From: a virus
Lineage: Duplodnaviria; Caudoviricetes
Length of the DNA stretch: 58,006 nucleotides
Virus record (IMG/VR): IMGVR_UViG_3300033407_000015
Span: 1 to 58,006 of that record
Direction: 5' to 3' (one strand)
The notes beneath the pieces were generated by a model. It saw only the letters and a list, made by a program, of their open reading frames with translations. It was not told the DNA's origin and did no database searches. Shown here piece by piece: positions 1-58,006 of the stretch. Position 1 is the first letter of the stretch. Every line of letters begins with the position of its first letter. The position numbers were made by a program, and so were the translations under genes.

Positions 1-135
1 GGTGGATCTTGGACGTTGTCTGTTACAGCCGAGGGCGCCGCGTCAGGAGGTGGCTGGTCTTTGCCAGTCTCGGGCGAGCGACGGACAATAGGTGGTGGGT
101 GGACTATTCCCGTCATCGGCACACCGTCGCCTTAA
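1..135 (+). CDS. 3' end of a virion-type protein (partial)
   Basis: Frame 1 is open from the window edge to TAA 133-135: GGSWTLSV..GGGWSLPV..GGGWTIPV repeats. The RBS (GAGGAGAG) of the next gene follows. Confidence 0.6.
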   Translation, partial: GGSWTLSVTAEGAASGGGWSLPVSGERRTIGGGWTIPVIGTPSP

Positions 136-147
136 GAGGAGAGCACA

Positions 148-1599
148 ATGGCAAGGTTCCTAGCTTACAAGCGCGCAGATCAGCAGGTCGTTACTGTCAA
201 CACCATTGACGTGTTGGTGGAGACGCTTGGGGGCACCATTGCTGGTGCCGATATCCTGGCTGACTTTCCAGGGCGATCGGAAAACGTTGTCGCTCAGTAT
301 CGCGGCGACTACTACATGCTCTATCGGACTGGAACGAACGAGGTTCACCTCTCAGTTCTCGATCTAGTTGGAGGAACCTGGGCTGACGTCCCTGGGTTCG
401 CTGCAATGACCACCGGCTCCGGCACGCTAACCCCACTCTGTCTTCACATCGTTAAGGATCGCCTTGTCGCGATCGTGAACTTGAGTAGTTCAGCCGGTAT
501 CGATGGGATTCTCGCTCGTCGTAGTGCGTCTGACGATGGTGGAGTGTGGAGCCCCACCGTTAGCCAGGTGTTTGCAACACAACCAACAAGCTCACGCGTA
601 GGTCCCAGTATCGTCTGGCACAACGCGGTGTTTTTCTCCACGTCAGAGGGGCTCGGCTACTACGATCCGGCTACAGACGCGATCTCTCCGGTCTTCGATA
701 CAGGAGACGATACGAACATCGTGGGACAGAAGGCTAATTTCGGCTCCTTCTCGTTCTTGCTTGGTGATCTCTATTACCTGCTCCCGACAGACAACCCTGT
801 TGGTGCCCCAAGCATTTACAAGCTCTCTAAGACCTGGTCGTCTCTTGCACCAACTGCGTTGCCCGCGTGGACAAGGCTGTTTGTTGTTCTCCCAGGAACA
901 GGGGGGATCATCGTCAACAACGACACGGGTAACTACTCGCTCTTCGTAAACAAGGCAGGAGTGCTGAGCGCACTTTACTCTGGGTCTCTCGGCTCGAAGC
1001 TCATCACTATCGCCCAGACAGGTGCGACCTACACAGTCACCGATCTCTCCGAGACGCTGCTGCCGGCTAACATTCGTACAGAGCCGAACCTTGGGTTCGC
1101 CTATTACGTTGATGATCGACGTCGCACCAACGAGCAACACACCATCATCGTGAGGTTTCGTCCCGCCATCCCACAGTCGATCAATCTGCTCTCTTGGGAC
1201 GGCGTTTCTGCGGTGACTCAGGTTGGGGTTCTGGATGATGGAGGTAGTGGTCTTGACCTCATGGTTCCGGACGTCGAGCGGGGTGATTTTCGGACCTACA
1301 CCGCGAACGAACCATCTTGCTTCGTTGATGACGTTAGCCAGCCATTCCCCGGTCGTGTGCGGCTTGACTACACGGTTCGGGACCAGAATTCGCGGACTAT
1401 CGATGTGATTCCGGAGTTCTCACTCGATGGTCAAACCTGGGCCGATATGACCCAAGGCGATGGCGACTCGGGGAAAGAGGGACTGGTCACTACACCAATT
1501 GGCTTGTCTTACTTCTTCTTTTGGGATGCGTTTGTCGATCTCGATGGTGACTTCGATAATGTCGACGTCCGCGTAGTCGCTAGGATCTCAGGAGTTTAG
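148..1599 (+). CDS. Putative tail/baseplate-associated virion protein, ~480-aa paralog family copy 1 (beta-rich, propeller-like)
   Basis: 483 aa, strong RBS, G/T/S/V-rich; size and C-terminal W-D motif shared with the 1776, 3422 and 5901 ORFs. Confidence 0.6.
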   Translation: MARFLAYKRADQQVVTVNTIDVLVETLGGTIAGADILADFPGRSENVVAQYRGDYYMLYRTGTNEVHLSVLDLVGGTWADVPGFAAMTTGSGTLTPLCLHIVKDRLVAIVNLSSSAGIDGILARRSASDDGGVWSPTVSQVFATQPTSSRVGPSIVWHNAVFFSTSEGLGYYDPATDAISPVFDTGDDTNIVGQKANFGSFSFLLGDLYYLLPTDNPVGAPSIYKLSKTWSSLAPTALPAWTRLFVVLPGTGGIIVNNDTGNYSLFVNKAGVLSALYSGSLGSKLITIAQTGATYTVTDLSETLLPANIRTEPNLGFAYYVDDRRRTNEQHTIIVRFRPAIPQSINLLSWDGVSAVTQVGVLDDGGSGLDLMVPDVERGDFRTYTANEPSCFVDDVSQPFPGRVRLDYTVRDQNSRTIDVIPEFSLDGQTWADMTQGDGDSGKEGLVTTPIGLSYFFFWDAFVDLDGDFDNVDVRVVARISGV

Positions 1600-1601
1600 A
1601 T

Positions 1602-1766
1602 ATGCTTAGGTTTACCTTTGAGGATGGATCGAGGCTTACGATCTCAACTTCTGCGACGGTCATCACCAATAAGGGGCCGGCGCAGGCAGATCAAGTCGTC
1701 ACTGGTGTCTACGTTCGATGTGGAACTGCGATGTTCTGCCGTGTTGACGACATCGCAGCACTCTAG
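1602..1766 (+). CDS. 54-aa small protein resembling half of a Hint (intein) domain
   Basis: Hand translation MLRFTFEDGSRLTISTSATVITNKGPAQADQVVTGVYVRCGTAMFCRVDDIAAL*. It fills the gap exactly, has GGAG upstream, and is below the ORF-track cutoff. Confidence 0.6.
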   Translation: MLRFTFEDGSRLTISTSATVITNKGPAQADQVVTGVYVRCGTAMFCRVDDIAAL

Positions 1767-1775
1767 GAGTAGACC

Positions 1776-3206
1776 GTGGCAACCACATTCCTCGTTCTCC
1801 GCACCAACGACACCAGCCCGCAGCTTTTCTGGCATGACGGTCAGAACATCGATCCCTCCGGGATCGGGGCGCTGCCCGCCGCCGTGCTGGAGACTCTCCC
1901 AGGCGCGTCTCGGGAAAACGTCAAGCACAACAATCGCGTGTTCACCTTCCTCGACACGATCTTCGTGGTCCACGATGGGATCATCTACGAGAGCACTGAC
2001 GAGGCGGCCACGTTTGCAAGCACGCACACATTGACGTCCACGGCGGTTGGTAACACCAACAACGCGCAGTGCATTGCGCCGATCCCGGTCATGGTCTCAG
2101 GCGCATTGAAGCTCATCGGTTTCTACATCCTGACCGGAGGCAACATCGGCGTCATGGAATACAACGTCGCCCTCGGAAGCTGGTCTAGCTCCGACACTGG
2201 CGTCGCCTCCGTCTCTCCGACTCTCGGTATGACCCTACCCGTCGCCTTTCAGGGGCTCGTCTACGTTCGAGTAGGCACTGCTTACATTGCCTATGACCCG
2301 GTCTCGACGGGCACCATCACGCTCTCGTCCGGTGTCTTGGGCGAGGGTGCCGATCAGATCATCGCGTGGAACGGGGATCTGTGGCTTGGCCCCATCGCCG
2401 ACGGCTCGAATCTCGGCATGGCAAAGCTCCAAGGTTCGACATGGGATGTCAACGTAGGCGGAGTCGTTCTTTCAGGGACGAACGCACCCTTCGCGGCCAG
2501 CAAGGGAGGTGTCTTCATCGATCCCAACACGAACAACCTCATCGTTTTGGTCGACTCGACCGCTGGATGGCACGTCTACCGGGTTACACCGGGTCTGGTG
2601 GTCACCGACCTCTCTGGAACAGTCAAGGGCCCGGCTCTTACGGCGCTCGGCGACTTCGGGGGCGATGCTTCGAGGGTTTGGCCACACATCACACGAGCAC
2701 CCGGGGGTGTCTACTCGGTCACGCTCTACGCATCTCGCGGACCAGAAACAACTGACCCTATCGAGCGGTTCGAGTGGGTCAACGACGCAACGATCTTCAC
2801 CGAAGTCGGTGTGGTTGGCGGCTCCGGTGACATGGCCTTCCCCTACGCCATCACAGGTGGAGATCAATACGGATTCTTTGTAGGTGAGAAGCGAGTTCTT
2901 CAGACCGCACAGGCGGCGAATCCCACGGGCATCACGATCACTTGTGAAGCCTTTCAGGATGGCGGATCGACGATGTCTGTGCGAGGGCACTTCGATAAGG
3001 CTAGCGTCGACGCGAATAGTCTGACGCTAGATCCCATGACCATCGGCAACCCGGTGGGCGCGGGCCTCAGCGTGAGTGGTGTGAACCCGGGTGCCCAAGT
3101 TGATGGCGTTCCAGCGAACAGAACCGCAATCACGTTTGACTGGGACCAGGTTACCGATGGTTTCATCACAGGGGACAACTATAGATTCCAGCTTGAGGCG
3201 CTCTAA
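1776..3206 (+). CDS. Virion protein, ~480-aa paralog family copy 2
   Basis: 476 aa, AGGAG RBS, beta-rich composition, C-terminal ITFDWD. Confidence 0.6.
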   Translation: MATTFLVLRTNDTSPQLFWHDGQNIDPSGIGALPAAVLETLPGASRENVKHNNRVFTFLDTIFVVHDGIIYESTDEAATFASTHTLTSTAVGNTNNAQCIAPIPVMVSGALKLIGFYILTGGNIGVMEYNVALGSWSSSDTGVASVSPTLGMTLPVAFQGLVYVRVGTAYIAYDPVSTGTITLSSGVLGEGADQIIAWNGDLWLGPIADGSNLGMAKLQGSTWDVNVGGVVLSGTNAPFAASKGGVFIDPNTNNLIVLVDSTAGWHVYRVTPGLVVTDLSGTVKGPALTALGDFGGDASRVWPHITRAPGGVYSVTLYASRGPETTDPIERFEWVNDATIFTEVGVVGGSGDMAFPYAITGGDQYGFFVGEKRVLQTAQAANPTGITITCEAFQDGGSTMSVRGHFDKASVDANSLTLDPMTIGNPVGAGLSVSGVNPGAQVDGVPANRTAITFDWDQVTDGFITGDNYRFQLEAL

Positions 3207-3212
3207 CCTGCG

Positions 3213-3419
3213 ATGACGTGGCTCCTAATGTGTGCTCATGAAACGGGTGTTGAAGTGCTGAAGTCTTACCCAGACGGTGCGCTCAAGATTTCCGTCTACG
3301 CGGGGAGAAACACCTTCGTTGATAAGCGTATCGACGAGATCATCGTTGGGGACCTAGTGTGTCATTATCCAGGTCGCGTTGGTGCCACACTTGAAGTGAC
3401 CCAGGTCGAGGAGATCTAG
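3213..3419 (+). CDS. 68-aa small protein with Hint-like motif
   Basis: KRIDEIIVGDLV...LEVTQVEEI; tightly packed between two large genes. Confidence 0.6.
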   Translation: MTWLLMCAHETGVEVLKSYPDGALKISVYAGRNTFVDKRIDEIIVGDLVCHYPGRVGATLEVTQVEEI

Positions 3420-3421
3420 TC

Positions 3422-4912
3422 ATGCCCCAAATGCTCGCCGTCCGCTACACGAACAAGGGAGGGAATACGCAGATCCAACCCCTGCGGAACAACAACGGAA
3501 CGTTCGTCGCGTTTGGGAACCCTTACACGCCGACTGGACTCACCCCTGACGCCAACACTAATAACGTGTCGAACCTCTGCGTCCAGTTTGGGGCGGAGTT
3601 CTGGTGTGGCGCCGGCCGAGAGTTGCGGCGCTACAACTCTAGTACAGGGAACTGGGACCTCGATACGCTCCTTTCCGATATCGTCACTAGCATCCCGGGG
3701 ATCTACATTGGGCGAGGCCCGAGCGGAGCGCTCCGGGCGCTGGTCGTTTACCAAAAATCCAACCAGCCGCACTACCGATTCCTCGACGCCCCAGCCGGTT
3801 CGTGGTCCGCAGAGGTCAACACCACACTCGGCATGGCCTCGACTGGACCAACAGCAGGTCTCGTCCACAACAATCAACTCCACCAAGGGCACGGTGTAGA
3901 CATTTTCACGCTTGACTTCGCCAGCCTTGGGGCCAGCAAGCAGACATTCACGGGTAACCCATTTCACCACGACCCTGCATTCTGTCGCGCCAAGAACAGA
4001 CTCTTCGCGCTCATGTGGCCAGTCGCCCCTACGGTGAACACTCGCCGGAACCTCTATGAATTTACCGGCGGCGCGTGGGCGTTGATGGTCGACGGCACTG
4101 TCGAGACTGCTATGCCGCACGCGGGAAATTCTGGTATCCCGAACGCTGAAACCCCCAATATCGGCATGTTCTACGACGAAGCCGGCGATTCGCTGATCGC
4201 CCACACATGGATCGAGGGGGATGGAGGAACACACGGTTGGAAGGTTTCAAGGATCCCCCTAGCCCTTACGGGAGTCACGGAGATCCAGGGCACGGTGGTC
4301 CCGGGCGGAGTCGATTTCCCCAATGGTCCATTGCTCACCATCAACGACTGTCGATTCACGGTCGAGGTCGATCAAGACACAGACCCGACCGTCCCCGTGA
4401 CCTACGTCTGGATCCTGCGCAACAACGGGGCGTGGGGGCGCTTCCAGTGGAATGGTGTCGGTTCCGCCATGACTGCGCTGGGTTCAGGAGGAGATCGTGG
4501 TGTCGCTCTCTCCCACAATAGCCACGGGGGAGGTGAGCGCTTCTATGACGGGTCAACTACTTTGCTTCCTGCTTATCACGTCGAGGAGGCGCAGGCGCGG
4601 GACCCCATCATCGGCGGCACACGAATCTATCTGCGCGGGTATCAGATCGATGAGACTGGTGGAGCGCCTACACCAATCGACGCAACAGTCGGTCTCTACT
4701 GGGGAACATCGCAAGGCCAACCTGACAATCTCGCTACGATCAGCAATCCTGTAAAGGTAAGCGGTTCGGGTGCGACGCCTATGGTCGTAGGTAACAAGAT
4801 CACCGATTTCACCTTTGATGGTGTGACTATCTATTCGGTTGATTGGGCAGCCGTCAGCGATGGAGTAGCCAGTCAGCAGTTTCACGCGTTGATGCCTCAC
4901 GTTGAGATCTAG
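3422..4912 (+). CDS. Virion protein, ~480-aa paralog family copy 3
   Basis: 496 aa; GGD..HGGGERFY and DGVTIYSVDW match the 5901 ORF (GGDVRHG..GGCRIF, DGVTVYTIIWD). Confidence 0.6.
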   Translation: MPQMLAVRYTNKGGNTQIQPLRNNNGTFVAFGNPYTPTGLTPDANTNNVSNLCVQFGAEFWCGAGRELRRYNSSTGNWDLDTLLSDIVTSIPGIYIGRGPSGALRALVVYQKSNQPHYRFLDAPAGSWSAEVNTTLGMASTGPTAGLVHNNQLHQGHGVDIFTLDFASLGASKQTFTGNPFHHDPAFCRAKNRLFALMWPVAPTVNTRRNLYEFTGGAWALMVDGTVETAMPHAGNSGIPNAETPNIGMFYDEAGDSLIAHTWIEGDGGTHGWKVSRIPLALTGVTEIQGTVVPGGVDFPNGPLLTINDCRFTVEVDQDTDPTVPVTYVWILRNNGAWGRFQWNGVGSAMTALGSGGDRGVALSHNSHGGGERFYDGSTTLLPAYHVEEAQARDPIIGGTRIYLRGYQIDETGGAPTPIDATVGLYWGTSQGQPDNLATISNPVKVSGSGATPMVVGNKITDFTFDGVTIYSVDWAAVSDGVASQQFHALMPHVEI

Positions 4913-4918
4913 GACGTT

Positions 4919-5839
4919 ATGCCGCACGCGGGTCCTATCGTCCATCAGGCGCTCGCTACGCTACCGCTCGATTTTGCCGGGCCAGTCCTTTCGGGGACTC
5001 TCGCAACATCACCAAGTGAGTTTGCCGGTCCTGTAGTCGTTGAGACGCTCTCGACGCTTCCAGAGATGTTTGCGGGCCCGGTTCTTTACGACGAGCTTGA
5101 AATTACAATCCCGAACTATTCGGGGTCGTCAGGAGCAGGCCCAGCGCTCCTGTCGCCTACGAACACCTATTCAGGTAAAACAGATGGCATAGCACGTATT
5201 CCTCCGCCGCAGGGCTTCTCTGGGGGCACAGGAGGGATCTTCCCTCGAACTGCCGTGCCTACCTTTGGTGGGGTCTCCGGCGCTCGCGCCGTAGTCTCTG
5301 TGCGCAACTACAGTGGGGTGACAGGCGGTAAGGTATCGGCAATTCTGCCAGTCAGAGGCTTCGGCGCTGGAACTGGTGGTGTCGTAACCGGAATTGAAAC
5401 CCCGATGTCCCTCACTGCGACAGTGATTGACGCTGGGTGTATTCGCCTGGATTGGATCGACCCTGGTCCTCCAGTCAATCCCAGTGATCCAGTAGAGAAC
5501 GGTTACAGGATCGAACGCTCTCTCGCGGGCGCGAACGATTGGTCTTCCATTGGAACTGTTGGCATGGACGTCGAGACGTTTCTTGATCGATTCGCTGTAC
5601 CGCTTGTCACTTATGACTATCGTGTGATTGGCTTCAACGCCACGAACGAGTCGCTGCCATCAAACATCGCCACTGCGGTAACCCCGCTTCCTCCCAATAT
5701 CTCTACGGGACCACCGCCTACCGCACCGGTTGATCCTCCTAGAAACCGAATCAAGCCCGATGTCATCGAGTTCAAGAGCCCAGGCACTTATGGGCTGGCG
5801 AAAGACGAAGACGGGAACGTAACTGGATTCAAATTCTAG
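4919..5839 (+). CDS. Virion protein with 16-aa FAGPV repeats, FN3-like domain and conserved C-terminal module
   Basis: FN3-like pattern P.SLTAT..IRLDW..GYRIERS..W..TYDYRV.GFN..ES.PSN; C-terminus shared with the 7347 ORF. Confidence 0.7.
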   Translation: MPHAGPIVHQALATLPLDFAGPVLSGTLATSPSEFAGPVVVETLSTLPEMFAGPVLYDELEITIPNYSGSSGAGPALLSPTNTYSGKTDGIARIPPPQGFSGGTGGIFPRTAVPTFGGVSGARAVVSVRNYSGVTGGKVSAILPVRGFGAGTGGVVTGIETPMSLTATVIDAGCIRLDWIDPGPPVNPSDPVENGYRIERSLAGANDWSSIGTVGMDVETFLDRFAVPLVTYDYRVIGFNATNESLPSNIATAVTPLPPNISTGPPPTAPVDPPRNRIKPDVIEFKSPGTYGLAKDEDGNVTGFKF

Positions 5840-5900
5840 TCTAAGAGGAGGCTAAACTAGGTCTAAGCCAACAGGTTACAATCGCAATTGGAGGCGTGGT

Positions 5901-7343
5901 ATGCCGAATCTCTTGTTCTTGGACGGAAAGTCTGGCGCCGGCGGCACAGCCTGTGCTGTGTTTCAGTACGTCAACGCAACACCAACGCAACTGGGTAACG
6001 CGTTTGGAACAAACTTCGGAACGGAGCAGCTTTCCGCCCCGAGAAACGGGGTGATCCAGTTCCAGGGTGAGCTTTACTCGTTCGCGAAGGACGGTATTTA
6101 CAAGAAGGACGACCCGACGCTTACGACGGGAGGTTGGACGCAACAGATAGCATTCACACTTGTGGTAGCAACTACCGGCTACTCCGGCCTCTATCCGATC
6201 GAAGTGGGCGGTGTCCTCAACCTGGTGGGCGTATTTAGGTCGAATGACACCTCAAATTCCTTTCGTTGGGTCAAGTTTGACGGCACAACGTGGACGCAGG
6301 CAGGAAGCTTCACTTCACTTCTTCAGACGAGCCACCTGATCGACGCGATCGTATACAGAGGCGTCCTGCATTGCGTTTGGTATCAGTCTAACCCCAACAC
6401 AACAACGTTTGATCCTGCGGCAAACAGCTTTGCGACAGTCACGCTGCCATTTTCCAGCGTCGGTGGTCACCAGAGCATGTGCGTGTTTCTGGATCGTCTG
6501 TTCATGGTTAGCAAAGCGAATGGCGCCCAATGGGCTCTTTATGAGTTCGCAGGTGGGACCTGGGGCCATGTGACCAATGTCGGCGTCACGACCAATGCTT
6601 CCGGCATTACTGAGGGTAAGGCGTGTCTGTTCACTGACGGCGTCAATATGTACGCTGCTTACCACACCCACCAGTTTTCCACTGCTGATACCGGCTGGCG
6701 TCTTGAGCAGTTCGATTCTGTGCTTGCACAAACGAACGCCACGGCCGATCTTCCGGCTGCGCTAAGAAGTGCGAATGACGGAGGATCCTTCGCCGGCGGC
6801 ACCGCTGTGCTTATCACGCACCGTATGTTCGCGATCTACGACGTAGATACGACGCTTGGTACGTTGGGGCTCTACCTCGCCCACACGGCAGAGTCGAACC
6901 CGGGAACTTCATACACGCTCTTCGTGCACAACGGGCCCGGATCGGTCATGACGTCTGTCGACGTCGGCGGAGACGTCCGACACGGCCCACCGTCAGGCCA
7001 CCCCCAGGGCGGTTGCCGAATCTTCACTCCGGGCGAGCTTGACGTGAAGATCGTGGCCCGAACCGCAGTCCTTGGCGGAGAGCAGATCAGCTTCACAGCT
7101 TATGGAGGAGGCACTGGTAGGAAGTTCAAGCTCTTCTACGCACTCGACGGAGAGCCGAATCTGCTTGAGGCCACGCTCGCAACGCCGGTCACAGGAGGCT
7201 CCGCGACCTTCAACGCGGGGCTCAACCAGGTGGAGGACATCGCAGCGGACGGGGTGACCGTCTACACGATTATCTGGGATATCACCGCAGACTCCGTAGT
7301 TGCTGGTACGATTCTGGATCGCTTCCCGCAGATCACGGTGTAG
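5901..7343 (+). CDS. Virion protein, ~480-aa paralog family copy 4
   Basis: 480 aa, GGAGG RBS, similarity to the 3422 ORF. Confidence 0.6.
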   Translation: MPNLLFLDGKSGAGGTACAVFQYVNATPTQLGNAFGTNFGTEQLSAPRNGVIQFQGELYSFAKDGIYKKDDPTLTTGGWTQQIAFTLVVATTGYSGLYPIEVGGVLNLVGVFRSNDTSNSFRWVKFDGTTWTQAGSFTSLLQTSHLIDAIVYRGVLHCVWYQSNPNTTTFDPAANSFATVTLPFSSVGGHQSMCVFLDRLFMVSKANGAQWALYEFAGGTWGHVTNVGVTTNASGITEGKACLFTDGVNMYAAYHTHQFSTADTGWRLEQFDSVLAQTNATADLPAALRSANDGGSFAGGTAVLITHRMFAIYDVDTTLGTLGLYLAHTAESNPGTSYTLFVHNGPGSVMTSVDVGGDVRHGPPSGHPQGGCRIFTPGELDVKIVARTAVLGGEQISFTAYGGGTGRKFKLFYALDGEPNLLEATLATPVTGGSATFNAGLNQVEDIAADGVTVYTIIWDITADSVVAGTILDRFPQITV

Positions 7344-7346
7344 CCA

Positions 7347-7976
7347 GTGCCCCTCGGTCCTCCTACTACAGGTGCGGTAGCCTCCAGCCCGACCGCTACA
7401 CTCGGCCCTCCCTCTTCTAGCGCCGTAATGTCGATACCGTCTGCGGTGGTAGGGCCGCCAACTTCCGGTGCGACTGTAGGTATCCCAGGTGCCTCACTCG
7501 GTCCCGTCTCCGATCAGTTCGTCTCCGCTAATCCGCTTGATTCGACCGGTCCAGTTTTCGATCACGATGCGGCAGCTTCACCTACTGCCAGTAATGGTCC
7601 GACTTCAGATCAAGCTGTGTCCCATGACCCGACCGATTCATTTGGCCCAGTCGATGATGATTGGCTTAGCCCCGCGTTTGCGAGCAATACAGGACCGGTC
7701 TTTGACCACGAGATAGCGGCGATCATTGGAGGACTTCCTGCGCACGGTCCTGTCGATGACGGTTTTGCGCTTGCGGGGATCTCCGCGCACGGACCTGCGT
7801 TCGATCACGTCATTGTCGCTCCCCCTCCTTTTCTAAACGTCAAAAACCCAGACACCAGCGCAGGTCCGGTTCCTGTTAGAAATCAGATTGATCCTGATGA
7901 AGTAGAGTTTCTCAGTCCTGGTATTTATGGCCTGGAGAAGGACGATGATGGTGTTGTTACCGGGTTCAAATACTAG
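7347..7976 (+). CDS. Virion protein with ~16-aa xGP repeats and conserved C-terminal module
   Basis: About 10 GP-periodic repeats; C-terminus RNQIDPDEVEFLSPGIYGLEKDDDGVVTGFKY. Confidence 0.65.
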   Translation: MPLGPPTTGAVASSPTATLGPPSSSAVMSIPSAVVGPPTSGATVGIPGASLGPVSDQFVSANPLDSTGPVFDHDAAASPTASNGPTSDQAVSHDPTDSFGPVDDDWLSPAFASNTGPVFDHEIAAIIGGLPAHGPVDDGFALAGISAHGPAFDHVIVAPPPFLNVKNPDTSAGPVPVRNQIDPDEVEFLSPGIYGLEKDDDGVVTGFKY

Positions 7977-8212
7977 AGGGCTGACGGCGACGGCGTTTAA
8001 CCCGATTGAGGACGCACAGTCACCAACTTCTACCCTTCTGTCTTCTCGTAACCTAGAATTCCTGATCCCAGTTACATTCGGCCTCGAAAGAGACCTGGGT
8101 GGTAACACCAGGTGTAGTAAGTTCTAATGGGTGAGGAGATCTACTCATGGCATTCGTCTACTCTGATCGAAGTGATTGAGTATTGGGTGTGATCTTGGTG
8201 AGGCTCTAGATT

Positions 8213-10117
8213 ATGGCCACCGGCCCATCGTTCGTCTTCTCTCAAGAGAATGTGAAGTATCGCTACGGCGAGCGCTATGCGTCAGAGTCCTCGAATCGTA
8301 AGTTTCTGGGCATTCCGTTTGGCGCATATCTAGGATTCACTCCAAGCTTCAGCAACAACATTCTGACCTTGTCTGTTGACGCCGACTTTGGCTATTGCTT
8401 CGCTCGCGTCGCGTCACAGGACGATCCGCTCTATATTCTGGACGTCATCATTCAGGACAACGGCGTCCTCGACTTCACGAATCACAACTCGTTCCCAGTC
8501 AACGTGGTGCTTAAGGTCAATGGAAAGCTAGGTCTCCCGCACTCCGCCGAGATCGTGACGCAGAGCGCTGCTCCAGTCTTCCCGACTGAGATCCTTTTGG
8601 GTGTCGTTAACGCGCCTAACACCATCGACGTATCCGAGCCTTTCAGTCGCGATACACCCTACGCTTACTCCGGTGCTCCGCTTGGTTACGGCTTCATGAA
8701 GAGTGGCGCAGTTGAAGAGCTTCTTGCGGCTATCGCTGTCAACGCTGAGGTGACGGCGGCGCGGGTTGATCTAACTGAGTTCACCCATCTGAATTTGAAC
8801 GCCAGGATCGAAGCAGATGGCGCTGCACCCGCCATGGCTGATCGTCTTGGTAAGGAGATGCGGACGATCCTGGCCGACGACTTTGTTATCGCCTCTCCAA
8901 CAGACACGATCAACATCAGTCGAGCCTTCTCTCGATTCCATCGAAGTATCTCTGGGATCACACCAATTCAGGACTTCGACGGCTTTGCATCTGAGACGCG
9001 AGTGGGCGCTATCACGTCAGGAACGGTGCCTGATCCAACCCCAACCGGAGCTTTTACGGACCCAGAGCGCAATGCGTGCGCGATCATCGATGCAACGACC
9101 GAGGCTCGTCTTACCGATTCGACGCGTCAGGTCGCCTACGGTCGACTTGTTCATGACGAGATTACGCTCACGGGCGTGGATATCACCTTCACAAGTGCCT
9201 CGACTGCTGTGGCCGGGTCAGGCACCTTATTCACAACTGAGATTCAGATTGGGGACATCATCCAGGATCCGATCAGTGGAGACTACTTCGAGGTAGATAC
9301 GATCACCTCGGACGTAGCTCTCGATCTCACGGTCGCGTTCCCGAACGCCACGACACCTCCTGCGACGGCGCCCGGCCCTCGTCGTCGGTTCACGCTTAAC
9401 GCCAAGACGCGATCGGGGCCCACCTCCGATGCGCTCTTCAACATGCCGACGTCTACGGTCCGCGTCTACTTCAACGCTTGGCTCTCTGTTGAAGTCTCGC
9501 AATACGATTACTCAACTGACCTGTTGCGGGCGTTCGAGGAAGAACCGGTCATCAATGCCACTACCGCGGCGGCAGGTAAGGCTTTAGTCGCTTCAGGTCT
9601 GTCTGAGGGTAAAGCAGGGGCTATCTTTGCGATCCAGCAGATTGGCGTGCAGATCGGTTCTCCTCATATCCATACAGTTGACTTCAACGGAGTAGCAAGC
9701 GGTGGCGCTGGAATCGCTAACGTCTCGCAGAGAGGGCCTACCGGTGATCCCGGTGGTCCCTTTGGCGGCGGCCCCGGTGTTCCAGGTCCGCTGGGCATTC
9801 AAGGGCCGCAAGGTCAGGGATTTACGAACTTCGATTCGTTCAATCTTTTCAAAGAGTCCAATCTCTTCGATCACGCGGTGTTGGGCTCCGGCGTTCAGTA
9901 TTCCTTCACGACGACTATGAGTGGTTCTGAGATCCTCTTTTTGACTGGTGGGAATTCAGAGTGGTACTCGCCGTTTGTTTTCGACTCGGATGACCACTTT
10001 CAGATCGATGACATCGTGATCGTATCTGGAACCCAGGTGCGCCTGGATGCCCGCGTGCCGACCGGCGGCTCCCCTTCTGCCCAGGTTCGATTCTTCCTAA
10101 ACGCGGCTACTAAGTAG
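8213..10117 (+). CDS. Putative tail fiber/baseplate protein, ~630-aa paralog family copy 1, short collagen-like segment
   Basis: G.P.GAYLGF.P, YGFM..G.(V/I)E.L and IHT..F motifs shared with the 10127 and 13087 ORFs; GPTGDPG..GVPGPLGIQGPQGQG. Confidence 0.65.
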   Translation: MATGPSFVFSQENVKYRYGERYASESSNRKFLGIPFGAYLGFTPSFSNNILTLSVDADFGYCFARVASQDDPLYILDVIIQDNGVLDFTNHNSFPVNVVLKVNGKLGLPHSAEIVTQSAAPVFPTEILLGVVNAPNTIDVSEPFSRDTPYAYSGAPLGYGFMKSGAVEELLAAIAVNAEVTAARVDLTEFTHLNLNARIEADGAAPAMADRLGKEMRTILADDFVIASPTDTINISRAFSRFHRSISGITPIQDFDGFASETRVGAITSGTVPDPTPTGAFTDPERNACAIIDATTEARLTDSTRQVAYGRLVHDEITLTGVDITFTSASTAVAGSGTLFTTEIQIGDIIQDPISGDYFEVDTITSDVALDLTVAFPNATTPPATAPGPRRRFTLNAKTRSGPTSDALFNMPTSTVRVYFNAWLSVEVSQYDYSTDLLRAFEEEPVINATTAAAGKALVASGLSEGKAGAIFAIQQIGVQIGSPHIHTVDFNGVASGGAGIANVSQRGPTGDPGGPFGGGPGVPGPLGIQGPQGQGFTNFDSFNLFKESNLFDHAVLGSGVQYSFTTTMSGSEILFLTGGNSEWYSPFVFDSDDHFQIDDIVIVSGTQVRLDARVPTGGSPSAQVRFFLNAATK

Positions 10118-10126
10118 GAGGCATCT

Positions 10127-11989
10127 GTGGCAGTTTTTCCTCTTCAGGTCTTCACCCAGGGCGGCGTTCAGGCAGGCTTCAACGAAGACTATAAATCGTC
10201 TCCGCTCGGGGTTCGCTATGCCGGACAACCCAAGGGCGCCTACGTCGGGTTTATCCCATCTGTTCTTGGATCGGTGCTCACGTTCGATGTCGATCCGACC
10301 TTTGGCTATTCCCTGGTCAAGGTTGGGTCAAATGTTGATCCAAGCGGCATGGATGTGTTCGTCACGGATCCGGTGACCCTAGACTTCGTGGGTCAGCCGG
10401 ATCTTGACTTCCCAATGAACGTCATGGTGAGGATCTCCTACTACGCCGACGGAACGGTTCCAACCAGCGCAGAGGTGTTTTCTCGAAGCGCCACAGTTGC
10501 AGTGGGCGCGAACGAGGCACTGCTCTGTGTTGTCGATGGACCTGCTGCCGCTCTGACGCTTGCGGCGGATGTCTCACTTCAAGAGCGCGATGAGCCGTTG
10601 GCCTATGGGCATATCAACTTCGGATTTATGCCCGGCGGCTCGATTGAAAGCCTTCAGGCCGCTGCTGACATCGTCAACGAGGTGATCGCTGCTCGCGCAG
10701 GACTCGATGGTACGGCCTACACAAACCTAAACGCACGCATTACTGGCGACTTCAGCGCTACGTCAATGGCCAGTCGTCTCGCCTTGGCGTTCTATGCGCT
10801 TCGAAGTAATGACTACGACATCGCAGCGGGTGGCTCCGGTGCTAACGTCTCAGGCTCCTTTACCCAAACAGATCGAGACCATAACCCAAAGATCACGCTT
10901 GATGGGTCTGGTGGTGAGACGTCTGAGGGAGCGATTGCTGATCCCAACGACATAGTGCGAAACGTGGTGTTGGTAGTTGATGCGTCGACGGGATATCGAC
11001 CTATCGATGACGAGACGGAGCGCAGGGTTATCTTTGGAAGACTGTCTGGTCCCAACCAAAAGGTAGTTGGTGGCGTATGGCAGTTTCTCAATGCGTCCAG
11101 GAACGTCGTAACGACAGATGGAAATGGGCAGGCGACGATTGAGTTCGAAGCTGGAAACGCCATCCTTGGTCCGGATGGGGCCTACTACGAGGTCGATTCG
11201 ATTCTCACCAACAACAGCATCGAGCTTCGCTCTGCGTTCCAGGGTGTTTCTGCCACAGTCACCTCAACGCAGGTTACGCAATGGAAGGTTCTTCTCAAGA
11301 AGATCGTCAGCGGAGTAGAGGTAGACGCGGCCCTCTTAGACGACACCACGATTAGGTTTTTCTTCCCGACCTTCCTTTCCATGAAGCAGAGCAACGCCGA
11401 TTGGCGATCTGCGCTGCATACTGCGGCCGAGCGCGTTCCCCTTCCTAGCGCTTCCACTGTGGTCCCCGGGATGGTCCGTCTCGCTAATTCTGGCGCATTA
11501 CTTGGTTCGGTAAACATCCAGAACGCGGGGACTCCTATCGCCGGTGGCCCCTTCCATACGATCAACTTCAATGCCGCAAACGCTTCGGTTGTTGCTGCTC
11601 CTGGAGACCCACAGGAAGTCGAGGTTGTCGAGATCGGTCCTGTAGGGGCAACAGGCGATGATGGGTCAAGCGGAGCGCCAGGTGATCCCGGAGACACGGG
11701 TCCTGGCTACAGTACGCTCAACCCGTTTGAGATCAGCACCGAGTTGCCAGGTACTCCAGGATTGACCGTCATGTGGTCATTCACGAAGGACATGGGTCAC
11801 AACGTCCGTTACATTAGCGGCGGCATCGCCAAATGGCGGGATAATGGCTTCTTCTCCACACCTGGAGATCGCCTTGACGTCTCTGATGTAGTCATCGCTA
11901 GCGCGACTGAAGGTCGAATCGAAGGCAGCATGGGTGGTGTCTTTGGCGACGTCTTCGTCACGCCTTTCTTGAGTTCTGCTGGTGATTAG
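10127..11989 (+). CDS. ~630-aa paralog family copy 2, collagen-like segment
   Basis: GQPKGAYVGF, FGFMPGGSIE, GPVGATGDDGSSGAPGDPGDTGPG. Confidence 0.65.
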   Translation: MAVFPLQVFTQGGVQAGFNEDYKSSPLGVRYAGQPKGAYVGFIPSVLGSVLTFDVDPTFGYSLVKVGSNVDPSGMDVFVTDPVTLDFVGQPDLDFPMNVMVRISYYADGTVPTSAEVFSRSATVAVGANEALLCVVDGPAAALTLAADVSLQERDEPLAYGHINFGFMPGGSIESLQAAADIVNEVIAARAGLDGTAYTNLNARITGDFSATSMASRLALAFYALRSNDYDIAAGGSGANVSGSFTQTDRDHNPKITLDGSGGETSEGAIADPNDIVRNVVLVVDASTGYRPIDDETERRVIFGRLSGPNQKVVGGVWQFLNASRNVVTTDGNGQATIEFEAGNAILGPDGAYYEVDSILTNNSIELRSAFQGVSATVTSTQVTQWKVLLKKIVSGVEVDAALLDDTTIRFFFPTFLSMKQSNADWRSALHTAAERVPLPSASTVVPGMVRLANSGALLGSVNIQNAGTPIAGGPFHTINFNAANASVVAAPGDPQEVEVVEIGPVGATGDDGSSGAPGDPGDTGPGYSTLNPFEISTELPGTPGLTVMWSFTKDMGHNVRYISGGIAKWRDNGFFSTPGDRLDVSDVVIASATEGRIEGSMGGVFGDVFVTPFLSSAGD

Positions 11990-11997
11990 GAGGAAAC

Positions 11998-13083
11998 ATG
12001 CCCCTTGTGTTCGGTGATAGGGTCAAAGAGACCTCGACTTCGGTTGGACTTAGCAGCTTCGTGCTTGATGGCGCTACGACTGGTTTTCAGTCGTTTGCGG
12101 TTGGTATTGGTAACGGAAACCAATGCTTCTACACCATCGAGAACGACGCCGACGCTTCGTGGGAGGTCGGCATCGGAACGATCAGTGGTGCAAGCCTTGC
12201 GCGCGATTCGGTTCTTAGCTCCTCAAACGCTGGGGCACCCGTCAATTTTGCGGCTGGGACTAAGCAAGTTTTCGCGACCGAGGCTGCCCAGCACTTCAAC
12301 GACGCTGTGACTACGGCAAGCCACAATCTGTTGGACCACACGGGTATCCCAGGTGTTCCTGCTGCGGAGGCATTCACGTCTGTTGCTCACCAGACGCAGG
12401 ATCATGCGGGTATCCCAGGTGTTCCTGCTGCGGAAGCCTACACGCAAGTAGCGCACGACGGGGACGATCACACTGGCGCCACGCTGATCGCCCCTCCCTC
12501 TCAGGTAGAGGCGCAGACTGGTACTGCTACGACCGCACGTCTGTGGACCGCAGAGCGTGTGAAGGACTCCATCGTAGCGCTCGGGTCAGGGGCCGAGTCC
12601 TACGATCAGGCTGCGCACGACGCTGACGATCACACCGGTGCTACCTTGATCGCGCCACCATCTCAGCCGGAAGCAGAGGCCGGCACTGCTACGACTGCTC
12701 GTCTGTGGACTGCGCTCCGTGTTGCACAGGCCATCGCCGCGCAATCTGGACTTCAGCTTGCGACGTCGTTCGTTACTGCGACGAACACCATCTCTGTCGC
12801 AACCGGCTTCTCGCCGAAGTTGGCGCTCTTCGTCGGGCGGTACTCCGGGCTCACCGCTACACCGACCATCGGATTCGCTATCGGCACCGGAGGGGTTAAT
12901 CAAGGCTGTACCGTTGCCGGTGGCCTTGAATCCGTCATTGGCTTTATCGCGGCTGACTCTGGTGGTGACATGGTGACAGACGAAGCGCACGAGGTCGTTC
13001 AATTCGACGCGACCCAGGTTCAGGCAACTCAGACTACTGGCGCTACAACCTGGACCGGGTTCGTGATCGTGCTGGGGGGCTAG
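11998..13083 (+). CDS. Tail-fiber-like virion protein with internal duplications
   Basis: N-terminus (DRVKETST..G...L.GA..GFQSF...WEVGIGT) of a type common in phage fiber-like proteins; duplicated DHxGIPGVPAAEA and HDxDDHTGATLIAPPSQxEA..GTATTARLWTA. Confidence 0.65.
   Translation: MPLVFGDRVKETSTSVGLSSFVLDGATTGFQSFAVGIGNGNQCFYTIENDADASWEVGIGTISGASLARDSVLSSSNAGAPVNFAAGTKQVFATEAAQHFNDAVTTASHNLLDHTGIPGVPAAEAFTSVAHQTQDHAGIPGVPAAEAYTQVAHDGDDHTGATLIAPPSQVEAQTGTATTARLWTAERVKDSIVALGSGAESYDQAAHDADDHTGATLIAPPSQPEAEAGTATTARLWTALRVAQAIAAQSGLQLATSFVTATNTISVATGFSPKLALFVGRYSGLTATPTIGFAIGTGGVNQGCTVAGGLESVIGFIAADSGGDMVTDEAHEVVQFDATQVQATQTTGATTWTGFVIVLGG
12341..12434 (+). repeat. 28-nt perfect direct repeat inside the 11998 ORF
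   Basis: cgggtatcccaggtgttcctgctgcgga at 12341-12368 and 12407-12434. Confidence 0.85.
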
Positions 13084-13086
13084 TAG

Positions 13087-15015
13087 ATGGCCGGCGTCTT
13101 TCCTACCGCTTCGAGTCCTACGGCTACAACCCCACCAGTAGTCTCCCCACCACCGGGTGTTGGGACCTTCCCCTCTATTGCGCTCTCCAACGAGTTTGTG
13201 AAGGTGCGTTGGTTCGAGCAGAATGTGGCCAAGGCAGTAAATCAGCGCTGGATTGGAATGCCTCGTGGTGTGTACTTGGGCTTTGACCCAGAGACCGTTC
13301 CGGGATCGCGCCTCGTCACCTTGGCTACAGACGCTCAGCAAAGCTTCTCGCTGCTGAAGGTCCCCTCCCGTGATGAGACGGTCATGGTCGACATCTTTAC
13401 AGGTGAAGACGTTGTGCTTGATTTCACGGCGCATAACGCCTGGCCGGTGTACGTGCTTGCGACGTCGTCCTACAAAACAGGATCACCTACGCAAGGCAAG
13501 ATCTTTACCCGCGCCTCAACTGCGAGTGCGATTGACGAAATCGTGATCTGCCGGGTAGATAAGGTCGGGGACGACCTAGTCATCGATGTAACGGAGCCGA
13601 CGAATAGGCAGCAGCCAGTTGCCTTTCAGACGCAGCCCTACGGTTATATGCCGGATGGGTCTATTGAGGATTTGAGCACAACCAACGCCATCGTATCTGA
13701 GGTCGTCGCCGCTCGTTCCTCGATCTATACAGGGCCGCACGGTGACCTAAAGACGCGTCTTGATGCCGATATGGGTGGAGCCGAGATGGCCGACCGGCTC
13801 GGGTTTCGACTTGCTCACCTGCTCTCTAATGTCCACCAAAATCGTAGTGGGACGGCACTGAACGTTTCTGGTTCCTTTACCGAGACGGGTCGCACCACGG
13901 CCCCTCTCCTTACCATCTCTTCTGGTGGCGGCGAGTCCGTTGAGGGGGCAATCACTGACGGCGTTAGGGGGGTTTGCTTTCTCGTCAACAGCACTACAAA
14001 GCAACGAATCATTAACGAGACGACCCGAGAACCAATCTATGGGCAACTCGCCTTCTCAACGGCTATCATCGGAGCGGGTAAGGAAGTTCACTTCGTCAAT
14101 GCTTCGGTCAGCGTCAATGGCAACGGGACGAACCCCTTTGGAGCACCGCTCGTAGAAGGCGATATTATCGCGGGCCCTGATGGCTTGTTCTACGAGATCA
14201 GTTCCATTGCTGACCCAGACAACGCCACGTTGGGCGCAGCATACCGTGGTGTCGATGACTTCATCTCGAACCCAGCGTTTCGGCGCTGGCAGATCTTCTT
14301 GTTTACTGTGTCGAGCGGCGTCTTCAATCTCGTCACGCCAACCAACGTGCAGTTTATCTTTCCGTCGTTCTTCCGTCTCGATCGTGCGATCTTCGACGGG
14401 AGCTTGCACATCAAACAAGACGGTGAGCGCCCTCAACTTCCAGTTGCTACTTCCGCGAGCGCCGGAAAGGCTCTCCTGGCAACCGATGGTGGTCTAGTTG
14501 GCTCGTTCCGTACCATTAAGGATACGGGAACCTCCATCGGGGCTGACATCCACACCTTGAACTTCCTCACCGGTGGCGCAGCAAACGCCGGCGCTGGTGT
14601 CGCCATCGTGTCTGTGCCTGGAGCTAAAGGCGCACCAGGTCCCTCCTCCAATCAAGGGCCCGACGGTCCAACAGGCGCGGCGGGCTTTGGTTACAGCCTT
14701 CAAAATTCCTTTGAGACTGGACCGGAGTCGGGAGACACAAGCACAGCGGTAGGACCCGTTACCGTGTCCTACACGCATGACTGGACCGTACCGTCTTCAA
14801 CCCCTACGTTATCCGCCCAATCGCCTAGGTCTTACGCTCATGTCTCTGGAGGATGGAGCATCATCAATGGCTTCCACGGGGGCGGATTTGAGCGGATTCA
14901 CATCGACTCTTTGGCTGATGACGGCGCCAACAACACTCGGATCATCTACCGTATTCAGCCCGACGGTAACCTGAGCAATACAACCATTCAGTGCTATATG
15001 GGAGCGTCGCAGTGA
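13087..15015 (+). CDS. ~630-aa paralog family copy 3, collagen-like segment
   Basis: GMPRGVYLGF, YGYMPDGSIE, GAKGAPGP..GPDGPTGAAG. Confidence 0.65.
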   Translation: MAGVFPTASSPTATTPPVVSPPPGVGTFPSIALSNEFVKVRWFEQNVAKAVNQRWIGMPRGVYLGFDPETVPGSRLVTLATDAQQSFSLLKVPSRDETVMVDIFTGEDVVLDFTAHNAWPVYVLATSSYKTGSPTQGKIFTRASTASAIDEIVICRVDKVGDDLVIDVTEPTNRQQPVAFQTQPYGYMPDGSIEDLSTTNAIVSEVVAARSSIYTGPHGDLKTRLDADMGGAEMADRLGFRLAHLLSNVHQNRSGTALNVSGSFTETGRTTAPLLTISSGGGESVEGAITDGVRGVCFLVNSTTKQRIINETTREPIYGQLAFSTAIIGAGKEVHFVNASVSVNGNGTNPFGAPLVEGDIIAGPDGLFYEISSIADPDNATLGAAYRGVDDFISNPAFRRWQIFLFTVSSGVFNLVTPTNVQFIFPSFFRLDRAIFDGSLHIKQDGERPQLPVATSASAGKALLATDGGLVGSFRTIKDTGTSIGADIHTLNFLTGGAANAGAGVAIVSVPGAKGAPGPSSNQGPDGPTGAAGFGYSLQNSFETGPESGDTSTAVGPVTVSYTHDWTVPSSTPTLSAQSPRSYAHVSGGWSIINGFHGGGFERIHIDSLADDGANNTRIIYRIQPDGNLSNTTIQCYMGASQ

Positions 15016-15608
15016 GACATTACTTTGGCTATGACATCAACGGCGACCTCCTCGCCATCGAAACCTATGGTCCTGCTGGCTGGCCCACCGATCATTGCAT
15101 GGAGGATCCGCAATGCGTCAAGGACTCGGTTTGTTCTCTGCGCGAGAGCCGCGCAAAGAACGCCCCAGGCATCATCGATTGGGTGCTTTATGACTGCCCT
15201 TGTAATGCAGGGCAAGGCGCCATTCTGAAAAACTGCACCTGCGTTAACTCGAAATACGGCGTGAGCTATGTAGACGTTGCGTCAAGGGTGCTGAGACCTA
15301 AGCCAATGACGACGGTCTACATCGACTCCGTCGCGATTCAGTCCGGTGACATTATTACCAGAGACCCAGGGACTCAGATGACTCTCAAAGTGACCGGTAA
15401 TGGTGTTCCAGACGGTACGGTAGTTAGGTGCGTGCAAAAAGGTTCGGTCGATCTCGTTCTTGACGACGAGTGGGAATTGGAGTTCTCGAACGGCGTATCG
15501 ACTACCAAGGTGCTGACTGCGCCCGCACAAGGTGCAAGAGGCATTGTCAACGTCTCAGGCACCTTGATTCGTCCGGTGATCTTCAGTGTCCGGGGCTTTG
15601 CATCCTAG
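15012..15608 (+). CDS. Cys-rich hypothetical protein
   Basis: Likely GTG start overlapping the previous stop (GTGA); C..C..C, CPC and CTC clusters. Confidence 0.55.
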   Translation: MRHYFGYDINGDLLAIETYGPAGWPTDHCMEDPQCVKDSVCSLRESRAKNAPGIIDWVLYDCPCNAGQGAILKNCTCVNSKYGVSYVDVASRVLRPKPMTTVYIDSVAIQSGDIITRDPGTQMTLKVTGNGVPDGTVVRCVQKGSVDLVLDDEWELEFSNGVSTTKVLTAPAQGARGIVNVSGTLIRPVIFSVRGFAS

Positions 15609-15610
15609 GT

Positions 15611-16435
15611 ATGAGCAACATCGACGATGTTCTGCCACTTCCAGATCAAGTTGAAGTTCGACTTCTAGCGCCCAACATGATGGTCCTTAGGGGTGTCGTT
15701 CCAGAATGGCGCGACGAACTCATTCAGATCTCTGAAAAGATCCAGTGCTGGAAGCACTCTGGGCAGATCCTTCCTAATGGTAGTGAGAGCTACAAAGACG
15801 CGTTCCGAACGAGTCGTAGCTTCATCGTCTCCGCGTCTCATCCAGACTATGGGCCGTGTTTGCGGCGCTTCGAAGAGGCGCTCTTTAAGGTATTCCATAC
15901 CGGCGTAACTGCTTACAAGAATCACAATCAGTTCTTGACTGTTACGCACGACTCAGGCTTTGAGATGCTGCGGTATCAAGAGGGTCAACGCTTTGGGATT
16001 CATACAGACGCCATTTTGGGCCGGCAAGAGGGCTTTCGGCAGCTTAGCGCGGTGGTTTATCTCAATGATGGCTATGAAGGCGGTGAGACCTACTTCCCTC
16101 GTCAGCAGATCAGGTTCAAGGCACAAGCAGGGGACCTAATCCTTTTCCCTTCAACTTTCTGCTACCCTCATGAATCCTTACCAGTGACGAAGGGCATAAA
16201 GTATGCCATCGTGACCTGGTTCATGGCCTATCCAAAGATCCAAGAAGACTCAGCCAAGGAAGAACAACATGGTGAAGCAGAAATTTATGGTGATCCTGCT
16301 GGGGTTGCTCCTGACAACGGGGTGTGCCTGCACGAACCCCCCGGAAGCAGATCTCCTGAGGGAGAACCGGAAGCACCTGATCGAGAGTCTTCGACCCGCA
16401 CTGGTCGATTCGCTAAACAGGGCGCAGAAGCCTGA
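15611..16435 (+). CDS. 2OG-Fe(II) oxygenase, prolyl-4-hydroxylase-like
   Basis: LRY..G..F..HTD...LSAVVYLNDGYEGGETYF...GDLILFPS...YPHES.PV..G.KY (HxD...H triad); ATG at 15611. Confidence 0.9.
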   Translation: MSNIDDVLPLPDQVEVRLLAPNMMVLRGVVPEWRDELIQISEKIQCWKHSGQILPNGSESYKDAFRTSRSFIVSASHPDYGPCLRRFEEALFKVFHTGVTAYKNHNQFLTVTHDSGFEMLRYQEGQRFGIHTDAILGRQEGFRQLSAVVYLNDGYEGGETYFPRQQIRFKAQAGDLILFPSTFCYPHESLPVTKGIKYAIVTWFMAYPKIQEDSAKEEQHGEAEIYGDPAGVAPDNGVCLHEPPGSRSPEGEPEAPDRESSTRTGRFAKQGAEA

Positions 16436-16577
16436 CGGCACCCCTCTCTACATCGACGCGTATCGCAACGAGAAGGTGAACCTTCTTGATCGGATCATTT
16501 CTGAGAGTGCTCGCGTAGCGCCCACGGACGAGGACGGTGGGCAATACGCGCCCGAGCCGCTTCCCTGGAAGAAGTAG
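16269..16577 (+). CDS. Putative lipoprotein
   Basis: Signal peptide MVKQKFMVILLGLLLTTG-C with lipobox-like Cys; AAGGA RBS; overlaps the oxygenase tail by 167 nt. Confidence 0.65.
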   Translation: MVKQKFMVILLGLLLTTGCACTNPPEADLLRENRKHLIESLRPALVDSLNRAQKPDGTPLYIDAYRNEKVNLLDRIISESARVAPTDEDGGQYAPEPLPWKK

Positions 16578-16579
16578 TC

Positions 16580-17062
16580 ATGGCCCTCGACAAGGACAAG
16601 ATCTGGAAGGACATCCAGGACGCGGCTAGACCTGAACTAGAGAAGCGCGCCAACGAACTTCGTGAGACCTTCCTCAAGAACGTTGACGACTTCATCGATT
16701 CATCCCGAGTTCACTTCTTGGATGACCTACTCAAGAAGGCAGCCAATTACGAGATCGACGCTGTGATGTCGGAAGACGCCGACATCGCCCGTCAGTATGC
16801 GACCGCTGCCGAAGATGTGTTGCGCCAGGTCTCCGTGATCTTGGTGGCCGAGAAGGTCGTGGCTGAGAAACAAATCGCAGCTATGATCGAAGCAGCCGCT
16901 CTTTCCGTTTGGGAAGGGTTCAAGTCCGTTGCCGCGGGCTTGCTGGGAGTCGCCATCAAGGGGGTGATCTCAGGCATCATTCCCGGAGGAGGTGCCATCG
17001 TTGACGCGGTGGATGACTTTCTCGGAGACAACATCGGGGCTGCTAAGCCCAAAGAAGCTTGA
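16580..17062 (+). CDS. Hypothetical helical protein with hydrophobic C-terminal segment
   Basis: 160 aa, coupled to the previous stop; AAGLLGVAIKGVISGIIPG. Confidence 0.6.
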   Translation: MALDKDKIWKDIQDAARPELEKRANELRETFLKNVDDFIDSSRVHFLDDLLKKAANYEIDAVMSEDADIARQYATAAEDVLRQVSVILVAEKVVAEKQIAAMIEAAALSVWEGFKSVAAGLLGVAIKGVISGIIPGGGAIVDAVDDFLGDNIGAAKPKEA

Positions 17063-17090
17063 TCCAATCAAGGGTTACAAGGAGAGAATC

Positions 17091-17417
17091 ATGGGTACGT
17101 TCACAGCAGCGCAGATCAAGAATCATGCCGAGAAGGCAATGGAAGCGTTCGCGGATGGCTTCCAATGGTCCGACATCATAACCTTGGTTCCAGTGGTCAT
17201 GGAGATCGTCGGCTCCGTTAAGGAGATGACCGGCGCAGAGAAACAAGAGTCTGCTGAAGGAATCCTCGATTACGTGATCGACGAGACCGATACCCCTTGG
17301 CTTCCGGACTCGTTCGTGGATCCCATCCTCAAGAAGGGCGTGCGGATCATGATCCCACTGCTCTTCAAAGCCTCAAAGGGTGAGTTCAGGTTCAAGGCTA
17401 CCGACGTCGACGACTAA
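17091..17417 (+). CDS. Hypothetical protein
   Basis: AAGGAGAG RBS before ATG 17091. Confidence 0.65.
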   Translation: MGTFTAAQIKNHAEKAMEAFADGFQWSDIITLVPVVMEIVGSVKEMTGAEKQESAEGILDYVIDETDTPWLPDSFVDPILKKGVRIMIPLLFKASKGEFRFKATDVDD

Positions 17418-17491
17418 GTTCTGAGCCCCCGCCCACAAGGCTCCGTTGAAGGCTCCAGGTAACTGGGGCTTTCTGCGTGTACAATCCTTGA

Positions 17492-17746
17492 ATGAACCTT
17501 GAACGTACCCCGTTGCTACTTGAGCGACGGATGCATACTCGTCATGCTCGTCGTCGGGCTGTTGATCTACTGCGATCTCGTGGTGGAGACACAAGCAAGA
17601 AGATCAAGGGGCGCGGAAAGCTGTCGCGCCTATCAATGCTGATTGCTCGCGAAATGGACGCGCCACAGCGCTCTCCGCTCACTGGAATTGCCTCTGGTCA
17701 CGGACTGAACTCCATGCCCGGCGGCGGCATCATCAAGCACTCATGA
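17492..17746 (+). CDS. Small basic protein, candidate internal head protein
   Basis: N-terminus MNLERTPLLLE resembles MTLERTNLIME of the 46429 ORF. Confidence 0.55.
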   Translation: MNLERTPLLLERRMHTRHARRRAVDLLRSRGGDTSKKIKGRGKLSRLSMLIAREMDAPQRSPLTGIASGHGLNSMPGGGIIKHS

Positions 17747-18105
17747 TCCGCCAACACCTCCTAGTCGAAACGCTCATCTCCAGGATCATCACCAGACGTG
17801 GTCCGGTGTTCATGTATCGCCGCCCGCAAGGTCCGCCTGTTACGAGTGATGAGACCCTGGATAGGTGGCTGCATAAGACGACGCAGACGTTTGACTTTGC
17901 GCCGATTTTTAATGGAGACCAACACCAAGCAAGGATCGTTGCCGAGCGCTACTTAGAGCACCTCAAGAAGAATGCTCAACGAGAGGGCATGGACTGGAGC
18001 GCGCTCACCATACGTCTCAATCAAGTTAGTCCTTTTCTTCGACGAGGACTTCAGACCTTCTTCTCGTTTTTCGACGCGGCAACTCGAACTCGAACTCGAA
18101 GCTGA
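17743..18105 (+). CDS. Hypothetical protein
   Basis: ATGA overlap upstream, TGATG overlap downstream; N-terminal LLVE. Confidence 0.55.
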   Translation: MIRQHLLVETLISRIITRRGPVFMYRRPQGPPVTSDETLDRWLHKTTQTFDFAPIFNGDQHQARIVAERYLEHLKKNAQREGMDWSALTIRLNQVSPFLRRGLQTFFSFFDAATRTRTRS

Positions 18106-18794
18106 TGCTTGGTGCCGAGACCCTAATCTCAACGCTCGCTGGTCCGCGCCCCATTAGTGATTTTATCGATAAAGGGCCGATCCGCGTTTTCACCTGGGAC
18201 GGCGATCGAATCACCGTTGGTGAGGTTGAGATCAAAGACTCGACGCGTCTAGTCATCCCTTACTGCGTCGAACTTGACGACGAGACGAAACTCGTTCTTT
18301 GCTCAGAAACTATGCTCTTGCTCAAAACTGGAGCACCTCGCTTCCCTGAGCAGCTTGCACCTGAGGCTTCACTGCTGCCCCTCTACACGAAGGCAGACGT
18401 GAAGGGCTATCCGATCTATCAGGAACCTGGAGAGTGGCACAGAGCGGCTCTGACGCCCAGTGACAGGAATCGGTGGCGACGCGTCAGCCGAATGGTTGCT
18501 GAATGGAAACTTGGAAGGAGATGTGCTCCTGGAGACATAGTTTCCTACATTTCCAAGGACCGAATGAATTGCGCTCCTGAGAACCTCAGGATTCATCAGA
18601 AAGATCGAAAGAAGACCGAAAAGAAGGTCGAATTTGCCGAACCGCTTTTTGAGGCTCAACGATTCATCAACAAGTACAACCATAAGATTACCCGCGTCTA
18701 TCTTGACACTAGCCGTAGTTTGCTGTCGATTAGAGGCTTAGGAACAGCTAACCTATCGGTTGGCGGAGTCTTCGTCTCCGTAGACTCGGAGTAA
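18105..18794 (+). CDS. Free-standing degenerate intein (Hint plus HNH remnant) homologue
   Basis: Colinear with portal inteins 5/6 (MLGAET~CLSGET, SLLPLY~SLMPLY, NHKI~NHKV, GGVFVS~AGVFVHN); catalytic residues replaced. Confidence 0.75.
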   Translation: MLGAETLISTLAGPRPISDFIDKGPIRVFTWDGDRITVGEVEIKDSTRLVIPYCVELDDETKLVLCSETMLLLKTGAPRFPEQLAPEASLLPLYTKADVKGYPIYQEPGEWHRAALTPSDRNRWRRVSRMVAEWKLGRRCAPGDIVSYISKDRMNCAPENLRIHQKDRKKTEKKVEFAEPLFEAQRFINKYNHKITRVYLDTSRSLLSIRGLGTANLSVGGVFVSVDSE

Positions 18795-18797
18795 CTT

Positions 18798-21700
18798 GTG
18801 GCAATCCAAGACAGAGCCCTTCGCGCTCTCCGTCGCGTATTCGGTGACGACAGAGACGAGCGGGAGCGGGCCGAAAGTCCTAGCGCCGACGCACTTCGTC
18901 ACGCGCCATCTTCCACTTACGCCATCTGGGGGCGTGAGGACATCGGCGGACTGCTCTCCGTCTCCCAGAATCTCATGGACCGCTATGCGGACTATGAGGC
19001 GATGAACGACTACCCAGACATTCGTTGCTTTACGGGCGACATGAAGGTCTACGTTGTCGCGGAAAACAACGTCATCGTTCCAACACCGATCAAAACCATC
19101 TGTGAAAGTACAGAAACTTTCCAGATCCTCGCCTACGACCAAAAGAAGAAGTCGTTGGTCTCGGTTGCTGCGGAGCATCCTCGGATCTCCGGACGCAATG
19201 CTCCTGTTCTTCGTCTCGAACTCAGCAACGGCGAAACGTTGCGCTGTACGCCTGAGCACAAGATCTTCTGCGTAGAGCCGCGCCCAGGCTATGTCGAGGC
19301 TAAAGAACTCAAGAAGGGTGCCTTCATCGTCGGCGCTCGTGCTGGCTTCGAGACTGAAACCAAGAGCATGCTGACCGTCAAGACAGCCGGCGGAGTGTGG
19401 TTGAACGAGGACCCTATTCCTGACAGCTTTGCGTCAGAGGTTTATGACATCACGACCTCGACGCACAATTTGCTGGTCAACGGCGTCATCTGCCACAACT
19501 CAGCTTTCCATTACTTCGCCAACGACGCGACTCAACCCAACATGGACAACGGGCGGGTGTGTTGGATCCAGAGCCCGGACCAAGCCGTCGTAGACATGGG
19601 CGACACGCTCATCAAGCGCCGCCTTCGTCTTGAAGACGATCTCTTCTCCATTGCCTACTCGCTCTGCCAATACGGAAACTGCCTGCCGGGGTCGTCGAAG
19701 GTGTGGCTGGAAGGCGCGGTCGAAGAGATTTCCAATGTGACTGTTGGAGATCGTGTCGTCCTCTACTCTGCGGGTGAGGCTACAACTGCGCCTGTTCTTG
19801 CTGTGCATAACAACGGTGTCAAGCCTGTCTTTCGTCTCCGCACCAAGCACCGCGAGATTCTCGCTACTGCCGAACACCCTTTCTTTGTAGACGGTCCGGA
19901 TGGACCAATATGGAAGAATCTGGAGAATCTCCGGAAGGGTGACGGGATCTTCATTTGCACGCAGAGCCCGCCAAACGGTGAACCGTTTTCGCTTGCACAC
20001 CTAGTCCCAGCAGTCAGCGATCTCACGCTACCTGAAAGAATCACGCCCGAATTCTGTCGTCTCTACGGTTATGCCGTTGCGGACGGTTGGATTACCGACC
20101 ATGAACTGAACAAGTCTGTCGGTATTTGCTCAGGCAACAAGCCGGAGCATGCCAGCTACTACCTGAGTCTGGCACAGTCCTTTGCACCCAGAAGCTATCT
20201 GACCGAGGCTGACGGAACCTTCAAGCTCCATATTGGATCGGTAGCGTTTGCAGATCTCTTCAAGAAGCTGGGATGGTCTAACGGGGCGCATGTCAAGCGA
20301 ATGCCAGGGTGGATTTGGGATCTACCAGACGAGCATCGTGAGGCGATGCTTCAAGGAATCAGCGATGGTGATGGCCATACAACCAGAACGTCCACAGACA
20401 ATCACACCAGAGTCTCCATCGAACTCTGCAACCGCGCCTTGGTCGAGGACATCAAGACGCTCGCTGACGGCCTTGGTTACAAGTGCGGAAATGTTCGCTA
20501 CAGAAAGCGGACTGGTGTTGCCTCCTACAATCAGATCGGGGATCCGATCTATGCAGGTGAATCGTGGACGATCACCTACTACGACGCTCGACTGCCACAG
20601 CCCTTCGCGGTTGAGCGTATTCTCTCTATCGAGGAAGCAGGAGAGGAAGAGGTTTTCGACCTCACCATCGACCACCCTCAGCATAACTTCGTTGCAGATG
20701 GTGTCGTCGTCCACAACTGCTTCGAAGAGGTTCTCGTCACTGAGAACGGCGTCGTCGGGCTCAACAACCTGGCAGCACCCACTATGCGTCGGGTGGAGAA
20801 GCTCAACGGCAGCCTGATTGGTTACGTCCAAGACGTGACCGGTCGCTTCACGGCCAATCAAGACGAACTCCGTCGAATGCTTGCTGGTGCGCTCACCATT
20901 CCCAAGCACGTTGCGCTCTTCGAGGACTGGCAGGTTGCACATTTCCGTTCGCGCTCAACGACTAGACGCTCGCCCTATGGTGTGTGTATTCCGGCTGACG
21001 GAGTCGTGGAGACCGTTGAAGGACCGAAGCCCATCATCGACGTGAAGGTCGGAGATCGTGTCTTCTGTCGTCATGCGGGGATGCTTAGGACCACCAAGGT
21101 TATTGACCACGTCTCCAATGGAGTGCGTCCAGTCTTCCGCCTCAAGACAACCCATCGGGAGATTCGCGCAACAGGTAATCATCCGTTCTTGGCCCGCGTA
21201 GGAGAGATCAATCGCTGGAAGCCACTCGAAGAACTTCGTGTTGGTGACGAAATCGTCGCCGCGACGGCACTACCAGGTCTTGGCAACAGGCCGCCCCTCG
21301 GGCGTCGCCTTCGGTCGTTCAACGATGAGGCGTCAGTTCGTCTTACTGAGGCAGGCATCACTGCGATTCGCAGCGCCAGTTCGCGTGGCAAATACGGCCC
21401 CCGCGATGCTGGCCTAAGGAAGGTATTCGCGGATCGAGGACTCACCAGAAGTCAAATGAGCGACATCCTGGCGGGGGCGTCCTCGCTATCCCTAGGCACC
21501 TACAAGGCGATTCTTGGCAACCTCGGCCTTGTTGTCGCTGTAGGTGACTTCGAGGTCTACCACGGTCCTGGGGCTGTCGTTCCGACGCTGCCTGATTTCG
21601 TGGATGAGTCGTTCTGTCGGTTCTGGGGATTCATGCTGGGAGACGGCTGGCTTACCGATGAGCAGGTCTACTTCGCTCGCGGCGTCGACGAGGACGTCAA

Positions 21701-24700
21701 CGAGTTTTATGAGAGCTACCTCCAATCCTTCGGGTTGGCCCCCAGTCGAACAAATGACAGCACGCAATGCTTCGTCAACTCCACTGTTCTCGTCAGGACC
21801 ATGCGCGAACTCGGCTGGATCAACGGCTGCAAGGAAAAGCGGATTCCATCATGGGTCTTTGCGCAGGATGCATCACTGCGTCAGGCGCTCGTTCAGGGGC
21901 TTCTCGATTCTGATGGGTGGCGATCCCAGCAGACGGGCCCCGAACGACGCCATATTGAATTGGCGAATCGTGATCTCGTACGTGACATCAAGATACTGGT
22001 CGACGGCCTTGGCTGGACTTGCGGGAACATTCGAGAACGTGCTCCTCGCGAGGGCATGATTCGCAAGGGTCTTGTTCACTACCACAACGGAAAGGTGCAA
22101 GAGGAAGATCAGATCATTAAAGGCGGACTTACCTACACCATCACTTGGCATGAAACTTCGCTCGGTGAAGACAACTTCGCTCTCGAAAAAATTGAGAGCA
22201 TCGAGTTTGACTGCGACGAGGAAGTGTTCGACATCGGTGTTGCTGACACCGATCACAACTTCCTCTGCGATGGATTGGTCGTTCATAATTCCGTCGGAGA
22301 AGGCGCACGATGGATCTGGAAGCGTCTCGTCATGCTTGAAGATGCGGTCATGATCTACAAGCTGTGTCTTCGTGGCGACTCACAGATCTGGACCCCCGAA
22401 GGACGGAAAGCGATCAAGGATCTCAACGAGGGCGAAGAGGTCTACTCTTTCACGACCGAAGATCACCTCAAGAAGTCCAAGGTCGTCTACAAGAAGCACA
22501 ACGGTCAGGACAAGATCTATCGTGTCTACGGTCCGACGCGGGAGTTGTTCGCTAACAAGACCCACCCTGTTCTGGTCGAGTTGACCACACCCGAGGGTGC
22601 AAGGATACTCGAATACGTTGAGGTCCAGAACATCCGCCCCGGTTTCCATCGCTTCGTTACTCCTAGGAAGAACGACGATGATTACATTGATATCGGCGAG
22701 ACGGAGAGTAATGCTCTAGCGCTGGGCGAGTTACTGCAAGGGGAGAGGCTACCGGGTCGTGTTTTCCAAGCTTCGCGAGACATCAAGCGGCTGGTCTTGC
22801 GTGGTCTCACGAACTCCTTGAATGAGGAGACAGTTTTTTATCGAGCCGGTAGAAGGGCTGTAGACGACCTCCGAGACCTGGCTATGCAGGCTGGGTTCCT
22901 GGTCACCCTCCCTCTCGAAGAAGAAGATGACCGGTGGGTTGTCGCTCTCACATTTTGTGACGCGTCCGCATCGGCTACCATCGATGACATCGAGGAAGTT
23001 GGAACAGACGACATCTGGGATATCGGCGTCGAAGCAGATGAGCACAACTTTGTCGCTAACGGTGTGGTCGTACATAACACTCGGTCTCCTGCAAGGTACG
23101 CGTTCTACGTGGACGTCACCGACGTTCCCCCGAACCGCGTCGAGTCCTTCTTGAAGCGCGCTAAGCGTGACCTCAAGAAGAAGAAGATGGTCAACCCCAA
23201 TAACAACTTCCTTGACATGCGCTACAACCCGCTCTGTTTGTCGGGTGAGACCAAGATTCCACTTCTCGATGGGTCCGAAAAGACTCTGCTAGAGATGGTT
23301 GAGGCACACGAACGTGGCGAGGAGCAGTGGATCTATTCAGTCGACGTCGAAGATGGGAACAAGCTCGTCCCAGGCAAGGTTGTCTGGGCTGGTGGAACCC
23401 GAAAGAACGCGCAGCTTCTCAAGATTACTCTCGATAATGGCAAGTCGATTAAGGTCACGCCCGACCACAAGATGATTCGCCGCAGCGGTGAATTCTCTGA
23501 GGCACAGACGCTCAAGGTCGGCGACTCGTTGATGCCGTTCAGACAGCGCGTTAATCAGATTAGGACGGGTGGCCCTGCGGGTTACGAACAGATCTACGAC
23601 CCCTCCATCAAGAATTACGTGTTCACCCATCAGATGGTGGCTATAGACCTTGGTATCAAGACCAAGACAAGTGGCTACGTCATTCATCACGAAGACTGCA
23701 ACAAGCGGAACAACAATCCACGGAATCTAACGGAAATGGAATGGGGTGCGCACAAAGCGCTCCACCACAAGCTCTCGTGTGCCGCAGCAGAAAAGCTGAT
23801 CGCCTACAATCAGACGAACAAGGCGCGCGCCGAAACTGCGGCAACGAACCGCAAATACGACAAGCCTGCGCTAATGCGAGAAGCGATCACGTCGGAGATT
23901 CGTGAGAAGCAGAAGAAGGTCGCTAAGAAGTCGAAGACGGAATTCTGGCGGGACAAAGAGAAGGCAGCGCAAGCCTCCGAGAAGATGCGCTACGTCTATC
24001 CGGCTGCCTTCGTCGATGCCATTCGTCAGGTCATCGATGAGCAGGGGCCAAAGGTCGGCGCTCCAACTATTGCGCGCATCGCAAACGAGCGTGGACTGGT
24101 CGAACTTCTAATCGAGGCGAACCCAGACAAGGTTGGGAAGCTCAAGAACGTCCACCGCGACATGATTCGCTGGATGTGCCATAGCCTCGGCTTCAGAAAC
24201 TTCAAAGAGTTCAAGACAGCGGAACCCATTCCTCACAATCACAAGGTCGCGAAGATCGAATGGCTTGAAGAACGTGAAGACACCTTTACACTCACCGTTG
24301 ACGTAAGTCATACGTTCGCAACCTCTTGCGGTATCTTTGTAAAGAATTCCAACGACGAGGATTTCTTCATTGCGGTCCGGGACGGGCGTGCCCTCTCACG
24401 CGTCGAAGTGCTCTCTGGTCCGGATTACCAGAACACGGATGATGTCGAATACTTCCAGCGCAAGCTCCACGGCGCACTTATGGTGCCTCGCGCTTACATG
24501 GGGCAGGACGCGCCTATCCAAGGACGCGCTATCCTCTGTCTGTCTGGAGATACCAAGGTTCCGCTGCTAGATGGACGCACGCGGACGTTAAGAGAACTTT
24601 CTCAGGAGTATGGGCCAGAGGATGAGTTCTATGTCTATACAAGCGGCCCCGATGGAAAGATCACTGCTGGGCGCGCTCATTCGCCTCAGGTCACACGTCC

Positions 24701-26597
24701 CAATGCGGAAGTCTGGGAGATCGCACTCGACAATGGTCGAACAGTGCGAGGAACTCCCGATCATCCTTTCATGCTGCGCGATGGCTCCTACCGTCGTCTC
24801 GATGAGTTAAGTCCAGGCGATTCGTTGATGCCGCTCTACCGACGAGATTCGGAAAAGTCTCGCGATGGTATGGGTGGCTATGACATGCATCTCTGCCCGG
24901 TCACCGGTAAGTGGCGGTTTTCGCATCGTGCTGTTGCCAATTGGAAGTGGCGTGGGCGAGTCCTCAAGAGGGAAGGTCGCGTTATTCACCACGAGAACTT
25001 CGATAAGCGCAATAACGATCCGCGCAATCTAGGAGATCCGTTGGTTGAGGAGCACCTTCAGATCCATCGTGAGCACGCAGAGAAAACCATCCTGCGACCG
25101 GATGTCCGCGCTAAGGCCATTAAGAACTCACAATGGTGGACGCAGAGCGAGGAGTGCGCACAACTCTGTCGCGAGAATCTACACCGAGCGCGTAGTCCCG
25201 GGGGCGGTCAACGAGCTTGGTGTGAATCCGATGAGCACCGTCGTCTCAAGTCGGCGCAGATGAAACGTCAATGGGCTAAGCAGAGCAGCAAGCTCCGCTT
25301 GCGCACTCAGACTGATGAGTTCCGCAAGACATCATCGAAAAAGATGAAGGAGTCCATTGCGCTTGGCAAGATCAAGGTGGGTGGCGCAGACAATGTTAGG
25401 TGGCGTCATGACGCCGAATTTGCACGGCTGGTAGATGTAGCCGAGAGCTATCGTTGCACGTCGATGGGTGATCTTACAAGGTGGACCGGTTACTCATCAT
25501 GTTTGATCTATCGCCTACTTGAGGGCGAGGGTCTCACCTTCAGGGAGTTTGCCGATCTACATCTTGTCTATGGTTACGACCCGGGCGGGCACAAGAATCG
25601 GCGAGCCAAGAAGGTGGCTAAGGAACACCAGAGTGCAATTGAGTCGGTTGGTGTGCCAGGTAATCACAAAGTCGTCAGCATCAAGAAGTTGGACATCCGC
25701 GAAGACTGCTATGACTTCGTTGTGGATGGAACCCATAACTACGCGTTGGACGCAGGTGTCTTCGTCCACAACAGCAACGAAGATGTGAGGGCCGCGCGCG
25801 TCAGTCTTCAGATTCAGAAGGAACTGAAGAACGGTATTGAGCGCATCATCCGCACAGACCTCGCAGCCCGTGGCCATGGCATGCCCTGGAACGTAGACCT
25901 CGACGTCATGATGACTGTGCCGTCGAACATCTACGAGTTGGCGGCTATGGAAGTGAAGAACGCCCGAGCCGACTTCGCCGCCCGTATCCAGCCCTACGTG
26001 TCTATGCGTTGGCTTCTGGAGAACGTATTCAAGCTCTCTGACGACGAGATTCGTGAAGTCGAGAAGCAGCGCCAGCGAGAGGCTAATCTCGCTGATGCCA
26101 TGGGTATGGACCCATCATTCTCTGCTTTCACCGGCGGTCGTCCTCCCGACCAGGAACCGGAGATGGGTCTGGGCGCAGGCGGTGATCCTGGCGCAGCAGG
26201 TCTACAAGAGGTTCCTGGTGGCGGAGGTGGTGGACTTCAGGAAGTCCCAGGTAGTGGGCTTCAAGAGGTTCCTGGTGCCGGGCTTCAGGAAGTTCCAGGT
26301 AATGGACTCGAAGAAGTACGTCCTGGGAAGAATACCTCTCGTAATGAGTGGCGTGCTTACGACCGTCGTCGGCGTCTTGAGGAGAATCGCTACCGCGAAT
26401 CGCGCCAAAACCATCAGAAGTTGGTGGATATGATCGGAAATCTTCAACAAAATGATGCGGGGTTTGCCCGCCGGTTGGATGAAACAACTTCCTTCCTCAA
26501 GGACTTCAAGTCCGCGACCATGAAACGCGTCAATGGGCGTCTAGTAAGCACTCCTTCGGCAGGAGCGGGTCGACCCACTGCTGGTGGTGGCGCGTAG
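18798..26597 (+). CDS. T4 gp20-like portal protein precursor with six inteins (2599 aa; ~639 aa spliced)
   Basis: Joined exteins give gp20 motifs PYG.S..ARWIWKRLVMLEDAVMIY.L.R.P.R..FYVDV, EDFF, DVEYFQRKLHGALMVP; located upstream of the protease and MCP. Confidence 0.92.
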   Translation: MAIQDRALRALRRVFGDDRDERERAESPSADALRHAPSSTYAIWGREDIGGLLSVSQNLMDRYADYEAMNDYPDIRCFTGDMKVYVVAENNVIVPTPIKTICESTETFQILAYDQKKKSLVSVAAEHPRISGRNAPVLRLELSNGETLRCTPEHKIFCVEPRPGYVEAKELKKGAFIVGARAGFETETKSMLTVKTAGGVWLNEDPIPDSFASEVYDITTSTHNLLVNGVICHNSAFHYFANDATQPNMDNGRVCWIQSPDQAVVDMGDTLIKRRLRLEDDLFSIAYSLCQYGNCLPGSSKVWLEGAVEEISNVTVGDRVVLYSAGEATTAPVLAVHNNGVKPVFRLRTKHREILATAEHPFFVDGPDGPIWKNLENLRKGDGIFICTQSPPNGEPFSLAHLVPAVSDLTLPERITPEFCRLYGYAVADGWITDHELNKSVGICSGNKPEHASYYLSLAQSFAPRSYLTEADGTFKLHIGSVAFADLFKKLGWSNGAHVKRMPGWIWDLPDEHREAMLQGISDGDGHTTRTSTDNHTRVSIELCNRALVEDIKTLADGLGYKCGNVRYRKRTGVASYNQIGDPIYAGESWTITYYDARLPQPFAVERILSIEEAGEEEVFDLTIDHPQHNFVADGVVVHNCFEEVLVTENGVVGLNNLAAPTMRRVEKLNGSLIGYVQDVTGRFTANQDELRRMLAGALTIPKHVALFEDWQVAHFRSRSTTRRSPYGVCIPADGVVETVEGPKPIIDVKVGDRVFCRHAGMLRTTKVIDHVSNGVRPVFRLKTTHREIRATGNHPFLARVGEINRWKPLEELRVGDEIVAATALPGLGNRPPLGRRLRSFNDEASVRLTEAGITAIRSASSRGKYGPRDAGLRKVFADRGLTRSQMSDILAGASSLSLGTYKAILGNLGLVVAVGDFEVYHGPGAVVPTLPDFVDESFCRFWGFMLGDGWLTDEQVYFARGVDEDVNEFYESYLQSFGLAPSRTNDSTQCFVNSTVLVRTMRELGWINGCKEKRIPSWVFAQDASLRQALVQGLLDSDGWRSQQTGPERRHIELANRDLVRDIKILVDGLGWTCGNIRERAPREGMIRKGLVHYHNGKVQEEDQIIKGGLTYTITWHETSLGEDNFALEKIESIEFDCDEEVFDIGVADTDHNFLCDGLVVHNSVGEGARWIWKRLVMLEDAVMIYKLCLRGDSQIWTPEGRKAIKDLNEGEEVYSFTTEDHLKKSKVVYKKHNGQDKIYRVYGPTRELFANKTHPVLVELTTPEGARILEYVEVQNIRPGFHRFVTPRKNDDDYIDIGETESNALALGELLQGERLPGRVFQASRDIKRLVLRGLTNSLNEETVFYRAGRRAVDDLRDLAMQAGFLVTLPLEEEDDRWVVALTFCDASASATIDDIEEVGTDDIWDIGVEADEHNFVANGVVVHNTRSPARYAFYVDVTDVPPNRVESFLKRAKRDLKKKKMVNPNNNFLDMRYNPLCLSGETKIPLLDGSEKTLLEMVEAHERGEEQWIYSVDVEDGNKLVPGKVVWAGGTRKNAQLLKITLDNGKSIKVTPDHKMIRRSGEFSEAQTLKVGDSLMPFRQRVNQIRTGGPAGYEQIYDPSIKNYVFTHQMVAIDLGIKTKTSGYVIHHEDCNKRNNNPRNLTEMEWGAHKALHHKLSCAAAEKLIAYNQTNKARAETAATNRKYDKPALMREAITSEIREKQKKVAKKSKTEFWRDKEKAAQASEKMRYVYPAAFVDAIRQVIDEQGPKVGAPTIARIANERGLVELLIEANPDKVGKLKNVHRDMIRWMCHSLGFRNFKEFKTAEPIPHNHKVAKIEWLEEREDTFTLTVDVSHTFATSCGIFVKNSNDEDFFIAVRDGRALSRVEVLSGPDYQNTDDVEYFQRKLHGALMVPRAYMGQDAPIQGRAILCLSGDTKVPLLDGRTRTLRELSQEYGPEDEFYVYTSGPDGKITAGRAHSPQVTRPNAEVWEIALDNGRTVRGTPDHPFMLRDGSYRRLDELSPGDSLMPLYRRDSEKSRDGMGGYDMHLCPVTGKWRFSHRAVANWKWRGRVLKREGRVIHHENFDKRNNDPRNLGDPLVEEHLQIHREHAEKTILRPDVRAKAIKNSQWWTQSEECAQLCRENLHRARSPGGGQRAWCESDEHRRLKSAQMKRQWAKQSSKLRLRTQTDEFRKTSSKKMKESIALGKIKVGGADNVRWRHDAEFARLVDVAESYRCTSMGDLTRWTGYSSCLIYRLLEGEGLTFREFADLHLVYGYDPGGHKNRRAKKVAKEHQSAIESVGVPGNHKVVSIKKLDIREDCYDFVVDGTHNYALDAGVFVHNSNEDVRAARVSLQIQKELKNGIERIIRTDLAARGHGMPWNVDLDVMMTVPSNIYELAAMEVKNARADFAARIQPYVSMRWLLENVFKLSDDEIREVEKQRQREANLADAMGMDPSFSAFTGGRPPDQEPEMGLGAGGDPGAAGLQEVPGGGGGGLQEVPGSGLQEVPGAGLQEVPGNGLEEVRPGKNTSRNEWRAYDRRRRLEENRYRESRQNHQKLVDMIGNLQQNDAGFARRLDETTSFLKDFKSATMKRVNGRLVSTPSAGAGRPTAGGGA
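19026..19499 (+). mobile_element. Portal intein 1 (mini-intein, 158 aa)
   Basis: CFTGD...CTPEH...ICHN|S; no endonuclease. Confidence 0.9.
19680..20717 (+). mobile_element. Portal intein 2 (LAGLIDADG, 346 aa)
   Basis: CLPGS...TAEH...LYGYAVADG...LQGISDGDG...VVHN|C. Confidence 0.9.
20985..22289 (+). mobile_element. Portal intein 3 (LAGLIDADG, 435 aa)
   Basis: CIPAD...TGNH...FWGFMLGDG...VQGLLDSDG...VVHN|S. Confidence 0.9.
22365..23078 (+). mobile_element. Portal intein 4 (238 aa, eroded LAGLIDADG remnant)
   Basis: CLRGD...NKTH...ALALGELLQG/LVLRGLTNS remnants...VVHN|T. Confidence 0.88.
23235..24347 (+). mobile_element. Portal intein 5 (HNH-containing, 371 aa)
   Basis: CLSGET...TPDH...VIHHEDCNKRNNNPRNL...FVKN|S (penultimate Lys). 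Confidence 0.9.
24537..25772 (+). mobile_element. Portal intein 6 (HNH-containing, 412 aa)
   Basis: CLSGDT...TPDH...VIHHENFDKRNNDPRNL...FVHN|S. Confidence 0.9.
26199..26327 (+). repeat. GLQEVPG tandem peptide repeat (4 exact plus 1 degenerate) in the portal C-terminal tail
   Basis: GLQEVPG x4 then GLEEVRPG; codons have diverged synonymously. Confidence 0.9.
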
Positions 26598-26714
26598 TTT
26601 CCGACCTAAAAAGTTGAGGAAACTTCAAAGAAAGTTCGATCTTCCTGTCATAGATAGTTGACGGGTATAGATGTAGATCATAAACATAGGTATAGCGAAG
26701 GTCATAGGAAACCA

Positions 26715-27551
26715 ATGCCAGTAGTTCTCAAAAACGCAGTCGTCGACCAACTCCGCGCTTCACGCTACGCGGATGATGCAATGTCACGCCTCCGGGAAAA
26801 CTCCTGGGAAGTGCAGCGCACTTCGTTGGTCCGAATGGTCGAGTCGTCTGAGTGGCGGTTTGGTCCTGCCGAACTGATTGCTACTTTCGATCATCACTTG
26901 CTAGCGAAGTCTCCTGGTGGGGACGTCGTTCAGGTTGAGTGGTCTCGCGGCGATGAGGGTCAGGTCTATCTAGGACGCGCTGTCGTTCACGAGTCGACCA
27001 CACCTGTGTCAGACCTGGGCTATGAGGTCATGGAAACCGCTCGCTCCGCTGTCGACAAGATCCTCGACGAAGACTACGAAGCCGCCGGTCCCATGATCGC
27101 GAGCATCACAGAGGCGCTTGACGTCGGTGGTGATCTCCAGCGCCAGATCGGTAACGAAGTCACAGTTCAATCGCTCTCACGTCACGCCTGGTGGCATGAC
27201 GTTGTTGGTCTCCGTGAGGACACCTTTGAGAAGCTTCCTGATGTGAACCTCGAAGACGTTCAAAGGTCGGCAACCGATCTTCTCGCCTTCCTGAAAGAGC
27301 AAGCGTCCGCGCTTTCTCTTACTGCCCGTCAACTTGACGGTGGCAACACAAGACCAGAGATCGAGTCTCTGGCGTCGGATGTTGCTGAAGACGTTCACCG
27401 AGCTATCTCGGCGTTGATGAACCTTGACCGTCGCCGCACGGCCGAGGTGACCAAGATCTACGAAGCGGTCATGTCTGCAACTCCGCAACTACTTAGCGGA
27501 ATTGCATTCCTCTCACAGATGTCCGAAGCCTCGGACGAGAACGTCAGCTAG
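26715..27551 (+). CDS. Head-module protein (prohead core candidate)
   Basis: Between portal and protease; AGGA RBS before ATG 26715; acidic and helical. Confidence 0.55.
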   Translation: MPVVLKNAVVDQLRASRYADDAMSRLRENSWEVQRTSLVRMVESSEWRFGPAELIATFDHHLLAKSPGGDVVQVEWSRGDEGQVYLGRAVVHESTTPVSDLGYEVMETARSAVDKILDEDYEAAGPMIASITEALDVGGDLQRQIGNEVTVQSLSRHAWWHDVVGLREDTFEKLPDVNLEDVQRSATDLLAFLKEQASALSLTARQLDGGNTRPEIESLASDVAEDVHRAISALMNLDRRRTAEVTKIYEAVMSATPQLLSGIAFLSQMSEASDENVS

Positions 27552-27580
27552 CCAGGTCGGAAGGCCCGAGGAGATTTCAC

Positions 27581-28711
27581 ATGATGTTGCCAGCCACAGG
27601 TCCGACGACCTCGCTCATGGAAGACCTTCAGTCCCTCAACATGGTTGAGAACAGCGAACCTTCGTCGAAGATCAAGCAGGTCAAGAAGTCTGACGCCGAA
27701 GGCGGAGACTATGCTGGTAAGCCCGGCAACAAGACTCCTGATCCTGGCGGCGACGTCGATCTGGAGACTGGTGACGCGGCTGCTGGTCACTACACCTACG
27801 TTCCCGGACGTGGCGACGAAGACGTCGGTCCCGGTGGCAAGTACGGCAAGGGCCGTGGTGGTGCCAAGAACGAGGACACCAACACCTCAGGCAAGATGGT
27901 CCCGAGCTTCATGATCCCGCCCGTCGTCTCTGAGGACGACCTGGCTGAGGAGCAAGAGGCCCTGGCCGAAGAGGCCCGCGTTGGTCAACTGAACAACGCC
28001 TGGAAGGTCATCAACGCCTACTTCAGCGAGGACGAGGACGGCCTCAACGAGGACGGCCTGCGTGGCGTCATCAACGCCCTGGGTCACGCACTCAACGTGG
28101 CTGTCGAAGACATCAGCATGCTCCAAGGTGAGAACGTTCGCCTGACCGAGGCCGTCAATGACCTGAATCGGATCCTCAAGGAGTCCGAGCTTCACGAGGC
28201 CGCAATGCCTCCTGAGATGGTCGCCAAGTACAAGGCCATGCAGGGCAAGGACGACGACGACGATGACGACGATGAGGACGACGACGAGGAAGAGCAGAAG
28301 GAGTCCACCCGGGGCCGTTCGAACCTCTACGAAGACGCCAGCCTCAACTCGATCCTCAACGAAGTCGCCTCCATCGGTGGTTCGCCCAAGCAGCAGGCGG
28401 TCAACGCCCAGAGCAAGCTGATCGACGCCTTCGAGAGCGTGATGGAGTCGGCCGCTGAGGTCGTCGAGCGTGTCGTAGATGTGATCCGTGATGACGAAGG
28501 TCTCGCCGAGGACGAAGAGATCGAGCTTCCCGAGAACGATGCGCGCCTCAAGGTCGCGCAGTACTTCCAGGGAATCGCCGAGGACGCCCAGAACTACCTC
28601 GCCCGTCTCGCCGACGGTGACGTTGCCTTCCGAGTGGCTGAGGAAGACCTGAACCGCTTGCACGCTGACATCCAGACAGGCATCGACGCGATGCACAAGA
28701 TCCCCGCGTAA
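27581..28711 (+). CDS. Acidic prohead core/scaffold-like protein
   Basis: GAGGAG RBS, D/E tract, many L-x-E sites, position in the head module. Confidence 0.65.
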   Translation: MMLPATGPTTSLMEDLQSLNMVENSEPSSKIKQVKKSDAEGGDYAGKPGNKTPDPGGDVDLETGDAAAGHYTYVPGRGDEDVGPGGKYGKGRGGAKNEDTNTSGKMVPSFMIPPVVSEDDLAEEQEALAEEARVGQLNNAWKVINAYFSEDEDGLNEDGLRGVINALGHALNVAVEDISMLQGENVRLTEAVNDLNRILKESELHEAAMPPEMVAKYKAMQGKDDDDDDDDEDDDEEEQKESTRGRSNLYEDASLNSILNEVASIGGSPKQQAVNAQSKLIDAFESVMESAAEVVERVVDVIRDDEGLAEDEEIELPENDARLKVAQYFQGIAEDAQNYLARLADGDVAFRVAEEDLNRLHADIQTGIDAMHKIPA

Positions 28712-28766
28712 GGAGACGTAGTCGAGGAACGGTTTCGGTAACCCACGACTAAGTCTGGAGAAATTC

Positions 28767-30635
28767 ATGACGACCAACACAATGAGTCCACAGGTGGAGC
28801 AGCGCTTCCGCGCTAGGGCATCCACTCGTCGGCCTCTGGTCGACAACATGCTGGTGGAGTCCGAGGGCTTCACCAAGATGACTGTCCTGGCCGAAGACTC
28901 TCAGCGCAAGGGTGTTCTGATTGTCGAAGGTCTGGTCGGTATCTGTGGAAAGGCGACGAAGAACCTTCGTCTCTACACAGAATCGATCATGAAGCGGGAG
29001 ATCAAGCGTCTCCAGGAGCGGATCGACGCACGATCTCTTCTGGCTGCGGTGGATCACCCAAACGACGGTAAGTCACGTATTCGTGAGGCCGGCGCTATCT
29101 GCGTTGGTCTCCGATGCGAAGCTGATGGTCGGATCATCGGTAAGTACGAGATCGTCGAAGACTCGACGGGTGGTCGTGACCTCGCCGCGTTCCTGCGTGC
29201 AGGTGCCTCCATCGGTATGTCTTCGCGTGGCCTGGGCTCGACCTCAGTCAACATGGAAGGTGTTCACGTCGTTGGCGAGGACTTCAAGCTTCACGGATTT
29301 GATTTCGTCGCTGATCCAGCCTGTGAGACGGCCTACCCCACCTTGGTGTCTGAGGACATTGATGCGGCTACGGTCGATGAGAACCAACTTCGCGCAACCT
29401 TCAGTAACCTTGTCGAGCAGATCGAAGATCGCGCTCGTCAAGCCGGTGCTGAGATCGCTGAGGAAGAGGTCCGGGCTCAGGTCGAAGAGGAGTTCAAGCT
29501 GGCGCTCGATGAAGCCGGCGGCAAGCTTCGCGAGGACATCAAGCTTCAGGTGGAGTCTGAGATCCGCGAGCAGCTTCGCGAGGACTTCTCAGTCAAGTTG
29601 CTGAAGGCGCTCCAAGAGCAGCGGACTCAAATCGAGTCGGTCGTTCGTTCCGAGCTTCTCTCCGACCCGAAGGTTGGTGCCGCTAAGCGCTTCATGGAAG
29701 ACCTGGCAGCGAAGCTCGTCCCGTTCGCTCCTGCTCCCGACCAGCAAGTTGTCATGGATGACTTCGAGAGCAAGCTCTTGGCGTTGCGCGAAGAGGTCGA
29801 GCAGAACGAGGCTGCGGTCCACGCCAAGGACGGCGTCATCAATGAGATGTCTGAGCGCGTGGAACAAGCCGAGCAGGCCGCACGATCGCTAGGCTACAAG
29901 CTCTACATTGAACGGTGTCTTGAGGGTCGTGAAAACGCCGCTCAACTCCGTGAGATGATTGGGATCCCTGACGGCACTGAAGCTGCCGACGAGCTTCGTG
30001 ATCGCGTCAGCGCTGTGCTGCAACAGGTCACAGAGGCAGAAGATCAGGCAATGACCCAGGCGCAGGCCCAGGTCAAGGTCAAGGAGCACAAGGCCGATCT
30101 GGCGCGCAAGAAGGCAGAGGTCGCAACCGAAGAGTTCGATCGCTTCCGCGTCGAGATGGAACAACGCTTCGAGCGACTCTCAACTCGCATGGGCGCACAG
30201 ATTCACGAAAAGGACCGAGCCCTCTCTGAGGCTCTCGGCCATATCGAGAAGCTGGAAGGCACGGTCAGCAAGTCTCGCCGTCAAGTCCAAGAGGCTGATC
30301 TACATGCTTACGCGGCTCGCCGCGTGATCGGTCACCCTCGTGCAAACGACATCCTCAAGCTCGTCGAGAGCGGACGGGTGACTTCCAAGGGCCAGGTCCA
30401 GCAACTCGCAGAGCAGTGGGACAACGCTGCAAGCGAGCCTGGTGGAGTCAGTGAGCGCATTCGTCGCTCACTTGGACGCGGTCGTGAGGCACCTACAGAG
30501 GATGACCAACAGCGTTTCAGTCAACTAATGGAAGGCCAACAGTCCATTCCCGGACTTGAGGGCTTCGATACCACCATGGGAGAACTCCGCGCGCTGTCGG
30601 GGATTGACCATGATTCTTTCAATGGCAGATTCTAA
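28767..30635 (+). CDS. T4 gp21-like prohead protease fused to a long coiled-coil scaffold (gp22-like)
   Basis: N.R.Y, VDHP, IGMSSRGLGS and FDFVADPA motifs, followed by ~430 aa of E/Q/A-rich coiled coil. Confidence 0.9.
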   Translation: MTTNTMSPQVEQRFRARASTRRPLVDNMLVESEGFTKMTVLAEDSQRKGVLIVEGLVGICGKATKNLRLYTESIMKREIKRLQERIDARSLLAAVDHPNDGKSRIREAGAICVGLRCEADGRIIGKYEIVEDSTGGRDLAAFLRAGASIGMSSRGLGSTSVNMEGVHVVGEDFKLHGFDFVADPACETAYPTLVSEDIDAATVDENQLRATFSNLVEQIEDRARQAGAEIAEEEVRAQVEEEFKLALDEAGGKLREDIKLQVESEIREQLREDFSVKLLKALQEQRTQIESVVRSELLSDPKVGAAKRFMEDLAAKLVPFAPAPDQQVVMDDFESKLLALREEVEQNEAAVHAKDGVINEMSERVEQAEQAARSLGYKLYIERCLEGRENAAQLREMIGIPDGTEAADELRDRVSAVLQQVTEAEDQAMTQAQAQVKVKEHKADLARKKAEVATEEFDRFRVEMEQRFERLSTRMGAQIHEKDRALSEALGHIEKLEGTVSKSRRQVQEADLHAYAARRVIGHPRANDILKLVESGRVTSKGQVQQLAEQWDNAASEPGGVSERIRRSLGRGREAPTEDDQQRFSQLMEGQQSIPGLEGFDTTMGELRALSGIDHDSFNGRF

Positions 30636-30647
30636 GGAGGGACACCC

Positions 30648-32093
30648 ATGTTCCAGGCACGTTCAATGATTGCCGAGAGTGCAGAAGGGTGCGCCCTCGC
30701 CGATCACGGTATGGTTCGACAGTACGTCAACAAGTGGGCTCCCCTGCTTGAGGGCATCGAGTCCGAACTCGACAAGTTCACCCCTCGCGGGCAGGCCCAG
30801 TACGTGAAGTCCATCGCGGCTTTCATGTTGGAGAACCAGGCTCGACACCTGAAGCGGCTGTCGGAAGAGACGCGGGCCTTGTCGGTCGGTCCCTTCCTCA
30901 AGTTCGTCTTCCCCGTCATTCGACGGGCCGCCGTGCGCTTGGTCGCGACGCAGATTGCGTCCGTCCAGCCCATGACTGGTCCCATCGGTGGCGTGGCCTT
31001 CTATCGTCCGCGCTACGCGACGGACAAGGGCCAGGTCGTAGCGGGCCAGGAGATGAACAAGACGTTCAACAAGTGGTACTCGTCGAACTTCATCGACGGC
31101 GAGGCGATTGGTACCGGTAACGGCACCAACACCGTCTTCTCGACGAACCTGAAGTTCCCTCGGGTTCTCTCAGGCACGATGCGTGTTCTCGTTCGCACCG
31201 CTGGTACCCGTCAGACGGGCACCCTGGTCGGAACTGACAACGGCGCTGGCGGTCTGACCGCTGTTGCTGGCGGGCCTCTCGCTGGCGGCACGATCAACTA
31301 CCAGGCCGGTCAGCTTCAGGTCAACTTCGCCGCCGCTCCCGCGACGACCGACGAAGTCCTGATCGAGTACAAGTACGACAACGAGTTGAACCCTCGGATC
31401 CCCGAGGTTCAACTGGACATCGCGATCCAGGAGATCCGCGCCGAGAGCCGCAAGCTCAAGTCGCTGGCCTCCGTCGAGGCTGCGGACGACCTCCGCGCTC
31501 TCTGGGGTCGTGACATCGACGCCGACCTCGTTGCTCACATGAGCGACGAAATGACGGCGGAGATCGACCGCGAGATCGCCGGCACGGCGCTCAACGCAGT
31601 CGAGGGTCTGGCCGTTCTGGACTGGGACCGCGCGACTCCTTCGGGCGTCAGCGATCCTGAGCACCTCCAGTCGCTCGTGATCCGCATGTCCGAGTCGAGC
31701 CACATCGTTCACCGTCGCACCCAGCGTGCGCCGACGAACTGGTGCATCACCTCGTCCGAGATCGCCGCCCTTCTGGAGACCATGCCCGGATTCGCTTCCG
31801 TGGACGATGGTCACGTCTACCAGGGAGGCATCATGAAGGGTGGTGTCCTCAACCGGAAGTGGGTGATCTACGTCGATCCGCTCTTCCCGCAGGACGAGAT
31901 TCTCATGGGTTACCAGGGTCCTTCGATCCTGGACACGGGCTTGATCTACAGCCCTTACGTGCCCATGGAGATCACGCCCAACTTTGTCGATCCAAATGAC
32001 TTCAGCCTGCGCCGCGCGATCCGCACGCGTCACAAGATCACCTTGATCCGGCCGGAGTTCTTCTCGAAGGTCAAGGTCTCGAACCTGAACTAG
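30648..32093 (+). CDS. Major capsid protein, T4 gp23-like
   Basis: KWAPLLEG, LENQ, SVQPMTGP.G..FY, AESRKLK, EIDRE, YSPYVP, PNDF..R..I.TR. Confidence 0.95.
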   Translation: MFQARSMIAESAEGCALADHGMVRQYVNKWAPLLEGIESELDKFTPRGQAQYVKSIAAFMLENQARHLKRLSEETRALSVGPFLKFVFPVIRRAAVRLVATQIASVQPMTGPIGGVAFYRPRYATDKGQVVAGQEMNKTFNKWYSSNFIDGEAIGTGNGTNTVFSTNLKFPRVLSGTMRVLVRTAGTRQTGTLVGTDNGAGGLTAVAGGPLAGGTINYQAGQLQVNFAAAPATTDEVLIEYKYDNELNPRIPEVQLDIAIQEIRAESRKLKSLASVEAADDLRALWGRDIDADLVAHMSDEMTAEIDREIAGTALNAVEGLAVLDWDRATPSGVSDPEHLQSLVIRMSESSHIVHRRTQRAPTNWCITSSEIAALLETMPGFASVDDGHVYQGGIMKGGVLNRKWVIYVDPLFPQDEILMGYQGPSILDTGLIYSPYVPMEITPNFVDPNDFSLRRAIRTRHKITLIRPEFFSKVKVSNLN

Positions 32094-32128
32094 TTAACTC
32101 TAGCCGGGTCAAGGACTTAGATCCTTCA

Positions 32129-32165
32129 CAAAAGCGTCGACTCGTTATTCGAGTCGGCGCTTTTG
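32129..32165 (+). terminator. Intrinsic terminator after MCP (potentially bidirectional)
   Basis: caaaagcgtcgactcg-ttatt-cgagtcggcgcttttg. Confidence 0.85.
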
Positions 32166-32252
32166 TCGTTTAGTGATAACTCACAAGAATCACTCAAGGG
32201 TATACACAGATTACGCATTGACCGGACGACTTAATTGCGCTACCCTTCGGCT

Positions 32253-33653
32253 ATGAAAAAAGAGGACAGTGCAATAGTCCGAATACGCAACGAAGCTGCT
32301 AAGGGAGTATCGGTTAGAGCGTTGGCAGTTAGCCATAGATTGTCAGTGGGGGCTATCCAGAAGATAGTGACGGGGAAGACCTACAAGCAGGTGGGCGGGC
32401 CTATCCGCGAAATAGGAACTAAAGAGAAATCGAGAGCCGGAAGCTGTAACCCAAACAAGAGCCTCACCCTTCGACAAGTCATTGATATCCGCAATAAGCT
32501 CAATCAAGGAAGCCCTAGGTCTAAGCTCGCCAGAGACTATCAGGTCAGTCTTTCTACAGTTGATAAGCTGGCGACCGGCAAAAGCTGGAATTTGCCTTAC
32601 GCGATTGGAAACGCAACGACGGTATTCCCTGATGAAGAACTCATCAGGATCAACCTCAAGGAAGGACGACCCGACCGTGGGTCTGAGGAAGAGACGCTCC
32701 TCGTTTCTCGGGTCGAGGCGGCGTTCAAAGTGTTTGGATACCCCTACCGTCGTTGGTCTAGTGCTCAGTTTGATGGGTATCTAGAACGCATCAGAGAGCG
32801 CGCTCCTGCTGTTGATTCGAACTCAGTAATTGATGGTGGGTCGAGCGTCGGACTGCGGCTGTTGAATGCGTTTCACCCGTCGATTGACCATATCAATCGA
32901 AAAGGGGCTAAGTCTCCAGTAGAAGTCTTCAACGATCCTGTGGCCCGCAGAGGCGCCATTATCGATCAAATCAGATATGGAAACAGGCTCTCGCCGGGCG
33001 GAATCAGAAGCGCCCTGACAGAGACTTCGGGGTCAACACAAATCTCATCGTTTCGTCCGACGATTGCTTACGCGCTGATTAAGCACTATGGCGCAAGCTC
33101 GCTTCTGGATCCGTGCGCCGGCTGGGGAGGGCGCATGGTTGGGGCAATCGCCGCTGGAATCTCCTACGTCGGAATAGACCCTAGCGCAGGAACAATAGCT
33201 GGTAACGAGGGTTTCTTAGTCGAGCTAAGCCGCTCAATCACGCCTGAGCAACCCGTGGCGCTTCTCAATGAATGCGCTGAAGACGTGCTTGGCTCTAATC
33301 GAGACATCGGCAAATTTGATCTAGTATTCACAAGTCCTCCATACTTTGATTTAGAGCACTATTCAACTGATCCACGTCAAAGCTACCTTCGGTATCCGAA
33401 CCTGGAACTATGGTCGCGAGAGTTCTTGCAGGTAATGCTTGAGGGAAGCGCCTCTCGTCTTAATTCAGGTGGGCGAGTAGGGATCAATACATTTGATAAA
33501 TTGTCAGAGGTGGTCTTGACTGCCGCAGACAAGGTAGGTCTAACACTCGTTGAAACGCTGCGGATAGAGTTCCCGTCGCGTAGATGGCAAAGAGCTTCTG
33601 GTAATCATGTCAGATCCGAGCCGATATTCATCTTTCAGAGGTCCAACGCATGA
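32253..33653 (+). CDS. Amino (N4-C/N6-A) DNA methyltransferase with two N-terminal HTH-like repeats
   Basis: SAM motif LLDPCAGWGGR; catalytic FTSPPY; repeated IR....G.S...LA..Y.VS...I.K...GK(T/S)(Y/W). Confidence 0.85.
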   Translation: MKKEDSAIVRIRNEAAKGVSVRALAVSHRLSVGAIQKIVTGKTYKQVGGPIREIGTKEKSRAGSCNPNKSLTLRQVIDIRNKLNQGSPRSKLARDYQVSLSTVDKLATGKSWNLPYAIGNATTVFPDEELIRINLKEGRPDRGSEEETLLVSRVEAAFKVFGYPYRRWSSAQFDGYLERIRERAPAVDSNSVIDGGSSVGLRLLNAFHPSIDHINRKGAKSPVEVFNDPVARRGAIIDQIRYGNRLSPGGIRSALTETSGSTQISSFRPTIAYALIKHYGASSLLDPCAGWGGRMVGAIAAGISYVGIDPSAGTIAGNEGFLVELSRSITPEQPVALLNECAEDVLGSNRDIGKFDLVFTSPPYFDLEHYSTDPRQSYLRYPNLELWSREFLQVMLEGSASRLNSGGRVGINTFDKLSEVVLTAADKVGLTLVETLRIEFPSRRWQRASGNHVRSEPIFIFQRSNA

Positions 33654-35002
33654 TGATCAACTCTCCTCGGCAACCGCACCTACCGACGACGGATAGGGAT
33701 AAGGAGAAAATTAAGCGATTAGACATGTTGTTAAAGATGCAAAATCATCCAAGAGGCTGCCGTGAGATTGCGCATCTCATGCTTCCTGGGGTCTACGCTA
33801 AGAGAGACTATCCTTCAACAAAGATCAGCGTAAGAGGGGTTAAAAAGGATCAGCGATTGTCTAGGCTGTTCTACGCTCTATTTGTAGGAGCAATTCCAGA
33901 GGACCAGATGATTAGACATACCTGCGATAACACCAAATGTCTGAATCCGGATCACCTCATACCAGGCACTTCGCAGGATAACGCAACCGACAAAAAACAA
34001 CGCGGTCGTGGAAAGGGGCGTTGTAGTGGAGAGTCAAACGCTAATAGCGTGCTCACGGTTGAATTGATAACTAAGAAAGTTCTTCCGCTTTTGAAAAAAG
34101 GTATAGCCATCAAGGAAATCGCGAAGGAACTGGGCGTTACGCCTCCAACGATTTCCTACATCAAGAATGGTCGAACCTGGTCTGAGGTGACAGGCATACC
34201 AGCGGCTCCCGTGAAGTCTAGAGTCGGTCACTCTAAACGTGCCCCTTATGACCGTAGTAAACCCTTTTCTAACAACTTCATAGCTGAGTTCATGCGTAGC
34301 GTCTCTATTGAGGGCGATGCTACGTCTCTAGACGTAGAGACTCCATGTCGTGTATTCATCGGACAAACCTCTTCTGAGCTTAAGGGAAGAATAAATTCTG
34401 ATGGCTACGGTCAGATCAGATGGGAGGGGAAATATAGATTAGCCCACACCGTTGGATTTAGGATCGCTACCGGGAGGTGGCCTAAGTCTGGCTATGAAAT
34501 CTCACACGCTTGCAGGAATAAGCTCTGCGTCAATCCAGAGCACCTCGATGAGATGACACGTAAGGAACATTTATCCTACGCCGCCGGTAAAGGGTGGCTA
34601 AGCGCAGGTCATGTCGGCAACCGTGGAAATCAAAGGCTCACCGACGATCAGATCCGTCAGATCAAGGAGATCTATCGAGACGAGGATATCGCCGATCAAG
34701 AGGTCGTGGAGCGCCTGAAACTGCCTGTAAGCGCCGCAGCCCTTGCTGGGATCCGTAAAGGCCGGTCTGGCACTCATATCGTTGTCGAGGACTTTGACCC
34801 GCTAATTCGGCGCGGCAGAGCAGCCCGCGGGGCAAAGTCAGGTAGGGCCAAGCTTGGCCCAGAGCAGATCCATGAGATCCGAAGGCGAAGGAGCGCTGGT
34901 GAGCATGCGTTGGCGCTGGCGGAGGAGTTCGGTGTCAGCCGTCGTAACGTGGACGATATCGTAGCGCGACGGACATGGAAGCACCTGTCTGAGCAGGAAT
35001 AG
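33650..35002 (+). CDS. Tandem double HNH endonuclease with HTH-like repeats
   Basis: IRHTCDNTKCLNPDHL and ISHACRNKLCVNPEHL. Confidence 0.85.
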   Translation: MMINSPRQPHLPTTDRDKEKIKRLDMLLKMQNHPRGCREIAHLMLPGVYAKRDYPSTKISVRGVKKDQRLSRLFYALFVGAIPEDQMIRHTCDNTKCLNPDHLIPGTSQDNATDKKQRGRGKGRCSGESNANSVLTVELITKKVLPLLKKGIAIKEIAKELGVTPPTISYIKNGRTWSEVTGIPAAPVKSRVGHSKRAPYDRSKPFSNNFIAEFMRSVSIEGDATSLDVETPCRVFIGQTSSELKGRINSDGYGQIRWEGKYRLAHTVGFRIATGRWPKSGYEISHACRNKLCVNPEHLDEMTRKEHLSYAAGKGWLSAGHVGNRGNQRLTDDQIRQIKEIYRDEDIADQEVVERLKLPVSAAALAGIRKGRSGTHIVVEDFDPLIRRGRAARGAKSGRAKLGPEQIHEIRRRRSAGEHALALAEEFGVSRRNVDDIVARRTWKHLSEQE

Positions 35003-35124
35003 CCTTGAAGCCCGTAAGACAGGATCGAGTCACGATCTTGAAGGATATCTTGTCTGAGTTGCTAAGAGGTATGAAGCAACAGCCTTCTAGATAACTCTAT
35101 GTAATCACGTTATGATGCGCTGGA

Positions 35125-36603
35125 ATGTTCACTCCGCGCACGCTACTGATTCTTGAGCAGCACGGGTTCGCTCTGCTGAAAGAAGCAGAGGAGCAGCATC
35201 CTGCTGTCGACTCTAAGCCTGCGATGACGTTGCCGACGGATCATCTCCCGGATGAGGTGAAGCACGTTGCTCATTCGATCAACGGTGCTGGCGGTAAGGC
35301 CATGCTTATTGGTGGCGCTGTGCGTGACTCACTACGCACCCATTTTGGCCATTCCGATAAGAAGCCCAAGGACTTCGATATGGAAGTCCACGGGATGCAT
35401 CCAGACCACTTGACTAGCCACCTCAGCACTCTTGGAAAGAACAAGGTTGTTGGTGAGAAGTCGTTTGGCATCAACAAGCTCAATAAGGGTGGGCACGAAT
35501 TCGATATCTCGATTCCCTCCCACGCCAGCTTTAAGCAGGGAGAGCATGGCAAGGCTGACCCGCACATGCCTGTCTCAAAGGCGGGGCTTCGTCGCGATTT
35601 CACCATGAACTCAGTTGCAATGGATCCTACCACCGGACATGTCCATGATCCTCAGAACGGAATCCACGACATCAAGCACAAGATCCTCAGGCACTCGACC
35701 AAAGACGCCTTTGAGGAGGCGAATGGAAATGGCCCCATTCGGATCATGCGTGGGGCTCAGTTTGCCGCTCGTCACGGACTAAGCGTCCATCCAAAGACCA
35801 TCGAACTGATGAAGAAGGCGTCGCATCGCCTTGCGACGTCAGAGGTCGCGTCAAGCCGTGTTCATGGTGAATGGAAGAAGCTCATCACCAAAGGTCATCA
35901 TCCCTCGAAAGGGTTAGACGTCTTGAAGCAATCTGGTGCGCTCAAGCACCTGCACCCAGAGCTTCACGGGATGCACGACGATCACTGGGATCACACTAAG
36001 CGAGCAATGGAGCACGCGCACGACGCAACTCACGATCATGCGCATAAGGAGGCGATCCGTTACGCCACGTTGTTCCATAAGACGCATGCCGGCAAAAGCG
36101 CTAACGAGGTTGCAGAGCATGCGCGCAAGCACTTCGGTGTCAACAAGGGGATCGCTGCGCAGATTGGAAGCCTAGTCGAGCACGGACACAAGATTCGTGA
36201 GCTTCACGACTCTAAGGACAAAAATTCTCCTGCCCACGTCCGCCGACTCGCACACTCACTAGGCTCTGCCAATATCGATCAATTAGCTCACGTCGCTGAG
36301 GCGCGTCACAAGGCAGGTAGTGAAGATCCTCACCACGCTGGCGAATGGTTGCGCAAACAAGCAAGAAAGCATGGAGTCCATGATGCTGCGGAGAAGCCCA
36401 TTCTGACCGGTAAACACCTCAAACAGCTTGGCGTAAAGCCTGGTCCACACATGGGCAAGATCATGCAACACGTCCACGGTCTTCAGCTTGATGGTCATGT
36501 TCGATCCGAAGAGGACGCTCTCCATCACGCTCGACGTATCGCTCACGAGGGTGGTCACCTCAGTGAATCCAACTCGTTCTACAACCGAATTTTCAGTTCT
36601 TAG
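35125..36603 (+). CDS. Class II CCA-adding/poly(A)-polymerase-family tRNA nucleotidyltransferase, His-rich
   Basis: GGAVRD..PKDFD, RRDFTMN, DP..G..DI..K.LR, PIRIMRGAQFAAR, R..GEW.K, C-terminal LTG..L..LG.KPGP..GKI. Confidence 0.88.
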   Translation: MFTPRTLLILEQHGFALLKEAEEQHPAVDSKPAMTLPTDHLPDEVKHVAHSINGAGGKAMLIGGAVRDSLRTHFGHSDKKPKDFDMEVHGMHPDHLTSHLSTLGKNKVVGEKSFGINKLNKGGHEFDISIPSHASFKQGEHGKADPHMPVSKAGLRRDFTMNSVAMDPTTGHVHDPQNGIHDIKHKILRHSTKDAFEEANGNGPIRIMRGAQFAARHGLSVHPKTIELMKKASHRLATSEVASSRVHGEWKKLITKGHHPSKGLDVLKQSGALKHLHPELHGMHDDHWDHTKRAMEHAHDATHDHAHKEAIRYATLFHKTHAGKSANEVAEHARKHFGVNKGIAAQIGSLVEHGHKIRELHDSKDKNSPAHVRRLAHSLGSANIDQLAHVAEARHKAGSEDPHHAGEWLRKQARKHGVHDAAEKPILTGKHLKQLGVKPGPHMGKIMQHVHGLQLDGHVRSEEDALHHARRIAHEGGHLSESNSFYNRIFSS

Positions 36604-36609
36604 AGAGAC

Positions 36610-36736
36610 CGGCTACCGCTTGAAAGACGGTGCGGCAAGCTCGTGGTAAGTTGTAGGGTAACCACGGGAAGCCGCGCTATGATTTGCCCGTAAGCTTAGC
36701 CTTGTTGATTCTAGTCCCACCGAAGGGAGGTGCGGG
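36610..36736 (+). ncRNA. Candidate structured cis-regulatory RNA (attenuator/riboswitch-like)
   Basis: GAAA-capped hairpin 36615-36631, cgtggt/accacg stem, alternative partners for 36669-36675, adjacent terminator. Confidence 0.45.
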
Positions 36737-36770
36737 AAAGACGGCGGCTTGCGGAGGTCGTCGTCTTTTT
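36737..36770 (+). terminator. Intrinsic terminator
   Basis: aaagacggcggctt-gcgg-aggtcgtcgtcttttt, a long stem with G-U pairs and a U tract. Confidence 0.8.
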
Positions 36771-36789
36771 CGTTCACTGTGAGAGCCCC

Positions 36790-37452
36790 ATGAGCCATAC
36801 CACTAGTCTTTACGGTCGGGTATTCGTCGAGGGTTTCTCCAACAATCTCAGGCAAGCCCTAGCCGTCGGTATGCAGACCCCTGAGCGCTACGGTGGGCTG
36901 CCCCAGAAGGCTACGAAGCCTAAGAAGATTGCGAAGTTCAAGGAGCCTCTTACGAAGCGCCTGAAGCGCCACGCGACTGACGTTGGACGAACCATGTTCC
37001 CGCCGCTCAATGACTCTGTTGAACACTCTCTCTTTGACCAAATCTTCACGGAGTCCAAGGAGAAGATGGGAATCGTCGGAAGTCTCAAGAAGATTGGGCG
37101 CAACGCCCATGAATACATGGATGTTTCAGACCCATCACACCCATGGAGCAAGATCATCTCTACAGCACAGAAATGGTCCGACCAGGGCGGCGCTCTCGCC
37201 GGGGGTGATAAATCAAAATCTCAGATCAAGCCTGAGAAAAAGTCTGATTGGGGTGCCGACGCTTTGAAAACTACGAGTTCCTCGAAATCTGATGGGGGCT
37301 TAAAATCCCAGAATGCTCTGACGTCGCTCAAGAGGTCAATCAAGAGTGTTCAGCAGGACCGTGAGCGTAAACAGCGCACCAGTCGAAAGCTTCAGAGCAT
37401 GAGCAAACCTCAATCTAGGGTCCCCTCGACCCCCCGCACCAAAGTAAAGTAA
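36790..37452 (+). CDS. Lys/Ser-rich candidate internal head protein
   Basis: ATG 36790; SLYGRVFVE and SLFDQIFTE motifs. Confidence 0.6.
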   Translation: MSHTTSLYGRVFVEGFSNNLRQALAVGMQTPERYGGLPQKATKPKKIAKFKEPLTKRLKRHATDVGRTMFPPLNDSVEHSLFDQIFTESKEKMGIVGSLKKIGRNAHEYMDVSDPSHPWSKIISTAQKWSDQGGALAGGDKSKSQIKPEKKSDWGADALKTTSSSKSDGGLKSQNALTSLKRSIKSVQQDRERKQRTSRKLQSMSKPQSRVPSTPRTKVK

Positions 37453-37601
37453 CAAGCACTCAACCAAGAGGTAGCGGAACCTATTCCGATACCTCATAAT
37501 CCACTTACTTTGGTGGCACCTACTACTGGTTCAATTCGGGTTCGTAACCTCTTTCCTCGCATGTAGAATGAGGTAACCACCCGAAACGGCGGAGAAAACT
37601 C

Positions 37602-37970
37602 ATGGCGGCCAGCAGCAAAACAGTCAAGTATCAGGGCAGCTTCTCGGTGCATGATGCATCAAATGTCGCCTCCCCTAACAAGCCGATCAAGGATCTCACG
37701 CTGACCGTGGGTCAGGTCCAGTCGTCGGATCCGATGTGCATCCCTGGATCGACCACGGACTTCAGCGTTCCTTTCGGTGCGTTGACATTGGCGAAGCGGA
37801 TTTACATCAAGACCGATCAGTCGGTCACGATGAAGTTCAATCAGAACACCGACACTGGGTTCTCCTGGAAAGGCGAGGGTGTGATTCCGTCTGAGGATGG
37901 CGTCACAGCCATCTTCATCTCCACGGGCGCCAACGACACCAACGTCGAAATCGTCGTCGCAGGAGACTAG
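37602..37970 (+). CDS. Small beta-rich virion-type protein
   Basis: GGAG RBS; 122 aa. Confidence 0.6.
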   Translation: MAASSKTVKYQGSFSVHDASNVASPNKPIKDLTLTVGQVQSSDPMCIPGSTTDFSVPFGALTLAKRIYIKTDQSVTMKFNQNTDTGFSWKGEGVIPSEDGVTAIFISTGANDTNVEIVVAGD

Positions 37971-37972
37971 CT

Positions 37973-38341
37973 ATGGGCGCCGCACTCTACGTCGAACGCG
38001 AAACCATGCCCTCCGTCATTCCTGGCGAAGAGGTTATGGTCATTGCACGCAACAAAGGTTCGGAGAGTGCTGCTCCTCGGTTCTATGTCGTCGCACTGGA
38101 ATCAGGTACCACCTTCGAGACGCGTCATGGTCAGGGTCCGATGGTGGAGACGTTTCCAGCTACACCCGGCTCTGGCTCCATGTTTCGCGGCCAGCGTGAA
38201 ACTGTCGAACTCTCGGCTGCTGTAGCCGCCGATCACAACATCTACGTGCTGCGGTGCCTCACGGGTCGCCTTGCTGTGACCGTCGTCTCGCCGCATCGCG
38301 TGCAGATGCAGTTTCGCACTCGGGGGCTTAGAAGCGCATGA
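37973..38341 (+). CDS. Small virion-type protein, paralog of the 38338 ORF
   Basis: RETMP..PRFYVVAL..TVEL..GRLAVTVVSP. Confidence 0.6.
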   Translation: MGAALYVERETMPSVIPGEEVMVIARNKGSESAAPRFYVVALESGTTFETRHGQGPMVETFPATPGSGSMFRGQRETVELSAAVAADHNIYVLRCLTGRLAVTVVSPHRVQMQFRTRGLRSA

Positions 38342-39015
38342 CCGATCATCTTCATCCAAAGCGCGAGACCTATCCCTTCATCAACACCGACGACGAGTTC
38401 GTATCAGTCTGCCGGTTTCATATTCCGGCCAACATGCGCCCTACGCTCTACATCAAGGCGCTGGTCGATGCCGAGGTTCGTCTCGACGAGAGCAAGTCGC
38501 TCGACGACAGAGCAGGGTTTACGGTCCTCGACTACACGGCAGGTGTTACCGATACGGTCACGCTGACCGTAGACGGTGGAGCACCTACAGTTCTTACCGA
38601 GGGCACCGATTTCGACGCTGTCATCTCCAACGAAGAGACGGCTCTTCAGATTGCGGCAGCCATCAACACCGCAGCCCTTGGTCTAGTCGCTACAGCGGAT
38701 GAGGCTAGGGTCTATGTCGTCGTAGCTCTCAACTCCGGCATCAAGACCTTCACGCTTGCTAGCAGTGATTTGACGGCCTGGAGTCACAATCTTCTCGCCA
38801 TCATTGGAAGTCTCGCCACGCTCGTCGCTCAACAGACAGTCGAGTTGGACCTCGCCACCCGTGATCCATTGGATACGGTGGCCTTCTTGAAGATCTTCAA
38901 GGGCAAGGTCTCCTTGGATCTTCGATCACCAGTCGAGTGCCGAACCTATCTCCGTCAGCCGGCAACGCTGAGCGGCAACACGGGCCACCCAGGTGGCTGG
39001 CCCACCACTCCGTAG
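38338..39015 (+). CDS. Virion-type protein (paralog of 37973 with an inserted segment)
   Basis: RETYP..PTLYIKAL..[insert ..TALQIAAAIN..]..TVEL..GKVSLDLRSP. Confidence 0.6.
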   Translation: MTDHLHPKRETYPFINTDDEFVSVCRFHIPANMRPTLYIKALVDAEVRLDESKSLDDRAGFTVLDYTAGVTDTVTLTVDGGAPTVLTEGTDFDAVISNEETALQIAAAINTAALGLVATADEARVYVVVALNSGIKTFTLASSDLTAWSHNLLAIIGSLATLVAQQTVELDLATRDPLDTVAFLKIFKGKVSLDLRSPVECRTYLRQPATLSGNTGHPGGWPTTP

Positions 39016-39030
39016 GTCTAGGGGAACGGC

Positions 39031-39867
39031 GTGACAATGGATACTGAATTTCAAACATGGAAGAAGGCTGTAGAGATCCCTACGGATCGTCTTGTCTTCA
39101 CCGATTGGAATTGCAACGAGATGAGCCAGGAGAAGCTGGCCCATCTTCAAGCAGAGATCGAGAACGACGAGGATCCTGAAGATCCTCACTTTGATGAGCC
39201 GCTCCAGGTGATTCCGATTCAGGAGTCCGAGGGCAAGTATCTCGTTGTAGGTGGAGAACACCGCACCAAGATCGCGCGCTCGCTAGAGATGACAGCGGTC
39301 CCGTGCGTCATTCGTACCGATCTCGCAAAGAAGAGTCGGAAGGACTTGATCCTCTGGTCCGTCCGTCGGAACAACCTGCGCGGTCGAATCAACGCTCAGA
39401 AGTATGCCGAGATGGAAGCTGAACTGGTCAACCAACACGGTATGACCTCCGAGGCTGCCCGCCGATCCATGTTGATCGACGGCGATCTGGCTAAGGCGCT
39501 TCGGGCAACGCTAGCGGTTCGAGCAAACGAGAACAACGAATCAGACGACGGTCACGACGGTACCCGCCAGTTTGGTGATGAAGTTGATAGCGCGCGTGAA
39601 GATCGCCGCTCCAAGGAAGAGCTTCTTTCGGCGCTCAAGATGGCCGAACAAGACGTGCTCCTTGACTCTGCTGACACTGTCAAGCATGGCTATTTGTTTT
39701 TCGCTCAGGGTAAGAAGGGCCAGATGCATCTGGTCGTTGACGAATCCCTAGAGCTTCACGCACTCATCAAGCAGATGGTTTCCACCTGCAAGGGCAGTGA
39801 CGCAAAGGTCGATGACTTCTTGACCAACGCGATCAGCGCTCAACTGAACAACTTGGAGACAAAGTGA
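39031..39867 (+). CDS. ParB/Srx-like N-terminal domain protein
   Basis: WNCNEM...FDEPLQV...YLVVGGEHR..A..L.M..VPCVI...NNLRG. Confidence 0.75.
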   Translation: MTMDTEFQTWKKAVEIPTDRLVFTDWNCNEMSQEKLAHLQAEIENDEDPEDPHFDEPLQVIPIQESEGKYLVVGGEHRTKIARSLEMTAVPCVIRTDLAKKSRKDLILWSVRRNNLRGRINAQKYAEMEAELVNQHGMTSEAARRSMLIDGDLAKALRATLAVRANENNESDDGHDGTRQFGDEVDSAREDRRSKEELLSALKMAEQDVLLDSADTVKHGYLFFAQGKKGQMHLVVDESLELHALIKQMVSTCKGSDAKVDDFLTNAISAQLNNLETK

Positions 39868-42800
39868 TGCAGGCACACAAGAACAAGATCGGCGCTACTC
39901 ACAGCCGTCCTGCGATGAGGATGTGGGAGTGGTTCGACATGTGGGCTCTCTACGAAGAGGTCACGCGTCGCTTTGGGTCTTCGAACTTGTTCGAAGGCAA
40001 AGACGAAGATGAGAATCCCTACTCTGAAGAAGAGAAGGCAAAGCAGCACGATCACTATCTGAAGCACTTCAGGGAGGTGCTTCACAACCACAACACCATG
40101 ACCCCTGAGGAGAGCAAGAAGCGTCTCCAGCATGTCGGTGCGTGGGCGGCAGAGACCGGTGCGGCGAACCGTCATGCTGGTGATCGAGGCCGACCCGCGC
40201 CCGCACTTGGCCCGTCTAAGGGTGAAGAAGAAGTCAGTCGCCATCCTGACGAAGAGGTAAAGGACTGGGAGCGTCGTCGCAAAAACCCCAAGGAGCAAGA
40301 AAAGGCTTACGCGAAGCGTAAGGAGGAGCATGAGCGGAAGCACGGTAAGCGCTCCGCAGAGCACGCGTCAGGTCTTCGTGGTGATGGTCACGATCTGAAG
40401 TCTGCGCACTCGGTCGGTAAAATCGTGCGCTCGGTAAGCGATAGCAAGCACGGGCACATCCTCCTTAAGGCTGCCAAGTCGCTCGCCGGTGATCCGCATA
40501 AGTCACCTGAGCGTGGCAAGGGTGTCGCAGGCAGAACTTCGCCTGAGGAAGACAAGGCATACGTCGCCGCTACACTGATGACAGGACATGGTGAAGCTCA
40601 GTCGGCACCAGAGAATGAAGAGACCAGGCGTCTTCACTCTCGGCTTCATGCTCGTCGCGCTCACGCAGAGACAGAAGCGGGCGCCCGAAAGTCAGACGAG
40701 TCTGAAGAGAAGTATGAGGCCCGTGTCAATGCGGCTGAGGGGAAGATCCCGCCCAACCACAAGCACGGCTATGCATCTATCGCGAACGATACGAATCACA
40801 CCGAAGATCAAGCGAAGTCGCATCGTTCACGAATTTTCGGTAAGCGCGCCGGTAAGAGCGGTTCTTCGCCAATCCGTACTCTGGCCATGCAAGCAATCTC
40901 ACACGCCGAGAGCGGTGGTTCGCTAGATCACAAGTGGGTTGCAAAGAGCGCGAAGGAACTCGCGATCATGCGACGCCGCTCCATGGAGGGCAAGGGCACC
41001 AAGAGCGACAAGCTCAAGGGAGCCGTTAGTAGGGGACAGGCTCTAGGTGGCACCGACGATGAGGCGAAGGGAATGGAGGGCATTTCTCAGTCCTCCAGCA
41101 AGCGCGCTCAGATGGTGAAGCGGGGCGAACAGAGCAGCCCCAAGTGGCACCACCCATCCTCGAAGCAGGCAAAGGCTGGTCATCCCAGCATGACTGCTGT
41201 TCCGCATGAAGCGGTAAACAAAGCGCTTGGACACAAGAAGACGGCAACTATCGACATCACCAGTGCGGCGAAGAAGCTCAAGGATAAGGGTCACACCACA
41301 GGTCAGATCGCTGATCTGCTCAAGCATCCTCATGCTGAAGTGATGCGGATGGTGCATGGCTTCTCGCCAACTGGGATCGAGAGTGGAACTGGTGCTTCTG
41401 GTCGACGGAAGGGTTCTCGTGAGAAGCGCGATCAAGAGCCTGTCGCAAAGGCGATGCGCAGTGAGAAAGAGGCAAAGCTTGCTAAGAGCAAGACGCCTAC
41501 TGAAGCCGTCAAGGCTGACCTTCATCGCCTTTACCCGCTCCGTGACAAGGTCGGCGAGGGCGACGACGAGGAGGGTGAGGATCACTCTGCGACTTTCCAC
41601 AAGCGCGTCAAGAAGATGTACAAATCGGCGCCCCACCAAAAGGACATCCAAAAGAGGGCTGGTGGAGCAGTAGCAAAGGACGCCCCTGAGAGCGAGATCC
41701 CTGAGCGTATGGGTCTGCATGGCGTTCCATCAGCAGGACGCGCTGGTTTTGGTGGCGGCAAGGTTAAGGGATTGATGAGCCCACTTGACCATCCTGGTGA
41801 CTTCGATAAGACGGCCTCGCTTAAGAAGCATGGTGGAGATGAGAAGAAGGTTGCGGCAGACCAGAAGAATCACCAAGCGAAGCTCGATGCTTTTCACGAC
41901 AACCTGGCTGAAAAGCACGCTGGTGTCCATGCAGCTATGGATCACGTTCTTGCAAACGTGCGCGACCGAAATCACCCACTAACCGTTCAGCACCGTGAGC
42001 ACCATGACGCAATCAAGCTCGCGAAGGACACGAAGAACAACGAGGAACTAGCCAAGCTGGAGAAAGAGGGCAAGAAGAAGAACATCATGGGCGACATCAT
42101 TGCCCACCACCTGAATCGCAGTGCTGATGATGAAAACGTCCAGAAGGCATTGGGTGTTTCTCGTGCCCGCGCTCGTGCAGCACTCACCAACATCATGGGT
42201 CGTCTGGAGAAGCACGGCGAGCACTCCATGGCGGCTAACATCGCTCGTGGTGGTGCGCAGCAGAAGTCTCGCGCTGGTGGCGAACGAGGTTCTGACAAGA
42301 AGCGCGCTGGCGACCCACTCTCCCGTGCCCGGGTTCGTGTTCCAGGCGATGAGTCTGGTGCTGGTGGCGACATAGAGTCACCGACCAAGCACAAGCCTGA
42401 GCGGTTCATTGAGCCGGCTAAACCGACCAAGAAGGTCAAGCTTTATCGTGCAGGCGATAAGCCTGTTGCATCGCCCCTCAGCAAACTGGACAAGTCTGCC
42501 GCGCTTGCGGATGCTCGTGCAGGTCGTAAGCCACCAGTGGCGCGAGGAAAGTCTGTAGGCACAGCAACCGTACCAGTGCCTTCTCTCGCAACCCGTGCCC
42601 TTGACCTACGCGCTCAGGCCGCTCGTAGCGCAGGTGGCGCGACCCGGGTGGCCAAGCAACAGGTCGCTCAAGGTCGTAACATCGCACAGCACCGTGCTCA
42701 GGTGAAGAGCCCGTCTGGTGCCGGTGGCCCCATCGGTCCTTACGTGTCGTCTGCCGCAAAGAAGGCAAAGGCTCGTATCGCTGCGCGTCAGGATGCGGCC

Positions 42801-43433
42801 GAGGCCGCCAGGAAGTCGCTCGCCGGCAAGGTCGCGGCGGCTCCTGCCGACAAGAAGGGTCCAGCGGTTGACCCGGCCGCCGGTTTCCCCAAGAAATCGG
42901 GTTTGGAGCGGGTGATTGCCAGTACAGTGCCGTCGAGGTCAGGTGGCCGCGCGAAGATCACTAAGACCACGTCTCCAACGCGGGGACAAAAGCAAGAACC
43001 ACCACAGCCCGGAACCCCGGGTGGTCGTAAACCTGCCGGCGTCGCTTCATCAGACCTGATTCGAGAACGACCAACAGGCGAGAAGGGTGTCGTCTATCAG
43101 CAGCACGCTGCTGGTGGTCGCAGTGCTCCTGGTGTCAGGGTCCGCCCCAAGAAGAAGGACGAGCCGTGGGAGCGGAAGGTTGGAGACGTTTTCGGGGCAC
43201 CTCGTTCGCCAGTGACGCCGCCTAAGGCTTCGGCGCCTTCCGGAGAGCCTTACACTCGCACAGGGCAAAGCCAGATTCGAACCAGCGGTGGCGCGAAGAA
43301 GTCCGAGGGCGCGAAGAAGTTGGACGCGATCTTCAAGAAGCCGGAGAACAAGGAAGAGTCTCTCTTCCTTCGCACCCGACTTGTCGTCAACGAAACGGCA
43401 TCCTTCCCAAACCGAGTTTCGGTTTTCGCCTAA
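39864..43433 (+). CDS. Large Lys/His/Arg-rich low-complexity protein, candidate internal head protein
   Basis: 1189-aa open frame with basic composition; LYEE/LFEG near the N-terminus and SLFLRTRLVVNE near the C-terminus. Confidence 0.7.
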   Translation: MMQAHKNKIGATHSRPAMRMWEWFDMWALYEEVTRRFGSSNLFEGKDEDENPYSEEEKAKQHDHYLKHFREVLHNHNTMTPEESKKRLQHVGAWAAETGAANRHAGDRGRPAPALGPSKGEEEVSRHPDEEVKDWERRRKNPKEQEKAYAKRKEEHERKHGKRSAEHASGLRGDGHDLKSAHSVGKIVRSVSDSKHGHILLKAAKSLAGDPHKSPERGKGVAGRTSPEEDKAYVAATLMTGHGEAQSAPENEETRRLHSRLHARRAHAETEAGARKSDESEEKYEARVNAAEGKIPPNHKHGYASIANDTNHTEDQAKSHRSRIFGKRAGKSGSSPIRTLAMQAISHAESGGSLDHKWVAKSAKELAIMRRRSMEGKGTKSDKLKGAVSRGQALGGTDDEAKGMEGISQSSSKRAQMVKRGEQSSPKWHHPSSKQAKAGHPSMTAVPHEAVNKALGHKKTATIDITSAAKKLKDKGHTTGQIADLLKHPHAEVMRMVHGFSPTGIESGTGASGRRKGSREKRDQEPVAKAMRSEKEAKLAKSKTPTEAVKADLHRLYPLRDKVGEGDDEEGEDHSATFHKRVKKMYKSAPHQKDIQKRAGGAVAKDAPESEIPERMGLHGVPSAGRAGFGGGKVKGLMSPLDHPGDFDKTASLKKHGGDEKKVAADQKNHQAKLDAFHDNLAEKHAGVHAAMDHVLANVRDRNHPLTVQHREHHDAIKLAKDTKNNEELAKLEKEGKKKNIMGDIIAHHLNRSADDENVQKALGVSRARARAALTNIMGRLEKHGEHSMAANIARGGAQQKSRAGGERGSDKKRAGDPLSRARVRVPGDESGAGGDIESPTKHKPERFIEPAKPTKKVKLYRAGDKPVASPLSKLDKSAALADARAGRKPPVARGKSVGTATVPVPSLATRALDLRAQAARSAGGATRVAKQQVAQGRNIAQHRAQVKSPSGAGGPIGPYVSSAAKKAKARIAARQDAAEAARKSLAGKVAAAPADKKGPAVDPAAGFPKKSGLERVIASTVPSRSGGRAKITKTTSPTRGQKQEPPQPGTPGGRKPAGVASSDLIRERPTGEKGVVYQQHAAGGRSAPGVRVRPKKKDEPWERKVGDVFGAPRSPVTPPKASAPSGEPYTRTGQSQIRTSGGAKKSEGAKKLDAIFKKPENKEESLFLRTRLVVNETASFPNRVSVFA

Positions 43434-43451
43434 GGGCTAAGGGTTGGGGTC

Positions 43452-43829
43452 ATGGGCTATCTGACAGACAGTATTCCTCTGGGTGAGAACTCCGCGTTCT
43501 GCCAAGATCTGTACGGCTATCGAATGATCGTCCAACCAGGGGCTCGTTCTGATGTTGAGCTTTCGGCCATCATCAAGAGCGAGATCCCTGATATCGAAGA
43601 GTGGCAATACTCTGGTAGACGTCGCTGCCCGATTCTTCCTTCTCGCGGCAAAGAGAGGGGGATTCGACGCGTGATTCACCCATCGAGTTACGCCCAGAAC
43701 TCACGACGCGTCCGCCCTTTCACCGAATTGGTAATCTACGCATTTCATACGAGTGCGCAACGAGATCAGATCGCTGCTCGCCTTGTTCAAGAGCGAATCG
43801 GTTATAGGGTCGAAAATGAGCCCTCCTAG
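43452..43829 (+). CDS. Hypothetical protein
   Basis: 125 aa, fills the gap on the coding strand. Confidence 0.55.
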   Translation: MGYLTDSIPLGENSAFCQDLYGYRMIVQPGARSDVELSAIIKSEIPDIEEWQYSGRRRCPILPSRGKERGIRRVIHPSSYAQNSRRVRPFTELVIYAFHTSAQRDQIAARLVQERIGYRVENEPS

Positions 43830-43918
43830 TCAGTGACCTTGCTGTGATTCCATCATGGTTTGGCGTAAACTAGCTAGAAGCAAGAGATTTGAGCTTTAGG
43901 GCTCTTGGGAGCAAAATC

Positions 43919-46420
43919 ATGGCGCAGGGATTTGACGAGATTCTCGGCCTTTACAAGGCATCCGTAAGGAAGTCCCCTGCCCTGATGATGGAGACCATTT
44001 CGGTTGATTCCAACCGTGGCGCTACATCGCGAGGCAATTCCCCCTACGACAAGTACGCGTCGCCCGAGACTCGGTCCAAGGTTTTGGAGTCTCGGATGCA
44101 AGAGATCGAGGCGTTTGCACGCAATCGAGGTCTCTCCGCGTCAGCCATCTATGCACTCGCCGAGGCTGCGATGCGCACTGGAAAGATCCCTGACCTTGGT
44201 CAGTTTGGTCTGGCTGGTGACGACGCTGTCGCAACCAAGCAGTTCCTCATCTCCAGTGTTTTGAACATCGCCGGGTTGGAATGGACCGACTACAAGGGTG
44301 ACCCAGTCGTTGAAGACGACGTAGAGGACCACGAAGGCGCGCACGTTGTCGGTGATGAGCCCGTGCGCCCGGCTCCTGAGAAGAAGTCGCGCCGCACCAA
44401 AACGACTGCTGGCGGCTATCAGATGGATGACAACAGCATCGACCCTTCTCGATTCATGGCTGAAAGCTCCGAGGGCATGCGCAAGGGCACCCAGTCGGCG
44501 ACTGGTGAGTACGGTCGTGCGCGTGGAGGCCGTCCTGATAGTGGTCGGATCAGCAAAGCCCAGTTGGGCGTCGGCAGGACCAAGAGCCGCCGTAGTGGTA
44601 AAGCAGACGCTCAGGCCGGCTATGATGACTACGAGGCCGAGCGCGAGGACCGTGAGGAGCACGTCGACGTCGATCCCAGCATGTTCATGGCTGAGGGTTC
44701 CGGTGGCCGTCGCAGTCTGGCGCGTCGGACCGACGCGGCCAAGAAGGCACACGACCTGAACGTCAAGGCGAAGGTGAGCACGATCCCCGGAACCTACGAC
44801 GATTTCCACGCCGCCACCGATGACACTCGCCAGCGTGAGGTTCAAGCCATGAAGCGCGAGAGGCAGCGTCTCGCTGCCTCTCCGCCACAGGGCGGAGAGC
44901 GTATGCAGCGCATGGCTCGTGGGGGTCAGACCATTCCGTCCGGTCGCGAAAAGACCGTGGGTTCGGGCGCCCCTGGGTGGGGCGCCTATAACCAAGAAGT
45001 CGACCGATCGGCCAAGAAGCTGCGGGCGATGCAGAACAGCAGCGTCGATGTCGATCCCAGCATGTTCATGGCTGAGGGTTCCACTAAGGCAGGCGGCTAT
45101 CCCTTCGCAATGAAGAAGAAGCACTACCAAGGTCACTCTGACGACCAGCTTGACTACGCGCACACGGATGCAATGAAGGCTGCGGAGGCGGTGCGTGACC
45201 ACGACCCGATCGCACACAACTGGTACGTCGACGATGCTGCGACCATTCGGCGTGAGATGAACCAGCGTCGGCAGAGCCCACGTAAGACGCGTGTGCGCCG
45301 TGATGAGCACATCAACGTCGACCCCAGTGTGTTCATGGCTGAGGAGAAGGGCACCGTTGGTGGTCCGTCTGCCGCGTCACTCTCTCCCAACCGCATGTCC
45401 GATGGTGGGGATACACCTCATAAGCTTCAGGACTACGAGCGCAACAACCTCCTCTCGAAGGCGGTCATGGAGAAGCTGAAGAAAATCGCCGGTGACGGTG
45501 TCTACGGCTACTCCCGTGAAGATCTCTTTCGTCTTGCTCGTGAGCGCGGACTGCTTGGGACCGAAGAGAACTACGAAGACGATGGCGACGTCTTTGATGA
45601 GGAAGATGAGAAGCGGAGCGAGCAGCAGGCTGAGGCAACTGGGATCGTCAGCACCAGCACCGATTCCAACGCCGGCAGCCAGTTTGCCCCAAACCCGACG
45701 CAATACGACGTCGAGGATGATCTTCTCAAGACGCCGTGGGACGAAGACAAGAGCGAGAAGCGACGTCGTAAGCAGGAGGAAGACGCCCGATCCGAGGTTG
45801 ATAGGATCCTTGGGATCGAAGTAGGTGACCCGCGCAACGACTCGTGGCCAAAGCTTGGCTTCGAGATGGCCCGTCTCATGGGGGTCCAGGAGAACGTCGG
45901 TAATCCAGTTCACTCTTACATGACCCAAGAGGAGGTTGCAGCCGAGGAGAAGGCTCTGCGTGAGCGCTCTGAGTCTGACAAGATCCTTGGGATCATGCCT
46001 GGCGATCCTCGAAACGAGAACTGGCCCAAGCTCGGTGGTGAGATGGCTCGCCTCATGAACCTGGAAGACCAGGGTGTCCTTCGTGGTCCTCGCGGGATCA
46101 ACCAAAACGGCTTCGACGACGAACCGATCCAGGAGATGACCACCGCAGGCAGCATGGGCGGCTACGTTGGCGCCGGTATGATGGGCGGCGGTATGACGGG
46201 CCGCACCTGCGCTATGCCCTCCTACGGCGATTCCTATGATCTTCCTGAGGATCCCGACGAGCGCGTCAAGGCCCTCAAGAAGATGCTCAGCAAGAATGGC
46301 CTCAAGAAGCCAGTCGAAGAGTTTGAGGAATACGAGCCGGCTCCCAACTCGATTAAGGTTCCAATCGTCCGCTCTGAGGATTACGACAGTCACCCGTCGC
46401 GCTTCATGAAGCGTCGCTAG
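43919..46420 (+). CDS. Repeat-containing candidate internal head (poly)protein
   Basis: Four DPS.FMAE motifs, duplicated ILGI..GDPRN..WPKLG.EMARLM, and IQEMTTAG; GGGAG RBS before ATG 43919. Confidence 0.7.
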   Translation: MAQGFDEILGLYKASVRKSPALMMETISVDSNRGATSRGNSPYDKYASPETRSKVLESRMQEIEAFARNRGLSASAIYALAEAAMRTGKIPDLGQFGLAGDDAVATKQFLISSVLNIAGLEWTDYKGDPVVEDDVEDHEGAHVVGDEPVRPAPEKKSRRTKTTAGGYQMDDNSIDPSRFMAESSEGMRKGTQSATGEYGRARGGRPDSGRISKAQLGVGRTKSRRSGKADAQAGYDDYEAEREDREEHVDVDPSMFMAEGSGGRRSLARRTDAAKKAHDLNVKAKVSTIPGTYDDFHAATDDTRQREVQAMKRERQRLAASPPQGGERMQRMARGGQTIPSGREKTVGSGAPGWGAYNQEVDRSAKKLRAMQNSSVDVDPSMFMAEGSTKAGGYPFAMKKKHYQGHSDDQLDYAHTDAMKAAEAVRDHDPIAHNWYVDDAATIRREMNQRRQSPRKTRVRRDEHINVDPSVFMAEEKGTVGGPSAASLSPNRMSDGGDTPHKLQDYERNNLLSKAVMEKLKKIAGDGVYGYSREDLFRLARERGLLGTEENYEDDGDVFDEEDEKRSEQQAEATGIVSTSTDSNAGSQFAPNPTQYDVEDDLLKTPWDEDKSEKRRRKQEEDARSEVDRILGIEVGDPRNDSWPKLGFEMARLMGVQENVGNPVHSYMTQEEVAAEEKALRERSESDKILGIMPGDPRNENWPKLGGEMARLMNLEDQGVLRGPRGINQNGFDDEPIQEMTTAGSMGGYVGAGMMGGGMTGRTCAMPSYGDSYDLPEDPDERVKALKKMLSKNGLKKPVEEFEEYEPAPNSIKVPIVRSEDYDSHPSRFMKRR
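44663..45082 (+). repeat. 39-nt near-perfect direct repeat encoding VDVDPSMFMAEGS
   Basis: Copies at 44663-44701 and 45044-45082 with one mismatch. Confidence 0.85.
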
Positions 46421-46428
46421 AGGTCTAC

Positions 46429-46713
46429 GTGACGCTCGAACGCACCAATCTCATCATGGAGACCGGCTCCTATGGAGGCGGCGGCGCTGGCCGCTCTGCC
46501 GGTGGGTTCGCTACACCAGTCTCGGGCAGACGATTCAACACCTGGCCCTTCGTCCCCAACGCTGAACTCTTGATGCAAAAGGATCGAGAGGCTCAGCGAC
46601 GTCGTGAACGTCTGCGCGAACTGGCGCTAGGATGGTTCATGCACGGCGGTATGGGTACAGCCGGCTCGACGAATGGTGCGTCCAGTGGGAATGCCCCAGG
46701 ATCAATCTTCTAG
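46429..46713 (+). CDS. Small Gly-rich candidate head protein
   Basis: MTLERTNLIME N-terminus; GAGG RBS. Confidence 0.55.
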   Translation: MTLERTNLIMETGSYGGGGAGRSAGGFATPVSGRRFNTWPFVPNAELLMQKDREAQRRRERLRELALGWFMHGGMGTAGSTNGASSGNAPGSIF

Positions 46714-46736
46714 CGCCCACCGTTAGCGCCCCTCAA

Positions 46737-46871
46737 GTGCGCGGTTCGATAGAGGATCAAGAAAACATTCTTCGCTCTCTCAGAGAGCTAATCTGGTCGC
46801 TGATACCAAGCTGTCTGGCGTTCGTGCTAGAAATCGGTATCTTCGTGGACTGGATTATCTGGGGTGAATAA
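46737..46871 (+). CDS. Possible 44-aa membrane protein
   Basis: Hydrophobic LIWSLIPSCLAFVLEIGIFVDWIIW; weak RBS. Confidence 0.3.
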   Translation: MRGSIEDQENILRSLRELIWSLIPSCLAFVLEIGIFVDWIIWGE

Positions 46872-46940
46872 GATCGAGCCCGCGGGCGAGGTAAGGTGAA
46901 ATCGTGTCCAAGAACATGGCTGATCTGAAGTGCAAGTAGT

Positions 46941-47501
46941 ATGAGCGATCAGAAGAACATGACTGATCTGAACTGTCGGTCCACGATCTATATCACGCCT
47001 CCAAGGATTGCAAACGCGGTAAGGGCCTACTTTCCCTTAGGTGTAATTCCGTTTGATCCTGCGACGGAGCCAAACAACCCCTTGAAGGCGATCAACTTCT
47101 GTACGGGGCCGGGATCGAACGATGGGTCGCTTGGCGATGGTCTTACCGTTTCTTGGTCAGAGCGAGGTGGTGTCTTCGTCAACCCTCCCTACGGTAAGGG
47201 GATGAAAAGCTGGTGCGAGAAGATCCACGAAGAGACGGTCGCTGGTGCTGAGATCCTGGCGCTTCTTCCGTGCGGAGCACGGTTCGGTACCAGATATTGG
47301 CAGGACCATATCTTCAATTCTGGGCTAGACGTCACACTGTTCGTGCGCGGACGGGTACAGTTCCTACGTCCGGACGGATCGGGCACCCAAGGCTCGAACC
47401 CCTACGATTCCCAGCTTTTGGGCTTCGGAGTCGATATTGAACGGTTTACGAAGTGCTTTAAGCACCTCGGCAAGATTGTGGAGATGCGCGTCATAATGTA
47501 G
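46941..47501 (+). CDS. Phage-type DNA N6-adenine methyltransferase (Dam-like)
   Basis: YITP, FDPA, DGL..SW...VFVNPPY, ALLP, RGRVQF. Confidence 0.85.
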   Translation: MSDQKNMTDLNCRSTIYITPPRIANAVRAYFPLGVIPFDPATEPNNPLKAINFCTGPGSNDGSLGDGLTVSWSERGGVFVNPPYGKGMKSWCEKIHEETVAGAEILALLPCGARFGTRYWQDHIFNSGLDVTLFVRGRVQFLRPDGSGTQGSNPYDSQLLGFGVDIERFTKCFKHLGKIVEMRVIM

Positions 47502-47510
47502 ACTTTCAAC

Positions 47511-48131
47511 ATGTCGCGCCGCAAAGAGCCTGTCGAACCGCGCTTCTGGGCGAAGGTCTCTAAGGGAGCGTCGGACGAGTGTTGGCAATGGATCGCCGGG
47601 AAGGGCGGACGGGGCTATGGCATGTTCTGGTTAGATGGGAAACAGGTGAAGGCGCATCGTGTGGCCTGGACACTTGAACATGGTCCGATCCCAGAAGGTA
47701 AGGGCTATCACGGGACCTGCGTCTGCCATAGCTGCGATAACCCATCTTGCGTGAACCCCGCTCATCTCTTCATCGGCACGAATGCTGACAACCAAGCCGA
47801 TATGCGCAGAAAGAGTCGCGGCGTAAATACATCAGAACTTCGCGCGGAACGGATCACGTTTCGAGGGAAGTCGAAGACCATTACTGAGTGGGCGAAAGAT
47901 CTCGGCATCCCTCGCGGGACCATCACCAACCGTCTTTACGCTGATTGGAGCGTCGACAGAGCACTGTCGGAACCTCCGACGCCTGAGAAGCGATTTCTCT
48001 ATCACGAGGGGACGCGGCTGTCGGTGACCGAGTGGTCAAAGCGGACGGGAATCCGCTATCACACGATCCTCGCGCGTCTAGACCGTGGATGGTCGGTTGA
48101 GCGAGCACTCACAACGCCAAGTAGAGGTTAG
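47511..48131 (+). CDS. HNH homing endonuclease with two C-terminal DNA-binding repeats
   Basis: [35 protein letters not shown]; TEW...GI...TI..RL...WSV.RAL twice. Confidence 0.9.
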
Positions 48132-48133
48132 GC

Positions 48134-48946
48134 ATGGGAAATCAACCGTCGAAGCTCTTGATCCTCATCGCAGGGAATGCCGGAGCAGGGAAAGATACGC
48201 TCGCAAACTATTTGAGTGACGTTACGACGCCCTGGGCCAGAACCTACTCAACGGCATATGCCTACGGGATCAAGAAGATCCTTCATGAGACCTACGGCAC
48301 GCCTTGGGAGATCCTGAACGGGGATAAGGACGTCAAGGAGTCGAACTACGTTCACATGGGCGCGCAGAAGACGAAGGTTACCGTGCGACGGGCTTTGCAG
48401 GCCATTGGTCAGTTCCACCGAGAGATTTTCGGTCCGACCTGCTGGGCGGCTGCGACGCTCACACGCTGCAAGGCGTCACAGGAGCGGATCTGCATCGTCA
48501 CCGACGCTAGGCACCCTGCCGAAGAGATTCACTGGATCGGTGATGAGGCCGCTTCACAAGGCTTCCTAGTGGTCCCCGTGCGCGTTCGTAGGTCTTCGGT
48601 CAAAGTCAACCCCGATCACCCCTCAGAGAGCCTAATCTTGGCTGAGCCGGACGGATCTTTCTCGTTTCTGGTCGAGAATGAGGGTACGCTTGAGAATCTC
48701 AAGCAAGCTGCCGAGCAAGTTGCTTGTGCTGCTGTGCTGCTTCAGAAGAGTGGTAAGAAGAAGCTTTCCAAGAAGAACAACGGCTATGTCGTTCGCAACG
48801 AGTTCGGTAGGGTTCTCTATGAACCACTGCTTACTCCCAAAGAAGCTGATCTTCTGTCATGCGACGCCTCGAACGAGACGGGACAGGACCATTGGGTTGA
48901 GGAGGTCAAGTTCGATCTCCTAAAAGGGGTCGCCAGTGGCTATTGA
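48134..48946 (+). CDS. Deoxynucleoside monophosphate kinase (T4 gp1-like)
   Basis: P-loop GNAGAGKDT, RRALQAIG, IVTDAR, HPSE, NEGT. Confidence 0.8.
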   Translation: MGNQPSKLLILIAGNAGAGKDTLANYLSDVTTPWARTYSTAYAYGIKKILHETYGTPWEILNGDKDVKESNYVHMGAQKTKVTVRRALQAIGQFHREIFGPTCWAAATLTRCKASQERICIVTDARHPAEEIHWIGDEAASQGFLVVPVRVRRSSVKVNPDHPSESLILAEPDGSFSFLVENEGTLENLKQAAEQVACAAVLLQKSGKKKLSKKNNGYVVRNEFGRVLYEPLLTPKEADLLSCDASNETGQDHWVEEVKFDLLKGVASGY

Positions 48947-50126
48947 GACAGCACAGGATGCCATTGGACTTCGCTGCGTCATGAAGGGCTACCCGGGAAT
49001 CGTCTTGCGAATCAAGCATGTTCACCAGGATCTCACCAGCGAAGAAGGCTGCGATGACATGCGCCCTTCCTGGGCAAACGCCATGGCGCCCGCAGCTTGC
49101 GTCTGCGAAGTCGTCTCGGGAACACCACCCGAGGCGTGGGGCGAACCTATCACCCCCTTCGGCCACTTCCGTGTCGCCGCGAAGGATCTCTACTTCGAAG
49201 GAGATCCTTGTGTTTTGATCGATTCATCAGCCACCAATCCGCCCCGCGGGCTCTTCTTTTCGAGAGAGAAATCAATGTTTGAACGATTCACCGATAGGGC
49301 CCTCAAGGTGATGAACCTGGCTCGCCAGAAGGCGCAGCATCTCAACCACCTGTACATCGGGACGGAGCACATCTTGCTGGGCCTGATGGAAGAGGATTCT
49401 GGCGTCGCAGCCAACGTGCTCCGCAGGCTGAAGGTCGATCCGGAGAAGATTCGGGTCGAGATCAAGAAGATCGGTCAGGACAGTCCGATCGTGGTGAACA
49501 CAGGGCAACTCCCGTTCACGCCGCGCTGCAAGCGGATGCTGGAACTGGCGAGCGAAGAGGCCATCAACTTGCACCACTGCTACATCGGCACCGAACACCT
49601 CCTATTGGGTGTCGTTCGAACGGATGAAGGCACTGGCACTGGCGCTGCGGCGCTGAAAAACCTGGGGCTGAATCTTCAGAGTATCCACGATGGGGTCATG
49701 GAGTTGCTGGGGGTGGTGGTCCCTGGGGTCACAACCCCGGTCAGCTTCGATGACTACCAGGAGTTCACTCGAACGACCGCTGTCTACCCAGGATGCGACG
49801 ACCAGAACTTCAACAGCGCGGCCTACTGCACCTTCGGTCTCACTGGTGAAGCAGGCGAGGTCGCAGAGAAGATGAAGAAGCGCTATCGATTGGGTGGTCC
49901 CAACGCATTCCTGCCTAGATCGGTCGTGGACTACAACGGCAAGCCGGAGACCTACGAAGAATTCGTAGAGGCGATGAAGAAGGAACTTGGCGACGTCCTC
50001 TGGTACGTAGCCGGCCTATCAACGGAGCTTGGCCTCAAGCTTTCCGACGTCGCGCACGGCAACATCACCAAGCTGTCGTCTCGCAAAGATCGCGGTGTGC
50101 TCAAGGGCAAGGGCGACGACAGGTAA
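48936..50126 (+). CDS. ClpC N-terminal double repeat domain fused to a MazG-like NTP pyrophosphatase (probable second start at 49275)
   Basis: MFERFTDRA..V...A...A....H.YIGTEHILLGL plus a second YIGTEHLLLG, then FDDYQ..GLTGEAGEVAEK..KELGDVLWY. Confidence 0.85.
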   Translation: MAIETAQDAIGLRCVMKGYPGIVLRIKHVHQDLTSEEGCDDMRPSWANAMAPAACVCEVVSGTPPEAWGEPITPFGHFRVAAKDLYFEGDPCVLIDSSATNPPRGLFFSREKSMFERFTDRALKVMNLARQKAQHLNHLYIGTEHILLGLMEEDSGVAANVLRRLKVDPEKIRVEIKKIGQDSPIVVNTGQLPFTPRCKRMLELASEEAINLHHCYIGTEHLLLGVVRTDEGTGTGAAALKNLGLNLQSIHDGVMELLGVVVPGVTTPVSFDDYQEFTRTTAVYPGCDDQNFNSAAYCTFGLTGEAGEVAEKMKKRYRLGGPNAFLPRSVVDYNGKPETYEEFVEAMKKELGDVLWYVAGLSTELGLKLSDVAHGNITKLSSRKDRGVLKGKGDDR

Positions 50127-50458
50127 TCGAGATTTGACCGCGTGCTTGTCAAGCGCAAAGATTGAATTTTCGGAAAATCTAGCGTCGTCCGAGGTAATCG
50201 ACCGACGCTACTTGACCTACGTCAAGCTACACGAATAGATCTCGCCACCGCCCTATGCGATGAGATATGGTGGCTATCCTGGGCCACAACGGACGAAGCC
50301 TCCAATGGTATGTAACGTCCACTGGTCCAGTAAAGGAAACACAAGACGTCAGGCGCGAGGTGAGTAGGGACTGTGGGATTGCATCGGCTTGTTGAGCCGT
50401 CTTCCCTAGAGACCCTCTCCGGTGAACACGTACCTGAGGCTTACAGGAAGGTAACTAC

Positions 50459-53400
50459 GTGGCAGGCTCCGCTACTCGCTCAACATCTGACGATCTTTCC
50501 AAGTCCATTGCGTTCTTCGGTGGCGCAGAGATGCCTGCTAAGGTTTGGAGCCGCAAGTATCGGCTCCGAGACAAGGTCGACAATTTCTTGGAGGAATCAC
50601 CCCTCCAGACCTTCTGTCGCATGGCCGATGCCGTTTACGCCCCGTCCGATTCAACAATGCGGCAGAACCTCGTCGAACGACGCTTCATCCCGGCTGGCAG
50701 GATCCTCTTCGCGCTGGGCAATCCCTTCTTTAGCGCAACTTTGAAGAACTGCTATGTGCTGAGCCTTCGCGACGACTCGCTCGAAGCCATTAGTGACCTT
50801 CGCAAGGAGATGGCCCGTACCTACGCTATGGGCGGCGGTGTCGGAATCGATCTCTCCATTCTGCGCCCCGCAGGCGCTCCGGTGAACAACAGCGCCATCA
50901 CCTCCTCCGGCGCCGCCTCGTTCGCTGACGGCTTCTCGCATCTGACCGGTGAGATCGGCCAGAACGGACGACGAGGTGCGCTCATGATCTCGATGTCGGT
51001 CGATCACCCAGACATCGAACGCTTTGTTCATTCCAAGAACGACTTCAATCACGATCTTGCGAGCGAGATTCGCGAGAAGCTCCCGCGCAAGCTCTACAAG
51101 AAGCTGAACGAAGAGGTGATCGAGCCTCGTCGTGCCTGTGGCAACGCCAACATGAGCGTTCGCATCACCGATCGCTTCATGAAGGCAGTGCGCGATGGGA
51201 GCCATCACATCACGCGCTTCATCATGGACGGCGGCGAAGAGATCGAGAAGGTCTTCGACGCAAAGAAGCTGTTCCGCGACATCGTGATGGGCGCGTGGAG
51301 TCACGGCTGTCCTGGCTGTCTCTTCTGGGACACAATGGCGCGCGAGGATAACCGCAATTACCTCGCACCTAGGTGGCACATTGTCACGACTAACCCATGT
51401 GTCACCGGGGACACGCGGCTCGCCACGCAGCACGGAATGGTAAAGGTTGAAGACCTCTATGTGAGTGGATCTGACATCGAATGCACCGTCGATACTCGTG
51501 CTCTGGGCGAAGGCAAGGGTGTTACCACTCGTCCGGCTGTACCCGTGTTCGCTACCTCAGAGTCAGCAGACGTATGGGAAGTAACCACCAAGAGCGGTCA
51601 CCGCATCAAGGCTACAGCGTGGCACGATTTCTATACCACGCGGGGGAAGATCGAGTTAAAGGATCTGGTGATCGGCGATAAGCTACTGATTCAGTCCGGG
51701 AAGGGACAGTTCGGAGCAGAAGGAACCTACGATCTCGGGTTCCTTATGGGTCTGCTCGCGGGGGATGGTCATTTCACCAACCGCGGGAAGAACAGGCAGG
51801 CTGCGGTGGTGTCGCTGTGGGGCAAGGACCGTCGCTTCGTTCCCAAGGTCGTCAACATCGTGAACGAGATGGTGATCGGCAAGATGCCGAACGCTCGCCG
51901 TGTGGGATCGATCTGCGTCGAAGACCGCGACGAGGAGCGTGTTCGTTCTGTCACGCTTGCGAAGGTGCTGGCGGGTTACGGTTTCTCAAAGGAGACAAAA
52001 CTTCAGGTGCCCGAAATCGTATGGCGAGGTACTGAAGACTGTGCCAAGGGCTACATTCACGGACTCTTCCAGGCTGACAGCACAGTCAATGTTTCTGGAC
52101 ACTCTCACGCTCAATCGTGCTCGATTCGCCTCGCATCCTCAACGCCCGCCTTTCTTCGAGAAGTCCAGATGCTTGTAGGGAACTTCGGAATCTATTCTGC
52201 GATCTACAAGCGTCGGAAGGCTGGGCAGCGCCTACTGCTCAATGGCAAGGGCGGCTATAAGACCTATCACTGCTCGGCGGATTACGAACTCATCATCGAC
52301 GGCGAGAGTCGTGACCGCTTCGTGGACGAGATCGGGTTCGCGGATGAAGGAAAGCGCGCCCAACGCTATGCCCGATGGGCTGTTGACAAGAGTCTCTACA
52401 AGAGCCAATCTTTTACGAGCCCCATCGTCAGTATCGAATATGCTGGCAAGCACAAGGTCTACGACACCACCCAACAAGACCATAACACCGTCGTCCTAAA
52501 TACTTTGGTGACAGGACAATGCGGCGAGCAACCGCTCTCAGATGGCGGCTCATGTAATCTCGGAGCGGTCAACCTCGCCCGTTTCACGAAGTATCCCTAC
52601 ACGGATCGCGCCGAGTTCGACTGGGACGGGTTCAAGCAGGCGGTGCGCGATGGCGTTCGCTTTCTTGATGAGATCAACACTATCGAACTCGAAGAGAACC
52701 GTGCTCCGATTCAGAAGCAGGCAGAGGTCACCGAGGGTCTGCGTCAGATCGGGCTTGGTGTCATGGGCTACGGCGATCTGTTGCTCCAGCACCAGATCAA
52801 GTACGGCTCTGACGACGCGCTCGGCTTCACCGACAAGCTGTTCCGCTGCCTGCGCGACACGGCCTATCACGAGTCAATCATGCTCGCGAAAGAGAAGGGG
52901 CCGTTCCCCGCTTTCGACTGGGAGCAGATCAAGCGTTCACCCTTCATCGACCGGCTTCCTGGCGAACTGAAGAAGCTGATGGCGAAGCACGGGCTTCGCA
53001 ACAGCAACGTGCTCAGCATCGCACCCACTGGTACCATCGCCATCATGGGCGAGACCACTGGAGGCATCGAACCGGAATTCGCATATCAGTTGACACGCGC
53101 TGCTCAACTTGGAACCGGTAAGCGGACCAAGTTCACGTTCCTCACTCCTACTGCGCAACGGATCGCTAAGGCGCTCGGCAAGAGCGTTCCGCAGGGTGAG
53201 ATCGAGGGTGCCGTCGACATGTCGTGGCTCCCCGAGTGGGCCGTGGCTAGCCATCAGATCGAACCCAAACGTCGTGTGAAGGTGCAAGGTCTCATCCAGC
53301 AGTACGTCGACACGGCAATCTCCTCAACTGTGAACCTTCCCGAGACTGCTACCATCGAAGACGTGATGGACGTTTACTGGACTGCCTTCGAGGCAGGGTG

Positions 53401-54025
53401 CAAGGGCGTTACGATCTATCGTGAAGGCTCGCGTGAAGGCATCCTTCAGACGCTTTCAGAGGCGGAGCGTCTGGAATATCCCATCGAGCCGCCGCTCCAG
53501 ATCAAGTCCAAGCGACTGTCGTTCAAGGGAGAGAACGGTCTTCAGCGCATCCTCATTAACGTCGGCGATTTCCGTCCTGGTGTCCCCTGCGAGGTCTCGG
53601 TCATCCACGGCAAGTCGGGCACTGAGGTTGCGTCCTACGCGTCTGCGCTCGGGATCGTCATCTCTATCGCGCTTCAGAACGGTGTTCACCCGATCAAGCT
53701 CGCTAGGGCAATGGAGGGTATCAGCGCTGGCTGGGCGACCCGTCTCCCTCTGGATGGCAAGGGTAACAAACCTACGACCGTCCAGAGCGTTCCCGATTCT
53801 GTCGCCGCCGCGCTGCGGAAGTTCTACGGCAATGGAATCTACGAAAAGGGCCTCGCCGGCAAGCCTATCAACGGCGAAACCAACAAGTCCGGGTGGGAAC
53901 TCACGGCTGACGAACGCAATCGAGCCCAGAACTGCCCGAAGTGTGGGAAACAGACCTACATCCCCGACTCTTCGTGCTGGAGGTGCATCAACCCCGCGTG
54001 TGATGTCGATGGTGTCTGCGGCTAA
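50459..54025 (+). CDS. nrdJ: Class II (B12-dependent) ribonucleotide reductase with an intein
   Basis: PAGRIL, NCYV, GGGVG, RRGA, TNP|CGEQPL, CNLG, SIAPTG, KGVTIYR; C-terminal SVPD (TSCPD-like) domain and Cys zinc ribbon. Confidence 0.88.
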   Translation: MAGSATRSTSDDLSKSIAFFGGAEMPAKVWSRKYRLRDKVDNFLEESPLQTFCRMADAVYAPSDSTMRQNLVERRFIPAGRILFALGNPFFSATLKNCYVLSLRDDSLEAISDLRKEMARTYAMGGGVGIDLSILRPAGAPVNNSAITSSGAASFADGFSHLTGEIGQNGRRGALMISMSVDHPDIERFVHSKNDFNHDLASEIREKLPRKLYKKLNEEVIEPRRACGNANMSVRITDRFMKAVRDGSHHITRFIMDGGEEIEKVFDAKKLFRDIVMGAWSHGCPGCLFWDTMAREDNRNYLAPRWHIVTTNPCVTGDTRLATQHGMVKVEDLYVSGSDIECTVDTRALGEGKGVTTRPAVPVFATSESADVWEVTTKSGHRIKATAWHDFYTTRGKIELKDLVIGDKLLIQSGKGQFGAEGTYDLGFLMGLLAGDGHFTNRGKNRQAAVVSLWGKDRRFVPKVVNIVNEMVIGKMPNARRVGSICVEDRDEERVRSVTLAKVLAGYGFSKETKLQVPEIVWRGTEDCAKGYIHGLFQADSTVNVSGHSHAQSCSIRLASSTPAFLREVQMLVGNFGIYSAIYKRRKAGQRLLLNGKGGYKTYHCSADYELIIDGESRDRFVDEIGFADEGKRAQRYARWAVDKSLYKSQSFTSPIVSIEYAGKHKVYDTTQQDHNTVVLNTLVTGQCGEQPLSDGGSCNLGAVNLARFTKYPYTDRAEFDWDGFKQAVRDGVRFLDEINTIELEENRAPIQKQAEVTEGLRQIGLGVMGYGDLLLQHQIKYGSDDALGFTDKLFRCLRDTAYHESIMLAKEKGPFPAFDWEQIKRSPFIDRLPGELKKLMAKHGLRNSNVLSIAPTGTIAIMGETTGGIEPEFAYQLTRAAQLGTGKRTKFTFLTPTAQRIAKALGKSVPQGEIEGAVDMSWLPEWAVASHQIEPKRRVKVQGLIQQYVDTAISSTVNLPETATIEDVMDVYWTAFEAGCKGVTIYREGSREGILQTLSEAERLEYPIEPPLQIKSKRLSFKGENGLQRILINVGDFRPGVPCEVSVIHGKSGTEVASYASALGIVISIALQNGVHPIKLARAMEGISAGWATRLPLDGKGNKPTTVQSVPDSVAAALRKFYGNGIYEKGLAGKPINGETNKSGWELTADERNRAQNCPKCGKQTYIPDSSCWRCINPACDVDGVCG
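51398..52519 (+). mobile_element. RNR intein (LAGLIDADG, 374 aa) ending in Gly-Gln
   Basis: NP|CVTGDT...TAWH...LMGLLAGDG...IHGLFQADS...VTGQ|CGE. Confidence 0.88.
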
Positions 54026-54112
54026 CGGCACCTAACCCGAGTCAAACAAGACGGTAACCAGCCCTCGTGATAGGATCGCCAAATACGGCAAGCCTGTTAC
54101 GAGGGTCGTCTT

Positions 54113-54733
54113 TTGAGCGCTACATCGATTCGACTCCTTCCGCTAGCGCTTCTCATCTTCATGGTGGGAATAGCTTCTGCGGACGGTCCTGCATCTCCCG
54201 TCCCACAGGTTCCTGACAATACCGTTCCGGGTTGGGTCTTCTACTGGGTGCTTGGAATCGGCTCAGCCGGCGCTGTCATTTGGTCCACCATCACTAAAAT
54301 GCTCTGGGATCGCGGCTCCGAAGCACAGAAGGATACCGTTATCGCCAAGGAAAAAATCAGCGTTCTTTCCGAAGAGGAAAAAGGCTGGTTACGCCAGCTT
54401 TATTATTGGCATAAGGCGGTCGATAATGACCAAGTTCCGCTCTGGTACATCCCGCGTTCTTGGTTAGAGCACATTAAGAGCCTCAAGACAGATAATGACG
54501 CTGTGAAGGGTCTGCTCATCAAGCTTGTCGAATGGAACGAAGAACTCATCTCCGATCTCCGAACACAACTCAAAGAGAGTCGCGGACTTCAAGCTCAACA
54601 GCAGACTAAGATGCTGAAGCTTGCTGTCCGCGTTCAACGGGCTGTTGAGGCCCTTGCCGGTATGGAGTCCCCTCCTGCCGTCGAGACGGACCTTAATGAC
54701 GATGACGATGACGATGACGAGGAGATTGTGTGA
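54113..54733 (+). CDS. Membrane protein (signal/TM plus TM plus coiled coil)
   Basis: LLPLALLIFMVGIASA and WVFYWVLGIGSAGAVIW segments; acidic tail. Confidence 0.6.
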   Translation: MSATSIRLLPLALLIFMVGIASADGPASPVPQVPDNTVPGWVFYWVLGIGSAGAVIWSTITKMLWDRGSEAQKDTVIAKEKISVLSEEEKGWLRQLYYWHKAVDNDQVPLWYIPRSWLEHIKSLKTDNDAVKGLLIKLVEWNEELISDLRTQLKESRGLQAQQQTKMLKLAVRVQRAVEALAGMESPPAVETDLNDDDDDDDEEIV

Positions 54734-55044
54734 CAGCAATGCGACCGGCACCAAAGCCATCAGACGTTCAAGACGCAGAGGATCCTATGTTCGACGAGAT
54801 CGTTCGGCGAACTCTCGACAAAGTCATTCAGCGAATCGACGCGTCTCTCCCCCTCATTCATCAAAAGGCTGCGTCTGATGGGATGGCTGAAACGTCTACT
54901 ACTCGGCTTTCAAAGGCACAATTCGTTCGTGCTCAAGCGATGTTTCAGGACATGTGCGACCATCCTCTTTTGAATGAAGAGGGTGACGACATCTGCCTGA
55001 AGAAGAAGAAAAAGGTTCGACGCGTCAACGGTCATTCTGGCTAG
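54730..55044 (+). CDS. Hypothetical protein
   Basis: GTGA coupling; 104 aa. Confidence 0.5.
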   Translation: MTAMRPAPKPSDVQDAEDPMFDEIVRRTLDKVIQRIDASLPLIHQKAASDGMAETSTTRLSKAQFVRAQAMFQDMCDHPLLNEEGDDICLKKKKKVRRVNGHSG

Positions 55045-55123
55045 ATCAACTGTGACCGTAAGATCCTGTAGGTTAAAGTGAAAGCCTCCTCGTTGAAGAA
55101 GAAAGAGCGTTAGGTAGTCGTTC

Positions 55124-55801
55124 ATGGGAACGAACATCGACAAGTTCGTAGAGCCGAGTGAAATCCCGGGATCAATAGCGGTCCCGTTGGGTGGCATCAT
55201 TGGTTGGATGAATCCTGCCGCTGCGACTATGAACCCAACTCCTCCTGCGGGGTTTGAATTCTGTGATGGGACGGCAGTCTCTACTGTCGGGTCACCGTTC
55301 TTTGGGCAACTCAAGCCGAACTTGATGGTTACCAGCGCTGGTGGCGCGAAGGGTATTGCGCGCGGTGCCGACGTAACCGCTGCCCCCTATGGGGTTGGAA
55401 CTGCGCTCGTCACAGGTGGTAGTGATGCCCATAACCACACAGTCAACAGCGCCGGTAACCACAACCACGGTCTAAATAACCATACCCATAACATGAACAA
55501 CCACTCTCACTCGGTAGCAAGTAGTGGGGCGCACGATCATAGTTTTACAGGCACCGCGAATCAGTCAGGAACACCTGCTACTGGAAGCGCCTATCAGGGT
55601 GGAACCTTCTTTCACAATCATGCTGTGAGCAGCGACAACAGTAATCACTCGCACACAACAGCAGGCCCAAGCACGGCCGATACAGCCACTCCTTCGGTCA
55701 GCAACACCACTGATGCGGGCAGCCACGTTCACTCGAACAACAACAACACCATTTTCCCCGCTTTTCATACCGAAGTGGCGTCCATAGTGAGAGTGCTCTA
55801 G
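55124..55801 (+). CDS. Tail collar domain plus HxH metal-binding needle (short tail fiber tip-like)
   Basis: VPLGGIIGW...PAGFEFCDG...PNL collar; eight HxH motifs. Confidence 0.8.
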   Translation: MGTNIDKFVEPSEIPGSIAVPLGGIIGWMNPAAATMNPTPPAGFEFCDGTAVSTVGSPFFGQLKPNLMVTSAGGAKGIARGADVTAAPYGVGTALVTGGSDAHNHTVNSAGNHNHGLNNHTHNMNNHSHSVASSGAHDHSFTGTANQSGTPATGSAYQGGTFFHNHAVSSDNSNHSHTTAGPSTADTATPSVSNTTDAGSHVHSNNNNTIFPAFHTEVASIVRVL

Positions 55802-56286
55802 TGCCCTCCACGCACTCCTACAATCCTGGGGAAATACCAGCGATGTATTCCCCGTGGGGCTACGAGTGGCTACGCCAGCGGTTGCTTGTCGCCGGCCGAA
55901 CAAATCCCATCGTCTACGGTGACGACAGCGTGCTGGGGAACGTCATCCTTTCAATTGGAGAATCAAACGTCTCTAAGAATCAACTTGCGTTTGAGTGCCA
56001 GGCCCCAACCGCCGAGTTGGCCGCAAATCAATCGGTCATGACCATCCCACCCACGACCACCCAGAAGGTGACGATTACTGGTCCGATTGGCGCCGTCGTC
56101 AAGGTCCGCTTTGACGGTATTGGCTTCATTTCGGAGACCCAATTCACAATTCCTGGGAACAGCAATTACGAGTTTCAGTTCGGGCCCTGCCCGGCGGGGC
56201 AACGCGTCGTTACTTCGCAAATGTTCGATTTCTACGTCGAGGACGGCTTGTGCTCGCCCGTAGCGGTCATGGTCAATTTCAAATGA
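55801..56286 (+). CDS. Hypothetical virion-associated protein
   Basis: Start overlaps the previous stop; beta-rich C-terminus. Confidence 0.55.
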   Translation: MPSTHSYNPGEIPAMYSPWGYEWLRQRLLVAGRTNPIVYGDDSVLGNVILSIGESNVSKNQLAFECQAPTAELAANQSVMTIPPTTTQKVTITGPIGAVVKVRFDGIGFISETQFTIPGNSNYEFQFGPCPAGQRVVTSQMFDFYVEDGLCSPVAVMVNFK

Positions 56287-56352
56287 ACGGGAACACCGGG
56301 AGATCGGTAGCTGGGCTCAAGAATTTTGGCTTGATTTACCCAGCATCACCGT

Positions 56353-56381
56353 TTGACTTTGCGTTTCCACAGGCTTAGACT
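56353..56381 (+). promoter_or_regulatory. Sigma70-like promoter
   Basis: TTGACT-17 nt-TAGACT, then a ggggag/ctcccc hairpin before the RBS of the 56419 ORF. Confidence 0.5.
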
Positions 56382-56418
56382 CTGGGGAGTTAGATAGATC
56401 TCCCCTGGGAGGAAGAAC

Positions 56419-56964
56419 ATGTCAGTCCTTCGTCAGCAATTCGCTCAGACTCTCGTGGCGTCCGTTCCGAACGCAACCACACTGGAGTTCGATCTCTTCG
56501 GTCCGGAGTCGCCCCTCGCGCCTCCCTACGCAGAGGGCACCGATCACGTCATCGAGCCTCGCCAAGTTCGTCAGAACGAGGCCGGTTGGGTCGTCATCGA
56601 TGGTCTTACCAACCTCGGAGTCGCAACGGTCACGTTCGACGTCGAGATCTGGCAGCGTGGCGCAGCTTCCGCTCAGCGGAATCTGGAGGCCCCACTCTTC
56701 CCGTCGGGCGCGGCTGCCGCCGCCGACCCCAGCCTGAAGCGAGCAGTCGCTACTGGCTTGGCTGGCAACAGCGCACTTCTGCCGAGCATCCTTGGTGGCG
56801 GCCTTGGTGGCACTACCTCCAAGGACGTCCCGGCTCTGCACCTGCGCGCCGATGAGTTCGTGAAGCTCCGCATCACAAACGCCTCAGGCGGTCCGCTTGC
56901 CGACACGTTCCTCGCCAAGTACGATCTTGGTGGTAACCCCGGCGACACCCACCGGCTCGCGTAA
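56419..56964 (+). CDS. Hypothetical virion-type protein
   Basis: GGAGG RBS; 181 aa. Confidence 0.65.
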   Translation: MSVLRQQFAQTLVASVPNATTLEFDLFGPESPLAPPYAEGTDHVIEPRQVRQNEAGWVVIDGLTNLGVATVTFDVEIWQRGAASAQRNLEAPLFPSGAAAAADPSLKRAVATGLAGNSALLPSILGGGLGGTTSKDVPALHLRADEFVKLRITNASGGPLADTFLAKYDLGGNPGDTHRLA

Positions 56965-56997
56965 GCGGCGTTCTAGAAAGACACAGGAGAAAACACT

Positions 56998-57453
56998 ATG
57001 CTCGGTCGCAAGACTCTCACTGCGGACGCCACGCTCGCAGGCCCTACCGACTTCGATACCACCCAGCTTGCGCTGGGTCAACTCGAACTCGGCTTCACGG
57101 TTGAGGAAGACGAAATGCTCGTCGACCTCGAAGCTCGTCTCACCTACTCGAATTCGGTTCGGGAGGCCACTGATTTCACGTTCTACGTGGATGGTGTTGC
57201 GTCCCCCGACCTCCCTGTCGAGGGGCTCGTCCGCCACACGGCGGCGGTGATCGCCGACGAGAACACGGTCTACGTCAAGGCGACCCTTCGTCTCGCCAAG
57301 GGCTATCACACCGCCGAGGCGCGGACGTCTGCTCCCTCCGGTGCTGTGACCATCGAGGGCGCTTCGATGCTTTGTGAAGTCACTGCTCGTCGGAACAGCC
57401 ACATTGGCACCCTTGGCCACGGCGTCGACGCCAAGGCTCAGTTGGTCCAGTAG
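56998..57453 (+). CDS. Hypothetical beta-sandwich virion-type protein
   Basis: AGGAG RBS; alternating beta pattern. Confidence 0.65.
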   Translation: MLGRKTLTADATLAGPTDFDTTQLALGQLELGFTVEEDEMLVDLEARLTYSNSVREATDFTFYVDGVASPDLPVEGLVRHTAAVIADENTVYVKATLRLAKGYHTAEARTSAPSGAVTIEGASMLCEVTARRNSHIGTLGHGVDAKAQLVQ

Positions 57454-57490
57454 ACCCAACCCGGTCGATAGACTGTCTAACTTCAAGGAA

Positions 57491-57517
57491 AGAGCCTGGC
57501 AACTGTCAGGCTTTTTT
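57491..57517 (+). terminator. Intrinsic terminator
   Basis: agagcctggc-aact-gtcaggctttttt. Confidence 0.75.
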
Positions 57518-57576
57518 CATGTACTGCGGTAAGATATTGGTTCAACCCAGAACCCGGATTGACAAGGGGTAGGAAC

Positions 57577-57897
57577 ATGGCTTCTCGACTCGACGTTGGG
57601 CTCAAGAATGGCGCCCAGGCAACAGCACGGGAGCGTGTAGACGCTCTTCGTAAGCTTCAGATCATTGTGGACAGCGCCGTTGCGCCGCTCACCACACTTC
57701 GTCCGACCGACGAGGGTTCGTTCATGCGAGTCGACTTTCCCGATAGCGTTGCGTCCGAGCAAGCACAGGCTTGCTTTCGCGCAGCGGTGAACATCGCCGG
57801 ACTGTCTGAGTCGCCTCTTGCGGCCGGATCACCTCGTCTGGTGACGCTGACTGGCGATAGCCTGACCGGTGCCCAGCAATACGATTACTCGGTCTAA
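57577..57897 (+). CDS. Hypothetical protein
   Basis: AGGA RBS before ATG 57577. Confidence 0.55.
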   Translation: MASRLDVGLKNGAQATARERVDALRKLQIIVDSAVAPLTTLRPTDEGSFMRVDFPDSVASEQAQACFRAAVNIAGLSESPLAAGSPRLVTLTGDSLTGAQQYDYSV

Positions 57898-57899
57898 GC

Positions 57900-58006
57900 A
57901 TGGCCACCCTAATCACCGTCACCATTGACCCCGCTCAGCGCCGCAACGCGCGTGAGGAGATCCAGACCCGTGTCGAAGGGGCAGTGACGCTTCTCGACAA
58001 CCCCGT
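57900..58006 (+). CDS. 5' end of a hypothetical protein (partial)
   Basis: MATLITVTIDPAQRRNAREE..., open to the window edge. Confidence 0.5.
   Translation, partial: MATLITVTIDPAQRRNAREEIQTRVEGAVTLLDNP

Follow-up and report, generated by a model that had tools for sequence, protein, structure and literature searches.

Gene order and element map of the portal locus

The window, i.e. the whole stretch of 58,006 nucleotides that was analysed, contains a portal (T4 gp20-like) precursor gene at positions 18798..26597 (+ strand). This gene consists of 2599 codons plus stop with a GTG start, and its translation is a single 2599-aa open reading frame with zero internal stops. The GTG is located 4 nt past the stop codon of the upstream gene, and the start is supported by agreement between the N-terminus of the precursor and those of the portals of two relatives (P0003 and L009). 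On sequence grounds the gene is assigned to an uncultured soil jumbo phage as its head-vertex (portal) gene. The head-module context was found 2-4 kb downstream, where a prohead protease gene (gp21-like, Peptidase_S77; 28767..30635, + strand) is followed by the gene for the major capsid protein (Gp23 family, E 1e-54; 30648..32093, + strand). The capsid protein is identical at 471/481 residues (98%) to that of L009, here called the sister phage, in which the portal gene occupies the same slot upstream of the protease and capsid genes. Free-standing HNH-type genes occur in the same region at 33650-35002, at 47511-48131 and, with a weak match, at 18105-18794. No tRNA genes were found within the window, and the 7.8-kb portal gene gave zero matches when searched at the DNA level against phage GenBank records. 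Since the record is a linear fragment of approximately 21% of the genome (CheckV estimate), a second, intein-free portal gene may lie elsewhere in the genome.

Six inteins (I1 to I6) of 158, 346, 435, 238, 371 and 412 aa represent 1960 of the 2599 aa (75.4%), and seven exteins of 76, 60, 89, 25, 52, 63 and 274 aa represent 639 aa. These boundaries, obtained from HMMs and alignment, agree exactly with the sequence-only reading, which had listed six inteins, about 75% of the precursor and the same intein and extein lengths. Extein 1 (aa 1-76; 18798..19025) is identical to the L009 portal at 73/76 residues and is followed by I1 (aa 77-234; 19026..19499), a mini-intein with no endonuclease domain that is identical to the L009 intein at 143/158 residues. 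Extein 2 (aa 235-294; 19500..19679) precedes I2 (aa 295-640; 19680..20717), extein 3 (aa 641-729; 20718..20984) precedes I3 (aa 730-1164; 20985..22289) and extein 4 (aa 1165-1189; 22290..22364) precedes I4 (aa 1190-1427; 22365..23078). Extein 5 (aa 1428-1479; 23079..23234) is followed by I5 (aa 1480-1850; 23235..24347), and extein 6 (aa 1851-1913; 24348..24536) by I6 (aa 1914-2325; 24537..25772); all elements are on the + strand. Exteins 2-6 are identical to L009 at 285/288 residues (58/59 aligned residues, 87/89, 25/25, 52/52 and 63/63, respectively). Extein 7 (aa 2326-2599; 25773..26594) is identical to L009 at 255/273 residues and comprises a long wing helix, the crown and, at the C-terminal end, a tail carrying GLQEVPG-type repeats, including a tandem repeat at 26225-26308.

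Analysis of the precursor with Pfam revealed Portal_T4 (PF07230) in three stretches (94.4 bits, cut-off 22.9; E 8.7e-27), and PHROGs gave a match to the portal protein family phrog_213 (E 6.4e-25). Removal of the inteins by a script gave a 639-aa protein that is collinear with the intein-free portal P0072 (378/601 identical, 62.9%). The fold was assessed by proxy, on this natural intein-free homologue in place of the script-spliced protein: T4 gp20 (6uzc_E) is the top Foldseek match (E 1e-18, probability 1.0, TM 0.42-0.59) for the AlphaFold model built on P0072 (pLDDT 75). The earlier assignment as a portal, for which splicing in silico had been put forward as the check, is thus borne out by collinearity with P0072, by PF07230 and by the proxy fold, and the product is a coherent gp20-type portal.

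Placement of the exteins on T4 gp20 used the domain limits given in PMC4493910. Extein 4 corresponds to stem helix alpha5 (helix 229-251 of the P0072 model aligned to T4 263-278), extein 6 shows the best match to T4 gp20, from the clip to the channel-loop region, and extein 7 aligns to residues ~397 to 513. Mapping of sites a-c to T4 was dropped because the intein-free portal profiles (one built from 3 portals, one from 43) align only from T4 residue 263 onward; sites a and b probably lie in the N-terminal wing, as placed solely from the secondary structure of the P0072 model. Columns that are invariant or almost so (G135, Y223/G224, R252 and L365) lie next to the insertion sites. The protein resembles T4 gp20 (PDB 3JA7, 6UZC; PMC4493910) in PF07230, in the fold of its intein-free homologue and in its gp21- and gp23-like neighbours; unlike it, T4 gp20 has zero inteins, the identity is only ~20% and the N-terminal 236 residues are left unaligned by the profile.

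Splicing residues and endonuclease inserts

Analysis of the whole protein with Intein_splicing (PF14890; Pfam) revealed six stretches (265 bits, E 1.8e-79). When the inteins were scanned singly, five scored above the 35.8-bit cut-off (I1 51.3, I2 52.3, I3 48.1, I5 59.6 and I6 62.1 bits) and I4 scored below it with 27.3 bits. HMMs built from family inteins identified six N-terminal and six C-terminal splicing modules in the precursor, among them both modules of I4 (82.8 bits for the N end and 50.1 bits for the C end).

Cysteine was found at position 1 of all six inteins. The splicing motif of inteins in block B is named TxxH; its histidine is present in 6/6 and its threonine in 5/6, I4 having NKTH at this place. 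Asparagine is the terminal residue in all six. Five inteins end in HN, followed by serine (I1, I3 and I6), cysteine (I2) or threonine (I4) as the +1 extein residue, and I5 ends in KN, without the penultimate histidine, followed by serine. The KN ending is usual at the I5 site, where it occurs in 45/76 relatives. The serine, cysteine and threonine nucleophiles named in the sequence-only reading therefore hold for the +1 extein position only, the N-terminal nucleophile being cysteine in 6/6. On these residues and profiles the six elements are classed as canonical class 1 inteins, and splicing is predicted.

The stages to which the inteins had been assigned (full LAGLIDADG, eroded, HNH and mini) proved largely right: I1 is a mini-intein and I4 is degraded, while the endonuclease labels of I2, I3 and I6 go with weak profile scores. 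The LAGLIDADG-type insert of I2 scored 24.2 bits for Hom_end (cut-off 21.1) and 19.4 bits for LAGLIDADG_3 (below the cut-off of 22.5), and that of I3 scored 16.9 bits for LAGLIDADG_3, also below the cut-off; motif-like LAGLIDADG strings are visible in the translations of both. Comparison of I4 with the 442-aa allele of P0003 revealed that only the second LAGLIDADG half is left, that the first motif is deleted and that the acidic residues of the second motif are lost. The HNH insert of I5 matches phrog_7545 (E 2.8e-15; PHROGs) and HNH_3, the latter with 30.1 bits in the whole-protein scan and 23.9 bits when scanned alone (cut-off 24.8). The HNH-like insert of I6 gave a weaker match (phrog_20891, E 6.9e-6), and no Pfam HNH domain was found when I6 was scanned alone.

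Insertion sites in relatives and across the portal clade

The portal gene of the sister phage L009 carries I1 only. Its sites 3-6 are empty with flanking heptapeptides identical to those of the window (e.g. RRSPYGV/SVGEGAR, contiguous at site 3), and this confirms the intein boundaries of the window. Empty site 2 of L009 reads N/DFEEVLV, so that the +1 cysteine of I2 in the window stands in place of the aspartic acid of empty alleles. Several synonymous differences were found between the empty sites of L009 and the flanks in the window. The portal of P0003 (2794 aa; 154-kb contig) shares all six inteins with the window protein, to which it is 84% identical, with 78.6% identity between the two I2 inteins; I6 is 76% identical to the intein of P0006 in the same site. 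Among close relatives the number of inteins occupying these sites is 1, 3, 4 or 6.

Chimeric assembly had been named as a finding that would overturn the six-intein gene. Positions 18700-26700 lie unbroken on a 27,138-nt contig from run X2 (a different sample and study) that differs there from the window by 37 substitutions, with 0 gaps. The portal stretch is thus present as a single piece in each of two assemblies that stem from separate samples and studies, and since the X2 contig crosses the whole 8 kb without gaps chimeric assembly does not account for the gene. Runs X3 and X4 contain small shares of the locus only, on short contigs. Among RNA runs none with the locus was listed, which speaks neither for nor against its expression. 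The substitutions in X2 include a dense patch (28 in 142 nt, at 23213-23354) across the junction of extein 5 and I5, which suggests gene conversion.

Analysis of substitution rates gave dN/dS of 0.057 for I1 (against L009), 0.067 for I4 and 0.058 for I5 (both against L013) and 0.01-0.04 for the exteins; these figures are rough, with dS at or above 1, near saturation, and saturated for I5. Inteins and exteins are under purifying selection, which for the inteins lends indirect support to the predicted splicing. The idea that I4 was eroded by free decay was rejected, as the middle remnant, with dN/dS of 0.065, shows no free drift, though its dS is saturated.

Mapping across 222 portals located 337 inteins and identified at least 16 recurrent sites. 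The set of 222 is non-random, long proteins having been selected, and the 150 nearest portal representatives at 50% identity provide a fairer census. The counts exclude P0046-P0048, which are intein-bearing RNR and MCM proteins and not portals, P0091-P0092, which are short fragments and likewise not portals, and P0001, which duplicates P0002. Among the 150 representatives, 108 have one to six inteins each and 42 are intein-free. Two or more inteins are present in 56/150, and hence the view in the sequence-only reading that multi-intein structural proteins are uncommon does not apply to this portal clade. Alleles with 0, 1, 2, 3, 4, 5 and 6 inteins occur in the clade, six being found only in the window protein and P0003.

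Comparison of the inteins with each other revealed 36-40% identity between I2 and I3 over the whole length (E 7e-44) and 27-28% between I5 and I6 over the full length (E 3e-38). Spread between sites of the portal gene was considered for both pairs and dropped for I5 and I6, as non-portal inteins (in GyrB, helicase, ThyX and PF27249 hosts), with 31-35% identity to I6 over the full length, are at least as close to I6 as I5 is. I5 and I6 are, by these comparisons, placed as members of one large HNH-intein family. Short inteins at site 250 (310 aa or less) are accompanied by an intein at site 302 in 5/5 cases, against 8/28 of the long ones (Fisher p 0.005). This gives a hint only of hitch-hiking by I4, at least three of those five short-intein cases being close relatives.

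Origin and significance of the six-intein load

Overall, our analysis suggests that canonical selfish class 1 inteins have entered the T4 gp20-like portal gene of a soil jumbo phage at six conserved positions, and we consider this explanation likely. Excision of an intein begins with an acyl shift at Cys1 and continues with transesterification onto the +1 residue (serine, cysteine or threonine), cyclisation of the terminal asparagine and an acyl rearrangement. In the proposed course of events, translation would give the 2599-aa precursor, each HINT domain would excise its own intein by this standard route, and ligation of the seven exteins would yield a 639-aa portal subunit competent for the portal ring. 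The endonuclease-type inserts of I2, I3, I5 and I6, if active, would carry these inteins upon co-infection into portal alleles that lack them. The mini-intein I1 and the degraded I4, in which half of the LAGLIDADG domain is deleted, have no nuclease of their own and would be kept by inheritance and possibly also by co-conversion with neighbours located 25-89 codons away. The load may be tolerated for several reasons: the portal is essential, so that imprecise loss would be lethal; the short, nearly invariant motifs would serve as stable homing sites; and at approximately 12 copies per virion an imperfect yield of six-fold splicing would be affordable.

That the six-intein load instead serves the phage, either as a battery of site-specific nucleases that destroys or converts the portal alleles of co-infecting relatives or as a timer or quality check by which splicing limits the supply of portal and hence the start of head assembly, appears improbable. 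If it were true, selection of inteins at the virus level would take place to a large extent in phage structural genes as well as in replication enzymes. As a competitive weapon, for which we see a slim chance, the endonucleases would cut the intein-less portals of co-infecting relatives and cause marker exclusion, making the load adaptive for the phage. Endonuclease-driven marker exclusion is documented in T-even phages for SegG and mobE (PMC10643990), and the endonuclease-type inserts in four inteins, the free-standing HNH-type genes in which the region is rich, the co-existence of empty-site alleles in related soil phages and the recombination-like X2 patch at the I5 junction are all consistent with such a role. 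However, this reading is indistinguishable from plain homing, and the empty sites of L009, with their synonymous differences from the window flanks, may be uncleavable. A regulatory gate on head assembly, the idea put forward in the sequence-only reading, is very unlikely. In such a gate the splicing of one or more inteins would depend on time or on cues such as redox state, temperature or metal ions, and would determine post-translationally how much mature portal is available and when head assembly begins. A redox-sensitive disulfide trap is conceivable from Cys1 in all six inteins together with the +1 cysteine of I2, and extein 4, as a lone 25-aa helix between two inteins, would preclude a portal fold before splicing; purifying selection on the inteins also agrees with a gate, though every intein of an essential gene should show it. 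On the other hand, the portal of L009, whose capsid protein is 98% identical, does with a single intein, 42/150 representatives in the clade have intein-free portals, occupancy is patchy and combinatorial, as expected of mobile parasites, and no sensor feature was found. Patchy occupancy, endonuclease domains and a hotspot that extends over the family all fit selfish mobile elements better than gating.

The linear, approximately 21% complete fragment and its metagenome source might also point to a mis-joined contig, or to a decaying pseudogene with a working portal elsewhere. This is scarcely credible in view of the two single-piece assemblies from different samples and studies, the open 7.8-kb frame with all catalytic residues intact and dN/dS far below 1 in exteins as well as inteins. 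The gene moreover occupies the slot syntenic with the L009 portal, and P0003 is an independent six-intein relative.

Multi-intein counterparts exist among cellular proteins. Prp8 of Anaeramoeba ignava, with five inteins, is called remarkable, the previous maximum being four (PMC10710043). It resembles the window protein in being one essential protein in which many canonical inteins occupy separate conserved positions, and differs in being a eukaryotic spliceosomal protein with five inteins, whereas here a phage structural protein has six that make up 75% of the precursor. No count above five inteins per protein was found in the available literature text, although supplementary tables might list multi-intein portals; six inteins in one polypeptide thus exceed the highest printed count found, five (PMC10710043). 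Four inteins are reported for the ribonucleotide reductase of Trichodesmium erythraeum (Liu et al. 2003, via PMC10710043) and four insertion sites for haloarchaeal MCM (PMC10643990). These proteins share with the portal the multi-intein state, closely spaced sites and the questions of co-homing by neighbours and of endonucleases that degenerate and hitch-hike; unlike it, they are cellular replication or nucleotide enzymes with four sites, compared with at least 16 in portals, six of them filled here.

Phage portal inteins are already on record (bioRxiv 10.1101/2025.01.02.630785; PMC4760082 Table 3; PMC5050341), and the portal inteins of actinobacteriophages form five separate groups (bioRxiv 10.1101/2025.01.02.630785). 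The hosts of the published portal inteins differ from the present one, being IPR009279 or SPP1 Gp6-like (COG2369) portals (bioRxiv 10.1101/2025.01.02.630785; PMC4760082), and the available text of these two sources mentions no multi-intein or gp20 (PF07230) portal.

The count of six is found in a structural protein and not in a replication enzyme. Possibly the larger result is that a gp20-like portal clade of environmental (soil and other) phages constitutes a dense intein hotspot. Its alleles with 0-6 inteins form a natural series for the study of co-homing versus interference and of the hitch-hiking of endonuclease-less inteins, and they also bear on splicing order and on the splicing inefficiency that is tolerable in an essential low-copy protein. 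Six natural cis-splicing inteins from one protein, predicted to be mutually compatible, may interest protein engineers. There is also an annotation risk in that gene callers and annotators will wrongly label such proteins of 2.6 kaa as 'intein/homing endonuclease', so that the portal is missed.

Frame, boundaries and spliced product of the portal gene

The portal gene (18798-26597, + strand) comprises 2599 open codons from a GTG start 4 nt past the upstream stop codon. In this ORF Pfam matched six separate segments to Intein_splicing (E 1.8e-79) and a further three to the T4 portal family PF07230 (E 8.7e-27); PHROGs returned phrog_213 'portal protein' (E 6.4e-25) and HNH families. Intein boundaries were read from motifs, and HMMs derived from the inteins of the family confirmed them by detecting six modules of each kind, N-terminal and C-terminal. 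The inteins, with first residue, last two residues and first extein residue (+1) in parenthesis, are I1, aa 77-234 (158 aa; C...HN/S), I2, aa 295-640 (346 aa; C...HN/C), I3, aa 730-1164 (435 aa; C...HN/S), I4, aa 1190-1427 (238 aa; C...HN/T), I5, aa 1480-1850 (371 aa; C...KN/S) and I6, aa 1914-2325 (412 aa; C...HN/S). The intein lengths, the extein sizes (76, 60, 89, 25, 52, 63 and 274 aa) and the 75% intein share given by the sequence-only reading were all exact. Its Ser, Cys and Thr nucleophiles apply to the +1 position only, as cysteine is the first residue in all six inteins.

Excision of the six inteins by script gave a protein of 639 aa whose alignment with intein-free relatives runs over its full length (378 of 601 residues identical to the intein-free homologue P0072). 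The spliced form is identical at 549 of 623 positions to that of P0003, a 2794-aa relative (84% identity) on a 154-kb contig that shares all six inteins and their order. The strongest control on the spliced product is a natural one, the empty-site alleles of IMG/VR locus L009, a syntenic sister phage (capsid protein 471/481 and protease 569/622 identical). The L009 portal (802 aa) has intein 1 only; its sites 3-6 are uninterrupted with the same heptapeptides on either side, and exteins 2-6 are identical at 285 of 288 positions. At site 2 the empty L009 allele has Asp and the invaded allele +1 Cys, so invasion at this site must also supply the nucleophile. An AlphaFold model of P0072 (mean pLDDT 75), based on an alignment of 43 intein-free portals, had T4 gp20 chains as best PDB matches (6uzc_E, E 1e-18; 3ja7_A, E 2.7e-14). 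The structural reading of a portal with six inteins is thus borne out by the spliced alignment, the empty sites and the model.

Three insertion sites (d, e and f, those of I4-I6) were placed on T4 gp20 by profile alignment and the domain limits in PMC4493910. Site d (IYKL/TRSP; T4 I276/T277) falls where stem helix alpha5 ends, site e (YNPL/SNDE; M328/S329) in the clip domain and site f (RAIL/SNED; approximately I396/T397) at the tunnel-loop end, directly ahead of bent helix alpha8. The helix aligned to alpha5 starts four residues after site c, so that extein 4 (25 aa) amounts essentially to this stem helix between two inteins. Sites a and b appear to lie in N-terminal wing helices of the P0072 model. 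Every insertion site borders a column of the family alignment that is invariant or almost so, as is typical for inteins. A 24-nt tandem repeat (26225-26308, 3.5 copies) encodes GLQEVPG-type repeats in the portal C-terminal tail, and P0003 has a similar run, GLEEVPG.

State of the inteins and integrity of the gene

Blocks A, B, F and G were recognisable in all six inteins. I4 has NKTH instead of TxxH and alone scores 27.3 bits against the Pfam cut-off of 35.8; the L009 empty site defines its ends. The KN ending of I5 is the norm at its site, with KN in 45 and HN in 3 of 76 relatives. At this site (302 of P0072) the inteins of P0015, P0021, P0023, P0024, P0027 and other relatives apparently start with Pro/Ile, not Cys, and end with KN, SN or CN, the boundaries being uncertain by about two residues; they may be non-canonical alleles, class 2 or 3-like.

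No endonuclease was found in I1. The inserts of I2 and I3 are LAGLIDADG-type and score weakly in Pfam; I4 has kept the second half of a LAGLIDADG domain alone, its acidic residues gone, and intein 4 of P0003 is a full 442-aa LAGLIDADG form. I5 carries HNH (phrog_7545, E 2.8e-15) and I6 is HNH-like on weaker evidence. The dN/dS values were 0.057 for I1 (against L009), 0.067 for I4, 0.065 for its middle remnant and 0.058 for I5 (all against L013, another relative), and 0.01-0.04 for the exteins (relatives with retrievable DNA); dS is about 1 or above, making these ratios rough but their direction clear.

Low dN/dS speaks against a pseudogene, and assembly evidence against a chimera. Two soil-metagenome runs, each from its own sample and study, contain the portal stretch. 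X1 is identical over the stretch and may itself be the source of the window. In X2 a single 27,138-nt contig spans 18700-26700, and hence the whole gene unbroken, gap-free and with 37 substitutions. Chimeric assembly and pseudogene status are both very unlikely. In the densest X2 patch (23213-23354), which crosses the extein 5/I5 junction (23234/23235), 28 of 142 nt are changed, the 8 kb being otherwise 99.9% identical; the patch resembles a tract of gene conversion from a divergent allele. Overall, 34 of the 37 differences fall within 23102-23558, straddling this junction.

Inteins across the portal family

A full HMMER scan with P0072 as query gave 3687 relatives, and inteins were counted in the top 150 of the representatives clustered at 50% identity. 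Zero inteins were found in 42, one in 52, two in 31, three in 20, four in four and six in one, the window portal. These counts indicate that multi-intein portals are ordinary in this clade, of which the window portal is the extreme. Among long forms (1429-4549 aa), a word-indexed search matched 47 proteins, of which 44 are portal proteins, with six inteins in P0003, five in P0022 and at most four in the others. Mapping of 337 inteins from 222 portals, a set enriched for long proteins by design, revealed recurrent sites near P0072 positions 60, 67, 76, 86, 131, 136, 182, 225, 250, 291, 295, 302, 312, 327, 330, 350 and 365.

Neither a protein with six inteins nor a multi-intein gp20 portal turned up in full-text literature searches, which had most subscription journals and supplements outside their scope. 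Anaeramoeba Prp8 has five inteins against a previous maximum of four (PMC10710043), and portal inteins are known from SPP1 Gp6-like prophage portals (PMC4760082) and actinobacteriophages (bioRxiv 10.1101/2025.01.02.630785). Within the literature searched, the window portal is the record intein count and the intein-hotspot portal clade is previously undescribed. This is of interest to intein and phage-assembly specialists and is not a new kind of system.

Probable mobility of the inteins and genomic surroundings

The evidence best fits an essential gene loaded with a stack of canonical selfish inteins. Translation would come first, followed by six independent cis-splicing events. Four inteins can probably home by their own nucleases; the other two would rely on inheritance or neighbours. 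PMC10643990 poses the question of co-homing versus interference for neighbouring inteins. Mobility is supported by patchy occupancy, with one intein in the closer L009 and six in the more distant P0003, and by the dense X2 patch. The load may be tolerated since about 12 portal subunits would suffice per head, making a p^6 yield affordable, and imprecise intein deletion would be lethal. Two less likely readings, the proposal of the sequence-only reading that splicing gates head assembly and phage competition as the reason for the intein load, have no specific support in our analysis. I6 resembles inteins from GyrB and further non-portal proteins as closely as it resembles I5, leaving intragenic spread unsupported.

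The window is an entire IMG/VR virus record, linear (58,006 bp) and with a CheckV completeness estimate of about 21%, which makes it a fragment of a roughly jumbo-size phage genome. All sizeable genes are on the + strand, and Gp21-like protease and Gp23-family capsid genes lie downstream of the portal gene. Nine large ORFs (306-642 aa) in 1-15000 (+) gave no Pfam matches, and four of them scanned against PHROGs gave one weak tail-fibre match only; at least the last three have homologues in L009. The region presumably encodes a tail or baseplate module of divergent sequence.

Free-standing homing-endonuclease-type genes surround the head module (33650-35002, 47511-48131, 32235-33653 and 18105-18794, all +): one has two HNH_3 stretches and HTH domains, a second HNH, and a third is endonuclease/HTH-like. 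The gene that immediately precedes the portal matches HNH weakly (phrog_959, E 3.9e-5). A ribonucleotide reductase large subunit (50459-54025, +; Ribonuc_red_lgC, E 1.3e-92) holds the seventh intein of the window, with a strong LAGLIDADG_3 match (E 5e-21) and a PF14890 match at 51536-51694. Auxiliary genes on the + strand encode a CCA-adding/poly(A) polymerase-family enzyme (35125-36603), despite which no tRNA genes were found in the window, a Clp_N and MazG fusion (48936-50126) and a 2OG-Fe(II) oxygenase (15470-16435). P0014 (1715 aa), a three-intein portal of the same family, carries the NCBI name 'MAG: portal protein [Dehalococcoidales bacterium]'; it may be a prophage or binned phage contig and could point to a host of the wider clade.

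What the first reader, a model, noticed from the sequence alone, without database searches (positions are those of the whole stretch)
35125..36603. Apparently virion-packaged, His-rich tRNA nucleotidyltransferase
Seen: an intact catalytic head (GGAVRD, DFD, RRDFTMN) flanked by non-catalytic extensions with the shared targeting motifs (RTLLILE, LLKE; LSESNSFYNRIF). About 60 His by hand count (~12%) and only 2 Tyr, matching the K/H bias of the nearby 1189-aa protein. It sits among head genes, not metabolism genes. Known: phages encode CCA enzymes, host toxins and defences attack tRNA 3' ends, and T4 injects packaged enzymes such as Alt. Inference: an injected RNA-end repair or tailing enzyme acting before phage gene expression.
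Basis: partly seen in the sequence, partly recalled or inferred. Interest (0 to 1): 0.82.

Follow-up and report, generated by a model that had tools for sequence, protein, structure and literature searches.

The report
Phage CCA enzyme with head-loading tags
A large T4-like phage encodes an unusually histidine-rich tRNA-end-building enzyme whose two floppy ends carry the same short tags as neighbouring head-region proteins, so it may be packed into the virus particle and injected with the DNA, though this is inferred from sequence only.

Summary
ORF 35125-36603 (+) encodes 492 aa with 61 His (12.4%) and 2 Tyr, and all quoted motifs are where stated. It is a class II tRNA nucleotidyltransferase by Pfam, PHROG and fold (best match 1MIV). 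The metal-binding carboxylates and RRD are intact. However, the base-selecting EDxxR template is broken by a 4-aa insertion with Asp replaced by Gly, the flexible-loop region is 4 aa shorter, and the HD motif is gone.

The contig is a fragment of a roughly 280-kb T4-like jumbo phage. The enzyme body (residues 31-475) models with high confidence, while both termini are flexible. Each terminus is bounded by an L/I-x-E site, the T4 prohead-protease motif.

The 11-aa C-terminal tail best matches the N-terminus of the next gene product and the C-terminus of the 1189-aa basic protein. In relatives the same tags persist. In a phage whose capsid protein is 72% identical, at least five unrelated proteins encoded just downstream of the capsid gene share an N-terminal leader that CCA homologues also carry.

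Head loading by a T4-CTS-like tag is the best reading (about 0.45). It is unproven: one relative's CCA lacks both tags.

The parts
35125..36603 (+). ORF of the 492-aa His-rich class II tRNA nucleotidyltransferase homologue
35125..35184 (+). N-terminal leader, residues 1-20, with two L/I-x-E sites (I9-L10-E11, L18-K19-E20). Low model confidence. Conserved in orthologues with synonymous codon changes.
35302..35691 (+). Catalytic head domain (Pfam PolyA_pol, residues 60-189): GGAVRD, D83-x-D85, D127, R156-R157-D158
35515..35562 (+). Flexible-loop region between motifs A and B. It is 4 aa shorter than in 27 of 28 aligned relatives, and the nearly invariant R132/R133 are replaced by S/H.
   Evidence: role of the loop from passages of PMC2532741
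35710..35751 (+). Motif D variant: F196-E-E198-ANGN-G203-P-I-R206. A 4-aa insertion, and Gly where relatives have the Asp of EDxxR.
36559..36600 (+). L479-S-E481 site followed by the 11-aa C-terminal tag SNSFYNRIFSS. Low model confidence.
36604..36789 (+). Intergenic stretch 90% identical to the relative L194, with a strong hairpin plus U tract. Probably a terminator or 5' leader of the next gene.
36790..37452 (+). Small basic protein (220 aa from the ATG at 36790; pI 10.3 for the 240-aa frame). Its N-terminus carries the tag (SLYGRVF then V-E-G), and a second copy lies at residues 100-108 of the long frame.
39864..43433 (+). 1189-aa basic protein (K 11%, R 8%, H 5%, pI 10.0). Its last 12 residues (nt 43395-43430) are a tag preceded by V-N-E. 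The tag is conserved in two orthologues.
28767..30635 (+). Prohead protease (Peptidase_S77, T4 gp21 family) fused to a long scaffold-like C-terminal part
30648..32093 (+). Major capsid protein, T4 gp23 family
32235..35002 (+). Two HNH/HTH homing-endonuclease-like genes inserted between the capsid gene and the CCA gene. Absent at this place in relative L194.

Best explanation
The gene encodes a class II tRNA-nucleotidyltransferase-family enzyme of a roughly 280-kb T4-like jumbo phage. Its folded body (about residues 31-475) keeps the two-metal catalytic carboxylates and the ribose-sensing RRD. It has lost the canonical EDxxR base template and part of the loop needed for A-addition, so it probably still adds nucleotides to RNA 3' ends, but with a specificity that may differ from CCA (inferred). 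Both ends are flexible peptides set off from the body by L/I-x-E sites. The C-terminal peptide belongs to a tag family, S-[LF]-[YFH]-x-R-[IV]-F, that also sits at the termini of fast-evolving basic proteins encoded beside the head genes. The most likely mechanism has three inferred steps, by analogy with T4 internal proteins and Alt. First, the tags dock the protein to the prohead core during assembly. Second, the S77 prohead protease trims them after Glu. Third, the mature, basic, His-rich enzyme stays with the packaged DNA and enters the cell with it, where it repairs or tails tRNA/RNA 3' ends before phage genes are expressed. Shown here: family, fold, motif states, tag sharing, conservation and synteny. 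Inferred: docking, cleavage, packaging, injection and substrate.
For: Family and fold. Pfam PolyA_pol scores 55.4 bits (cut-off 23) and PolyA_pol_RNAbd 38.7 bits. PHROG 2244, tRNA nucleotidyltransferase, E 3e-49. The AF2 model has mean pLDDT 88.3. The best PDB match is 1miv_A, a CCA-adding enzyme, E 2.7e-15, TM 0.77 by target.

Flexible termini. Ten-residue pLDDT blocks are 52, 45, 69 at the start and 51, 45 at the end.

Protease sites. I-L-E(11), L-K-E(20) and L-S-E(481) occur in the window protein. L-S-E and L-A-E stand before the tail in the two closest orthologues. The genome encodes an S77 gp21-type protease. T4 gp21 cuts after L/I-X-E, T4 internal proteins have 10-19-residue targeting propeptides, and Alt is processed at both ends (passages of PMC9026906).

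Tag sharing. The regex gives 2 hits against 0.013 expected. The 12-mer's two best matches are terminal peptides of the next gene product and of the 1189-aa protein. In relative G003 a broader, post-hoc regex gives 6 hits, all in 4 neighbouring genes (of 74 ORFs), 4 of them terminal, against 0.44 expected. The big protein's tail is kept in 3 of 3 orthologues seen.

Modular leader in a relative with a 72% identical capsid protein. Five in-frame N-terminal copies lie within 4.4 kb downstream of the capsid gene, on proteins with no Pfam or PHROG family (0 of 3 tested). The same N-terminal module occurs on CCA homologue P0018 at E 6e-10.

Translation of the leader. L194 has AAGGAG 8 nt before its GTG start, and TLLILE is kept through synonymous changes.

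Evolutionary rate. Tag-bearing proteins differ much more between window and L194 (CCA 43%, small basic 52%, big basic 51%) than structural ones (capsid 98%, protease 91%).

Charge. The protein is basic, pI 9.4.

His content. High His tracks the tag: 12.4, 11.5, 11.6, 7.8 and 6.3% in the five homologues with the R-[IV]-F tail, and 3.9% in the tagless P0014.
Against: No experiment and no virion proteome exist for any relative. The nearest phage in the annotated collection has only a 33% identical capsid protein. Relative L197 (capsid 92%) has a CCA gene in the same region with neither leader nor tail, so the tags are not needed for whatever the enzyme does there, and position beside head genes is not diagnostic. 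Relative L195 has no CCA gene there at all. An ungapped profile of the G002-type leader finds nothing significant in the window: best 6.9 against a shuffled-maximum mean of 8.6. The link between the two leader types therefore rests on alignment by eye and MAFFT. The window's N-terminal leader is not shared with other window proteins. The neighbours that share the tag have no family assignment and are not known virion proteins. The cleavage specificity of this protease is assumed from T4. A promoter-like site before the gene (not above chance) and a hairpin plus U tract after it would also fit a free-standing accessory cassette. No phage tRNA genes were found in the window or in 6 related loci.
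Confidence: 0.45

Rival explanations
1. An ordinary cytoplasmic phage tRNA 3'-end repair enzyme, made after infection like other phage CCA-adding enzymes. The terminal peptides would serve something else, such as docking to another phage or host protein, or turnover. The His bias would be a lineage quirk.
For: CCA-adding enzymes are a common RNA-repair gene of jumbo phages (passage of PMC7824862). 364 phage records hold a homologue. In Friunavirus they sit among replication genes (passage of PMC8092837). L197's orthologue lacks the tags and sits next to HNH and RNase H genes. Nucleotide-metabolism genes lie in the same window.
Against: This reading does not explain three things. The tail is bounded by L-x-E in 3 of 3 closest orthologues. 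The same tag sits on termini of neighbouring basic proteins and nowhere else in 74 kb of a relative. In a related phage the leader is a portable module on unrelated proteins clustered after the capsid gene.
Confidence: 0.3
2. A protease-gated enzyme. The terminal peptides would be inhibitory or localising propeptides removed by the prohead protease late in infection, timing the activity rather than loading the protein into heads.
For: L/I-x-E sites bound both peptides, and an S77 protease is encoded 4.5 kb upstream. Prohead-protease cleavage is known to switch on other nucleotidyltransferases, the host CD-NTases (abstract and passages of PMC12991175).
Against: The model places both peptides as flexible ends away from the well-folded body, with no indication of contact with the active site (contacts could not be inspected). 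Sharing of the tag with non-enzymatic basic proteins fits a loading tag better than an inhibitor.
Confidence: 0.1
3. A catalytically dead or re-purposed nucleic-acid-binding internal protein: a CCA-enzyme fold used as a basic, His-rich filler or DNA/RNA chaperone.
For: The Asp of EDxxR is lost, a 4-aa insertion is present, the nearly invariant R132/R133 are lost, the loop is shortened and the HD motif is lost. pI is 9.4.
Against: D83, D85, D127 and R156-R157-D158 are all retained, as are 45 columns invariant across 29 sequences. The motif D variant is identical in the 70% identical P0002, so it is under selection rather than decaying.
Confidence: 0.07

Closest known systems
Class II CCA-adding enzymes (for example Bacillus stearothermophilus, PDB 1MIV; Thermotoga maritima, 5HC9)
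   Same: Same Pfam head and RNA-binding domains and the same overall fold. Motif A carboxylates and motif B RRD are present.
   Different: 12.4% His. EDxxR is replaced by E-ANGN-G-P-I-R, and the loop region is 4 aa shorter. Flexible terminal peptides are bounded by L/I-x-E. Sequence identity to solved structures is only 15-20%.
T4 internal proteins IPI-III and Alt with capsid targeting sequences
   Same: Short terminal propeptide-like peptides ending in L/I-x-E, at both ends as in Alt. A gp21-family protease and a gp23-family capsid are present. The proteins are basic. The cargo is diverse and fast-evolving, sharing only the tag (T4 facts from passages of PMC9026906 and PMC3012670).
   Different: The tag sequence family is different, and it is used at C-termini as well as N-termini. 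The cargo is an RNA nucleotidyltransferase. Nothing is shown experimentally. Similarity to the T4 CTS sequence itself was not tested.
Phage-encoded CCA-adding enzymes of jumbo and other phages
   Same: Same enzyme family, in a large phage with other nucleic-acid-metabolism genes (passage of PMC7824862).
   Different: Those are described as RNA-repair enzymes. My searches found no report of one in a virion. Listed phage homologues are at most 33% identical.
Bacterial poly(A) polymerase I (PcnB)
   Same: Same Pfam head domain and catalytic core; solved PAP chains score as well as CCA enzymes.
   Different: PAP also keeps EDxxR (passages of PMC2532741), so the window protein departs from both. 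Sequence cannot say which activity it has.

Membership tests
Class II tRNA nucleotidyltransferase / poly(A) polymerase superfamily (PF01743) | Pfam head-domain score above the gathering cut-off | tested here: met
   55.4 bits against 23; the RNA-binding domain scores 38.7 against 22
Class II tRNA nucleotidyltransferase / poly(A) polymerase superfamily (PF01743) | Motif A GGxVRD plus DxD, and the third carboxylate | tested here: met
   G63 G64 R67 D68 D83 D85 D127 are invariant columns in 29 sequences
Class II tRNA nucleotidyltransferase / poly(A) polymerase superfamily (PF01743) | Motif B RRD | tested here: met
   R156 R157 D158 invariant
Class II CCA-adding enzyme (CTP/ATP specific) | Motif D EDxxR amino-acid template | tested here: not met
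   27 of the 28 other aligned homologues have D at the column where this protein has G203. A 4-aa insertion follows E198. Only P0002 shares this state. Role of the motif from passages of PMC2532741.
Class II CCA-adding enzyme (CTP/ATP specific) | Flexible loop of 10-12 residues between motifs A and B, needed for A-addition | tested here: inconclusive
   The region is present but 4 aa shorter than in relatives, and R132/R133 are replaced. Loop sequences vary between enzymes.
Class II CCA-adding enzyme (CTP/ATP specific) | Head-neck-body-tail fold | tested here: met
   Model pLDDT 88.3. 46 PDB chains of CCA/A-adding/PAP enzymes match at E up to 1e-9.
Class II CCA-adding enzyme (CTP/ATP specific) | Adds CCA to tRNA lacking it | not testable with these tools
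   Needs an enzyme assay
Multifunctional bacterial Cca with HD phosphohydrolase domain | HD domain (PF01966) with the H...HD motifs | tested here: not met
   No PF01966 hit. The PQDxxWHPEGD segment is deleted and HD is replaced in the alignment.
T4-type CTS-loaded internal head proteins | Short terminal propeptide ending in an L/I-x-E site | tested here: met
   I-L-E at residues 9-11, L-K-E at 18-20, and L-S-E at 479-481, 11 aa from the C-terminus. Definition from passages of PMC9026906.
T4-type CTS-loaded internal head proteins | gp21-family prohead protease and gp23-family capsid in the same genome | tested here: met
   PF03420 6e-13, PF07068 1e-54
T4-type CTS-loaded internal head proteins | The tag is shared by otherwise unrelated proteins of the same phage | tested here: met
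   The C-terminal tag is shared with two neighbours. In relatives. The N-terminal leader of the window protein is not shared within the window.
T4-type CTS-loaded internal head proteins | Sequence similarity to the T4 CTS itself | not tested
T4-type CTS-loaded internal head proteins | Present in virions in processed form and ejected | not testable with these tools
   Needs virion proteomics; no cultured relative was found

The most novel reading that the evidence does not exclude
A group of roughly 280-kb T4-like jumbo phages uses a portable peptide tag, S-[LF]-[YFH]-x-R-[IV]-F (or L-Y-R-[TS]-P-L in a sister lineage), set off by L/I-x-E protease sites and usable at either end of a protein, to load a changing set of enzymes into the head. 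One lineage has recruited a tRNA nucleotidyltransferase into this injected cargo. It has recoated the enzyme with histidines, possibly giving a pH- or metal-switchable charge for life inside condensed DNA. It has also rebuilt the nucleotide-selection pocket. The injected enzyme would then be an RNA 3'-end tailing or repair enzyme with a specificity other than CCA, acting before any phage gene is expressed.
Probability: 0.18. Interest if true: 0.85.

Novelty: new variant of a known kind. Interest (0 to 1): 0.6.

Why it matters
Packaged enzymes let a phage act on the host before any of its own genes are expressed. The known examples are few: T4 Alt, anti-restriction internal proteins and virion RNA polymerases. 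An injected tRNA-end enzyme would show that phages pre-empt tRNA-directed defences at the moment of entry. It would also give a simple, testable loading tag for a poorly known group of jumbo phages. The altered EDxxR pocket and the 12% histidine are independent, testable oddities for enzymologists who study template-free polymerases.

Tried and rejected
1. Context of the closest CCA homologues. The single-protein scan found none, and P0009 gave 6 loci at 34-38%. Relatives were finally reached through the capsid protein and a leader DNA pattern.

2. An ungapped profile of 13 external leader instances scanned over the window gave nothing above shuffles. I therefore do not claim the G002-type leader is present in the window. 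My by-eye matches in the N-termini of the 1189-aa and 843-aa proteins are dropped.

3. The similarity of the protease-scaffold C-terminus (…SFNGRF) to the tag is weak and not conserved in relatives. It is dropped as evidence.

4. Complex prediction of the protease-scaffold protein with CCA residues 463-492 gave no verdict (score 0.00, controls not run). It is not used for or against.

5. The structure of the 122-aa neighbour (37602-37970) came out at mean pLDDT 49 and is unusable.

6. Identity of the G002 leader-bearing proteins. There are no Pfam, PHROG or PDB sequence hits. The Atlas gives only sub-threshold protein-kinase-like leads. My reading of an ADP-ribosyltransferase-like motif in one of them is unsupported and dropped.

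7. T4-type late promoter TATAAATA: 5 one-mismatch hits against 5.6 expected, none near the gene. No 9-mer is shared by 3 or more of 19 intergenic regions.

8. Rfam: no family in the window or in 36550-36850.

9. Literature. No paper in the library holds both 'CCA-adding' and 'virion proteome'. Of 11 papers holding tRNA nucleotidyltransferase, virion, phage and mass spectrometry, I read passages of two, and neither reports the enzyme in particles. Supplements were not opened.

Full report
OBSERVATION.

The ORF 35125-36603 on the + strand encodes 492 aa.

The bias is specific to this protein. The other 40 ORFs examined in the window have 0.6-7.6% His. The 265 fetched homologues have a median of 2.6%, a 95th percentile of 4.8% and a maximum of 11.6%. 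The histidines replace many different consensus residues (E, A, R, F, S, K and others) and are spread along the whole chain.

WHAT THE PROTEIN IS.

Pfam finds the PolyA_pol head domain (residues 60-189, 55.4 bits, cut-off 23) and the PolyA_pol RNA-binding domain (218-281). A third tRNA-nucleotidyltransferase domain falls below its cut-off. PHROG 2244, 'tRNA nucleotidyltransferase', matches residues 58-448 at 3e-49.

An AlphaFold2 model built on 20 sequences has mean pLDDT 88.3 and pTM 0.83. Foldseek's best hits are solved CCA-adding enzymes. 1miv_A scores E 2.7e-15 with TM 0.77 by target, and 46 chains of this enzyme group score E 1e-9 or better.

In an alignment of 29 sequences the catalytic G63, G64, R67, D68, D83, D85, D127 and R156-R157-D158 are invariant.

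It is not right for nucleotide choice.
- Where 27 of the 28 other sequences read E-D-P-L-R (motif D), this protein and its 70% identical relative P0002 read E-A-N-G-N-G-P-I-R. That is a four-residue insertion with Gly in place of the Asp.
- The stretch between motifs A and B is four residues shorter, and the nearly invariant R132/R133 are S and H.
- According to passages of PMC2532741, EDxxR is the amino-acid template that selects CTP and ATP in CCA-adding enzymes and ATP in poly(A) polymerase. The flexible loop between motifs A and B is required for adding the terminal A.
- The HD phosphohydrolase motifs present in many relatives are deleted or replaced.

The identical variant in an independent contig (P0002) argues for a selected state, not decay. 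What the enzyme adds, and to which RNA, cannot be read from sequence.

WHERE IT SITS.

The window is the whole record held, 58,006 bases, and all plausible genes are on the + strand. The gene order is as follows:
- a run of tail-fibre-like genes;
- a T4 gp20-type portal gene swollen to 2599 codons by inteins;
- two unknown genes;
- an S77 (gp21-type) prohead protease fused to a scaffold-like part;
- a gp23-type capsid gene;
- two homing-endonuclease-like genes;
- the CCA gene;
- a small basic protein;
- three small conserved proteins;
- a ParB-like protein;
- the 1189-aa basic protein;
- then, from 46.9 kb, Dam, dNMP kinase, ClpN-MazG and ribonucleotide reductase.

No annotated phage is close: the best capsid identity is 33% and the best CCA identity 33%.

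Relatives in the viral contig collection were found with the capsid protein, giving 12 loci at 77-98% identity. CheckV estimates attached to these records (74 kb = 26%, 135 kb = 48%) imply genomes of about 280 kb.

Three relatives show what varies at this position.
- L194 (capsid 98%) has no endonuclease genes here. Its CCA gene follows one small basic protein directly after the capsid gene.
- L195 (92%) has no CCA gene there.
- L197 (92%) has a CCA gene in the same region (downstream of the capsid gene), next to HNH and RNase H genes.

The position is therefore a variable accessory slot beside the head genes. 'Among head genes' is true but not diagnostic.

THE TERMINAL PEPTIDES.

The model is confident for about residues 31-475. 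It is poor for the first 30 residues (ten-residue blocks 52, 45, 69) and for the last 17 (blocks 51, 45).

N-terminus. It reads M-F-T-P-R-T-L-L-I-L-E, then nine residues ending L-K-E. Orthologues keep M-[FY]-x3-T-L-x-[IV]-L-E and a second [LI]-x-E about 10-15 residues later (P0002, P0005 and the L194 protein). The database gene call P0006 had cut this leader off. In L194 the leader-including GTG start has AAGGAG 8 nt upstream, and TLLILE is kept through three synonymous changes.

C-terminus. L479-S-E481 precedes the last 11 residues, S-N-S-F-Y-N-R-I-F-S-S. P0002 has L-S-E plus G-C-S-F-Y-S-R-I-F-T. L194 has L-A-E plus N-Y-S-L-Y-A-R-V-F-S-A.

T4 precedent. Passages of PMC9026906 state three things. 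T4 gp21 cleaves after Glu in L/I-X-E. T4 internal proteins are targeted to the prohead core by 10-19-residue N-terminal propeptides (capsid targeting sequences). The packaged enzyme Alt is processed at both termini. PMC3012670 adds that T-even internal proteins are diverse and share only the targeting sequence.

IS THE TAG SHARED?

A regex taken only from homologues' tails (S[LF][YFH].R[IV][FV]) hits two places in the window's 17,835 residues. These are the CCA tail and residue 26 of the next ORF. Expectation is 0.013 (300 shuffles).

With the 12-mer 479-490 as query, the best non-self match among 16,903 positions starts exactly at the internal Met that is the likely start of the next gene (M-S-H-T-T-S-L-Y-G-R-V-F, score 32). 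The second best ends three residues before the C-terminus of the 1189-aa protein (V-N-E-T-A-S-F-P-N-R-V-S, score 25). The best score in 60 shuffled proteomes averaged 21.6 (sd 2.8, max 30). The second hit is therefore not significant by score alone; its register and terminal position are what count.

The big protein's tail, again preceded by [VIL]-x-E, is kept in L194 (…I-N-E then S-S-S-L-L-N-R-T-P-L-S-V) and in the L197 contig (…L-D-E then S-K-T-T-L-F-S-R-L-A-G-I-V).

The small basic protein keeps the tag at its N-terminus in L194, L195 and L197.

A broader regex, written after seeing these cases, gives 6 hits in the whole 74-kb relative. All lie in four neighbouring genes downstream of the capsid gene, and 4 are terminal. 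Expectation is 0.44. In the window the same regex gives 3 hits against 0.34 expected.

A SISTER LINEAGE MAKES THE MODULAR NATURE CLEAR.

More distant CCA homologues (P0007-P0018, P0121) begin with …L-Y-R-[TS]-P-L-x-L-x-E followed by a conserved D-L-G-Y-H-H module. Several end with a second copy of the motif.

A DNA pattern for this leader found two viral contigs whose capsid protein is 72% identical to the window's. In them the leader stands at the N-terminus of five genes within 4.4 kb just downstream of the capsid gene, three on the + strand and two on the − strand. Two further pattern hits lie in non-coding frames of minus-strand tail genes and are chance.

The three complete leader-bearing proteins have no Pfam or PHROG family (0 of 3). 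The first 70 residues of one match CCA homologue P0018 at E 6e-10. One leader thus serves unrelated cargos, as in the T-even internal-protein loci.

These contigs end before any CCA gene could be seen.

Against a simple equation of the two leaders: an ungapped profile of the sister-lineage leader scores nothing significant in the window.

RATES AND COMPOSITION.

Between the window and L194, structural proteins are 80-98% identical. The tag-bearing ones are 43% (CCA), 52% (small basic) and 51% (big basic). The 186-nt spacer after the CCA gene is 90% identical at the DNA level. The cargo-like genes are therefore diverging fast or being exchanged.

High His goes with the window-type tag. The five homologues with the R-[IV]-F tail have 12.4, 11.5, 11.6, 7.8 and 6.3% His. 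P0005, which has the leader only, has 7.0%. The tagless L197 enzyme has 3.9%, and the sister-lineage enzymes 3-4%.

MECHANISM.

The best-supported reading is that the peptides are head-loading tags of the T4 CTS kind. They would bind the prohead core, be cut off by the S77 protease, and leave a basic enzyme among the DNA that enters the cell with it. There it would mend or extend RNA 3' ends.

The histidines might give a charge that depends on pH or metal. This is speculation.

I put this reading at 0.45. The main rival is an ordinary cytoplasmic repair enzyme whose peptides do something else (0.30). The tagless L197 gene favours it, as does the absence of any experimental anchor. A protease-gated enzyme (0.10; precedent for protease-activated nucleotidyltransferases in PMC12991175, abstract and passages) and a re-purposed inactive fold (0.07) remain possible.

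NOVELTY.

Phage CCA enzymes are known, and jumbo phages often have them (passage of PMC7824862). CTS-loaded cargo is known in T4. I found no report of a tRNA nucleotidyltransferase in a virion: searches, and passages read. Supplements and subscription journals were not covered.

The combination, the two-ended tag, the His recoating and the broken EDxxR make this a new variant of known kinds. It is supported by sequence evidence only.

Noticed in passing
window 18798-26597: The T4 gp20-type portal gene is 2599 codons long. Pfam finds 5 intein-splicing stretches plus Hint, LAGLIDADG and HNH domains. The orthologue in L194 is 802 aa and in L197 793 aa, so the window's portal carries several extra inteins.
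   Followed up: partly
window 36604-36789: The spacer after the CCA gene is 90% identical to relative L194, although the flanking CCA proteins are only 43% identical. It folds into a long hairpin followed by a U tract (MFE -74.3 kcal/mol, z -2.05). There is no Rfam match.
   Followed up: partly
L177 15111-20000 (relative G002): A cluster of five genes just downstream of the capsid gene share an N-terminal leader (L-[YFH]-R-S-P-L…E), and three of them (two also have a D-L-G-Y-H-H-like module) have no known family. The Atlas gives only sub-threshold protein-kinase-like leads for one of them.
   Followed up: partly
window 36790-37452, 39864-43433 versus L194: Tag-bearing basic proteins are 51-52% identical between the two phages, while capsid, protease and ParB-like proteins are 91-98%. 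This is a sharply uneven divergence within one gene block.
   Followed up: partly
window 32235-35002 and 47511-48131: Three HNH/HTH homing-endonuclease-like genes are present. The first two occupy the place where L194 has a 277-aa tag-bearing basic protein.
   Followed up: no
window 50459-54025: The ribonucleotide reductase large subunit is interrupted by an intein with a LAGLIDADG domain.
   Followed up: no
window 148-15015: A series of acidic (pI 4.1-5.4) paralogous-looking proteins with similar N- and C-termini, one with a weak tail-fibre PHROG hit. Probably a fibre or receptor-binding gene array.
   Followed up: no
window 55124-55801: A 225-aa protein with tail-fibre PHROG hits has 7.6% His, the second highest in the window.
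   Followed up: no
window 48936-50126: A fusion of two Clp_N repeats with a MazG pyrophosphohydrolase domain.
   Followed up: no
window 39031-39867 / 39864: The ParB-like gene (94% identical in L194) overlaps the start of the 1189-aa basic protein gene by 4 nt, suggesting coupled translation.
   Followed up: no
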